A stretch of 32,000 nt of DNA from Candidatus Micrarchaeum sp. (GTDB taxonomy: Archaea > Micrarchaeota > Micrarchaeia > Micrarchaeales > Micrarchaeaceae). Positions 1 through 32,000 of this stretch are shown piece by piece (within the stretch, counting starts at the first letter, position 1; every line of letters starts with the position of its first letter). The notes under the pieces are model-generated. The model had not been told where the DNA came from and ran no database searches. It saw only the letters and a program-made list of their open reading frames with translations. The stretch is from assembly GCF_016806735.1 (NCBI RefSeq), contig NZ_CP060530.1, positions 390,001 through 422,000 on the forward strand, given 5' to 3'. A program made the translations under genes and the position numbers.

Positions 1-2
1 AA

Positions 3-1766
3 AAGCTGGCCGAATACTACGGCGTATTGGAAGGGGTTTCCTCAAGGCTTAAAATGATAGAGATAATGTCGGAAACCTTCAAGGAGGCCGAGCCATCAGA
101 GATAGAGCAGATAGTATACATTACCCAGGGAGTTCTGGCTCCACCGTTCGAGGGCAAGGAATTCGGCGTTGCAGAAAAAATAGCAGCAGAGGCGATAGCC
201 CTGGCAACAGGATACACCAAGGAGGACGTAGAGGCCGACTTCAGGAAGACCGGAGACCTGGGTAGCACGGCAGAGAATCTGGTGTCAAAATCAAAGCTCA
301 AGCGCATGTCATCTTCGAAACCAAACGTTTCCGATGTTTATTCGTCCATGGTTAAAATATCGGAATCATCCGGCAAGGGCAGCAAGGACCAGAAGATAAA
401 GCTGCTTGCAAATCTGGTGGCAAGCTCCAGCCCAGTCGAAGCCAGGTACATAATAAGATATCCGCTTGGCCAGCTCAGGCTTGGCCTTGGCGACGCTACG
501 ATGCTGGAGGCATTATCAGTAATGTACAAGGGCGACCGCACGCTCAAGGAACACTTGGAAAGGGCCTACAACATATGCAGCGACCTAGGGCTTGTAGCCA
601 AGGAGCTCAAATCAAAGGGGATAAAAGCCATTGAAGACTTTTCCGTATCCATATTCAAGCCGATAAGGCCCGCATTGGCCGAGCGCCTTCCCACTGCAGA
701 AGAAATACTCGAAAAGATGGGCGGCGAATGCGCGGTGGAGCAGAAATACGACGGCTTCAGGTGCCAGATACACAAGATGGGCAAAAGGGTGGAAATATAT
801 TCTAGGAGGCTGGAAAGGACAACGGACATGTTTCCCGACATAGCAGCAGCTGCCATAAAGGAAGTTTCTTCAAAGGAGGTCATATTTGAGGGGGAAGCCC
901 TGGCATACAACGACGTAACTGGGGAGTTCATGCCTTTTCAGGAGACAATACAGAGGAAAAGGAAACACGGGATATCAGAAAAAGCGGTGTCCCTTCCGCT
1001 CAGGCTAATGGCTTTTGACCTGATGTTTGCCGAAGGCAAAAGCTATATGAACGAGCCGTACGAGCAAAGAAGGCAAAAGCTCGAGCAGGTCCTCAATGGC
1101 AGTGAAACCATAAAGCCGTCAAAGCGCATAATCACTCGCTCGGCCAAGGAACTGGAGGACTTCTTCAATTCTTCGGTATCGGACGGCTTGGAAGGCATAG
1201 TGGCAAAGGATCTAAAGTCCCCGTATATAGCCGGGGCAAGGAAATTCTCGTGGATAAAGCTAAAGCGCAGCTATCAGGGCGAGCTCTCGGACACTCTTGA
1301 CCTGGTGATAGTTGGATACTATCGCGGAAAAGGATCAAGGACCGAATTCGGCTTCGGGGGCCTGCTGTGTGCAGTATATAACGAAAAGCGTGATATCTTC
1401 GAGACCGTTTCCAAGCTTGGCACGGGCTTTACCGAAGCCCAGATGCAGGAGCTCAACAATCTGCTATCCAAAATAGAACAGAAATCAAAACCAGCCAGGG
1501 TAGATTCCATAATCGAGCCTGATTTCTGGGTATACCCTAAATACGTAGTCACCGTCAAGGCGGACGAGATAACAAAATCGCCAATGCATACGTGCGGCAT
1601 GTCCATTCAGGAAGATGGAAGCAAATCAGGGTATTCGCTCAGGTTCCCGAGGCTGGTCGGCGAAACAGCAGTAAGGGAGGACAAAAGCCCAGAAGAAGCA
1701 ACGACTACCAAGGAGATAATCGAACTCTTCGGGCAGCAGAAAAAAGTAAGGGTTTCAGACAGGTAA
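3..1766 (+). CDS. lig: ATP-dependent DNA ligase (archaeal/eukaryal type), 5' end cut by the window edge
   Basis: The frame is open from nt 3 (KLAEYYGVLEG...), so the TTG at 27 in the ORF track is not the true start. Motif I (adenylation) is EQKYDGFRCQIHK, with the KYDG codons at 744-755. Motif III FEGEALAY, motif IV LMAFDLM, motif V LEGIVAKD and motif VI LRFPRLV are also present. Confidence 0.93.
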   Translation, partial: KLAEYYGVLEGVSSRLKMIEIMSETFKEAEPSEIEQIVYITQGVLAPPFEGKEFGVAEKIAAEAIALATGYTKEDVEADFRKTGDLGSTAENLVSKSKLKRMSSSKPNVSDVYSSMVKISESSGKGSKDQKIKLLANLVASSSPVEARYIIRYPLGQLRLGLGDATMLEALSVMYKGDRTLKEHLERAYNICSDLGLVAKELKSKGIKAIEDFSVSIFKPIRPALAERLPTAEEILEKMGGECAVEQKYDGFRCQIHKMGKRVEIYSRRLERTTDMFPDIAAAAIKEVSSKEVIFEGEALAYNDVTGEFMPFQETIQRKRKHGISEKAVSLPLRLMAFDLMFAEGKSYMNEPYEQRRQKLEQVLNGSETIKPSKRIITRSAKELEDFFNSSVSDGLEGIVAKDLKSPYIAGARKFSWIKLKRSYQGELSDTLDLVIVGYYRGKGSRTEFGFGGLLCAVYNEKRDIFETVSKLGTGFTEAQMQELNNLLSKIEQKSKPARVDSIIEPDFWVYPKYVVTVKADEITKSPMHTCGMSIQEDGSKSGYSLRFPRLVGETAVREDKSPEEATTTKEIIELFGQQKKVRVSDR

Positions 1767-1778
1767 ATCATACTGCTT

Positions 1779-2099
1779 TCACATGCAGCTTTCAACTACT
1801 TTCGAAGCTTTCTGCAGGCTTTTTATCATGTCCTTGACCTTAGGGTTAAGCTTGTAGCCCAATCCATATCCGTTCGTTGTCCTTATATGTGTGGGCTGTA
1901 TCACGTTGAGGTCAAGCGAGAGCTCCCTGAGTGATATTATAAGCGTCTTCCTTGTGAACTTTTTCTCAAGCACGGAATATATCTCCTTTGTGGTTCTTGG
2001 GGATTTTTCAAAAAGCAATTCCATGACTGCATAGTTTGGCCTGCTTATCGCTTTCCTCAATGCCCAGATTTCATCCTGCTGCTTTTCTTTTTTTACCAT
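1779..2099 (-). CDS. small winged-helix DNA-binding protein (putative transcription regulator)
   Basis: The 180-aa ORF 1779..2321 is trimmed to Met75 (ATG 2097-2099, MVKKEKQQDEIWALRKAISRPNY...). This start sits 22 nt downstream of a TATATAAA box on this strand. The upstream part of the ORF is AT-rich promoter DNA overlapping the 2223 gene. The remaining 106 aa have an HTH-plus-wing pattern (TTKEIYSVLEKKFTRKTLIISLRELS ... IRTTNGYGLGYKL). Confidence 0.55.
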   Translation of the reverse strand: MVKKEKQQDEIWALRKAISRPNYAVMELLFEKSPRTTKEIYSVLEKKFTRKTLIISLRELSLDLNVIQPTHIRTTNGYGLGYKLNPKVKDMIKSLQKASKVVESCM

Positions 2100-2120
2100 A
2101 ATAATACTTTTTGTAAAAGG

Positions 2121-2201
2121 TTTATATACATTTGCACTCTTTTCGCAATTCACCGTTTTGTGCAGCCGCCAAACACGATTAATTATACAAAGGTATATAA
2201 A
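2121..2201. promoter_or_regulatory. divergent promoter pair with identical TATATAAA boxes
   Basis: tttatata at 2121-2128 reads TATATAAA on the minus strand and lies 22-29 nt upstream of the minus ATG at 2099. tatataaa at 2194-2201 lies 22-29 nt upstream of the plus ATG at 2223. The intergenic region is very AT-rich and has no SD motif, consistent with leaderless transcripts. Confidence 0.5.
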
Positions 2202-2222
2202 TATATATTTTAATATAATATT

Positions 2223-3749
2223 ATGGAGTTTAGTAAAATAATCAGGGCGAAAATTGCAACAGCTTCGGCTCAAGGATTCTCGATAAGGAGGCGTCACGTC
2301 CCTGCTGTTGCACCAAGCCATAAGCTATCGTTCAGTTTTCTTGAAAGCTATCCTGAAGAGGTGCTGCTTGAGACTGCCAATGCTGTATTGGGGAAATCAG
2401 GCTCGTCGCTTCTATATTCAATAAAAGCGCATCCGGAATGGATTTCGGCCAAGCCTCTTGCAGACGCAATGAAATCGGATATGGTTGACCTTGTTATAGG
2501 GGCAGGAAATACGCAATACGAAATAGGCGATAAAAGCGCAATAGACTCTGCAGCAGCTCTTCTTTCAGAACGTTTTGGGGTTCCTCAAAACTCAATAGCG
2601 GTGAAAGCCGCTGCACTGGACCTGTTCGGATACGGCCCGCTGAGCTTTCTGCTCGAGGACTCGGCAAACATAGAAGAAATAGTTATAAACGGCCCATTGT
2701 ATCCTATTTCTCTCTATCACTCCAAATACGGGTTCTGTACCACCAACATCAAATTCGTTTCGGAGCAGGATTCCATACACTGCATAAATAAGCTTCTCGA
2801 TTCCGCGGACAAGGAATTGGCTTCAGATACTCCAATAGTTGACGCAAGCACGCTTTCCGGACTCAGGATACACGCGCAGCAGTCGCCATATTCGCCATCA
2901 GGCATGGTGGCATCCATAAGGCTTGCAAAGCCCGAGCGCAGCGGGCCAGCGTTCCTGCTCGCAAAAGGCACACTTAATCCGGAGCTTCTGGCATATCTGT
3001 GGATGGCAGTCGATGCAAGGCTCAATCTCCTTATAACCGGTCCGCCAGCATCTGGAAAAACCACCCTGCTGAAGGCCCTGGCAGAAGTGATGCCGCGCTA
3101 CGAACGCGTAGTAGCGATTGAAGAGGAAACCGACGAGCTCATAATGCATTCAAACTTCACCAATGCCGTTTACCTGATAGGTAAGAAATCGGCTGACAAA
3201 TCCGAAAGCACGATATCGGACCAGGTGGCAAACGCGCTAAGGCTCAGGCCCGACAGGCTCATAATAGGGGAAATAAGGGGTGCAGAGGCCAGGGATGCAT
3301 TTTTCGGTTCAAATACCGGGGTGCCATTCATAGCTACCATGCATGTATCCGGAAGCGGCATAAGCGTGATATCAAGGCTGGAATCCAGGCCCATGCTTGT
3401 TGACCATGCGCTAGTGTCAAACCTCGATCTTGCCATCCACATGTCCCTTGATGGCGCGATGCAAAGGAGGATAGCCGGAATATCCGAATACAAATGGTTT
3501 TCGCGTGCGGAGATAAACCCGGAAAGGGCAGAGGAATTCGAGATAAACAGCATGTTTTCCAATGGCACGCCGAAGAAAGAAGAGCTCAGATATTCCAAGG
3601 CAATAACCTACTTCGCAATGCGCATGAAGATGTCCCCAAGCGAAGCAATAAAGGAATTCCAATCAAGGTCCAAAGCGATATACTCCTTCATTTCAAGCGG
3701 CTCCCGCGATTTTCAAAAATTTATACTGGAATATAAGGGATTTGAATGA
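2223..3749 (+). CDS. type IV filament assembly ATPase (FlaI/GspE/VirB11 superfamily), locus 1
   Basis: 508 aa. Walker A is LLITGPPASGKTTLLKA (nt ~3049-3075). An Asp/Glu box VAIEEETDEL and a Walker B/His-box region PDRLIIGEIRGAEARDAFFGSNTGVPFIATMHVSG are present. It is followed directly by platform-like membrane genes. Confidence 0.88.
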   Translation: MEFSKIIRAKIATASAQGFSIRRRHVPAVAPSHKLSFSFLESYPEEVLLETANAVLGKSGSSLLYSIKAHPEWISAKPLADAMKSDMVDLVIGAGNTQYEIGDKSAIDSAAALLSERFGVPQNSIAVKAAALDLFGYGPLSFLLEDSANIEEIVINGPLYPISLYHSKYGFCTTNIKFVSEQDSIHCINKLLDSADKELASDTPIVDASTLSGLRIHAQQSPYSPSGMVASIRLAKPERSGPAFLLAKGTLNPELLAYLWMAVDARLNLLITGPPASGKTTLLKALAEVMPRYERVVAIEEETDELIMHSNFTNAVYLIGKKSADKSESTISDQVANALRLRPDRLIIGEIRGAEARDAFFGSNTGVPFIATMHVSGSGISVISRLESRPMLVDHALVSNLDLAIHMSLDGAMQRRIAGISEYKWFSRAEINPERAEEFEINSMFSNGTPKKEELRYSKAITYFAMRMKMSPSEAIKEFQSRSKAIYSFISSGSRDFQKFILEYKGFE

Positions 3750-4492
3750 ATTCGCCCGAAAATAAAAAATTTGCCGGATTCGGCCTATACCTAATGTGCA
3801 TAGGGTATGTTGCCATAATACCTGCAGTCGCAATTACGCTTTTCGGAGGCTACGGTTATCCAATAGCCATTCTCTCTTCGTCAATGTTTTTTGCATACTA
3901 CATAGCGAAACTAGAAATCCAGAAGGCCGCGTCAAAAATAAGGAACTGGTTTTCTTTTTTCGGACTGGCTTCATCCATAATGCTCAAGCGCATGAATGGG
4001 ATGCCAACAGCAACGGCGTTTTCGGATTCCATAAAAATTTTCGGTCATCCATCAAATGACGTTTCTCTCGCACTGAGAAATCTGCCGTTAGCGATGCGCT
4101 TGGTGGGTTTTGGCGAAGCGATCAATCATATAGCGGCAAAATCGCCAAACAAGGATTACAGTCGCACATCAATAATTAAGCATATTGTAGAAAAATCCAG
4201 TTCCGGTTTAGACGCCATAGGCACGTTCTCTGTAATAATGGATTCTGCAATCTCGAATCTTGAAAACGCGTTATCCGCGTATAACAACAGGAATAACAGG
4301 AATTCCACGGTGCTTATGCTTTTTTCAACAGTGCTGCCCTCATTCGCACTCTTCGGAATCGCAGGATACTCCATTCTTTCAGGAAGCGTGTCGTTCCTGC
4401 CGGAGGCATTCGCCATATTCGTTGTTTCCGCACCAATTGCCTATCTAATAGCTTTAAAAGCGACTTCGGTGGTGAGCAATGCAATCATATAA
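3746..4492 (+). CDS. platform membrane protein, single T2SSF-like domain (TadB/TadC/FlaJ-half), locus 1
   Basis: ATGA start/stop overlap with the ATPase gene. 248 aa with an N-terminal pair of TM helices, a central soluble segment and C-terminal TM helices. Its position right after the ATPase supports the call. Confidence 0.6.
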   Translation: MNSPENKKFAGFGLYLMCIGYVAIIPAVAITLFGGYGYPIAILSSSMFFAYYIAKLEIQKAASKIRNWFSFFGLASSIMLKRMNGMPTATAFSDSIKIFGHPSNDVSLALRNLPLAMRLVGFGEAINHIAAKSPNKDYSRTSIIKHIVEKSSSGLDAIGTFSVIMDSAISNLENALSAYNNRNNRNSTVLMLFSTVLPSFALFGIAGYSILSGSVSFLPEAFAIFVVSAPIAYLIALKATSVVSNAII

Positions 4493-5288
4493 AACAATCA
4501 TAAGTGCATTCGCGAAGCCAAAGCATGCATTTGGCAGCCATACTGCAACGGCTGCAGCTGCAATGTACATCGCCTCTATGGCAGTTTCATTTTATTCCGT
4601 GTGGATCTCCGTGCCAATTTTTCTCTCTGCGATAGTTTTACATGGCTTGTCAAAAGCTGGCCAGGATTCCAGATGGAAATCATCGCCAATGGAAACCATC
4701 TCAATTCTGAAATCCATTTCTCAAAGCCCTAAGGGTACCAGTTATTCCAAAGCCATGAATTCAATGCCTCCTGGGTTTCGTCATTCAAATGCAATAAAAT
4801 CAGCCATGAAAAAGTTCCGGGCTACTGGAAATGCTGAATTTGCATTCGGCAAAATGGTTTCAGGGAAAGATCCAGGCCTAAGCGCCATAGGTATGGCGCT
4901 ATACTCCAGTTTTTCCGGGGGCCCGGGCCTAACCGAGGCTTCAAGCTGGATTCTCGCAAAATGCTCAGCTTTGATGGGGCATATTGCAAAAATGACACAG
5001 ATGTCAGAAAGCAGCGACATGATGGTTGCAAGCGGAATAAACTTTTTCTTTCCGGTATTTGCAGGGATAACGATAAACATCATAAGGTTCTCAAGTCCGG
5101 TCGGATACCAAAGCTATTCGATAGCGCTGATTGCGATGTTCATGTATTATATAATGGCAGTAAACTACTCGACTTCATCAAATTCTCTGAGGCCACACGA
5201 CGGAATTTTCATGCGCACTCTTCAAATGAGTGCCATTGCATCATTTATAATGCAGGCGGCCCTACGCCTGTCGGCTTTCATGCTTTGA
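4479..5288 (+). CDS. platform membrane protein, second T2SSF-like half, locus 1
   Basis: 14-nt overlap with the previous gene. 269 aa, polytopic (TM helices at the N- and C-termini, soluble middle). Paired with 3746..4492 like TadB/TadC. Confidence 0.55.
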   Translation: MQSYKTIISAFAKPKHAFGSHTATAAAAMYIASMAVSFYSVWISVPIFLSAIVLHGLSKAGQDSRWKSSPMETISILKSISQSPKGTSYSKAMNSMPPGFRHSNAIKSAMKKFRATGNAEFAFGKMVSGKDPGLSAIGMALYSSFSGGPGLTEASSWILAKCSALMGHIAKMTQMSESSDMMVASGINFFFPVFAGITINIIRFSSPVGYQSYSIALIAMFMYYIMAVNYSTSSNSLRPHDGIFMRTLQMSAIASFIMQAALRLSAFML

Positions 5289-5297
5289 GGTGTCAAA

Positions 5298-5537
5298 ATG
5301 GAAACACAATATTCCACACTGGTTCGTGCCATTATGGCAATGGCAAGGTCAAGAAAAGGGCAAAGCTCGATAGAGTATCTGATGATGCTCTCAGCAGTCA
5401 GCATAGTTATCATAATAGCCCTGGCTATGATAACGCAGCTAAAGGGTGCTGCTGTGCACTCATTCTTCAATGGGACTAACGGCAGCGTAATATCGACGCT
5501 CAAGTCAGAGCTTGGAAATATAACCACTCAAGGGTAG
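5298..5537 (+). CDS. small pilin with class III signal peptide (candidate major pilin)
   Basis: SD gaggtg at 5287-5292. The N-terminus ...MARSRKGQ/SSIEYLMMLSAVSIVIIIALAMI matches the archaeal prepilin motif: a basic residue, G, then Q-x-S-x-E-Y-L plus a hydrophobic helix. 79 aa. Confidence 0.8.
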   Translation: METQYSTLVRAIMAMARSRKGQSSIEYLMMLSAVSIVIIIALAMITQLKGAAVHSFFNGTNGSVISTLKSELGNITTQG

Positions 5538-5546
5538 GTGTTCTAA

Positions 5547-5924
5547 ATGAAGACAAAAGCGCAAATCACGCTAGAATTCCTTATATACATGGCTGTTGGC
5601 ATTTCTGCTCTTGCGACGGCCATCTATGCCACGGCAGGGATTAGATCGGGCTACACCAATGGAATATCCAAGTACGAGCTTGAGTCTTTCTTCAGCCATA
5701 TAAGCGCAATGCAGCAATACGGCAGCTCGTCGTTTGCTGCATACGTGCCAAAATCGGTGTGCTCGTGCTCCGGATCCGAAACCGTAGCTTGTGGAAATTA
5801 CAGCGTGTACTATGGTGCAGGAATAAAACTTAGCCCATCAATATGCGAATACTCCGGCTCTGTGGAAAACATAAGCGAATCGTACTCTGGGACGGATTTA
5901 TACCTGATAAGTGGTTCGCCATGA
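5547..5924 (+). CDS. pilin-like protein with class III signal peptide
   Basis: SD aggtg at 5536-5540. N-terminus is MKTKA/QITLEFLIYMAVGISALATAIYA. 125 aa with a Cys-containing C-terminal domain. Confidence 0.72.
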   Translation: MKTKAQITLEFLIYMAVGISALATAIYATAGIRSGYTNGISKYELESFFSHISAMQQYGSSSFAAYVPKSVCSCSGSETVACGNYSVYYGAGIKLSPSICEYSGSVENISESYSGTDLYLISGSP

Positions 5925-6130
5925 TGGGCCAAATAACCCCCATGTTTATAATATCGCTTGCGCTGGCAGTCTCGGTTCTCACAATTTTAATCGGCATATC
6001 GGCATATGCATCATTGGTCTTTTCAGGCATAAATTCCGAGATTTCGGCATCATCTTTTGCAATGAGGAACACTATAATCCAGGCGGCACAGGTCCCGAAT
6101 TACTACGGCATATGGGTCGAATGGCAATGA
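5921..6130 (+). CDS. small pilin-like protein (short leader)
   Basis: ATGA overlap with the previous stop (5922-5924). MMGQ/ITPMFIISLALAVSVLTILIGI. The ORF-track start at 5843 lies inside the previous gene. The leader lacks a basic residue, so confidence is lower. Confidence 0.5.
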   Translation: MMGQITPMFIISLALAVSVLTILIGISAYASLVFSGINSEISASSFAMRNTIIQAAQVPNYYGIWVEWQ

Positions 6131-6486
6131 AAGCATTGTTTGTGGGTTTGGAGCAGATTGTCGCGATCTCAATATTGTTAACCTCGGTTTTGCTGGTAAC
6201 CGGGCTTTTAGCCAATCATTACCGTTCATCTGCTCTTAATTCAAAGTCGGCAATGGAAAAGCTTTCTGCATACTATGAAATGCAGCAAATGGCATACGCC
6301 ATGGCAACAGGCAATGTATATCCTGTTTTGCAAGTGGGCAACTCGATTAAAATTACGCGCTTATCCGACTATGGCCCGGAAAACCAGACTTGCAGCTTAA
6401 ATTACACTGTGAATGAAGGATACGTTTGCGGCATAGCCGCGTATTCGGGAAAGATCTACTTAATTAGGGTGTATCAAAATGCATGA
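6127..6486 (+). CDS. pilin-like protein
   Basis: ATGA overlap with the previous stop (6128-6130). MKA/LFVGLEQIVAISILLTSVLLVTGLL. 119 aa. The ORF-track start at 5911 is an upstream in-frame extension across two other genes. Confidence 0.55.
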   Translation: MKALFVGLEQIVAISILLTSVLLVTGLLANHYRSSALNSKSAMEKLSAYYEMQQMAYAMATGNVYPVLQVGNSIKITRLSDYGPENQTCSLNYTVNEGYVCGIAAYSGKIYLIRVYQNA

Positions 6487-7804
6487 ATTGCGCAGTATAA
6501 AGCTGCAGAGCTCAATAGAGTTCATAATCATAATGGCAGCAGTTGCAAGCATGGGGGTAGTCGGTGTATCCTACTATTCCCGCGTACATTCCGTAATGAT
6601 GGGTGTATTGAATGCAAAAAATCCAAACTCCACGGGCCTTAATGGATCGATGGCTGCAATCAACGATACAATAAGCGCATATCTTCTTGCTCCTGTGCTG
6701 CAGGTTGGAAACGCTTCAATGGCAACTCTGCTGGTGTCTACGTCCCTGCCCTCGGCAATCTCTGCGAATATAAGCAGCGCGACAATAAGCCTGAGCCGAA
6801 AGAATTTCAGCAGCAACAGCTATGAAAGGCAGGCAGCATTCGTCTTCTATGCTGTTCCAATGTCAACAGGAGCAGGCATAGTGTCGCTTGAAATAACAGC
6901 CATCAATGGAAGCAGCAAATCCGAATACCGTGCTAACGTCACGCTTTACGCGTACCAAAACAAACAAAGCCAATCGCAGGGCAATCAGTCCAACAATGAG
7001 ATACGCTACGTATATCTGCATCCGGAAAACGAATCTGTCACATACACGACCGCAAAGCAGTCAAAGCTCTATTACATAACGGAGGGTTCCCACTGCAGCG
7101 AGCTCAACTTTTTCGGGCAGCAGATGCCGATACAATCGCAATGCCCAGGGGCATCATGGTATTTCTGGGCCTTCTCCGCAAACTGTTATTATGGAAGCGC
7201 ACAGGTGCCTACAAAGACCTACTGCGTATACAAAACTTATTCAGGGTACAATGCCAGTGCGCTTTCTTCAGTCCCGAAATACAATTACAAAATCAATTTT
7301 GGGATAGGGTACAATAACCTAAATCTGAGCTCTAAACTAACCCAAAGCTCTCAATTTTCCAACATAACCCTAAACACGAAGGTCTTCGGAACTGCTTCTC
7401 CAGGCAATTCAATCTACGCTCAATCGATACAGCCCGATTCCATATACATTTTCAGTTCTAGGGGCAAAGCGTATGTGGGGAGCGATGCGAACTATTCTGC
7501 TTACGAATATGCTTACTCTGGCGTAAAGGATGACCTGGCGTACTACAACAATTCCGACAACGGCGCCACCGGAACTATAGAAAGGGAGATATACTCTTAC
7601 AACAACTCCCTTTCAAAGCTGATAGGAACGCTTGCGCCTGCCAATTCCAGTTCTTGCAAAGCTTCGATAAGCACAGCCGGCATAGCATATTCCTGCAAGC
7701 CTGATTCCCCAATGCAATTCTACAACATTTCGGCAGACCTATACAACTATACTGGAAAGCAGTCGGAATACAGCTACATGGGCTCTGAAATAAGGGTGAG
7801 TTGA
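6479..7804 (+). CDS. large (441 aa) pilin-like protein with class III-type N-terminus and a sequon-rich, Cys-containing globular part
   Basis: SD agggtg at 6466-6471. MHELRSIKLQ/SSIEFIIIMAAVASMGVVGV carries the Q-S-S-I-E-F motif. It has well over a dozen N-x-S/T sequons and a Cys cluster (CSELNFF...CPGASWYFWAFSANCYYG...YCVY). Confidence 0.7.
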   Translation: MHELRSIKLQSSIEFIIIMAAVASMGVVGVSYYSRVHSVMMGVLNAKNPNSTGLNGSMAAINDTISAYLLAPVLQVGNASMATLLVSTSLPSAISANISSATISLSRKNFSSNSYERQAAFVFYAVPMSTGAGIVSLEITAINGSSKSEYRANVTLYAYQNKQSQSQGNQSNNEIRYVYLHPENESVTYTTAKQSKLYYITEGSHCSELNFFGQQMPIQSQCPGASWYFWAFSANCYYGSAQVPTKTYCVYKTYSGYNASALSSVPKYNYKINFGIGYNNLNLSSKLTQSSQFSNITLNTKVFGTASPGNSIYAQSIQPDSIYIFSSRGKAYVGSDANYSAYEYAYSGVKDDLAYYNNSDNGATGTIEREIYSYNNSLSKLIGTLAPANSSSCKASISTAGIAYSCKPDSPMQFYNISADLYNYTGKQSEYSYMGSEIRVS

Positions 7805-8184
7805 TGAAGGCACAGCTCGCAATTCTGGAATCTGTGATTTGCATGGTGCTGCTTTTCTCAGCAGCATATTCAGTATTCATTCCAGCATCTGAGGAGCCAT
7901 CCCAATTTCCCAGCCAGCTCGGCCCGGCGTTATTCAGCCTGGTTTCCGTATACGAGAACAATCAATCAATACATACCTGCATGAATTCAGGAATCTATTC
8001 TTCTTTATGTGATGCTACGATAAATGACACCATGCGGGTTTACGGCCTACGCGGCTTAAGCATAAGCGTAGGCGAGCATTATACTGCAATTGGTCAAGTA
8101 TCCAATTGCAACTACGTAAAAAACTACTGCATAGCAGTAGAAGACAATGGGACGGACTACATGTGCGTCAAAATGTGTGGTTGA
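7804..8184 (+). CDS. pilin-like protein with class III signal peptide
   Basis: SD agggtg at 7793-7798. The ATG at 7804 overlaps the previous TGA by 1 nt. MKA/QLAILESVICMVLLFSAAYSVF. 126 aa. Confidence 0.68.
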   Translation: MKAQLAILESVICMVLLFSAAYSVFIPASEEPSQFPSQLGPALFSLVSVYENNQSIHTCMNSGIYSSLCDATINDTMRVYGLRGLSISVGEHYTAIGQVSNCNYVKNYCIAVEDNGTDYMCVKMCG

Positions 8185-8502
8185 ATGTCGCTTTTTGGCC
8201 TGGGTGTGCTTGCCACCTCTGTGATAATAGCCATGCTTGTGTCACATGCTGTTGCGATAATGCATTCGCAGGACTCAGCGTTAAACAACACGGAAGCATA
8301 CGAAAACATTGCCTATATAGAAGCGTTCGCATATTCAAGCAGTATCATAGCAGAAACACATGCCAATTCTTCTGTATTGTATATGGATCTTGCCGGAAGT
8401 GCTTCAATTGACGGAATAAAGGTAACGCGAGAATCCAGCGGCCTTCTTGTCCAGACCTATTCCTCTCCATGTGCAGTTTCATTTATAAGGGCAGAAAAAT
8501 AG
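8185..8502 (+). CDS. small N-terminally hydrophobic protein, last gene of the pilus operon (possible minor pilin)
   Basis: The ATG immediately follows the previous TGA (8182-8184). MSLFGLGVLATSVIIAMLVSHAV has no charged leader, so pilin status is uncertain. Confidence 0.45.
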   Translation: MSLFGLGVLATSVIIAMLVSHAVAIMHSQDSALNNTEAYENIAYIEAFAYSSSIIAETHANSSVLYMDLAGSASIDGIKVTRESSGLLVQTYSSPCAVSFIRAEK

Positions 8503-8514
8503 AAAGGTTCAATT

Positions 8515-9552
8515 TCATAATTTCTGGTCATTAATTATTTTTCTTATTTCGATTGCATAATCCTCTGGCATTATGTTGCTACCGTAATAACCTAGCATCT
8601 GCATGGGCCCTATATCGGATATCCTCGGCGTTACCTCGATGTGAAAATGAAAATCCTTCTCGTATTTTAGGCTGTAACCCAGTATGTTATACGGATGGGT
8701 TCCGAAATATGCGTTGTTGGCAACTACTATTTTATTGCACACTGACAAAATGTGAGCCAATTCCTGGTCGCTCAATTCGCTGAGTGCGCTTACGTGCCTT
8801 TTTGGCATGACTACCGTTTCGCCGGTATACAGCTGTGCGAAGGGTGCAAAAGCAGCCACGTCTTCGTCTTCGAAAATCATCCTTTCCTTTTCCTTTTCAA
8901 TTGCATGTTCAAGAAGGCAGGAACGCTTCTTGCTCTTGAATTCTTTTACCCTTTCGAGCCTCATTTCCATTATGCCTTTTATTCGGGCAAATCCGATAGT
9001 CTGCCAGTGCGAATGGGATAAAGTGCCGCTGCTTTTTCTGCCAAAGTTCTTGTTGAGGTAGACAAAAGTTATATCTTTGTCAAGTAAAATCCTCCTTTCC
9101 GTCTCTGCCATGGCGCTGGCAAGGTCTTCAATTTCGCCCTTGGAAAATTGCTCGAACCTCTTGGCGTGTTCTCGCGTATCTATTATGACAAAGCTGTACC
9201 CGAAGTTTGACGATCTCTCAAATATTCCATCAGCATCATGGATATTAGCTGCCCTGTGCTCCAAAATGGGGTACTTGTTGTATATCACCCTTACCCTCCA
9301 GGGATTACCTATCTCAAAAAACGTTTTGTTGAGCTCATATTTTTCTGGCTCGAACGGGCAGTACTCCCTGCCTTTGTCTTCTACACTCTCTTTGGTAATG
9401 TAGTCTATGGGTCTGTCCTTTCTCGACAAAGCAAAAATAGATGAGCACCCTGTCCTATAATCGGTTCTTATCTCTCCATATCCAAATGGGTTTTTAGGAA
9501 TAGTTTCTTCAATATCGGGATTTTTACTCTTTTTTTCCGCATCCATGTACAT
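8515..9552 (-). CDS. GalT/HIT-superfamily nucleotidyltransferase (galactose-1-phosphate uridylyltransferase-like)
   Basis: Contains an H-x-H-x-Q active-site-like motif (SGTLSHSHWQTIGF), a CPFEP motif near the N-terminus, and a second half-domain with FHFHIEVTP. The start is set at MYMDAEKK (9550-9552) because the ORF-track extension to 9645 runs into tRNA-Thr. TATA-like tatttaag sits 22-29 nt upstream. Confidence 0.55.
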   Translation of the reverse strand: MYMDAEKKSKNPDIEETIPKNPFGYGEIRTDYRTGCSSIFALSRKDRPIDYITKESVEDKGREYCPFEPEKYELNKTFFEIGNPWRVRVIYNKYPILEHRAANIHDADGIFERSSNFGYSFVIIDTREHAKRFEQFSKGEIEDLASAMAETERRILLDKDITFVYLNKNFGRKSSGTLSHSHWQTIGFARIKGIMEMRLERVKEFKSKKRSCLLEHAIEKEKERMIFEDEDVAAFAPFAQLYTGETVVMPKRHVSALSELSDQELAHILSVCNKIVVANNAYFGTHPYNILGYSLKYEKDFHFHIEVTPRISDIGPMQMLGYYGSNIMPEDYAIEIRKIINDQKL

Positions 9553-9603
9553 CAATAATATAGATAAGGAATCCTTAAATATCCTTGCGGAATGGCTGTA
9601 TAT

Positions 9604-9677
9604 AGCCTCGAGAGGGATTTGAACCCTCGGCCTTCTGCTTACCATGCAGACGCTCTACCATGCTGAGCTACCGAGGC
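9604..9677 (-). tRNA. tRNA-Thr(GGU): tRNA-Thr, anticodon GGU, no intron
   Basis: Read on the minus strand: GCCTCGG-TA-GCTC-AGCATGGTA-GAGC-G-TCTGC-ATGGTAA-GCAGA-AGGCC-GAGGG-TTCAAAT-CCCTC-TCGAGGC-T. This gives a full cloverleaf with a 7-bp acceptor stem, T-loop TTCAAAT and anticodon loop A-T-GGT-A-A. Confidence 0.9.
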
Positions 9678-9690
9678 ACGCTTGATGCAC

Positions 9691-9715
9691 TATTTTTTAA
9701 CTATAAACGTATAAA
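9691..9715. promoter_or_regulatory. AT-rich divergent promoter region (tRNA-Thr / ksgA)
   Basis: tattttttaactataaacgtataaa. The ttttttaa at 9693-9700 lies 22-29 nt upstream of the ksgA ATG at 9722. The reverse complement offers ttatagtt 22-29 nt upstream of the tRNA 5' end. Confidence 0.4.
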
Positions 9716-9721
9716 ATCCCT

Positions 9722-10528
9722 ATGTTTCAAATGAACCCAACAATAGAAAGGATAAAGGCACTGCGTGCAAACAGGAAGCTAGGCCAGAACTTCATGGTAA
9801 ATGAGGCCATAGCAGATTCTGAGGCAGAATATGCCTCCGGTCGTTCCGTAGTCGAGCTAGGCCCAGGCCTAGGTATGCTGACCGGCAGGCTCTGCGCCAA
9901 GGCAAAGAGTGTGTTAGCTGTCGAGCGCGATGAAAGGCTTTACAACATACTTTCCGAAGAGCTCAGGTTCGACAACCTGATGCTGATAAACGGCGACTTC
10001 TTCAAGCAGCCCGATTCCGTATTCAAAGGATGCGACATAATGGTGTCAAACATACCGTATAACCTGTCGAGCAAGACGATATCGTGGCTTTCGAAACACA
10101 GGATGGAAGCACTGCTTTGCGTCCAGGAAGAGTTCGCCGAGCATATGCTTGCAAAGCCGGATACTAAGAAATACTCAAAGCTGAGCGTGGCCACATCGCT
10201 TATGTTCAACGCTTATCAAATGATGAGGGTGCCGCGCAATAATTTCTATCCGGTTCCAAATGTTGATTCGATGCTCGTATATCTTAAGCCTAAAGCTGAA
10301 GAGACAAAACCGGAAACGATGCGCATAGTATCACTAATAATGGAGCACAAGAAAAAAAGCCTCAAGAATGCTATAATAGATTCGCAGAAGCAGCTTGGCA
10401 TAACAAAGGAGGAAGCCGCAGCCATTGCGGGTGATTTAAGTTTAAGTTCTGACAAGGTGTTCAAGCTTACGCCGGAGCAGATAGCAAAAACGGCAAAGGA
10501 ATTGTCATCTTTAATAAAAGGTCCGTAA
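9722..10528 (+). CDS. ksgA: 16S/18S rRNA (adenine-N6,N6)-dimethyltransferase KsgA/Dim1
   Basis: LGQNFMV motif, SAM-binding VVELGPGLGMLT and catalytic SNIPYNLSS. 268 aa, the typical length. Confidence 0.9.
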   Translation: MFQMNPTIERIKALRANRKLGQNFMVNEAIADSEAEYASGRSVVELGPGLGMLTGRLCAKAKSVLAVERDERLYNILSEELRFDNLMLINGDFFKQPDSVFKGCDIMVSNIPYNLSSKTISWLSKHRMEALLCVQEEFAEHMLAKPDTKKYSKLSVATSLMFNAYQMMRVPRNNFYPVPNVDSMLVYLKPKAEETKPETMRIVSLIMEHKKKSLKNAIIDSQKQLGITKEEAAAIAGDLSLSSDKVFKLTPEQIAKTAKELSSLIKGP

Positions 10529-10540
10529 TGCTGTGATAGT

Positions 10541-10557
10541 TTTAAATAATTTAAAAA
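10541..10557 (+). promoter_or_regulatory. TATA-like box for the giant surface-protein gene
   Basis: tttaaataatttaaaaa. The tttaaaaa at 10550-10557 lies 22-29 nt upstream of the ATG at 10579. Confidence 0.4.
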
Positions 10558-10578
10558 GATAAGCAATATAAAGTGTAT

Positions 10579-13500
10579 ATGATGGGAAAAGCTTTATTAA
10601 AAGCCAAGCCGGTTGCTTTTTATGCTTTGGCGGTTATGATTTTGCTATCACTGTTAGCATCTTTTTCTATTGGGCAATCCTTATCATATCAAGCTGCTCC
10701 AAATTCCAGCATATTAAAACCTCCAATAATGACGCCAACATTCACTTGTCCTAGCGGTACAAGTGCCCAGAGCAATGTAGTATACTCGAGCAATACGGTG
10801 CTTGGATCAGATGTTTGCGCATTTAACATACTGGTAAAAAAGAATGTTGTACTTCAAACTAACGGATATGCGATATATGCGCTCAGCACTTTCATAAATA
10901 ACGGCACTGTAGAAAACAGGAATGGTGGCAGCGGCGGGTCATCCTATTCGGATTTGAGCGGCAACGGCAACGGTGGCAATGGCCCTGATACCAGCAGCTT
11001 AACTGGCTCATTGGCTGGTGGCAACGGAGGCGCTCCAAACTACCAATCATTTAGTGTAGGATTCACTGTTGCATGGGGTTCAGGCGGAGGCGGCGGTGGT
11101 GGCGCAAACGCTACTGGTGGGTACAATTCGTCACATAGCGGCAACTCACAAGGCGGCAACTATGGCGGAGGCGGAGGCGGCGGAGGCGCTTGGGCAGGCG
11201 GCGGAAATAATGGTGCCAACGGCGGAGGTTACATAGAAATTTATGCGGACAGATTCATAAACAACAATCTCATAACTGTCTCTGGGCATAATGCGAGTGG
11301 CTCTGCTGCTTGGGCAGGCGGTGGCGGTGGCGGAGGTTTCGTTTATATAGAAATAACTACGAGCATACCAAAATATGCGGTTTTGGGAAACATAGATGCC
11401 AACGGCGGCAACGCTGCCGGGGTATCCCATAGCTCCTACTGCGGTGGCGGAGGCGGAGGCGGCGGAGGAGTCATAGAAATAACTACAAATTATGGCATAC
11501 TTCCTACACAAACATATCAAGGATTTTCTTCAAGCTATCCTGGCCTAACGTCAAATGGTGGATCAAATAGCGCAGAGGGCAGTACTCCTTGTGCAAATGG
11601 CAACCCTGGCAGCGACGGTGAAATAGCCATAACGAATTTGCCTCCTGTTCCACCTCCGAGCGGTTGCACGGGCCCAGGCAAAACTTATACTGAAACCAGT
11701 GGCTACTGCGTTTTCATTAATTCCACTTATATAACAACACCATATCCAGATGCGTTGGGTGGCTCGTTAGAACCTTCTAAGGGATACACATCGGCCCAGC
11801 CTACAACGGCAAACCAGCTCAACTATGAGGAGCAGAACGCCCAATGGCTGCTTACATGCCCAATAGCTCCGAATCCTCTTTATACTGCCGACTATTTCAA
11901 TACTTCAACGCCACAATTCATATCTGGAAACAGGTGCCTGGCAAGCACGAATCCCCTAAGCACCACAATAACAATTAATACGACTGTTTCATGGTCTCGC
12001 AATACGATAGCCAATTCCACAACAAAGTTCACAATAACGAACCCAGGTGTGCTTACAGTAGCGAATCTCGGATATTCGGGTTCTGCACAAATGATGAACT
12101 CGTCATATGCAATATCCAACATATATAACACGGAGTCTTATATATTCAAGCAGCCAAGCACGACAAGTGAATCTGGGGTGTGGACCTGGACGCTCGAGTT
12201 TGTGAATTTCAGCAAGCTTACAGGCAGCCAGATTTCGAGCCTTTCCCAGAAAAAGAGGGAATTCCCAAAGCCCGACAGCCGCTTCCCGTATCTAGAATAT
12301 TATAACAGCACTAACGACTGTCTGTACAACTACACTTATTCCGAGTCGGTGGACTTCAAGGGCATACAAAACCAAAAGATACCGATACCTGTAAATCTCC
12401 CTTATGAATTGCCCCAGAGGATAATATTTCAGAATGGCTCAGTTGCTGAAACTTCCAGCACTGCACATGCAGGAACCGGGTGCGCCCAATGGCTGTTTTG
12501 GGATGGCGGCGTATACGGCGGCACAGGTTGCAGCTTTAATAGTCTAAACGAAGTATCAAATTCCGCAACATTCTATTATGCGAATACAATACAACCCGGA
12601 GGCTCTGGCTGCATTGCTGGCAGTTGTCAGGGTCATACATCTTACGTGTACACTGCAAACGACTTTGTAAAAGGGGTAAACAAATATGCAAACGATTATC
12701 TCGTTGCTACGGCAAGCTATAAAGGATTTGGAGGTCCTTTTAACGGTTGCTATAATCCATTAGGATGCCTATACGACTACAGAGCTTATGCGATACCTTC
12801 CTCGCAGCTACATTTCTCCGAGGTGGCTGCAATACCTTACCTGCTTTACAACTTGTCAACACCTGCTACTGTCAGCGACGTTAACGGCAGGACAAGATAT
12901 CTGAACGAGTCGTATGACTTATACAGCCCACATAACTATCTAAACCCTAACGACCTTGAGCCATATGGGTTGCATACTGGCTCTTCATTCTTCGCCACCC
13001 TAATCAACAGCTCCGGCTCTTATTTTGTGGAGTATCCATATTCATCTGTATCTATGACTTCCAACGCAGCTTTCGACGACCCGAATCCGGATTTCATAAC
13101 TGCGCTTAACACAAGCCAGCAGCAGGCCCAGACTAGCAGCTCCAACCCTCTTTCGGCGCTGTTAAGCAAGCCAGTAGGGTTGTTCAAGTCCGGGGCTGTG
13201 CTTTCCCCATCATACGCAATCGCGACCCCTAACGACTTCATATACATAATAAATCACACTGTGTCGTCGGGCTTGTTCAATACGAACACGAAGAGTTACC
13301 TCTATACTGTAAGAATGATACCTTTTGGCTATTACAACCTTACAAACATACAGCCCAACTTCGCTGTCAATTCGCTTGCAACCGATTCGCCGTATAGCAC
13401 CAATTCGCTGTGGGTTACGGCATGGGAATCATATTGGAAAGACGCCCTTGCGGAGCAGGGCCAAAACTATTACATAACAAATCTTACCAGCATATCTAGC

Positions 13501-16500
13501 AGCAATACTTATGCCTGCTGGTCATGGACACTCAGCTGCGTAAACGGCAAGAATGCAGTGCTAAAGGCATTTATCCCTACGTCGGTAACATCGGACTATG
13601 CTGATGACATATTCCTAGCCGGTCTGGACGGCAAAAATAGCAATCTTGAGCTTGCAGCGTACTTTACCAACTATTCTAGTTCTAATCCAAGCGCAAGCCA
13701 GGTCACTCACGTCATAAGCCCGTCAAGCGATGCAGGCTTCAAACTGGCCCAAGAAATAGCTACGACCTCTGGAGGCCAGTTCTTATACCTGTCTAATTCG
13801 AGCTACCCGAACATACCTATGTTCTCGTCAAATACCTTGACATACGAGCGCAACATTAGCCTTTCGTATTCCAACTTAACATATAATCTGAACATCTCTT
13901 CATATCTGGCGCACGGAGGACCGTTCGGAAGCAACACCGTGGCAGCGGCTTATTCGGGCACTGCCAATACTCTTGACGTTTCATCAAATCATCATCCTCT
14001 GGCCATATTCGACTACGGTGACCTTCTCTACGTAATTGACGACTGGTCATTTACTGTAAATGGCTTGCCATCGAGCATAATGACGATGCGCGTATTTTTC
14101 CCTAACGGCACCGCCATACCTATCGACGGGCAAAATTATGACGACATGATAGCCAACGCCTCATATCCCGGGGTGGATCTTTCAGGAGTAAACATATCAA
14201 CTACCGTTTCAGACCCCCCATATGGGTGGCCGCTCTCGGCAAACATATCTGTGGGAAACGGCAATTATGTTTCATACTGCGCTGCGGGATGCGAATACGG
14301 CCCCTCAAGCAGCATAAACTACAACGGATATCCTCCAATAGGGCCTTTCATTACCACTGGCGGTTTTCCATCTCCCAACCAGAACGACCTTGGCTTCTAT
14401 ATGAACTACAACGGCACGGCCTACATGATAGCGCACGTGCTGGTGCCTGCGACTTCAGGTTCCTGCTACACAACTAGGACAGGCAGGTACTGTTCTCAAC
14501 CCACATACAAAGGAATGTACACAGAATTCCTTAGGTTTGTGCCGCAGGTGGTTAACTACACCAAGATATCGCTTTCATCCTACGCGAATTATGGATGCCT
14601 GATAAATACGTCAACCAGTGGCGTATGCGCCCAAAACAACTACATATCGCAGATATATCCTCCATTCGCCGCCGCACCTAGCCCTATTAAGTCGGTCCTT
14701 GGCGAAGGCTCGGCAACTGATTACTACGATGCACAGGCGCTTTCGGAATCTCTCTTTCCGAATGGCCTCAGCGGCTACGGAAGCAGTTATGCCTCAGGGC
14801 AGGAAAGCGGAATCAACAGCCAAAGCTCGAATACTGCCCTCAACTCTGGCCTTACAAATAATGGGATAAGTTCAATACTTCCAGGATCTACTGTAGCGAG
14901 CTTCATAAAGCTTACCTCTTCTGTAGGAGGTTACGCCCTTATACCTTACAATGCTTCATATACTGTGACAAAATCTTGGCAGCTTATAAGCACCGATCCA
15001 TCTGGCTGCACGAACGTGCTTCCATCAAACACGACCCTTACGTATAACAGCTATTCGGTGCTGCAGGTCAATGCGACTCCATCTTCCTCGAATGCTCTCG
15101 TAGAGGGAGGTCCAACTTACTTTAAGGACATACTCTCAAATTTGTTCTACAATGCCAACATATCCGATAACAATTCCATAATATCCCCGAGCTCGGCATA
15201 CAATATATTTACCAACAGGCTTTTCGGCTCGGTGATGCTCAACCAGAGCATAAACTCATCCGGAGCTTCGGTACAGAAGATGATAAACTATTCCAGGATG
15301 TACAACTACAGCCTTTACAACGTATTACAATCGGCTGGCGGAACGGATTACCCTGGGTACGCTTATTCAAAAGTGGAGCTTGCCAATATAAGCACAACGC
15401 CCCCCTCCAACACGCCCGTTTATGGGGTTGCCAATTCGCTCATAACCAATCCAGTTCCATTTAACGGGAACAACATATTCACATACGTTAACAATTCGGA
15501 GACCAGCTTTGCCAACCTGTTCCAGCAGTTCACGTATTTCAAGTACTACGACCTGATGTCAATATCGTTCCCGAACGACGGACAGATACTAGGTTACAAC
15601 AGGCTGATCTACGTACTTCAGGACTCCTTCAACAACACAATATACGCACCCATGGATCTGGACATAGCAAATACTACTGTGATAAACGTGAACGTCAATC
15701 CGATAGTGAGTGCAATCAACGCCAACCAGACACTACTTAACATAAGCGGCTCTGCAGGTTACGTATCTGGAATATACTCAAAAAGCTTCGTGCCTCTGCC
15801 AGAGGGATCAAAAATATATCTTTATTACGATACGCCGCTCAATTACTTCAATTCCTCGGAAAGCCCCTACGTGTCAAGCCAGCTTGCGAACTACTACACG
15901 TATGCAGAGAAATGTGCATTTGGGGCGAATCCTGGGGCGAAATGCAATTTCGCAGATCCGCTAAATGAATACATACAGGGAAGCACAGGCGCTCTGGAAG
16001 CAAATGCTATATCATATAACCCTCAATATAACAGCTCCGGCGTATGTGCTGCGCCTCCAAGGCATAGCCTGCTAAATATAACCGTTCCGACGGATTGCAG
16101 CATATACAACAATACTGCGGTTGTACTTCCGAATACCGTTGTTGGCAACATACCGGAAGCAGCGTATACGCGCTATTGCGAGCCAGAGTATAACAATGGC
16201 ACCGGCGTGCTGACTTCGCAGCTTGGCCTTGCAGCCATAGTAAGCACCAATAGCAATGGCGGATTTTCAACAAACACTATAACCGCCTGTGGCACCGGAA
16301 CCGGCCAGATAATTGCAAAGTACTACGGAGGCCCTGGCCCAGAGCCGCAGAAATACTCACAGCCGTCAATAGCCAATTCCATATTGTCGCTAAGCCCTAC
16401 GCAGACTGCCCTATCTACATACGAATACAATTATTCATTCGCACCAAACCAGACATCTGCGTCATTTAACCTAGGCAGCTATTACCTCAGCATGGGAGAC

Positions 16501-16611
16501 ATAAGCATTGCGCTTACGCTTGTAGCAATAGCTGGAATAATTGCCTACCAAATATCATCAAAGCGCAGGCAGTTTTCAGGTATTGCGCACGCCAGCAAAC
16601 GCTCCAGATAA
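10579..16611 (+). CDS. giant (~2010 aa) secreted, C-terminally membrane-anchored, sequon-rich surface protein (S-layer/adhesin candidate)
   Basis: Has a Sec-type signal peptide (MMGKALLKAKPVAFYALAVMILLSLLASFSIGQS). Composition is rich in N/S/T/Y, with many tens of N-x-S/T sequons. The C-terminus has a TM helix ISIALTLVAIAGIIAYQI followed by a basic tail SSKRRQFSGIAHASKRSR. The ATG at 10579 is preferred over the GTG at 10573. Confidence 0.85.
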   Translation: MMGKALLKAKPVAFYALAVMILLSLLASFSIGQSLSYQAAPNSSILKPPIMTPTFTCPSGTSAQSNVVYSSNTVLGSDVCAFNILVKKNVVLQTNGYAIYALSTFINNGTVENRNGGSGGSSYSDLSGNGNGGNGPDTSSLTGSLAGGNGGAPNYQSFSVGFTVAWGSGGGGGGGANATGGYNSSHSGNSQGGNYGGGGGGGGAWAGGGNNGANGGGYIEIYADRFINNNLITVSGHNASGSAAWAGGGGGGGFVYIEITTSIPKYAVLGNIDANGGNAAGVSHSSYCGGGGGGGGGVIEITTNYGILPTQTYQGFSSSYPGLTSNGGSNSAEGSTPCANGNPGSDGEIAITNLPPVPPPSGCTGPGKTYTETSGYCVFINSTYITTPYPDALGGSLEPSKGYTSAQPTTANQLNYEEQNAQWLLTCPIAPNPLYTADYFNTSTPQFISGNRCLASTNPLSTTITINTTVSWSRNTIANSTTKFTITNPGVLTVANLGYSGSAQMMNSSYAISNIYNTESYIFKQPSTTSESGVWTWTLEFVNFSKLTGSQISSLSQKKREFPKPDSRFPYLEYYNSTNDCLYNYTYSESVDFKGIQNQKIPIPVNLPYELPQRIIFQNGSVAETSSTAHAGTGCAQWLFWDGGVYGGTGCSFNSLNEVSNSATFYYANTIQPGGSGCIAGSCQGHTSYVYTANDFVKGVNKYANDYLVATASYKGFGGPFNGCYNPLGCLYDYRAYAIPSSQLHFSEVAAIPYLLYNLSTPATVSDVNGRTRYLNESYDLYSPHNYLNPNDLEPYGLHTGSSFFATLINSSGSYFVEYPYSSVSMTSNAAFDDPNPDFITALNTSQQQAQTSSSNPLSALLSKPVGLFKSGAVLSPSYAIATPNDFIYIINHTVSSGLFNTNTKSYLYTVRMIPFGYYNLTNIQPNFAVNSLATDSPYSTNSLWVTAWESYWKDALAEQGQNYYITNLTSISSSNTYACWSWTLSCVNGKNAVLKAFIPTSVTSDYADDIFLAGLDGKNSNLELAAYFTNYSSSNPSASQVTHVISPSSDAGFKLAQEIATTSGGQFLYLSNSSYPNIPMFSSNTLTYERNISLSYSNLTYNLNISSYLAHGGPFGSNTVAAAYSGTANTLDVSSNHHPLAIFDYGDLLYVIDDWSFTVNGLPSSIMTMRVFFPNGTAIPIDGQNYDDMIANASYPGVDLSGVNISTTVSDPPYGWPLSANISVGNGNYVSYCAAGCEYGPSSSINYNGYPPIGPFITTGGFPSPNQNDLGFYMNYNGTAYMIAHVLVPATSGSCYTTRTGRYCSQPTYKGMYTEFLRFVPQVVNYTKISLSSYANYGCLINTSTSGVCAQNNYISQIYPPFAAAPSPIKSVLGEGSATDYYDAQALSESLFPNGLSGYGSSYASGQESGINSQSSNTALNSGLTNNGISSILPGSTVASFIKLTSSVGGYALIPYNASYTVTKSWQLISTDPSGCTNVLPSNTTLTYNSYSVLQVNATPSSSNALVEGGPTYFKDILSNLFYNANISDNNSIISPSSAYNIFTNRLFGSVMLNQSINSSGASVQKMINYSRMYNYSLYNVLQSAGGTDYPGYAYSKVELANISTTPPSNTPVYGVANSLITNPVPFNGNNIFTYVNNSETSFANLFQQFTYFKYYDLMSISFPNDGQILGYNRLIYVLQDSFNNTIYAPMDLDIANTTVINVNVNPIVSAINANQTLLNISGSAGYVSGIYSKSFVPLPEGSKIYLYYDTPLNYFNSSESPYVSSQLANYYTYAEKCAFGANPGAKCNFADPLNEYIQGSTGALEANAISYNPQYNSSGVCAAPPRHSLLNITVPTDCSIYNNTAVVLPNTVVGNIPEAAYTRYCEPEYNNGTGVLTSQLGLAAIVSTNSNGGFSTNTITACGTGTGQIIAKYYGGPGPEPQKYSQPSIANSILSLSPTQTALSTYEYNYSFAPNQTSASFNLGSYYLSMGDISIALTLVAIAGIIAYQISSKRRQFSGIAHASKRSR
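11083..11469 (+). repeat. four in-frame (GGN)7-9 triplet runs encoding polyglycine, each followed by an x-IEI-type hydrophobic strand
   Basis: Runs of 7 Gly at 11083-11103, 8 Gly at 11164-11187, 7 Gly at 11317-11337 and 9 Gly at 11443-11469. Protein context is GGGYIEIYADRF, GGGGGGGFVYIEITT and GGGGGGGGGVIEITT. Confidence 0.85.
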
Positions 16612-16649
16612 ATATTTATATTAAGCAATGCGTATAATTATTGAGAGAA

Positions 16650-18011
16650 ATGCTCTGGTTAATACCCGTGCTGCTAAGCTTTGACATAATAGAGGCAATA
16701 GTGCCTGTGATAATAATACTGGTTCTAATCGCCGCCGCAGCTGGCCTTACTAGGGGCACGGACATATTCGCGCTCTTCGGCCTGGGTACCATAATGGGTT
16801 TCGCAAACGCAGGATCAGGGCGCGTAGGCAAGGGCTTTAAGGGCACCAGGTATGGTGCAGATTCAATAAAAAGAGGCAGAGCCGCAGGCAAGGCGAAAAA
16901 GGGCTTAATCAAGAAAGCCAAAAAAGCCAAAGCCAACTATGCTCAAGCGAAGGCCAAGGCTCCTGCAGCGCGAAACAGGTTAAGGATGCAAGCCAAGAAC
17001 AGGGTTAATAAACGTCTTGCAAAGCTCCAAAAGAAGGGCTTGGGAAATTCACCAGGAGCAAAAAAGCTTCAGGGACGGCTAGCCAAAATAAATGCCTCTA
17101 TAAACGCCGATACTAAGGCTCGTAAAGTCGCGGATAAAATACTGGGAAATCCTGGTTCCAAGATGGCAGTATCAGGTCTTGCAGGGGGAATGGCGCTTTC
17201 AGCCGCAAGCATAAGCAAGCTCAATGGCAAAAAGATATCGGGTCGTGCTTCCAAGCTCAACTTCCAGTTAAATAATCAAATAAAAAAAGAAAGTGACCTT
17301 AAACAGCAGCACATGATACACGGAATCTACAAGCAAAGAGTAACCGATTTCGATAAAATTTCGAAGGCTACGAGATATGCTTCGATAAGCAAGAATGGAG
17401 TAAGAATAGGGCACGTGCCGAGATTCAATAATTACGTCAAAACTATAAATACTAAGACAGGCACCCCTGTAAATGTCTTGAAAATACCAAAATCAGCATT
17501 CTTCCAGAAGGGTGCAACTACTGCAATTGGCATGTCGTTACTGCAAAGACACTGGACCAAGCAGATAGAAACTGGGAAGCCGAATGCTGCAAGGGCAGAA
17601 AGGAGACTCGGAAAGCTTAACGACATAGTTGCAAAGATGCACTATGGCGAATCTTCAGCAACTTCAGCCTTCGAATCGGCCAAGCACGGGCAGCTGAGAT
17701 CGAATACTGCAAAAGGCCTTAATAATCTAGTTTCTTTTGGCCTGCCGATGCCTGGTGGAAGGCTCGTAGGTGCAGCAGCAGGGAGACGTTACCACGAAGA
17801 AAGACTTCAAAAATTCCCTAACGAGGACTATTGGACTTACAGGGATAGGTCGAGCGATTATGATAAGATAAGGAGGGAAATGAACGTGTCAAAAGACCAC
17901 ACAATTCTGCATCCAATAGCCGGAAGGCACGGTTCAGCAAGCATAGAAGAAAAACGCAAAAAGGTGTGGCTTGATGCGTACAACGAAGCTTTGAAAGGCA
18001 TTAAAAAGTAA
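16650..18011 (+). CDS. membrane protein with an extremely basic Lys/Ala/Arg-rich domain, unknown function
   Basis: The ATG at 16650 is preferred (the TTG at 16641 is in the track). The N-terminus has about 3 hydrophobic helices (LWLIPVLLSFDII, IVPVIIILVLIAAAAGL, IFALFGLGTIMGFANAG). A basic stretch follows: KRGRAAGKAKKGLIKKAKKAKANYAQAKAKAPAARNRLRMQAKNRVNKRLAKLQKKG, and the basic composition continues to the C-terminus. Confidence 0.7.
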   Translation: MLWLIPVLLSFDIIEAIVPVIIILVLIAAAAGLTRGTDIFALFGLGTIMGFANAGSGRVGKGFKGTRYGADSIKRGRAAGKAKKGLIKKAKKAKANYAQAKAKAPAARNRLRMQAKNRVNKRLAKLQKKGLGNSPGAKKLQGRLAKINASINADTKARKVADKILGNPGSKMAVSGLAGGMALSAASISKLNGKKISGRASKLNFQLNNQIKKESDLKQQHMIHGIYKQRVTDFDKISKATRYASISKNGVRIGHVPRFNNYVKTINTKTGTPVNVLKIPKSAFFQKGATTAIGMSLLQRHWTKQIETGKPNAARAERRLGKLNDIVAKMHYGESSATSAFESAKHGQLRSNTAKGLNNLVSFGLPMPGGRLVGAAAGRRYHEERLQKFPNEDYWTYRDRSSDYDKIRREMNVSKDHTILHPIAGRHGSASIEEKRKKVWLDAYNEALKGIKK

Positions 18012-18095
18012 CCGGCTCAAAGCTCTTAAATATATCAAAAGCAGGCAGCATGCAATCCCTAAGAGCCATCGCTTTTGGCTTTCTGCAATGCGCAC

Positions 18096-18815
18096 TTATG
18101 AATATGCGGATATTATGCTTTCCGACATTCTGTCTCCTGCAGCCACTTCTGGCATTATGCATTTGTAAACTCCGCTTCTGCTAAGTTTCGGTATGTTTTC
18201 CTCTTTCGCCACTCTGGTTATTATTTTTATTTTGCTGTCTACCGCTTTTGCCGAAATCGCTATCATGCTGTTCTTTATGTCGTCATCGCTGCACGCTACC
18301 ATATACGCTGCGTTGCCTATTCCTGCTTTGATCAGCGTTTCCTTTATTGTGGGGTTGCCCATTATCGCAAATACGCCGATTTCGTCGGCCCTTTCGAGCT
18401 CTTCCTGGCTTTGGACTACAAATACGTGCTTAATGCCTTTCTCCTTGAGCTTGGCGGATACGAGCTCCCCGAGCCTGTTCATGCTGGTTATTATCACATG
18501 GCCCCTGAATCCCCGTATCTTCCTTTCCTGGAACCTTTCCCTGATTCCGAGGCCCTTGATAAATTCGAAGAACAAAGCTGCGAGCCACACTGCCAAAAGT
18601 GTGAACACTATGACGTCAATTACGCTTGCCGCTACAAGGAACGGGTTTTCCGCAACGGTCAAAGGCAGCTTATAGTACTCAATATCAAGCGCCAGCAGCG
18701 CGTTCCACACTATTGCAACCGCTATTCCGAGGCCTGATGCTACCGTAAGCCCAACGGCCACGATAAACAGGATTATTGAGGAATAAGCTATTATCGTCAG
18801 CCTTTCATCTATCAT
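18096..18815 (-). CDS. membrane protein with C-terminal RCK/TrkA-N domain (K+ channel-like, no recognisable selectivity filter)
   Basis: 239 aa. Two to three N-terminal TM helices are followed by a Rossmann-like region GHVIITSMNRLGELVSAKLKEKGIKHVFVV. The start codon abuts the stop of the upstream gene (18815/18816). Confidence 0.65.
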   Translation of the reverse strand: MIDERLTIIAYSSIILFIVAVGLTVASGLGIAVAIVWNALLALDIEYYKLPLTVAENPFLVAASVIDVIVFTLLAVWLAALFFEFIKGLGIRERFQERKIRGFRGHVIITSMNRLGELVSAKLKEKGIKHVFVVQSQEELERADEIGVFAIMGNPTIKETLIKAGIGNAAYMVACSDDDIKNSMIAISAKAVDSKIKIITRVAKEENIPKLSRSGVYKCIMPEVAAGDRMSESIISAYS

Positions 18816-19595
18816 TCAAGCACCATTCCTTGCCTTTCTGTTTATTATATCTCCGATGTCAAGCCCGGCAAGCACTTCAGGAACCACGCACAGACCTGCT
18901 CCAGCCCTGTGCATTTTCGTTACGCTGGTCTCCTCTCTTGCCCTTGATATTATGTTTATTCCCGGATTAAGGTAATGTGCAGTGACTATTCCGAGAAGAT
19001 TCTCAAAATCGCTTTCCGTGGAGAATATTATTGATTTTGCCGACTGCACGGAGCATTTTTTGAGGACATTGTCATCAGTAAAATTGCCCCTTACTGCTAT
19101 GTATCCAAGCCCCCTGAGTATTTCCACCTTGGCCGGATCCTTGTCCACTACTACGAACTTCCTCTTCTTGCTTTTAAGCGTCAGGCATATGCTTTCCGCA
19201 AGATCGTTGTAGCCGCACACTATGACTCCGTTATTCATTTTGCGCACGCCTATGTTGCTAAGCTTCTCGAAAAGGTTTATCACGCTTATGAGCTCGACTA
19301 TTCCGGCGAGTATAAAGCCTATGGCCACTATTTTTACTATTCCGTCAAGCATAAGCAGCGGGAACGTATCGTAAAATTCGGTGTCTAAGCTCAGCAGATG
19401 GTAGTTGAAAGCGGGCGAGAGGGTCACGCCGTTTATGTCGAATAGCGCAGCTATTGTGAAATAAGCCGCATCATAAAAATTGCCAACGTAATAATGAACC
19501 AGGAATATGGTACCGGATGCCGAGGCTACCACTATTATCAGGAGCATTGCTATATAGCTCAAAGGCATGTCAACCTTGGAATTTCCTGCGCTCAT
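18816..19595 (-). CDS. membrane protein with C-terminal RCK/TrkA-N domain (degenerate pore region)
   Basis: 259 aa. TM helices flank AAYFTIAALFDINGVTLSP, which is pore-helix-like but lacks T-V-G-Y-G. This is followed by NGVIVCGYNDLAESICLTLKSKKRKFVVVDKD. Confidence 0.65.
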   Translation of the reverse strand: MSAGNSKVDMPLSYIAMLLIIVVASASGTIFLVHYYVGNFYDAAYFTIAALFDINGVTLSPAFNYHLLSLDTEFYDTFPLLMLDGIVKIVAIGFILAGIVELISVINLFEKLSNIGVRKMNNGVIVCGYNDLAESICLTLKSKKRKFVVVDKDPAKVEILRGLGYIAVRGNFTDDNVLKKCSVQSAKSIIFSTESDFENLLGIVTAHYLNPGINIISRAREETSVTKMHRAGAGLCVVPEVLAGLDIGDIINRKARNGA

Positions 19596-19608
19596 CGTGC
19601 TTCATCGC

Positions 19609-20082
19609 TTATTTAGTTATCTCGGCGATTATCTCTTCGCTTGCGCTGTTTTGCGGCATTACTATGTAGTCTGCACCCGCTTCTATCATCTTTTCCCTTA
19701 CGAGCTTGTCGTTGGCCCTGGTTGCTATGAATATGTTTTTGTTGAGATCCCTCGCCGTCAATACTGCGAACAGGTTCTTCGCGTCGTTGTCCATCGCTAT
19801 GGCTATCGCCCTGGCAGAAGCTATCCCGGCGTTTTTCAGAACGTGCGACGAGGTGGCATCTCCCTCTATTACGTCGTATCCCTTCTCCATGCTCTTGGCA
19901 GCTACGTTGTGGTCATACTCAACTATCACGAACTTTATCCCGTGCTCGTGCAGAGTCTCTACTATCCTCTGCCCTACGACCCCATAGCCGCATACTATCG
20001 TATGGCCCGAAAGCGATTCCAAAACAACACCAGCACTATTAAGATGCCAATTCAAATTTAAATAGTGATGTGGTGCGCTCAC
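19609..20082 (-). CDS. soluble TrkA-N/RCK NAD-binding domain protein
   Basis: 157 aa. GxGxxG Rossmann motif HTIVCGYGVVGQRIVETLHEHGIKFVIVEYD. The GTG start forms a GTGA overlap with the upstream stop (20079-20081). Confidence 0.75.
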   Translation of the reverse strand: MSAPHHYLNLNWHLNSAGVVLESLSGHTIVCGYGVVGQRIVETLHEHGIKFVIVEYDHNVAAKSMEKGYDVIEGDATSSHVLKNAGIASARAIAIAMDNDAKNLFAVLTARDLNKNIFIATRANDKLVREKMIEAGADYIVMPQNSASEEIIAEITK

Positions 20083-20345
20083 TCTCGCTTCATGCCGTCT
20101 ATTCTGCGGACGTAATCCGCCAGCGCTTTCATGATTCGCGTGTGCGCTCCCTTTACCCGCATCCTCGTATCGCCTATGTCGGCGTAAACGCCACCACTTT
20201 CGTCTACATGGAAATGTATGACGCTTCGCCCCCTGAAATAGAAATGTGCCGTTCTCTTTTCTCTGACGCCACTAATGCTTCTTATCTTGCCCAGCAAAGG
20301 AGCAATATCGGCAAGGTCACCTGCTTTTGCGTGTCTCATCTGCAT
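20079..20345 (-). CDS. small hypothetical protein (88 aa)
   Basis: The ORF 20079..20441 is trimmed to MQMRHAKAGD... (ATG 20343-20345) because the upstream part overlaps tRNA-Gln. It is translationally coupled to the RCK gene downstream. No motif was recognised. Confidence 0.45.
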   Translation of the reverse strand: MQMRHAKAGDLADIAPLLGKIRSISGVREKRTAHFYFRGRSVIHFHVDESGGVYADIGDTRMRVKGAHTRIMKALADYVRRIDGMKRE

Positions 20346-20362
20346 GCCGCGATAAATATAAT

Positions 20363-20455
20363 TAGCTCCAGCCAGATTCGAACTGGCGTTTACGGCTCCA
20401 GAGGCCGCCGTCCTTTTATGGTGGCAGAGCGCCATGACCACTAGACGATGGAGCT
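20363..20455 (-). tRNA. tRNA-Gln(CUG): tRNA-Gln, anticodon CUG, 93-nt precursor with a predicted 20-nt D-loop intron
   Basis: Minus-strand read: acceptor AGCTCCA/TGGAGCT (A1-U72, typical of archaeal tRNA-Gln). T arm GCCAG-TTCGAAT-CTGGC, anticodon arm GCGGC-CTCTGGA-GCCGT, variable AAAC. D stem GTCT/GGAC is separated by 29 nt that fold into a bulge-helix-bulge. Removing 20 nt gives a 73-nt tRNA with D-loop AGTGGTCAA. Confidence 0.8.
20416..20435 (-). other. predicted non-canonical tRNA intron (D-loop)
   Basis: The intron is ATGGCGCTCTGCCACCATAA on the minus strand. The central 4-bp helix is GTGG/CCAT and the 5' bulge is TCA. The inner hairpin is TGGC-GCTCT-GCCA and the 3' bulge is AAA. The exact register within the bulges is assumed (cut after the second bulge nucleotide). 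Confidence 0.6.
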
Positions 20456-20480
20456 AATCGCATATTATTTTGTCGCATGT

Positions 20481-20489
20481 ATTTTAATA
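20481..20489. promoter_or_regulatory. TATA-like box between tRNA-Gln and the M50 protease gene
   Basis: attttaata. The ttttaata at 20482-20489 lies 22-29 nt upstream of the ATG at 20511. Its reverse complement tattaaaat lies about 26-34 nt upstream of the tRNA-Gln 5' end. Confidence 0.4.
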
Positions 20490-20510
20490 CCTTGCCGATA
20501 AATTAAGCCT

Positions 20511-21206
20511 ATGCAGTTCAGGCCAAACATAACAAGAACGGAAGAGATAAAGCAGATCGCCATGGCCGACGCTGCCCTTACTGTAGCCTTTTCGATAGCC
20601 TTGGCTGGGGGCATATTCGGCAACCTTGGCAATGCGGTAGTGCTTCTGCCAATAGCTTTCGTTGCGGTTACGCTGAGCTTCGTGCTCCACGAGCTGATGC
20701 ACAAGTACGTTGCTCAGCACTACGGAGCCATAGCCGCTTTCCAGACGTCCCCTATGGGGCTCATCATAACTCTGGGTACGAGCATATTCGGCTTTCTCTT
20801 CGGAATTCCGGGAGCCACCGTGATATACACTAATTCGTTCACCGTAAAGCAGAATGGCGTTACATCGCTTGCGGGTCCGCTAACAAACTTTGCAGTATTC
20901 GCAGTATTCTTTGTAATATTCATTTTTGCGCCAGCCAATACATACTTTAGCACTATGGCTTCCATTGTAATGTTCATAAGCATACTTCTTGCATTCTTCA
21001 ACATGCTTCCGATAATGCCGCTTGACGGAAGCAAGGTGCTCAGGTGGAACAGGAAGGTATATTTCTCTTCTTTGGGGGTGATAATGGTGCTGATGGGCAT
21101 TGCCTATTACTCCCTTTTCCATAGTGTGGCCGGAATGGTAACAGAAGTAATATTCATGCTATTCATAGCCGTGTTCTTCTCCATGTTCTACAGGAACGTG
21201 CTTTGA
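20511..21206 (+). CDS. M50 family (site-2 protease-like) membrane zinc metalloprotease
   Basis: HELMH (HExxH) at nt 20688-20702 lies inside a TM helix. A second motif, FNMLPIMPLDGSKV (NxxPxxxLDG), is present. Polytopic membrane protein of 231 aa. Confidence 0.85.
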   Translation: MQFRPNITRTEEIKQIAMADAALTVAFSIALAGGIFGNLGNAVVLLPIAFVAVTLSFVLHELMHKYVAQHYGAIAAFQTSPMGLIITLGTSIFGFLFGIPGATVIYTNSFTVKQNGVTSLAGPLTNFAVFAVFFVIFIFAPANTYFSTMASIVMFISILLAFFNMLPIMPLDGSKVLRWNRKVYFSSLGVIMVLMGIAYYSLFHSVAGMVTEVIFMLFIAVFFSMFYRNVL

Positions 21207-21319
21207 AATACGTTTGGCTGCCTATAAATCGTTAAATACGCGAAAAAAGAAAAACTTAAAACCACCACTTATAAAGGTATTTAAGTCTAAGTAACGAATA
21301 ATAATCGGTGCTGTTGCAA

Positions 21320-22615
21320 ATGGAACAAAAATCCAACACAGAAGCCAGGACGACCATAGATACGATGCTTGAGTTAATACGCTCAAAAGGCCGCATAGAC
21401 CTGAACAGCATAGCATCGTCATTGGGCATAGCCCCTAGCGTTGTCGAGGGCTGGGCCAAGGTGCTGGAGTCCGGCAACCTTATCAAGATAAGCTACGAAG
21501 TCGGAAAGATGTTCCTGACTCCCATGGAGCTGAGCAAGGATGAGATGCAGGCCCTGGAGAGCAAGACACAGCAGCAGAAGTTCATAATGTCAGAGGAGAT
21601 TGATGCCGATCTGATAAGCACCGAGAAGCTCGAGCAGTCGCTCAGGGAGATAGAATCAAACATATCCGGCTTCGAGCAGAGGCTTCAGAAAGAATCTCCA
21701 GAAGCGCGAAAAAAGATAGAAGAGCTTTCCAAGATGTACGCCCAGATGAGGTCGTACCAGTCAAACATAGACGCGATAAAGAAGGGTATAAGCTCTGACT
21801 ATGACAACATGGAAAAAAGGTTCAACGATTTGCTTGCCAAGCTCGGAAAGGTATCAGAGCAGGAGCAGAAGGCAAAGGGCGGCATACCAGGTACTATACA
21901 GGAAAACATAAACAACGCAAGGGCGGCGCTGCAGGAGCTGGAAACGGTAAAAAAGAATGTAGCCCAGAGCATAGAGAACACGAGAAAGGACTTGGAGAAC
22001 CAGCTGAAGCAGGAAAGTGCAAGGCTCGATTCGATAATAAAGCAGTCCCATTCGGAGCTTGAGAACGCGTACAAGGAGCTTGAGAAGGAGGCCGGCTCGT
22101 ACAAGGGCGACATAAAGGAGATAAAGGAACTCCAGCTCACTGAGGAGCAGCTCTCAAAGAAGCTAAACCAGCAGCATTCCGAATTCAATTCCAATTATTC
22201 AAAGCTCGAGCAGTCGCTAAAGCAGGCCACTGCAAACTTCTCGCCCAAGTATGAAGAAGCTATGAACGAGCTCAACAAGGTCATGGAGGGATCAGGATCC
22301 ATGGGGGAAATCATAAAAAACATGAGCGACCTTAAGATGGAAATAGAGGACTTGGGTCCGAAGCTCAACAACTACAGGACCGAGCTGCAGAAGCTAAAGG
22401 ACCAAGTGGATGCGCTTAATGCAGCCAAAAATCTGAGCGTCAAGGAAAAGGAGCAGAAGATGTCCGATCTAAAAGCCAAGGGCGATGCTATAAAGGGCGA
22501 GATAAAGACCAAGAAATCAAAGATATCAGATTCGCTCAACAACATAAACAAGCTCACCCAGAAGATGAAACCTGACAAAAAGAGCGACGATAATGCGCAG
22601 TCGGAGAAAGCTTGA
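21320..22615 (+). CDS. winged-helix N-terminal domain fused to a ~350-aa charged coiled coil; first gene of TFF locus 2
   Basis: N-terminus: TIDTMLELIRSKGRIDLNSIASSLGIAPSVVEGWAKVLESGNLIKISYEVGKMFLTP. The rest is heptad-like and E/K/Q/L-rich, with no TM helix. The start is ambiguous: ATG 21320 has ggtg 9 nt upstream, while GTG 21308 lies 22-29 nt downstream of tatttaag. Confidence 0.7.
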   Translation: MEQKSNTEARTTIDTMLELIRSKGRIDLNSIASSLGIAPSVVEGWAKVLESGNLIKISYEVGKMFLTPMELSKDEMQALESKTQQQKFIMSEEIDADLISTEKLEQSLREIESNISGFEQRLQKESPEARKKIEELSKMYAQMRSYQSNIDAIKKGISSDYDNMEKRFNDLLAKLGKVSEQEQKAKGGIPGTIQENINNARAALQELETVKKNVAQSIENTRKDLENQLKQESARLDSIIKQSHSELENAYKELEKEAGSYKGDIKEIKELQLTEEQLSKKLNQQHSEFNSNYSKLEQSLKQATANFSPKYEEAMNELNKVMEGSGSMGEIIKNMSDLKMEIEDLGPKLNNYRTELQKLKDQVDALNAAKNLSVKEKEQKMSDLKAKGDAIKGEIKTKKSKISDSLNNINKLTQKMKPDKKSDDNAQSEKA

Positions 22616-22625
22616 GTGGTGCTGA

Positions 22626-24260
22626 ATGGTAAAAGACACGCCAAAAAAACAGGATGGTGAAGAAACGGACAAGGCACAAGATGCTGCGAAAGAAGTTCCT
22701 GAGGAGAAAATACTAGAGGCTTCGGAAAATACGCAGCAGGGAGCGGAAAGCGCCCCTTCAGACAAGGTCAAATCGGAGAAAATTCTAGAACAATACAATC
22801 TTAATGCGCACGGGATGGCCATAGGGGTTGTCATAAAAACAAATCCCAACGAGTTTGTTCCTACTTACAACGTTACTTACGAGGGCGTCAGCGACGCGAC
22901 AAAGCTGCTCCTAATGTCGTTCAGGCGCGAACTCATATCGATGGTGCCTCTGGACCCTACGAAGGTAGAAATACAGGCATATGTAGACGACCTCAATAAG
23001 AGATATGTACAGGCCAGCAAGATACTGATCGACAGATACCTGCCCAACACTGACGAGGACACGAAGAACATACTCACTGCCTACATACTCAACATGATGC
23101 TGGGCCTCGGGGACCTGGAAGTGCCGCTATCGGACGAGAACCTTGAAGAAATAGCTGTCAACGGCTCCAAGAGCTTCATATGGGTTTTCCACAAGAGGAT
23201 AGGCTGGTGCAAAACCAACATAAAGCCCACGAGCGAGGATGCGATCTACGACCAGGCAGAGCAGATAGGCAGGCGCGTAGGGAGGGAGCTCAACAACCTT
23301 TCCCCGCTCATGGATGCAGAGCTTGTCGACGGCTCCAGGGTCAACGCTACCCTGTATCCGATATCGCAGATAGGCAACACAATAACGATAAGGAAATTTG
23401 CCAAGAACCCCTGGACAATGCCGGCTCTGGTAAAATCAGGTAGCCTGCCCCCTGAACTGGCAGGCCTGCTGTGGCTATGCATACAGAACGAAATAAGCGT
23501 GCTTATATCCGGAGGAACGGCAAGCGGAAAGACCTCTTTCCTTAACGCCTCAAGCGTATTCTTCCCGCCTACAAGGAGGATAATATCTGTTGAAGAAACA
23601 AGGGAGCTCGCGCTTCCGGATTCGCTGCAGTGGGTTGCAATGGTATCAAGGCAGCCGAACCCTGAAGGCAAGGGAGAAGTGACGCTTTATGATCTAATGA
23701 TAAACGCGCTCAGGCAGAGGCCTGACATAATGCTAGTTGGAGAAATCAGGACCGGAAAGGACGCCGAGACGCTATTCGAGGCCATACACACTGGCCACTC
23801 GGTATATGCTACGGTCCACGCAGACAACGCACAGGACACGGTGGTAAGAATGACCAACCCTCCAATAGCTACGCCCAAAATCCAGATGAATGCTCTCGGA
23901 GCCATAGTGAGCCTCTTCAGGCACAGGAGCAAGGGCATAAGGCGTACGCTGGAATTCGCAGAGATGCTTAGGACTGGAGATGCCAACGTGCTATACAGGT
24001 GGAACATGAGGAACGACACGTTCGCGCAGATAAGCGACCTCACGAACATGGCAGACGTGCTTTCGCTATACGGCGGATATACAAAGTCGGAAATAGCGGA
24101 AGAGGTCAAGATAAGGGCCAAGATAATAAATTGGATGATAAAATACAACGTGATAGACATAAACAATGCTGGCTTCCTTATAGCCAACTACTACATGGAC
24201 AAGGACAGGGTCATAAACATGGTGGATAAGGACATTCCTTATTCAAAGGAGTTGTTTTGA
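22626..24260 (+). CDS. type IV filament assembly ATPase (FlaI/GspE/VirB11 superfamily), locus 2
   Basis: 544 aa. ggtg at 22618-22621 precedes the ATG. Walker A is ISGGTASGKTSFLNA (nt ~23511-23537). Also present are ISVEETRELAL and PDIMLVGEIRTGKDAETLFEAIHTGHSVYATVHA. There is an acidic/Lys-rich ~60-aa N-terminal extension with EKILE twice. Confidence 0.9.
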   Translation: MVKDTPKKQDGEETDKAQDAAKEVPEEKILEASENTQQGAESAPSDKVKSEKILEQYNLNAHGMAIGVVIKTNPNEFVPTYNVTYEGVSDATKLLLMSFRRELISMVPLDPTKVEIQAYVDDLNKRYVQASKILIDRYLPNTDEDTKNILTAYILNMMLGLGDLEVPLSDENLEEIAVNGSKSFIWVFHKRIGWCKTNIKPTSEDAIYDQAEQIGRRVGRELNNLSPLMDAELVDGSRVNATLYPISQIGNTITIRKFAKNPWTMPALVKSGSLPPELAGLLWLCIQNEISVLISGGTASGKTSFLNASSVFFPPTRRIISVEETRELALPDSLQWVAMVSRQPNPEGKGEVTLYDLMINALRQRPDIMLVGEIRTGKDAETLFEAIHTGHSVYATVHADNAQDTVVRMTNPPIATPKIQMNALGAIVSLFRHRSKGIRRTLEFAEMLRTGDANVLYRWNMRNDTFAQISDLTNMADVLSLYGGYTKSEIAEEVKIRAKIINWMIKYNVIDINNAGFLIANYYMDKDRVINMVDKDIPYSKELF

Positions 24261-24889
24261 TGGATGAGAACGGCATAAGCACAAAAAGTGAATACGAACA
24301 GGTAGTTGTCTACATAAAGGGCATAGAGGCATCTACACAGAAGCCGCAGCAGTCTTCAATAAACGTATCAAAGTTGTTTGAAACGAATGAAAATTCCAAT
24401 TCCCATACTTATCTAGACCTGCTAAGCAGGATAGATTCCATAGAGAGCAACCGCGGTGGCCAGCGCATAAGGTCACAGAAGACCATGCCTAAGGAATCGC
24501 AGCTGATAGCTTCTGGGGTCGAGCAGTCCAGCAGGGCGTCCGCAGTCCCAACCGCAGCGCAACAGAGCTTCGAAGTCCCGGAGTCCAGGCCACAGCCAAA
24601 GATAAAGGTCAAGTTCAACGAGAAGGATCTGGTCCTGCCCAAGCTTTCCATAGCCGACCAAATATCCGAGCTTGAGCGCATAATCGAAGGGCTGAAGGAG
24701 CAGGTTTTTGATGAAAACCACAAGGAGGTCGTGCTGCAGGAAATATACGGCCTGTCTGCCTATATAGAAAGGTCGTCCAAGGACTTAAGGAAGAGGAAGA
24801 TAACGCTTAACCAGACTGAACAGTCGTTATGGGCGTTGAGGCAGCAGCGCCTTGACGAGGCCATGGGCCTGATAAACGCCGGTGCCTAA
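24260..24889 (+). CDS. soluble hypothetical protein (Q/S-rich centre, C-terminal coiled coil) in TFF locus 2
   Basis: TGATG overlap with the ATPase stop. 209 aa, no TM helix. The C-terminus ISELERIIEGLKEQVFDENHKEVVLQEIYGL...LRQQRLDEAMGL is helical or coiled. Confidence 0.6.
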   Translation: MDENGISTKSEYEQVVVYIKGIEASTQKPQQSSINVSKLFETNENSNSHTYLDLLSRIDSIESNRGGQRIRSQKTMPKESQLIASGVEQSSRASAVPTAAQQSFEVPESRPQPKIKVKFNEKDLVLPKLSIADQISELERIIEGLKEQVFDENHKEVVLQEIYGLSAYIERSSKDLRKRKITLNQTEQSLWALRQQRLDEAMGLINAGA

Positions 24890-24891
24890 AC

Positions 24892-25929
24892 ATGTTCGGA
24901 AAGAAAAAGCCAAAAGTTGTCAACGTAAACGGCAAGGACATAGCGCTTCAGCCTAAGCCCGGGATAGGGTCAAAGCTTTTCCAGCAGCCGGATCGCAGCA
25001 AGTCGCAGCCAATAATGCCATCCCAGCAAATCCCCCAATACGGATCTGGTATAAATCCAATATCGCAGTCAAAAGCCCAGCCCCAGAAAAAGCCAGGGAG
25101 ATGGCATCTTTTCGTAGAAGGCATAGGCGCGAAGCACAAGGGGCTTGAGCAGACGCTCAAGGATCAGGGCATAAAGGGCACGCTCTACTCGTTCGTGGAA
25201 AGGATGATAATAGCGGCAATGGCCATAGGCATCGTCCTTGGCATAACGTTCTTCGTCCTTTTCCTGCATCTCGGCCTGCTTTTCCCCGTCGCTGCCGTGC
25301 TTGCGCTTCTGCTAGGCTTTGTCGTCTTCTATATGGGCATGAATATGTTCCTCAACTTTCCAAAGCACAAGACAAAGAAAAATGCAAAGGGGGTGGAGAA
25401 GGACATACTGTTTGCCGCGAGGGACATGATAATAGCGCTCAGGTCCGGAATGCCGTTGTTCAACACTCTGGTTTCCATAAGCTCGGGATACGGCGATGCG
25501 AGCAGGGAGTTTCAAAAGGTTGTCGAGCGCGTCCAGCTTGGCATGCCTCTAGAAGAGGCCATAGACCAGACCATAGCAGAGAGCAAGAGCGACTCTTTCA
25601 AGAGGATAATGCTGCAGGCTTCTGTTAGCATAAAATCAGGTGGCGACGTTGTGTCTGCAATACAGAGCGTCATAGACCAGCTTTCCGAAGAGAGGGTCAT
25701 AGAGCTCAGGAGGTACGGCCAAAGGCTGAACGCCATAGCAATGTTCTACATGCTTTTCGGAGTAATACTGCCAAGCATGGGTATAGCGGTAGTAACGATA
25801 CTCACTACTTTCATAGCTTTGTTCACGGTAACACCGCAGCTTCTGGAAGCAGGCTTGATAGCGATAGGTTTCCTGCAGATTGTGTTCCTGCAGATGATAA
25901 GGGGCTCGAGGCCTTCATTCTCGACGTGA
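24892..25929 (+). CDS. platform membrane protein with T2SSF domain (TadB/TadC/FlaJ-half), locus 2
   Basis: ggtg at 24881-24884. It has a Q/P-rich ~100-aa N-terminal extension followed by TM helices. The T2SSF-like core is ILFAARDMIIALRSGMPLFNTLVSISSGYGDASREFQKVVERVQLGMPLEEAIDQ, followed by C-terminal TM helices. Confidence 0.78.
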   Translation: MFGKKKPKVVNVNGKDIALQPKPGIGSKLFQQPDRSKSQPIMPSQQIPQYGSGINPISQSKAQPQKKPGRWHLFVEGIGAKHKGLEQTLKDQGIKGTLYSFVERMIIAAMAIGIVLGITFFVLFLHLGLLFPVAAVLALLLGFVVFYMGMNMFLNFPKHKTKKNAKGVEKDILFAARDMIIALRSGMPLFNTLVSISSGYGDASREFQKVVERVQLGMPLEEAIDQTIAESKSDSFKRIMLQASVSIKSGGDVVSAIQSVIDQLSEERVIELRRYGQRLNAIAMFYMLFGVILPSMGIAVVTILTTFIALFTVTPQLLEAGLIAIGFLQIVFLQMIRGSRPSFST

Positions 25930-25933
25930 TTAA

Positions 25934-26944
25934 ATGGCAAAAAACATATTCAGCAGGATAAACTTCGAGAGGCTAGTTTCCAGGAGCGTAGCAAGGTTCA
26001 TATCAAAAACGCTGGACCTAGCGGGCTCAAAGATGGATGTCAACACTTTCCTTAGCATAGTCATAGTCGGAGGTTTCACCATACTTATAATACTCGCTTT
26101 TGCGCTCTACCTGATAATGCACCTTAACCTGCTGCTGGCCCTCGGCGGCGGCATAGTGGCCGCGCTTCTCTTCGCGGTTGTAATGTACATGATGCTCAAC
26201 TATAAAATAGACCAGAGGAAGACGTTCGTCGAATCGATACTTCCGGACTATTTCGCGCTGGCTGCGGCCAACCTCAAAAGCGGCATAGCATTGGACAGGT
26301 CCATGCTGCTCGCTGCAAGGCCTGAATTCAAGTACTTCACATCTGACGTTCAGGCAATGAACAGGAACGTATTCGGAGGAGAAACGTTCGAGAACGCTCT
26401 TCGCGATCTAGCTGGCAAATACAAATCGAACAATTTCCAGCATTCGGTAAGGATGATGATAGAGGCCCAGAAATACGGAGGCGCAATGGCCGACCTCATG
26501 GAGCAGCTCTCAAAGGACATGAGGAGCCAGCAAATGCTGCAGAAAGAGGTTTCAGGTCAGCTCCTCATGTACAGCCTGTTCATAGCTTTCGCCGGCCTGA
26601 TAGCAGCTCCAGTGCTTTACGGCCTTACCAGCCAGATGATTGTAATAACGGACACAGTCTGGAAAGGCATACTCGCTTCAAATCCGGGAGGGCTACCTAC
26701 AACCGGAGTGTCTTTCCTTAAGCCAAGCCCGCCAAAGATAAGCCCTACTACTTACCATAACTTCTCGCTAGTTGCGATAAGCGTCATAACTGGTTTCGCA
26801 GCGCTCATAATGTCTACCATATCTTCCGGCAGCACTACAAAAGGGATGAGGCTCGTACCACTTTTCATAATAGTGGGCCTTGGCATATATTTCGTAGTCG
26901 GAGGCGTAATAGCATCGCTGTTCAGCAGCTTCGGCAGTCTGTGA
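25934..26944 (+). CDS. platform membrane protein with T2SSF domain, second half, locus 2
   Basis: 336 aa. TM helices, then ILPDYFALAAANLKSGIALDRSMLLAARPEFKYFTSDVQAMNRNVFGGETFENALRDLA, then further TM helices. Starts 4 nt after the previous stop. Confidence 0.78.
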   Translation: MAKNIFSRINFERLVSRSVARFISKTLDLAGSKMDVNTFLSIVIVGGFTILIILAFALYLIMHLNLLLALGGGIVAALLFAVVMYMMLNYKIDQRKTFVESILPDYFALAAANLKSGIALDRSMLLAARPEFKYFTSDVQAMNRNVFGGETFENALRDLAGKYKSNNFQHSVRMMIEAQKYGGAMADLMEQLSKDMRSQQMLQKEVSGQLLMYSLFIAFAGLIAAPVLYGLTSQMIVITDTVWKGILASNPGGLPTTGVSFLKPSPPKISPTTYHNFSLVAISVITGFAALIMSTISSGSTTKGMRLVPLFIIVGLGIYFVVGGVIASLFSSFGSL

Positions 26945-27117
26945 TGTCGCGAAGCAATGCAGGGTATTGAAAGCACAATTGGCTTCATTGCCTTTTGGCG
27001 CTTGCTCAAATCCTTCAAACAGCAGATAAAATCTGCACTAGCTTTGCTACTTCGCATTCATTCTACGGTTTGCAACTGTAAGCTTTGGGCTGTGGATTTC
27101 GCAATTGCAACTGCTAT

Positions 27118-30100
27118 CTATCCAGGCACGTATTCCACTCCGCAGTTGCCATTTACTACCTGCGAATTGGTGCACGCGACCGAAGGCGAATCGTAAAGAT
27201 AAGCATAATTTGTGTAGTTGGCCACGTTCTCCGTCTCGTTTAGCATGTTAAGGTTTCCCGAGCTCAACGGCCAATAATCTGCAGGGCCAATGCCCTCTAC
27301 ACTGTTGTTGAGGTAAAGCTGCTCAGCCATGCTTGGAGACATGGCTGATTTGTAAAGCTGCACGTCTGCGATTGTTCCGGAAAATGCGTTGTCAACCCCA
27401 GCCGGCTTGGAGCCTGTAGTATAAGTTGTCCAGTAATCAGCACCGCTGGAAGGAGCATATGTTCCAGTACTGCTATTAACCTTGGTTCCGTTAACGTAAA
27501 AAACCTCACTTGCACTAGTGGAATTATAGGTTATTATGAGGTTGTACCATCCAGATCCCCGAAGCGTGTAATTCAACGGTATGTTACTGTTAACTCCATT
27601 TACCCATCCATGTACTTTCAACCCGTTCTCGCTCAGCAAGGGAGCACTTCCTCCTGTGCCTCTAACTGCTATTATTGGCCCGTTTGTGCTCGGAGTTGCG
27701 TAAACCCATGCTTCTGCAGTTAAGCTGTTGTCAGTGCCAAAATAGCTGCCTATTGGCGCATATTCATATCCGTTTCCATTGAAGCTTGTTGCAGCCGGCA
27801 CTAGCCCATCCTGCATTCCAAGGCTTGTGCTAGCATTCATATATCCAAGGCCAGCGTCCTCAAGCGGCAAACCAGAAAGGTAGAGCCTTTGCGCAGTGGC
27901 GTTGCATGAGCTCATGCTGTCGCATCCAAGCACTCCCTCAAGCGGGCTTGTGGAAGCGGGAAGCTCTTGAGGGTCGAAAATGGCTCCTGTTATAGTTCCA
28001 TTTCCCGAAGGACCAAGATAGTTATTCGCGTTGCCGTCTAGCTGCCACCACCCAATGGCGCTATTTTCATTCTGGCTTGGTCCTGCAGTAGATCCGTTTA
28101 AATATATCCATTTTGCCTGCGAATAATTTAAGGTACTGGCGTAAAGCTGCACGTTCGATATTGTGGCATTCGCAATCTCATCTCCTCCTGGCGGATTGTC
28201 ACCAATACCGAGTGCCAGGTTTTGCGAATTGTCTATCACCGTCGAAAGAGTTGTAGTTATCACGCAGTTATTCTCCTTGTTGCCGTTTATGTATACTGTT
28301 ATGTTGGTATAGTTGTGCACTGTGACAACTGCGTTGTACTTGACATCGGGCTTTATCAATCCTGCAGGCGTATCGCAAAACTGCCAGTTCTGCGGCCAGT
28401 ATTCTCCCCAACCAAACTGCGATGATGAACCACCCGCCCAAGCGCCTCCGAAGTCGTAAGCCTGTCCGCCACCTACTCCTCCGTTTGTTGTCGCATTGTA
28501 CAAGTCTATTATTGGGCTCCAACTGTTGTCAGTCGGGTCTATTGCGCTTTTCAACTCAAACCACATGCTTACTGAATAATTAAAGCCAAGCTTGCTGAAC
28601 GGCACCTTGGCCGCATATATTCCTCCAGTTGCATTTATTGTTGCTGCGCTGGATACGTAATTCTGTTGCAGCTGGCCTGTAGGTTCAAGCGTATAACCAT
28701 TTACTCCAGAGTATATGACGTTGGTCGGCACTCCGTTGTATCCGTTCCCGCTGTAGTCGTTTGCATTGCTCGAAAGCGGATACCATGCGACGAGTCCGGA
28801 TTCATTAACTGACATTGCGTTTATTCCCTGTAAATAAATGCCATGCAATTGCAAGCTAGAAAGCGTTGAATTATAAACTTGTACATTGGCTATCGAACCG
28901 TTCAGCTGGCTTATGCCTTGTGCTGATTGGCCTATTGCCAAGTCTTGGATAGAATACGGCCCGCCAACTATGCTTACTTTATATGCTGGCATATTATTAT
29001 CGTAGAATGTTGCAATACCGTTTGAAACACTTACAGCGACAAAATTCCATGTTGAATTGGTAATTCCGTATCCGTGGTAAAAATTGCTGCCGAATCCTAT
29101 TTCTTCGTTTCCGCTTCCAGGGGCTGCAGCGTTACTACCGCCATTGTTGAGCCACATCTCGAAATTATTTGTTCCTTGAGAGTTTAAAATCGTATACCCG
29201 TTTCCGCTTTCCATCTTCGACAAACTTTTAGGATTCACCCAAAAAGCTACAGTAAAATTGTATGTGCTTGCTATCGGTATGCTTGTTGTAATTTCGCTAT
29301 TGCCGTTAAAATTTGCCGCATTCCTGTCGATGCTTCTGAACGAGAATATGCCTTCTGGGGATTTGGCATATGGCTTGCCCTCTGTCCTCTGCAGGTATGA
29401 AGCAGTATATGGAGAAGCGTAATAGAAGCCCCCAACAGCGCTGCTCTGTATCGCTGATGTGTTCAGCAGGTCCAAGCCTGCCCCATTTATCAGGAAATTG
29501 GGCTCGTCCTGGAGATAACTCATTATCGTGTCGTTTTTGTAAACCAAGTATGGCTTTAAAGGCGTAGACGAATTGGATATATTGGTTATAAGTCCTGCCA
29601 TTCCGCAAACGTTTTGGCCAATGTCCGCAGCGTTTGGCGTTGCAAGTATATAATTGCCGTTTGTATATTCGCTGGGCACATTCGAGCACGAAGGTTCTCC
29701 TGCCATGTATATTATCTTTCCATACGCAAACATGTACGGGCTTTCGGACCCAGATTCTGCAGTAAGGTTTCCTATTATGGTTGCTTTTGGGAGCACTTCC
29801 TTCTGGAACGTGCCGTTGAGGCCCTGCTCGGCGCCTATCAAAGAGGGCTTTGAATTCAAGCTGACAGTCGTATTGGCGTTTATCGGATAATCAAGGCTTA
29901 TGCCGCTGCTCGTGTTGAGCGCTGCAAGTCCCGTCACATAAACGCCTATCCTGAAAGGTGCAGCCTGCTTTACCCTTAACGTAACATTAGAAAGGTTTGC
30001 CGTAAACCCGTCGGTCAACGCTTCGGCTTCAAATTCGCTTACTGCTTTTTTGAAGCTGTTATTGTAATAAGCGGTGCTGTTGAAAATAGTGCCGTTGTAC

Positions 30101-30426
30101 AAAAGGCCATAAAGGACATCGCTTGAATTGGTTATAAAGTTGCCCATCCTTGTTGCAGGATCGCTTTCGAAAGCTATCATTATGCCTATAGATTTGGACA
30201 TGCTTGAGTATAAGAATGCGTTCATTCCCGAATCTAAGTTCTGGGCAAAGTTCCCGGAAGCAAGGCTCTGTGCGACGCTGGAAGAAAGGTTGTCGTAGTT
30301 TATGTTCAGTACCACATAGGTTATAACCTCTCCGAGCATTAGTATGAATATGACTAGAGTGAGCAGCGTAAGCAATATGCCTCTCTTGCTTTTTGGCTTT
30401 CTCGGTATTTTTTTCTTCAGCGCCAT
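27118..30426 (-). CDS. giant (1102 aa) surface protein with several LamG/concanavalin-like jelly-roll modules and a class III-like N-terminus
   Basis: N-terminus is MALKKKIPRKPKSKRG/ILLTLLTLVIFILMLGE. Module openers repeat: WYPLSSNANDYSGNGYNG, WWQLDGNANNYLGPSGNG and YWPLSSGNLN. Module closers also repeat: GSIANVQVYNSTLSSLQL, ATISNVQLYASTLNYSQA and GTIADVQLYKSAMSPSMA. There are many N-x-S/T sequons. It overlaps the upstream gene by 10 nt. Confidence 0.85.
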   Translation of the reverse strand: MALKKKIPRKPKSKRGILLTLLTLVIFILMLGEVITYVVLNINYDNLSSSVAQSLASGNFAQNLDSGMNAFLYSSMSKSIGIMIAFESDPATRMGNFITNSSDVLYGLLYNGTIFNSTAYYNNSFKKAVSEFEAEALTDGFTANLSNVTLRVKQAAPFRIGVYVTGLAALNTSSGISLDYPINANTTVSLNSKPSLIGAEQGLNGTFQKEVLPKATIIGNLTAESGSESPYMFAYGKIIYMAGEPSCSNVPSEYTNGNYILATPNAADIGQNVCGMAGLITNISNSSTPLKPYLVYKNDTIMSYLQDEPNFLINGAGLDLLNTSAIQSSAVGGFYYASPYTASYLQRTEGKPYAKSPEGIFSFRSIDRNAANFNGNSEITTSIPIASTYNFTVAFWVNPKSLSKMESGNGYTILNSQGTNNFEMWLNNGGSNAAAPGSGNEEIGFGSNFYHGYGITNSTWNFVAVSVSNGIATFYDNNMPAYKVSIVGGPYSIQDLAIGQSAQGISQLNGSIANVQVYNSTLSSLQLHGIYLQGINAMSVNESGLVAWYPLSSNANDYSGNGYNGVPTNVIYSGVNGYTLEPTGQLQQNYVSSAATINATGGIYAAKVPFSKLGFNYSVSMWFELKSAIDPTDNSWSPIIDLYNATTNGGVGGGQAYDFGGAWAGGSSSQFGWGEYWPQNWQFCDTPAGLIKPDVKYNAVVTVHNYTNITVYINGNKENNCVITTTLSTVIDNSQNLALGIGDNPPGGDEIANATISNVQLYASTLNYSQAKWIYLNGSTAGPSQNENSAIGWWQLDGNANNYLGPSGNGTITGAIFDPQELPASTSPLEGVLGCDSMSSCNATAQRLYLSGLPLEDAGLGYMNASTSLGMQDGLVPAATSFNGNGYEYAPIGSYFGTDNSLTAEAWVYATPSTNGPIIAVRGTGGSAPLLSENGLKVHGWVNGVNSNIPLNYTLRGSGWYNLIITYNSTSASEVFYVNGTKVNSSTGTYAPSSGADYWTTYTTGSKPAGVDNAFSGTIADVQLYKSAMSPSMAEQLYLNNSVEGIGPADYWPLSSGNLNMLNETENVANYTNYAYLYDSPSVACTNSQVVNGNCGVEYVPG

Positions 30427-32000
30427 ATCACCACACTCAGGTTATCTGTCTGCAATTCATTTCCTCTCCTAAGCGAAATCGGTATAGAAGACTTGCTTAC
30501 GGAGTAAGCATTCACAAGGCTAGGCGGTGTGAATGGTATCGATACATAAGAAATATCATATGGTATCGCAGCGTCGCCGTTCCCGCTGTAGTCGTTGGTA
30601 TTCCCATCAAGCGGCCACCATCCGACAAGATTGGAGTTTCCAAGTGCCATGCCGCTTATGCCCTGCAAATACAAATCGTAATACTCATTCGGGGCCAAGG
30701 TCTTATTATAAATTTCAAGGTTTGTTATAGATCCGTTAAAAGTGCCTGTAATGCTGCCTGGATTTCCGGTAGCTCCTATTATTGTGTTTCCGCTCTCTGC
30801 TATTACATTGCCAGTGGCATAAACGTTTTTCAAAACCCCTCCGTCATAGCTTATGTTGGCTATGGAAGCATTTCTTGTGAATCCTATCTGCGACCATGCT
30901 CTCGCCTGCACTACCTCTGTGCTGCAATTCCATGTGCTTCCCAAGCTAGTCCCCTGAAGCTGTATACAAATGCTTCCAGATCCATTTATTCCAAGTGCAT
31001 AGCTTCCCTGTTTGTCAACTACTATGCATGTTGGTGTGGTTGCACCGCACGTACCTAATCCTTCGGGGTATATCCATGTAGATACTGTCATGTTCGGATT
31101 TCCTACGTCTAGAAGGCTGTTGTTGTATACCAAGCCGTAGCTTCCAGCTGTTGTATTGAAGAACGAAACGCTTTCGGAGCCGGAATAATTGCCATTTATA
31201 TATATGCCTGCCCTTGGCTGTCCCAATACAGAATCGTTCAGGAGAAACTCTGCATACATGCTGTCGTTGTTGAGGTACAGCTCTCCCAATGTTTCCGCTA
31301 TGCTTTCGTTTATGCTGGCGTTGTAATCTCCTATTGGGAGGTAATCCGTAACCACATAGTTCACGTTGTGCGGTATGCCATCATTTCCATTGCCGCTGTA
31401 ATCGTTGGAATTCTTGTCGAGCGGCCACCAACCTATAAGTTTCGAATTTCCTATGGGCACGCTGTTTATCGCACTCTTGTAAAGTTGGTATATCTTGCTC
31501 GGTGTCAGGGAAGAATTGTAGAGCTGCACGTTGGCTATGTAGCCTGTGAAATTGTATTCACCAAGATTACTGCTCCCTACTCCTCCCCCTGTCCCTAGCG
31601 CAGTACCAATTAGCAGATCTTTCAATACTGCAGTACTGGAGCTTGAAACATAATATGGCGTTTCTATTCCGTTTATAAAAATTGCAATAGCAGAAGAATT
31701 TCCGCGTATTGACACATAGGTCCATTTGCCTACCGGTACCGAGCCACTTCCAGATACTGGGCAATTCGTATACCATCCGTTTACGTATATTCCCGTACCG
31801 TTGTATCCGACTTCGACCGAATGCGTTGTGTTACCCAAATAAACTACGACGCTTGCGTTATTCCCATCCCCTGTCCCGCATCCGCTCACTGGCCTGCCCT
31901 CTTTTGTAGGTTTTATCCAAAAAGACAAGGTAAAACTGTTTTCTCTGACAGGATTAGTCGGTGCCGATATATAGCTTCCGTTGGCCAAGAAGCCCGAATA
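30417..32000 (-). CDS. multi-LamG surface protein, N-terminus beyond the window
   Basis: The frame stays open to nt 32000 (YSGFLANGSYISAPTNP...), so the start in the ORF track (TTG at 31988) is not real. Openers are WWPLDKNSNDYSGNGNDG and WWPLDGNTNDYSGNGDAA. Closers are GYIANVQLYNSSLTPSKI and GSITNLEIYNKTLAPNEY. Confidence 0.85.
   Translation of the reverse strand, partial: YSGFLANGSYISAPTNPVRENSFTLSFWIKPTKEGRPVSGCGTGDGNNASVVVYLGNTTHSVEVGYNGTGIYVNGWYTNCPVSGSGSVPVGKWTYVSIRGNSSAIAIFINGIETPYYVSSSSTAVLKDLLIGTALGTGGGVGSSNLGEYNFTGYIANVQLYNSSLTPSKIYQLYKSAINSVPIGNSKLIGWWPLDKNSNDYSGNGNDGIPHNVNYVVTDYLPIGDYNASINESIAETLGELYLNNDSMYAEFLLNDSVLGQPRAGIYINGNYSGSESVSFFNTTAGSYGLVYNNSLLDVGNPNMTVSTWIYPEGLGTCGATTPTCIVVDKQGSYALGINGSGSICIQLQGTSLGSTWNCSTEVVQARAWSQIGFTRNASIANISYDGGVLKNVYATGNVIAESGNTIIGATGNPGSITGTFNGSITNLEIYNKTLAPNEYYDLYLQGISGMALGNSNLVGWWPLDGNTNDYSGNGDAAIPYDISYVSIPFTPPSLVNAYSVSKSSIPISLRRGNELQTDNLSVVIWR

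Follow-up and report, generated by a model that had tools for sequence, protein, structure and literature searches.

A probable splicing-endonuclease intron of 20 nt in the D-loop of a tRNA-Gln(CUG) gene of 'Candidatus Micrarchaeum'

A stretch of 32,000 nt from the contig NZ_CP060530.1 of 'Candidatus Micrarchaeum' was analysed (hereafter the window, meaning this whole stretch of DNA), in which positions 20363-20455 of the minus strand were read from the sequence as a pre-tRNA-Gln(CUG) of 93 nt without an encoded CCA. This locus is very probably a functional gene for tRNA-Gln(CUG) in a 'Candidatus Micrarchaeum' of the AZ1/A_DKE type, near ARMAN-1, carrying in its D-loop a 20-nt intron of the kind removed by the splicing endonuclease. 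A preliminary description of this DNA had claimed such an intron, the removal of which would leave a 73-nt tRNA-Gln(CUG), and this was borne out by the ARAGORN call, by natural intronless genes of identical sequence and by covariation among orthologs.

Results

Anatomy of the interrupted gene and its natural uninterrupted counterparts

The features of the locus are collected in Table 1, in which the numbering of the RNA relates to the window as RNA position p = window coordinate 20456-p. Read from its 5′ end on the minus strand, the complete RNA of the 93-nt gene is AGCUCCA-UC-GUCU-(A GUGG UCA UGGC GCUCU GCCA CCAU AAAA)-GGAC-G-GCGGC-CUCUGGA-GCCGU-AAAC-GCCAG-UUCGAAU-CUGGC-UGGAGCU-A, with the interrupted D-loop in brackets. 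The acceptor stem (AGCUCCA/UGGAGCU), the anticodon arm (GCGGC-CUCUGGA-GCCGU) and the T arm (GCCAG-UUCGAAU-CUGGC) were all perfect, while the D stem (GUCU/GGAC) contained one U-G pair and its halves were separated by 29 nt; thus, the three intact arms and the 29-nt spacing claimed beforehand were all present. Moreover, the anticodon CUG (20401-20399) lay in the 7-nt loop CUCUGGA with U33, and the features A1-U72 and A73 of a tRNA-Gln were found together with it. The same identity features were shared by about 100 uninterrupted tRNA-Gln genes recovered in a pattern scan of metagenomes. When the 93-mer was folded with RNAfold, as had been suggested earlier, a cloverleaf with an additional hairpin in the D-loop was obtained (-38.5 kcal/mol, z = -2.9), and in-silico removal of 20416-20435 left a 73-mer with the D-loop AGUGGUCAA.

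Table 1. Coordinates of the tRNA-Gln(CUG) locus in the window; arrows mark predicted cut positions.
Feature	Position	Strand	Basis
Pre-tRNA-Gln(CUG) gene, 93 nt	20363..20455	-	Direct reading and MFE fold
5′ exon, 20 nt: acceptor 5′ strand, U8 C9, D-stem GUCU, D-loop A14 G15 U16 G18 G19 U20 C20a	20436..20455	-	Same sequence as the first 20 nt in the uninterrupted homologs L023, L031, L032, L060, L074, L099, L120, L129
Intron AUGGCGCUCUGCCACCAUAA, 20 nt, between nt 20 and nt 21 of the mature tRNA (about 20a/20b in Sprinzl numbering)	20416..20435	-	ARAGORN after deletion; 8 natural uninterrupted genes
3′ exon, 53 nt: A20b A21, D-stem GGAC, anticodon arm, 4-nt variable loop AAAC, T arm, acceptor 3′ strand, discriminator A	20363..20415	-	
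BHB central 4-bp helix, exon strand GUGG (G15 U16 G18 G19)	20438..20441	-	Pairs with CCAU 20418-20421
5′ splice-site bulge UC↓A, 3 nt	20435..20437	-	3-nt bulge in all 16 hairpin-bearing variants
Intron inner hairpin UGGC(G)-CUC-(U)GCCA	20422..20434	-	Compensatory double changes, four basal pairs
BHB central 4-bp helix, intron strand CCAU	20418..20421	-	Variants stay mostly paired
3′ splice-site loop AA↓AA, four A's opposite unpaired A14 (relaxed bulge)	20414..20417	-	Sequence and ortholog comparison
TATA-like box UUAAAAUA (putative promoter)	20480..20487	-	Located at -32 to -25 relative to the 5′ end of the tRNA, within the 55-bp spacer that separates the divergent tRNA and M50 genes

The metagenome collection was searched with one pattern scan, the reach of which covered introns of up to 30 nt, and a total of 113 stretches were obtained. 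In eight of these loci (the homologs listed with the 5′ exon in Table 1), an uninterrupted gene was base for base the predicted 73-nt product, so that the 20-nt intron was the only difference between them and the window gene. The boundaries of the intron were thereby fixed except for a slide of 1 nt, by which UC↓A...AA↓A and UCA↓U...AAA↓A yield the same product. The tRNA gene of the window lies 55 bp from a divergently transcribed gene of an M50-family protease (20511-21206), and the same protease gene adjoined the uninterrupted identical tRNA gene in five of the eight metagenome loci.

A different situation was observed for tRNA-Gln(UUG) genes of other archaea (L033, L057, L042 and L109), which had the same D-arm followed, after the anticodon loop CUUUGGA, by unrelated sequence starting with CUUUUGGUCACAAAG; these genes probably carry a long canonical intron at 37/38.

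Geometry and covariation of the splice motif

[quoted passage not shown] The preliminary description had proposed a near-perfect BHB with two 3-nt bulges, of which the 5′ bulge UCA and the central helix GUGG/CCAU stood, while the supposed 3′ bulge AAA proved to be four A's facing the unpaired A14, that is, a 1x4 internal loop. Therefore, the 5′ site was of the strict type and the 3′ site of the relaxed type, the latter appearing to be a slightly relaxed form of the bulge. The predicted cut positions, UC↓A and AA↓A, agreed with the rule that EndA cleaves ahead of the third nucleotide of the bulge (PMC12397907).

The minimum free energy fold offered another register, with a central helix of 5 bp (GUGGU/ACCAU). 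This was rejected, because the first base of the bulge could be U, A or G in different orthologs, whereas the base it would have to pair with remained an A; the orthologs with A or G at that position thus supported the 4-bp register proposed earlier, and with it the assignment of the 5′ site as a strict 3-nt bulge.

A total of 18 distinct intron-bearing variants, with introns of 13 to 31 nt at the same site, were collected from the orthologs found through the M50 protease and from the metagenome scan. Their exons varied little and were mostly identical to those of the window, although part of this invariance in the exon flanks, including the four A's of the 3′ site, was imposed by the metagenome search pattern; the four A's were also present in the orthologs fetched through the M50 protein (L012-L019). 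In the 16 variants bearing a hairpin, GUGG was followed by a 3-nt bulge (NCA or UCU) and then by an inner hairpin of 3 to 8 bp, four bases of the intron paired back to GUGG, and four A's preceded the D-stem strand GGAC. Compensatory double changes were found at all four basal pairs of the hairpin (UGGC/GCCA, UUGC/GCAA, UUUC/GAAA, UUGU/ACAA and CCU/AGG). As regards the central helix, 91% of the cells were paired among 11 distinct condensed variants, and the changes fell only on the intron side, as would be expected with G15, U16, G18 and G19 of the D-loop making up the other strand. The intron strands CCGU, CCGC, CUAC and CUAU remained paired, and CCAA and ACAU were each short of one terminal pair. 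Covariation was counted on a hand-condensed alignment from which the hairpin loops had been removed; in it, 96% of the cells were standard pairs, and none of 500 shuffles equalled the observed paired fraction or covariation score. Overall, the BHB motif was kept among the homologs while the intron sequence drifted (18 variants, a set partly selected by pattern, with pairs counted on a condensed alignment), and the recurrence of this architecture in 18 distinct homologous genes places it far beyond chance.

Furthermore, a 13-nt version of the D-loop intron (A/G CAUGAAAACCAUAA) without the inner hairpin was observed in related Micrarchaeota (L040 660-704, L047 2552-2596 and L111). These short introns would be bulge-helix-loop substrates, which endonucleases of strict specificity are not expected to cut.

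The variation in the length of the insert also bears on whether the 20 nt might be retained, giving a mature tRNA with an enlarged D-loop and an extra hairpin. The stable folding of the 93-mer with its additional hairpin would be compatible with that. Nevertheless, retention seems most improbable, as G18 and G19 would be locked in a helix with the insert and unable to make the contact between the D-loop and the T-loop, the insert was anywhere between 13 and 31 nt long in homologs with little variation in their exons, and the intronless genes adjoining the M50 protease gene corresponded exactly to the spliced sequence. In addition, both junctions lay in bulges 4 bp apart, which is the geometry recognized by the endonuclease of ARMAN-1 and ARMAN-2.

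Recognition of the gene by tRNA finders

The interrupted gene was reported by ARAGORN as a tRNA-Gly(acc) with a mismatched anticodon stem, in which the true anticodon arm was taken as a long variable arm, and a clean tRNA-Gln(ctg) was called once 20416-20435 had been deleted. With the Rfam tRNA model (RF00005), the interrupted gene scored 32.0 bits in a broken alignment that began inside the insert, versus 62.9 bits for the natural uninterrupted genes identical to the spliced 73-mer; hence, the rise in score expected beforehand upon loss of the intron was observed, with a natural sequence identical to the spliced product as the comparator. Five other intron-bearing orthologs were undetected by RF00005 at E <= 0.1. 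No further tRNA hidden in the window was revealed by a permissive Rfam scan. The earlier suspicion that routine annotation could miss the gene was thus justified, both by the ARAGORN miscall and by public gene calls, some of which run an ORF into the tRNA.

Taken at face value, the ARAGORN output would identify the locus as tRNA-Gly(ACC), the variable arm of which is long. This assignment requires mismatched pairs in the anticodon stem and turns a perfect anticodon arm (5 bp with a 7-nt loop) into a variable arm, and a variable arm of such length is, to our knowledge, not characteristic of tRNA-Gly. Moreover, orthologs differing only in the insert were called by ARAGORN as tRNA-Cys or not at all. 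The tRNA-Gly(ACC) reading was refuted by these unstable calls across orthologs, by the RF00005 scores and by the clean tRNA-Gln obtained for the spliced form, leaving it next to no credibility.

Conservation of the exons in orthologous loci

Orthologous loci were fetched through homologs of the M50 protein, independently of any tRNA search pattern, and in every locus of this set the D-loop of the tRNA-Gln(CUG) gene carried an insert at the same position. Twelve loci, from the same species and from ARMAN-1, had an identical 93-nt gene; the M50 protein of ARMAN-1 is 87% identical and its insert is the same as in the window. In the lineage of L014 (M50 82% identical), the insert was 31 nt long and its inner hairpin was extended to 8 bp, while the hairpins were UUGC-AAUC-GCAA in the L016/L017 lineage (74%) and UUUC-UUAC-GAAA in the Mancarchaeum-like L018/L019 lineage (57%). 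In the Mancarchaeum-like tRNA gene, the acceptor, anticodon and T stems had also changed in a compensatory manner. In total, the tRNA-Gln(CUG) and M50 genes were found together in 49 fetched loci, mostly about 100-250 bp apart and with M50 identities of 48-100%. The exons were often identical to those of the window even at about 50% M50 identity, and the intron drifted over the same span, which implies strong purifying selection on the exons and argues against a pseudogene.

Such a pseudogene, in which the insertion would have broken the D-loop and another genomic copy would decode, could account for the poor detector scores (32 bits with a broken Rfam alignment, and the ARAGORN miscall). However, decay would then be expected in the exons as well, and these were 100% identical in the window species, in ARMAN-1 and in lineages with 50-80% M50 identity, with an insert varying in both length and sequence; across the whole range of 48-100% M50 identity, they were either invariant or changed in a compensatory manner. 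The insert also retained a splice-competent BHB with compensatory changes, and the locus retained its TATA-like box. Indeed, in most of 25 orthologs examined, with or without the intron, a (T/A)AT(T/A)AAAA box preceded the tRNA by about 25-35 nt, and in the window it would act as a putative promoter. Furthermore, an ARMAN genome has about 43-45 tRNA genes in all (PMC3239211), a number from which most of them would be single-copy. A disabled gene is accordingly very hard to reconcile with these data, and the tRNA-Gln(CUG) considered here is probably the sole decoder of CAG in a small genome.

Source lineage and the predicted splicing reaction

The preliminary description had guessed at a source among ARMAN-type ultrasmall archaea, and the DNA was indeed placed in the Micrarchaeota, near ARMAN-1. 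Six fetched loci matched the window at 99.98-100% over 19 kb, including GCA_001896515.1, which is 'Ca. Micrarchaeum' sp. AZ1 (PMC6350386), and the type IV pilus-like ATPase (22626-24260) occurred in identical form on 16 public contigs. Of the other named relatives, ARMAN-1 was the nearest, according to the M50 protease and to the ATPase, which fell in the same 90% cluster.

In ARMAN-2, 56% of the 43 tRNA genes are disrupted (PMC3239211). A three-unit epsilon2 endonuclease of broad specificity has been described in ARMAN-1 (390 aa) and ARMAN-2 (387 aa), the two being 62% identical, and the ARMAN-2 EndA cuts both strict and relaxed motifs in vitro (PMC3239211); the structure of the latter enzyme has been solved with a BHB RNA (PMC12397907). 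The EndA queries were segments of the ARMAN-2 protein taken from the alignment of PDB 4FZ2. Among the best 120 of 3191 hits of a profile search, numerous three-unit EndA homologs (about 340-382 aa) were found in Micrarchaeota assemblies, one of them from the same sample as the ortholog L014, and the EndA of the source genome was absent from those 120. The EndA of broad specificity that had been predicted beforehand for this genome would be expected from the published enzyme of ARMAN-1. A tblastn search of the window and the fetched loci gave no EndA hit. With the catalytic unit of ARMAN-2 as the query, only proteins of about 95-220 aa were retrieved, the best match being 82% identical. No entry identical or nearly identical to the ARMAN-2 endonuclease (PDB 4FZ2) was found in a collection of 5.8 billion proteins, from which the enzyme of ARMAN-2 itself seems to be missing.

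An EndA-like ORF of 184 aa, comprising a catalytic C-domain and a beta-like unit, was observed in the locus L139 (1379-2555), together with an upstream ORF of 104 aa with a weak tRNA_int_endo_N match and a 300-bp gap. This arrangement suggests that frameshifts have disrupted a three-unit endonuclease gene, perhaps through an assembly error.

From these elements, a splicing reaction can be proposed for the tRNA-Gln(CUG) transcript. In the primary transcript, G15, U16, G18 and G19 of the D-loop would pair with CCAU of the intron to form the 4-bp central helix of the BHB. The 5′ splice site would then lie in the 3-nt bulge UC↓A, between the central helix and the intron hairpin, and the 3′ splice site in the A-rich loop AA↓AA, between the central helix and the D stem. 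Both sites would be cut by the three-unit epsilon2 splicing endonuclease of the lineage, after which an RNA ligase would join the exons of 20 and 53 nt. Splicing would free G18 and G19 for the normal contact between the D-loop and the T-loop, giving a 73-nt tRNA with the D-loop AGUGGUCAA, to which CCA would subsequently be added.

Flanking sequences and other features of the window

The spacer of 55 bp between the tRNA and M50 genes (20456-20510) contains one AT-rich box, UAUUAAAAUA, at about 25-32 nt from both start points, and this box may be a shared TATA element for both directions.

On the other side of the tRNA, an ORF of 88 codons (20079-20345, minus strand) starts 17 nt past the tRNA 3′ end and is followed by three TrkA_N genes, in agreement with the earlier statement that the tRNA sits 17 nt upstream of a protein-coding operon. 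The ORFs covering the tRNA on both strands had been considered spurious; both exist, and the 5′ extension of the minus-strand ORF over the tRNA is spurious, but its last 88 codons are conserved in ARMAN-1. The protein is 77% identical there, and the ORF is therefore probably a real small gene, for which no Pfam match is on record in public gene calls. In some of these calls, it is extended to 118 aa, overlapping 73 nt of the tRNA (forms reaching up to 20435/20441).

A comparable overlap was observed elsewhere in the window, where the 5′ end of a HIT/GalT-like ORF of 376 aa (8515-9645, minus strand) overlaps an uninterrupted tRNA-Thr(GGU) gene (9604-9677) by 42 nt; translation of this ORF probably begins further downstream. 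Moreover, the window harbours a pair of distinct type IV pilus-like gene sets (2223-3749 and 22626-26944), of which one has a T2SSE-family ATPase and the other a T2SSE-family ATPase and two T2SSF-family membrane proteins, as well as an ORF of 2012 aa (10573-16611) and two Laminin_G_3 proteins (27118-31988).

Discussion

The phenomenon, the lineage and the enzyme concerned have all been described before, and the gene of the window is a clean but ordinary example of them. It resembles the non-canonical BHB introns of ARMAN in belonging to the same genus-level lineage, in being short and located outside 37/38, in having strict or relaxed BHB motifs and in occurring where relatives encode an epsilon2 endonuclease (PMC3239211); in both cases, the common tRNA finders miss or miscall the genes. 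It differs from the introns of ARMAN-2 in that it is found in the D-loop of tRNA-Gln(CUG), in the branch of AZ1, A_DKE and ARMAN-1.

As for the Thermoproteales and other Crenarchaeota, the number of their non-canonical and multiple introns likewise tracks an endonuclease of broad specificity, although theirs is an (alpha-beta)2 EndA, an enzyme of another architecture in an unrelated lineage. The introns of the Thermoproteales have been argued to be recent gains by transposition (PMC3239211), whereas the intron of the window has homologous copies across deep branches of the Micrarchaeota. Compared with the canonical intron at 37/38, the same elements are present, namely an exon helix, a 4-bp helix between loop bases and the 3′ end of the intron, a 3-nt 5′ bulge, an intron hairpin, a 3′ bulge by the stem and the same cleavage rule. 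However, the intron is hosted here by the D-loop instead of the anticodon loop, four nucleotides opposite one unpaired base form the loop of the 3′ site, and the 13-nt variants of related lineages are of the bulge-helix-loop form, lacking the inner hairpin.

What is modestly new is that the intron looks old and repeatedly lost within the Micrarchaeota. The preliminary description had regarded it as a lineage marker, which held for all the lineages with at least 73% M50 identity, as these carry the intron, but not for more distant Micrarchaeota, where intron-bearing and intronless orthologs are mixed beside the same protease. On a neighbour-joining tree of the M50 protein (loci L009-L130; one short protein, drawn without support values), the intron-bearing and intronless lineages interleaved, and the introns of distant branches had a common core, UCAUUGC...GCAACCAUAA. 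This common core, and the presence of homologous copies across deep branches alongside intronless orthologs, point to an old origin followed by repeated loss. One old gain and several precise losses would be the simplest reading of this single short protein tree, and it is held tentatively; that the D-loop intron of tRNA-Gln(CUG) is an old feature, passed on vertically across much of the Micrarchaeota with repeated and precise losses, is a possibility that we consider somewhat less likely than not.

The current understanding of archaeal tRNA splicing is left unchanged by these results. In practical terms, Micrarchaeota genomes annotated without a search for non-canonical introns may seem to lack tRNA-Gln(CUG). 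The locus provides one more well-bounded D-loop substrate, as predicted, for the epsilon2 endonuclease, and the 18 intron variants, together with the intronless genes beside the same protease, form a comparative series for intron turnover. Non-canonical archaeal tRNA introns are commonly viewed as recent acquisitions. An old inherited intron, if true, would run contrary to that view, and it would offer a dated series at a single locus, including the 13-nt bulge-helix-loop forms, in which the gain and loss of an intron could be set against the evolution of the epsilon2 endonuclease.

Follow-up and report, generated by a model that had tools for sequence, protein, structure and literature searches.

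What does the operon at 21320-26944 build, and what is a protein made of a winged helix and a long helical rod doing at its head? We analyzed a 32-kb stretch of the Candidatus Micrarchaeum genome (hereafter the window) by translating its ORFs. Five co-directional, closely spaced ORFs were found on the + strand, confirming the tightly packed five-gene operon of the initial annotation. The first, g1 (21320..22615, +), codes for a winged helix-turn-helix (wHTH) plus a helical part, with 431 aa from an ATG; an alternative GTG start at 21308 gives 435 aa, and the public gene calls have 431 aa. It is followed by g2 (22626..24260, +), a T2SSE/FlaI/CpaF-type secretion ATPase of 544 aa, by g3 (24260..24889, +), a small soluble protein of 209 aa, and by two half-size T2SSF platform proteins, the TadB/TadC-like g4 (24892..25929, +; 345 aa) and g5 (25934..26944, +; 336 aa). 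Of the junctions of 1-4 nt reported at first, those of g3-g4 (2 nt) and g4-g5 (4 nt) stand, whereas the g1-g2 gap is actually 10 nt. The start of g3 overlaps the stop of g2 (TGATG). As ribosome-binding motifs, the GGTG already noted ahead of g2 and g4 is present and also precedes g1, 10 nt upstream of its ATG (21307-21310), and AGGAG precedes g3. An archaeal promoter-like element, TTATAAAGGTATTTAAG, appears at 21269-21285 (+) ahead of the g1 ATG, and in most of 74 aligned upstream regions there is a GTATTTAAG, TATTAAA or TATAAA element 25-45 nt 5' of the g1 start. We consider this TATA-like element a putative promoter.

The identity of the machine could be approached through its motor and platform. 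The ATPase and the two T2SSF proteins, on which the assignment to type IV filaments had been based, were recovered by Pfam: T2SSE in g2 (118.8 bits, 2.8e-34, cut-off 24.9) and T2SSF in g4 (61 bits, 1.5e-16) and g5 (54 bits, 2.1e-14; cut-off 25.2 for both), the last two with TM-like segments. The locus has what is expected of type IV filament (TFF) assembly, a GspE/FlaI/CpaF-family ATPase and polytopic T2SSF platform proteins. Specifically, g2 matched in the PDB the GspE of A. fulgidus (2oap, 8e-63, residues 68-530), FlaI (7e-52) and CpaF (5e-45). Its Walker A motif is GGTASGKTS, and HTGHSVYATVHA is also visible in the translation. The acidic N-terminal extension described for this ATPase was confirmed by composition (15 D+E vs 9 K+R in the first 65 residues) and is disordered. 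No NCBIfam equivalog reached its cut-off for g2, the scores being 243.6 bits for FlaI (cut-off 550), 172.9 for TadA (373) and 122.9 for BasE (1000). An archaellum was discarded on the FlaI score and because archaellin, ArlH and ArlJ genes are absent from the locus; the bindosome (Bas) system was discarded on the BasE score. We take the region to encode the motor and platform of a Tad/Epd-like type IV filament machine. In the same way, clade 1 archaeal T4P (Epd of Methanococcus maripaludis) and bacterial Tad systems have one ATPase and two TadB/TadC-like genes, and the two separate platform genes beside the ATPase were kept in 54 of 58 complete Micrarchaeota loci. The placement of g2 in clade 1 comes from the statement of Golyshina et al. 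(2017) on MIA14_0170 (PMC5498576).

Where would the filament come from? The operon had been described as lacking small pilins downstream and converging on giant LamG genes, and both points hold in the window: ORF scan and domain search revealed no small ORF with a class III signal after g5, and the LamG genes run convergent to the operon. Clade 1 systems normally have two TadC genes and pilins encoded away from the locus (Makarova 2016), so that the local absence of pilins is not unusual here. Pilin-like ORFs are found at 5298-8502, within the other operon of the window, and the filament subunits would most likely be provided by this pilin-rich operon (2223-8502) or by stand-alone genes. No A24 prepilin peptidase (PibD/FlaK/EppA) was detected within the 32-kb window. 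Such a gene may nonetheless lie outside the window, as the relative Mia14 (Candidatus Mancarchaeum acidiphilum) has a single prepilin peptidase encoded elsewhere in its genome (PMC5498576).

The gene without an obvious place in such a machine is g1. Its AlphaFold2 model bears out the N-terminal wHTH and the long helical part seen by the initial annotation. The wHTH covers aa 11-68 (nt 21350-21523), with an H-H-H-beta-beta topology at residues 13-67 (pLDDT ca. 80), and the long helices extend over residues 73-416, ca. 350 aa. The coiled coil had been considered uninterrupted and is not, as alignments and model show breaks, two of them at the conserved P127 and G326. The middle of the rod, residues 180-264, was modelled at pLDDT <50. 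No Pfam or NCBIfam family reached its cut-off for g1. TM-like segments were found neither in g1 nor in g2 or g3, and g1 has no signal peptide or class III motif. It is a cytoplasmic protein in which an invariant, non-basic winged helix is joined to a fast-evolving rod of ca. 350 aa. An exported g1, serving extracellularly as a fiber for attachment, is accordingly hard to accommodate, also in view of the compact winged helix at the N-terminus and of fibrous-protein matches that were generic coiled-coil ones, all below family cut-offs. The long rod of the model and the resemblance to reovirus sigma-1 suggested for DPANN coiled-coil proteins by Hamm et al. (2024; PMC11291902) would fit it, and we regard it as extremely unlikely.

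Automatic annotations label g1 homologues as 'chromosome segregation ATPase'; weak NCBIfam matches to SMC/Rad50 coiled coils exist, and g1 could be imagined as an unrelated cytoskeletal or SMC-like protein adjoining pilus genes by chance. However, the SMC score of g1 (38.7 bits vs a cut-off of 567) comes from coiled-coil stretches only, and SMC or Rad50 ATPase head domains are absent. Neither SMC nor intermediate filament proteins gave anything above threshold in the family searches. Among 73 species-representative loci of Micrarchaeota, g1 was directly 5' of the ATPase in all 68 in which the flank was visible, and the full order g2-g3-g4-g5 was found in 54 of the 58 complete ones. The five-gene arrangement is far beyond chance because of this recurrence in 68/68 species loci. 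With the adjacency recurring in other phyla as well, a chance neighbor of SMC type is already contradicted by synteny and is scarcely credible.

The family to which g1 belongs comprises 2602 cluster representatives at E<=1e-3. All of the best 150 matches have the wHTH at their N-terminus, and the majority are complete proteins of ca. 380-440 aa. The Micrarchaeota profile aligned over 377 columns with that of a Woesearchaeota/Nanoarchaeia group (hhalign 99.8%, E 4.8e-28). Within this large DPANN-wide family, g1 represents the Micrarchaeota. In Woesearchaeota-type loci the homologue precedes the ATPase, with pilin-like and VWA genes alongside; the Nanoarchaeia contig breaks off within the g1 homologue, so that only the genes upstream are visible. 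In Aenigmatarchaeota-type loci, the wHTH is still present in the gene ahead of the ATPase (hhalign 96.6%, E 6.6e-10), with a CBS pair replacing the rod, which points to the wHTH as the motor-linked part. The link of g1 to the ATPase, proposed earlier as a check of neighborhoods, is thus found throughout the Micrarchaeota loci with visible flank and also in Woesearchaeota and Aenigmatarchaeota-type loci. The order M50-g1-ATPase is also seen on a Mancarchaeum contig, whose g1 is 66% identical to ours. In at least one Woesearchaeota-like lineage a g1 homologue has housekeeping genes as neighbors and no ATPase nearby. Compared with ATPases next to wHTH genes in other DPANN phyla, g2 shows 42-53% identity, vs 34% with the other ATPase of the window. 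On these sequence identities, the wHTH-adjacent ATPases form one orthologous clade common to DPANN archaea.

Does the winged helix read DNA? Foldseek with the g1 model retrieved generic winged-helix domains (TM 0.72-0.74 vs small wH domains), among them those of MarR, ArsR, ROK, IdeR and TFE. The best Pfam MarR score in the family was ca. 20 bits (cut-off 24.6), with matches in 6 of 36 members, all sub-threshold, and one source labels a g1 homologue as an ArsR-family regulator. Besides, g1 is the leading gene and has a TATA-like element of its own, the CBS-wHTH variant is reminiscent of nucleotide-sensing regulators, and one subclade has a near-palindrome, TTGTTAGCAA, between its TATA element and the g1 start. 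All this would suit a transcriptional autoregulator of the pilus operon, with the winged helix on promoter DNA and the rod or CBS pair oligomerizing or sensing. However, the mean net charge over 202 family members was -1.4 for the wHTH and -2.0 for its third helix. The third helix, acidic on average and without conserved basic residues, is unlike those that read DNA. The most conserved positions are T11, D14, L49 and E50 (98-100% of the 202 members) and Y59 (91%); W45 was constant in the same set, where it served as the anchor for locating the domain, and is invariant in independent alignments too. These invariant residues are common to phyla whose upstream regions share only the TATA-like box, and no operator-like palindrome was kept family-wide 5' of g1 in the 74 aligned upstream regions. 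Neither g1 nor the family members scanned (n=36) reached the cut-off of any Pfam HTH family, and a rod of nearly constant length (ca. 350 aa) in most top-scoring representatives is atypical of a repressor. We consider an autoregulator unlikely.

DPANN archaea rely on hosts for building blocks, and this dependence, the wHTH fold and the operon without pilins could also be taken to favor a g1 that links nucleic acid or another cargo to the machine, the winged helix holding DNA at the foot of a translocon independent of pilins. The authors of the Mia14 genome speculated on DNA exchange via type IV pili (PMC5498576). However, the acidic to neutral wHTH gives no support to the DNA uptake or nucleic-acid reading contemplated at first, and the conserved cassette lacks a nuclease, a ComEC-like channel or a helicase. 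In the Woesearchaeota and Aenigmatarchaeota-type versions, pilins and VWA adhesins are found in the same operon, suggesting that this ATPase clade builds ordinary filaments. Such a coupling seems very unlikely to us. Rather than a DNA-reading repressor, g1 would most likely be a scaffold or regulator in the cytoplasm that docks on the motor. Against docking count the matches of the fold to MarR/ArsR/ROK repressors, the likeness of the CBS-plus-wHTH protein to a ligand-sensing regulator, the position of g1 at the start of the operon with its own promoter-like element (as is frequent in autoregulators), the homologue located away from the ATPase and the low confidence of the rod at residues 180-264.

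The remaining genes add local features. As had been described, g3 is a soluble protein with a Q/S-rich stretch and a helical C-terminus: it starts with two helices, continues as a disordered linker rich in Q, S and P (aa 63-120) and ends in a three-helix bundle (aa 131-206; AlphaFold2 pLDDT 86-95) that bears the motif DLVLPxLSxxDQISELERIIEGxxExVFD, most of whose positions are invariant in the alignment. No Pfam or NCBIfam family reached its cut-off for g3 and Foldseek gave no significant match with its model. Of the 58 complete Micrarchaeota loci, 54 have g3, and the scanned loci of Woesearchaeota type (L007) and Aenigmatarchaeota type (L085-L087) gave no sign of it. The Q/P-rich extension of ca. 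100 aa announced for g4 was found at its N-terminus (ca. 95-100 aa), low-complexity and rich in K, Q, G, P and S; the length of g4 homologues varies widely among loci, roughly 310-660 aa.

Upstream of g1, at 20511..21206 (+), there is a membrane metalloprotease of the M50 (site-2 protease) family (231 aa, HELMH and LDG motifs; Pfam Peptidase_M50 33.8 bits, cut-off 27.2). This gene adjoins g1 in 52 of 72 Micrarchaeota loci, some differing in context further upstream, and is a conserved neighbor, probably with a transcription unit of its own. On the other side, a LamG/ConA-like surface protein of 1102 aa is encoded at 27118..30426 (-), with three stretches of Laminin_G_3 (Pfam, 5.6e-34) and one N-terminal TM-like segment. 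It has a class III-signal-like N-terminus, KSKRG/ILLTLLTLVIFILMLGE, with the FlaFind-like motif RGILLT, and this N-terminus is kept in two of the loci (L001 and L009). A second LamG-domain gene (30417..31988, -; Laminin_G_3 2.1e-28) is truncated by the window edge. Tandem LamG pairs recur among related loci, and a convergent LamG gene was found at <=1.5 kb in 25 of 30 loci. The 1102-aa protein is a candidate adhesin or cargo of the machine.

How much of this had been described before? Golyshina et al. (2017; PMC5498576) catalogued the ATPase, two TadC genes and T4P-linked LamG proteins in Mia14 (MIA14_0170-0177). Their set matches ours, and their list of system components has no wHTH-rod gene or g3 equivalent. 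In clade 1 the major pilins are usually elsewhere and large ConA-like (DUF2341) adhesins are in the locus (Makarova 2016). The extras described for this clade are FleN/MinD, EppA and Cys-rich proteins, with no wHTH-rod or g3-like cytoplasmic partner; neither FleN/MinD nor EppA was found at our locus. Hamm et al. (2024; PMC11291902) reported coiled-coil proteins (CCPs) in CpaF/TadC loci of cluster 2 DPANN and Undinarchaeota, with occurrence in Woesearchaeota, Nanoarchaeota and Aenigmarchaeota; one of their two loci is without pilins. By synteny, our locus has likewise a coiled-coil gene beside CpaF and TadC, and their NAR1_03220 and NAR1_01690 may be counterparts of g1. The portion of the paper considered here calls the CCPs nucleoporin- or sigma-1-like, does not mention an N-terminal winged helix and does not cover Micrarchaeota, whose version adds g3, the upstream M50 protease and the convergent LamG genes. 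The undescribed machine variant put forward by the initial annotation does not hold in full: the machine is only partly undescribed, given that the motor, the TadC pair, the LamG link and the DPANN coiled-coil neighbors were published in 2017 and 2024. We found no published description of the size of the g1 family, its adjacency to the ATPase in Micrarchaeota, its homology to the Woesearchaeota/Nanoarchaeia proteins, the non-basic wHTH core, the CBS fusion in Aenigmatarchaeota-type loci, or g3 and the upstream M50 protease as additions in Micrarchaeota loci.

Parallels for a g1 docked on the motor are the archaellum proteins ArlX and ArlCDE and the arCOG07564 protein, cytoplasmic coiled-coil accessories beside a FlaI-type ATPase that have been proposed or shown to be motor scaffolds or regulators. 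ArlX bears an N-terminal TM anchor, whereas g1 has no TM segment. A winged helix has not been reported in any of them, and their likeness to g1 is one of architecture. The arCOG07564 protein belongs to the halobacterial subclade 4F T4P loci (Makarova 2016).

Overall, we lean, with a little better than even confidence, towards a Tad/Epd-like motor and platform module in which g1 acts as a motor-docked cytoplasmic scaffold or regulator. The winged helix would be a protein-docking module for the ATPase or for the platform on its cytoplasmic side, and the rod may oligomerize around the motor as a scaffold, a stator or a regulatory collar, a role comparable to that of ArlX/ArlCDE or of the bacterial PilM/N/O and GspL. 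In turn, g3 may be a second, Micrarchaeota-specific adaptor, its three-helix bundle in contact with the ATPase or with the low-complexity g4 tail, and the convergent giant LamG proteins with class III-like N-termini would be the likely displayed adhesins. The motor and platform operon itself is carried by nearly all Micrarchaeota and is a core feature of the whole phylum.

The window belongs to a Candidatus Micrarchaeum genome of ARMAN-2 / A_DKE type, and proteins encoded on Micrarchaeum contigs show 100% identity to g1. The operon consists of five open reading frames on the forward strand. These are g1 (21320-22615, 431 aa), which codes for a protein with a winged helix followed by a long helical rod, g2 (22626-24260, 544 aa), g3 (24260-24889, 209 aa), g4 (24892-25929, 345 aa) and g5 (25934-26944, 336 aa). 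The domain scan identified g2 as a T2SSE ATPase and g4 and g5 as T2SSF proteins, and the assignment of g1-g5 to the motor and platform module of a type IV filament is firm. The N-terminus is acidic in g2 and of low complexity in g4, and no TM-like segment was found in g1, g2 or g3. Two giant LamG-domain genes located downstream converge on the operon, and a gene for an M50 (site-2) protease precedes it. We re-checked the ORFs, domains and flanks of the initial annotation and its description turned out to be accurate, since ORFs, domains and convergent LamG genes were found as stated, with two small corrections. The junctions of 1-4 nt hold from g2 to g5 (one-base overlap between g2 and g3, then 2 and 4 nt) but g1 and g2 are separated by a gap of 10 nt. 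The coil of g1, which had been called uninterrupted, contains breaks and these are conserved. The Shine-Dalgarno-type GGTG reported ahead of genes 2 and 4 is there as well, motifs of ribosome-binding type (GGTG or AGGAG) being found ahead of each of g1 to g4.

We scanned the GTDB species representatives and mapped the window proteins onto the 77 loci obtained, nearly all from Micrarchaeota. The locus search with a 36-sequence alignment (A3) failed because it was too diverse, and a narrower one succeeded, biased towards Micrarchaeota. Counting in each case only the loci in which the feature could be seen, the ATPase was directly downstream of g1 in 68 of 68, and the full order g2-g3-g4-g5 was kept in 54 of 58. 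The M50 gene was directly upstream of g1 in 52/72 and a convergent LamG gene was located within 1.5 kb in 25/30. The same cassette appeared in distant Micrarchaeota loci retrieved by exact protein look-up. The question whether g1 homologues always sit beside a FlaI-like ATPase is answered positively by all 68 Micrarchaeota loci where this could be seen, and the association recurs outside the phylum. That g1 could be an SMC-like protein unrelated to the motor is, next to these counts, a poorly supported reading.

The M50 gene (20511-21206, +) codes for a small member of the site-2 protease family with the motifs HELMH and LDG. Its adjacency to g1 persists in Micrarchaeota loci where the context further upstream differs, and a TATA-like element lies between both genes. 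Three tandem TrkA_N-domain genes (18096-20082, -), two of them with N-terminal membrane segments, also adjoin the cassette in several Micrarchaeota loci, and are conserved. The stretch before them (10573-18011, +) holds an ORF of 2012 aa, which has a signal-like segment at the N-terminus and a TM segment at the C-terminus (aa 1971-1996) and may be a giant surface protein. After it comes a membrane ORF of 456 aa, and neither ORF has a Pfam match. Locus L001 carries ORFs of 2082 and 380 aa in the corresponding position beside TrkA genes, a likeness of position alone. Two other loci, L009 and L010 (5404-7999), are the same locus in two JGI assemblies. In L010 g1 and g2 are fragmented into several pieces while g3 to g5 are intact, which could reflect frameshift sequencing errors or decay.

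We have found evidence of a similar arrangement in other DPANN phyla. The loci of Woesearchaeota type have the order pilin-like genes, VWA giant, g1 homologue, ATPase and two TadC genes, and contain neither g3 nor the M50 gene. A Nanoarchaeia locus has the same upstream genes but breaks off within the g1 homologue, where the contig ends. The gene that precedes the orthologous ATPase in loci of Aenigmatarchaeota type (L085 1179-1958, L086 6251-7210, L087 6491-7195) codes for a protein in which a lysine-rich tail and a CBS pair are followed, at the C-terminus, by a winged helix with homology to the g1 domain. The clusters of L086 and L087 also include ordinary pilin genes. The ATPases beside these winged-helix genes share 42-53% identity with g2 across phyla, compared with only 34% between g2 and the other ATPase of the window. 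In a profile-profile comparison, the g1 proteins of Micrarchaeota matched those of Woesearchaeota/Nanoarchaeia with 99.8% probability over 377 columns. Thus, a single ATPase clade travels with a single winged-helix module, and the partner domain of this module varies. In one widespread Woesearchaeota-like lineage (loci L089 and L090, homologue P0239) the g1 homologue is found away from any ATPase and surrounded by housekeeping genes (tRNA synthetase, TrmB, eIF-2B, Hjc, histone). It may belong to the same family as the DPANN-specific "alpha helical protein, house-keeping context" (cls.004340, NEQ484) of Makarova 2019.

The AlphaFold2 model of g1, built with 12 homologues, gave a winged-helix topology for residues 13-67 (pLDDT about 80) and long helices at 73-125, 127-186, 191-324, 327-368 and 374-416, the middle of the protein being modelled at low confidence. 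Pfam and NCBIfam scans of g1 and g3 yielded nothing, or coiled-coil noise under threshold, and neither protein reached a curated family threshold. Foldseek retrieved for g1 only generic winged-helix domains (Z-alpha, FeoC, ArsR/MarR, ESCRT-II, PCI-type). The weak matches to DUF7310, HVO_A0114 and PilB3_C all fell below the cut-offs on follow-up, and the literature on DUF7310 and arCOG07564 provided nothing further. The g1 profile recovered only generic helical bundles among PDB sequences (spike HR1, apolipophorin, MCP, nucleoporin NSP1). A profile search over 1.84 billion cluster representatives gave 2602 family members at E<=1e-3 and 98 at E<=1e-30; among the best 150 of the 2602 matches the winged helix always came first, and most were full-length, of about 380-440 aa. 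Family members of 500-720 aa owe their extra length only to more coiled coil, with no informative added domain. In some Micrarchaeota (L061, L066, L070) the rod is doubled and g1 reaches about 718 aa. In Fermentimicrarchaeum-like loci (L079, L080, L083) g1 is split into a winged helix with a short coil and a second coil gene, and g3 is too diverged there for detection.

The helical part diverges rapidly (about 26% identity within the phylum) and the N-terminal domain retains T11, D14, W45, L49, E50 and Y59. Over 202 family members the mean net charge was -1.4 for the winged-helix domain and -2.0 for its third helix; judging by this charge, the third helix does not resemble one that reads DNA, and a role of g1 in nucleic-acid handling is poorly supported. 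The main rival explanation is that g1 is an autoregulator, which fits its winged-helix fold, the position of its gene and the CBS-winged-helix architecture. No conserved operator emerged from a search of the region upstream of g1, the TATA-like box being the only general element and a near-palindrome being confined to one subclade. We favour a g1 that would be a cytoplasmic protein docking on the ATPase or the platform and scaffolding it, because, of the parts of g1, it is the winged helix that remains with the motor, because this domain is acidic, because the upstream regions share only the TATA-like box, and because rod length is roughly constant in most full-length members despite sequence drift.

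The homologue search and locus mapping found g3 on Micrarchaeota-type contigs only. Nearly all specified positions of its motif DLVLPxLSxxDQISELERIIEGxxExVFD are conserved, and the motif begins, after a disordered linker, a confidently modelled three-helix bundle. Foldseek found no significant structural neighbour of g3, the top match being a BAG domain with an E-value of 0.75.

The window carries a first type IV pilus operon (2223-8502, +), headed by a T2SSE ATPase (2223-3749) and including two membrane proteins without Pfam match (3746-5288) and several ORFs with class III-type N-termini, e.g. 5298-5537 (RKGQSSIEYL), 5547-5924, 6479-7804 and 7801-8184. It is a plausible source of pilins for the second motor, that of g2. 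A small divergent ORF at 1779-2321 is unrelated to the g1 winged helix. The giant LamG proteins at 27118-30426 (-), at L001 13839-16391 and at L009 12644-15316 share the N-terminus [KR]G-ILLTLxTLVLxxLMLGE(L/V)ITYV, a fit to the FlaFind-like class III signal pattern, and could be pilin-like adhesins processed by a prepilin peptidase.

There is prior evidence of similar systems. In Ca. Mancarchaeum acidiphilum Mia14, a relative, (Golyshina et al., 2017; PMC5498576) described a CpaF-family ATPase (MIA14_0170), TadC genes (0172 and 0173) and a secreted component (0176), placed the system in the Methanococci/Thermococci group and linked LamG proteins to T4P loci; neither the gene before the ATPase nor gene 0171 was listed as a component. 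The second Mia14 system (MIA14_0252-0260) corresponds to the operon of the window that is rich in pilins (2223-8502). For the clade of the MIA14_0170 system, (Makarova et al., 2016) reported that TadC genes come in twos, that the major pilins are stand-alone and that large adhesins of ConA-like type occur. Therefore, the absence of pilins from g1-g5 noticed in the initial annotation is real but ordinary for this clade. The same study also mentions nanoarchaeal ATPases without cognate pilins and, for loci of subclade 4F, a coiled-coil protein of the cytoplasm. The passages on CpaF/TadC loci in (Hamm et al., 2024; PMC11291902) describe coiled-coil proteins in cluster 2 DPANN and Undinarchaeota, read there as nucleoporin- or sigma-1-like. 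That g1 forms an extracellular fibre is poorly supported. The finding of the initial annotation is real, but it concerns one more version of an established type of system and not a new machine. In the literature consulted, including those passages, we found no description of the g1 winged helix or of g3, and none of the family members in Micrarchaeota, the variant with the CBS pair or the linkage to M50. The culture paper of Ca. M. harzensis does not mention pili.

A central question about DPANN archaea, whose cells live attached to those of a host, is by what means they attach and exchange material. A motor clade common to DPANN phyla and paired with a single uncharacterised cytoplasmic protein family offers a concrete target. 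One far-reaching idea, which we consider improbable, is that the winged-helix rod protein, the ATPase clade and the split platform would form a DPANN-specific machine of the symbiont-host interface. This would assemble or anchor the structure of contact or a bridge of cytoplasm and display the giant LamG adhesins, or move host macromolecules, with the winged-helix rod acting as an adaptor for cargo or energy state (through the CBS pair in some phyla) and not as an ordinary pilus accessory. Our data correct the nucleoporin-like or viral-fibre-like view of DPANN coiled-coil proteins, extend this family to Micrarchaeota and define a complex for testing, made of the winged-helix rod protein, the ATPase, g3 and two TadC proteins. 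Ca. M. harzensis is kept in a stable laboratory co-culture (Krause, 2022), so biochemistry and cryo-ET could be tried on the Micrarchaeota family members. The value of the finding lies in a DPANN-wide family of motor partners and a phylum-wide Micrarchaeota cassette amenable to the existing co-culture. Should g1 turn out to be a motor scaffold, it would be a type of accessory new to type IV filament machines.
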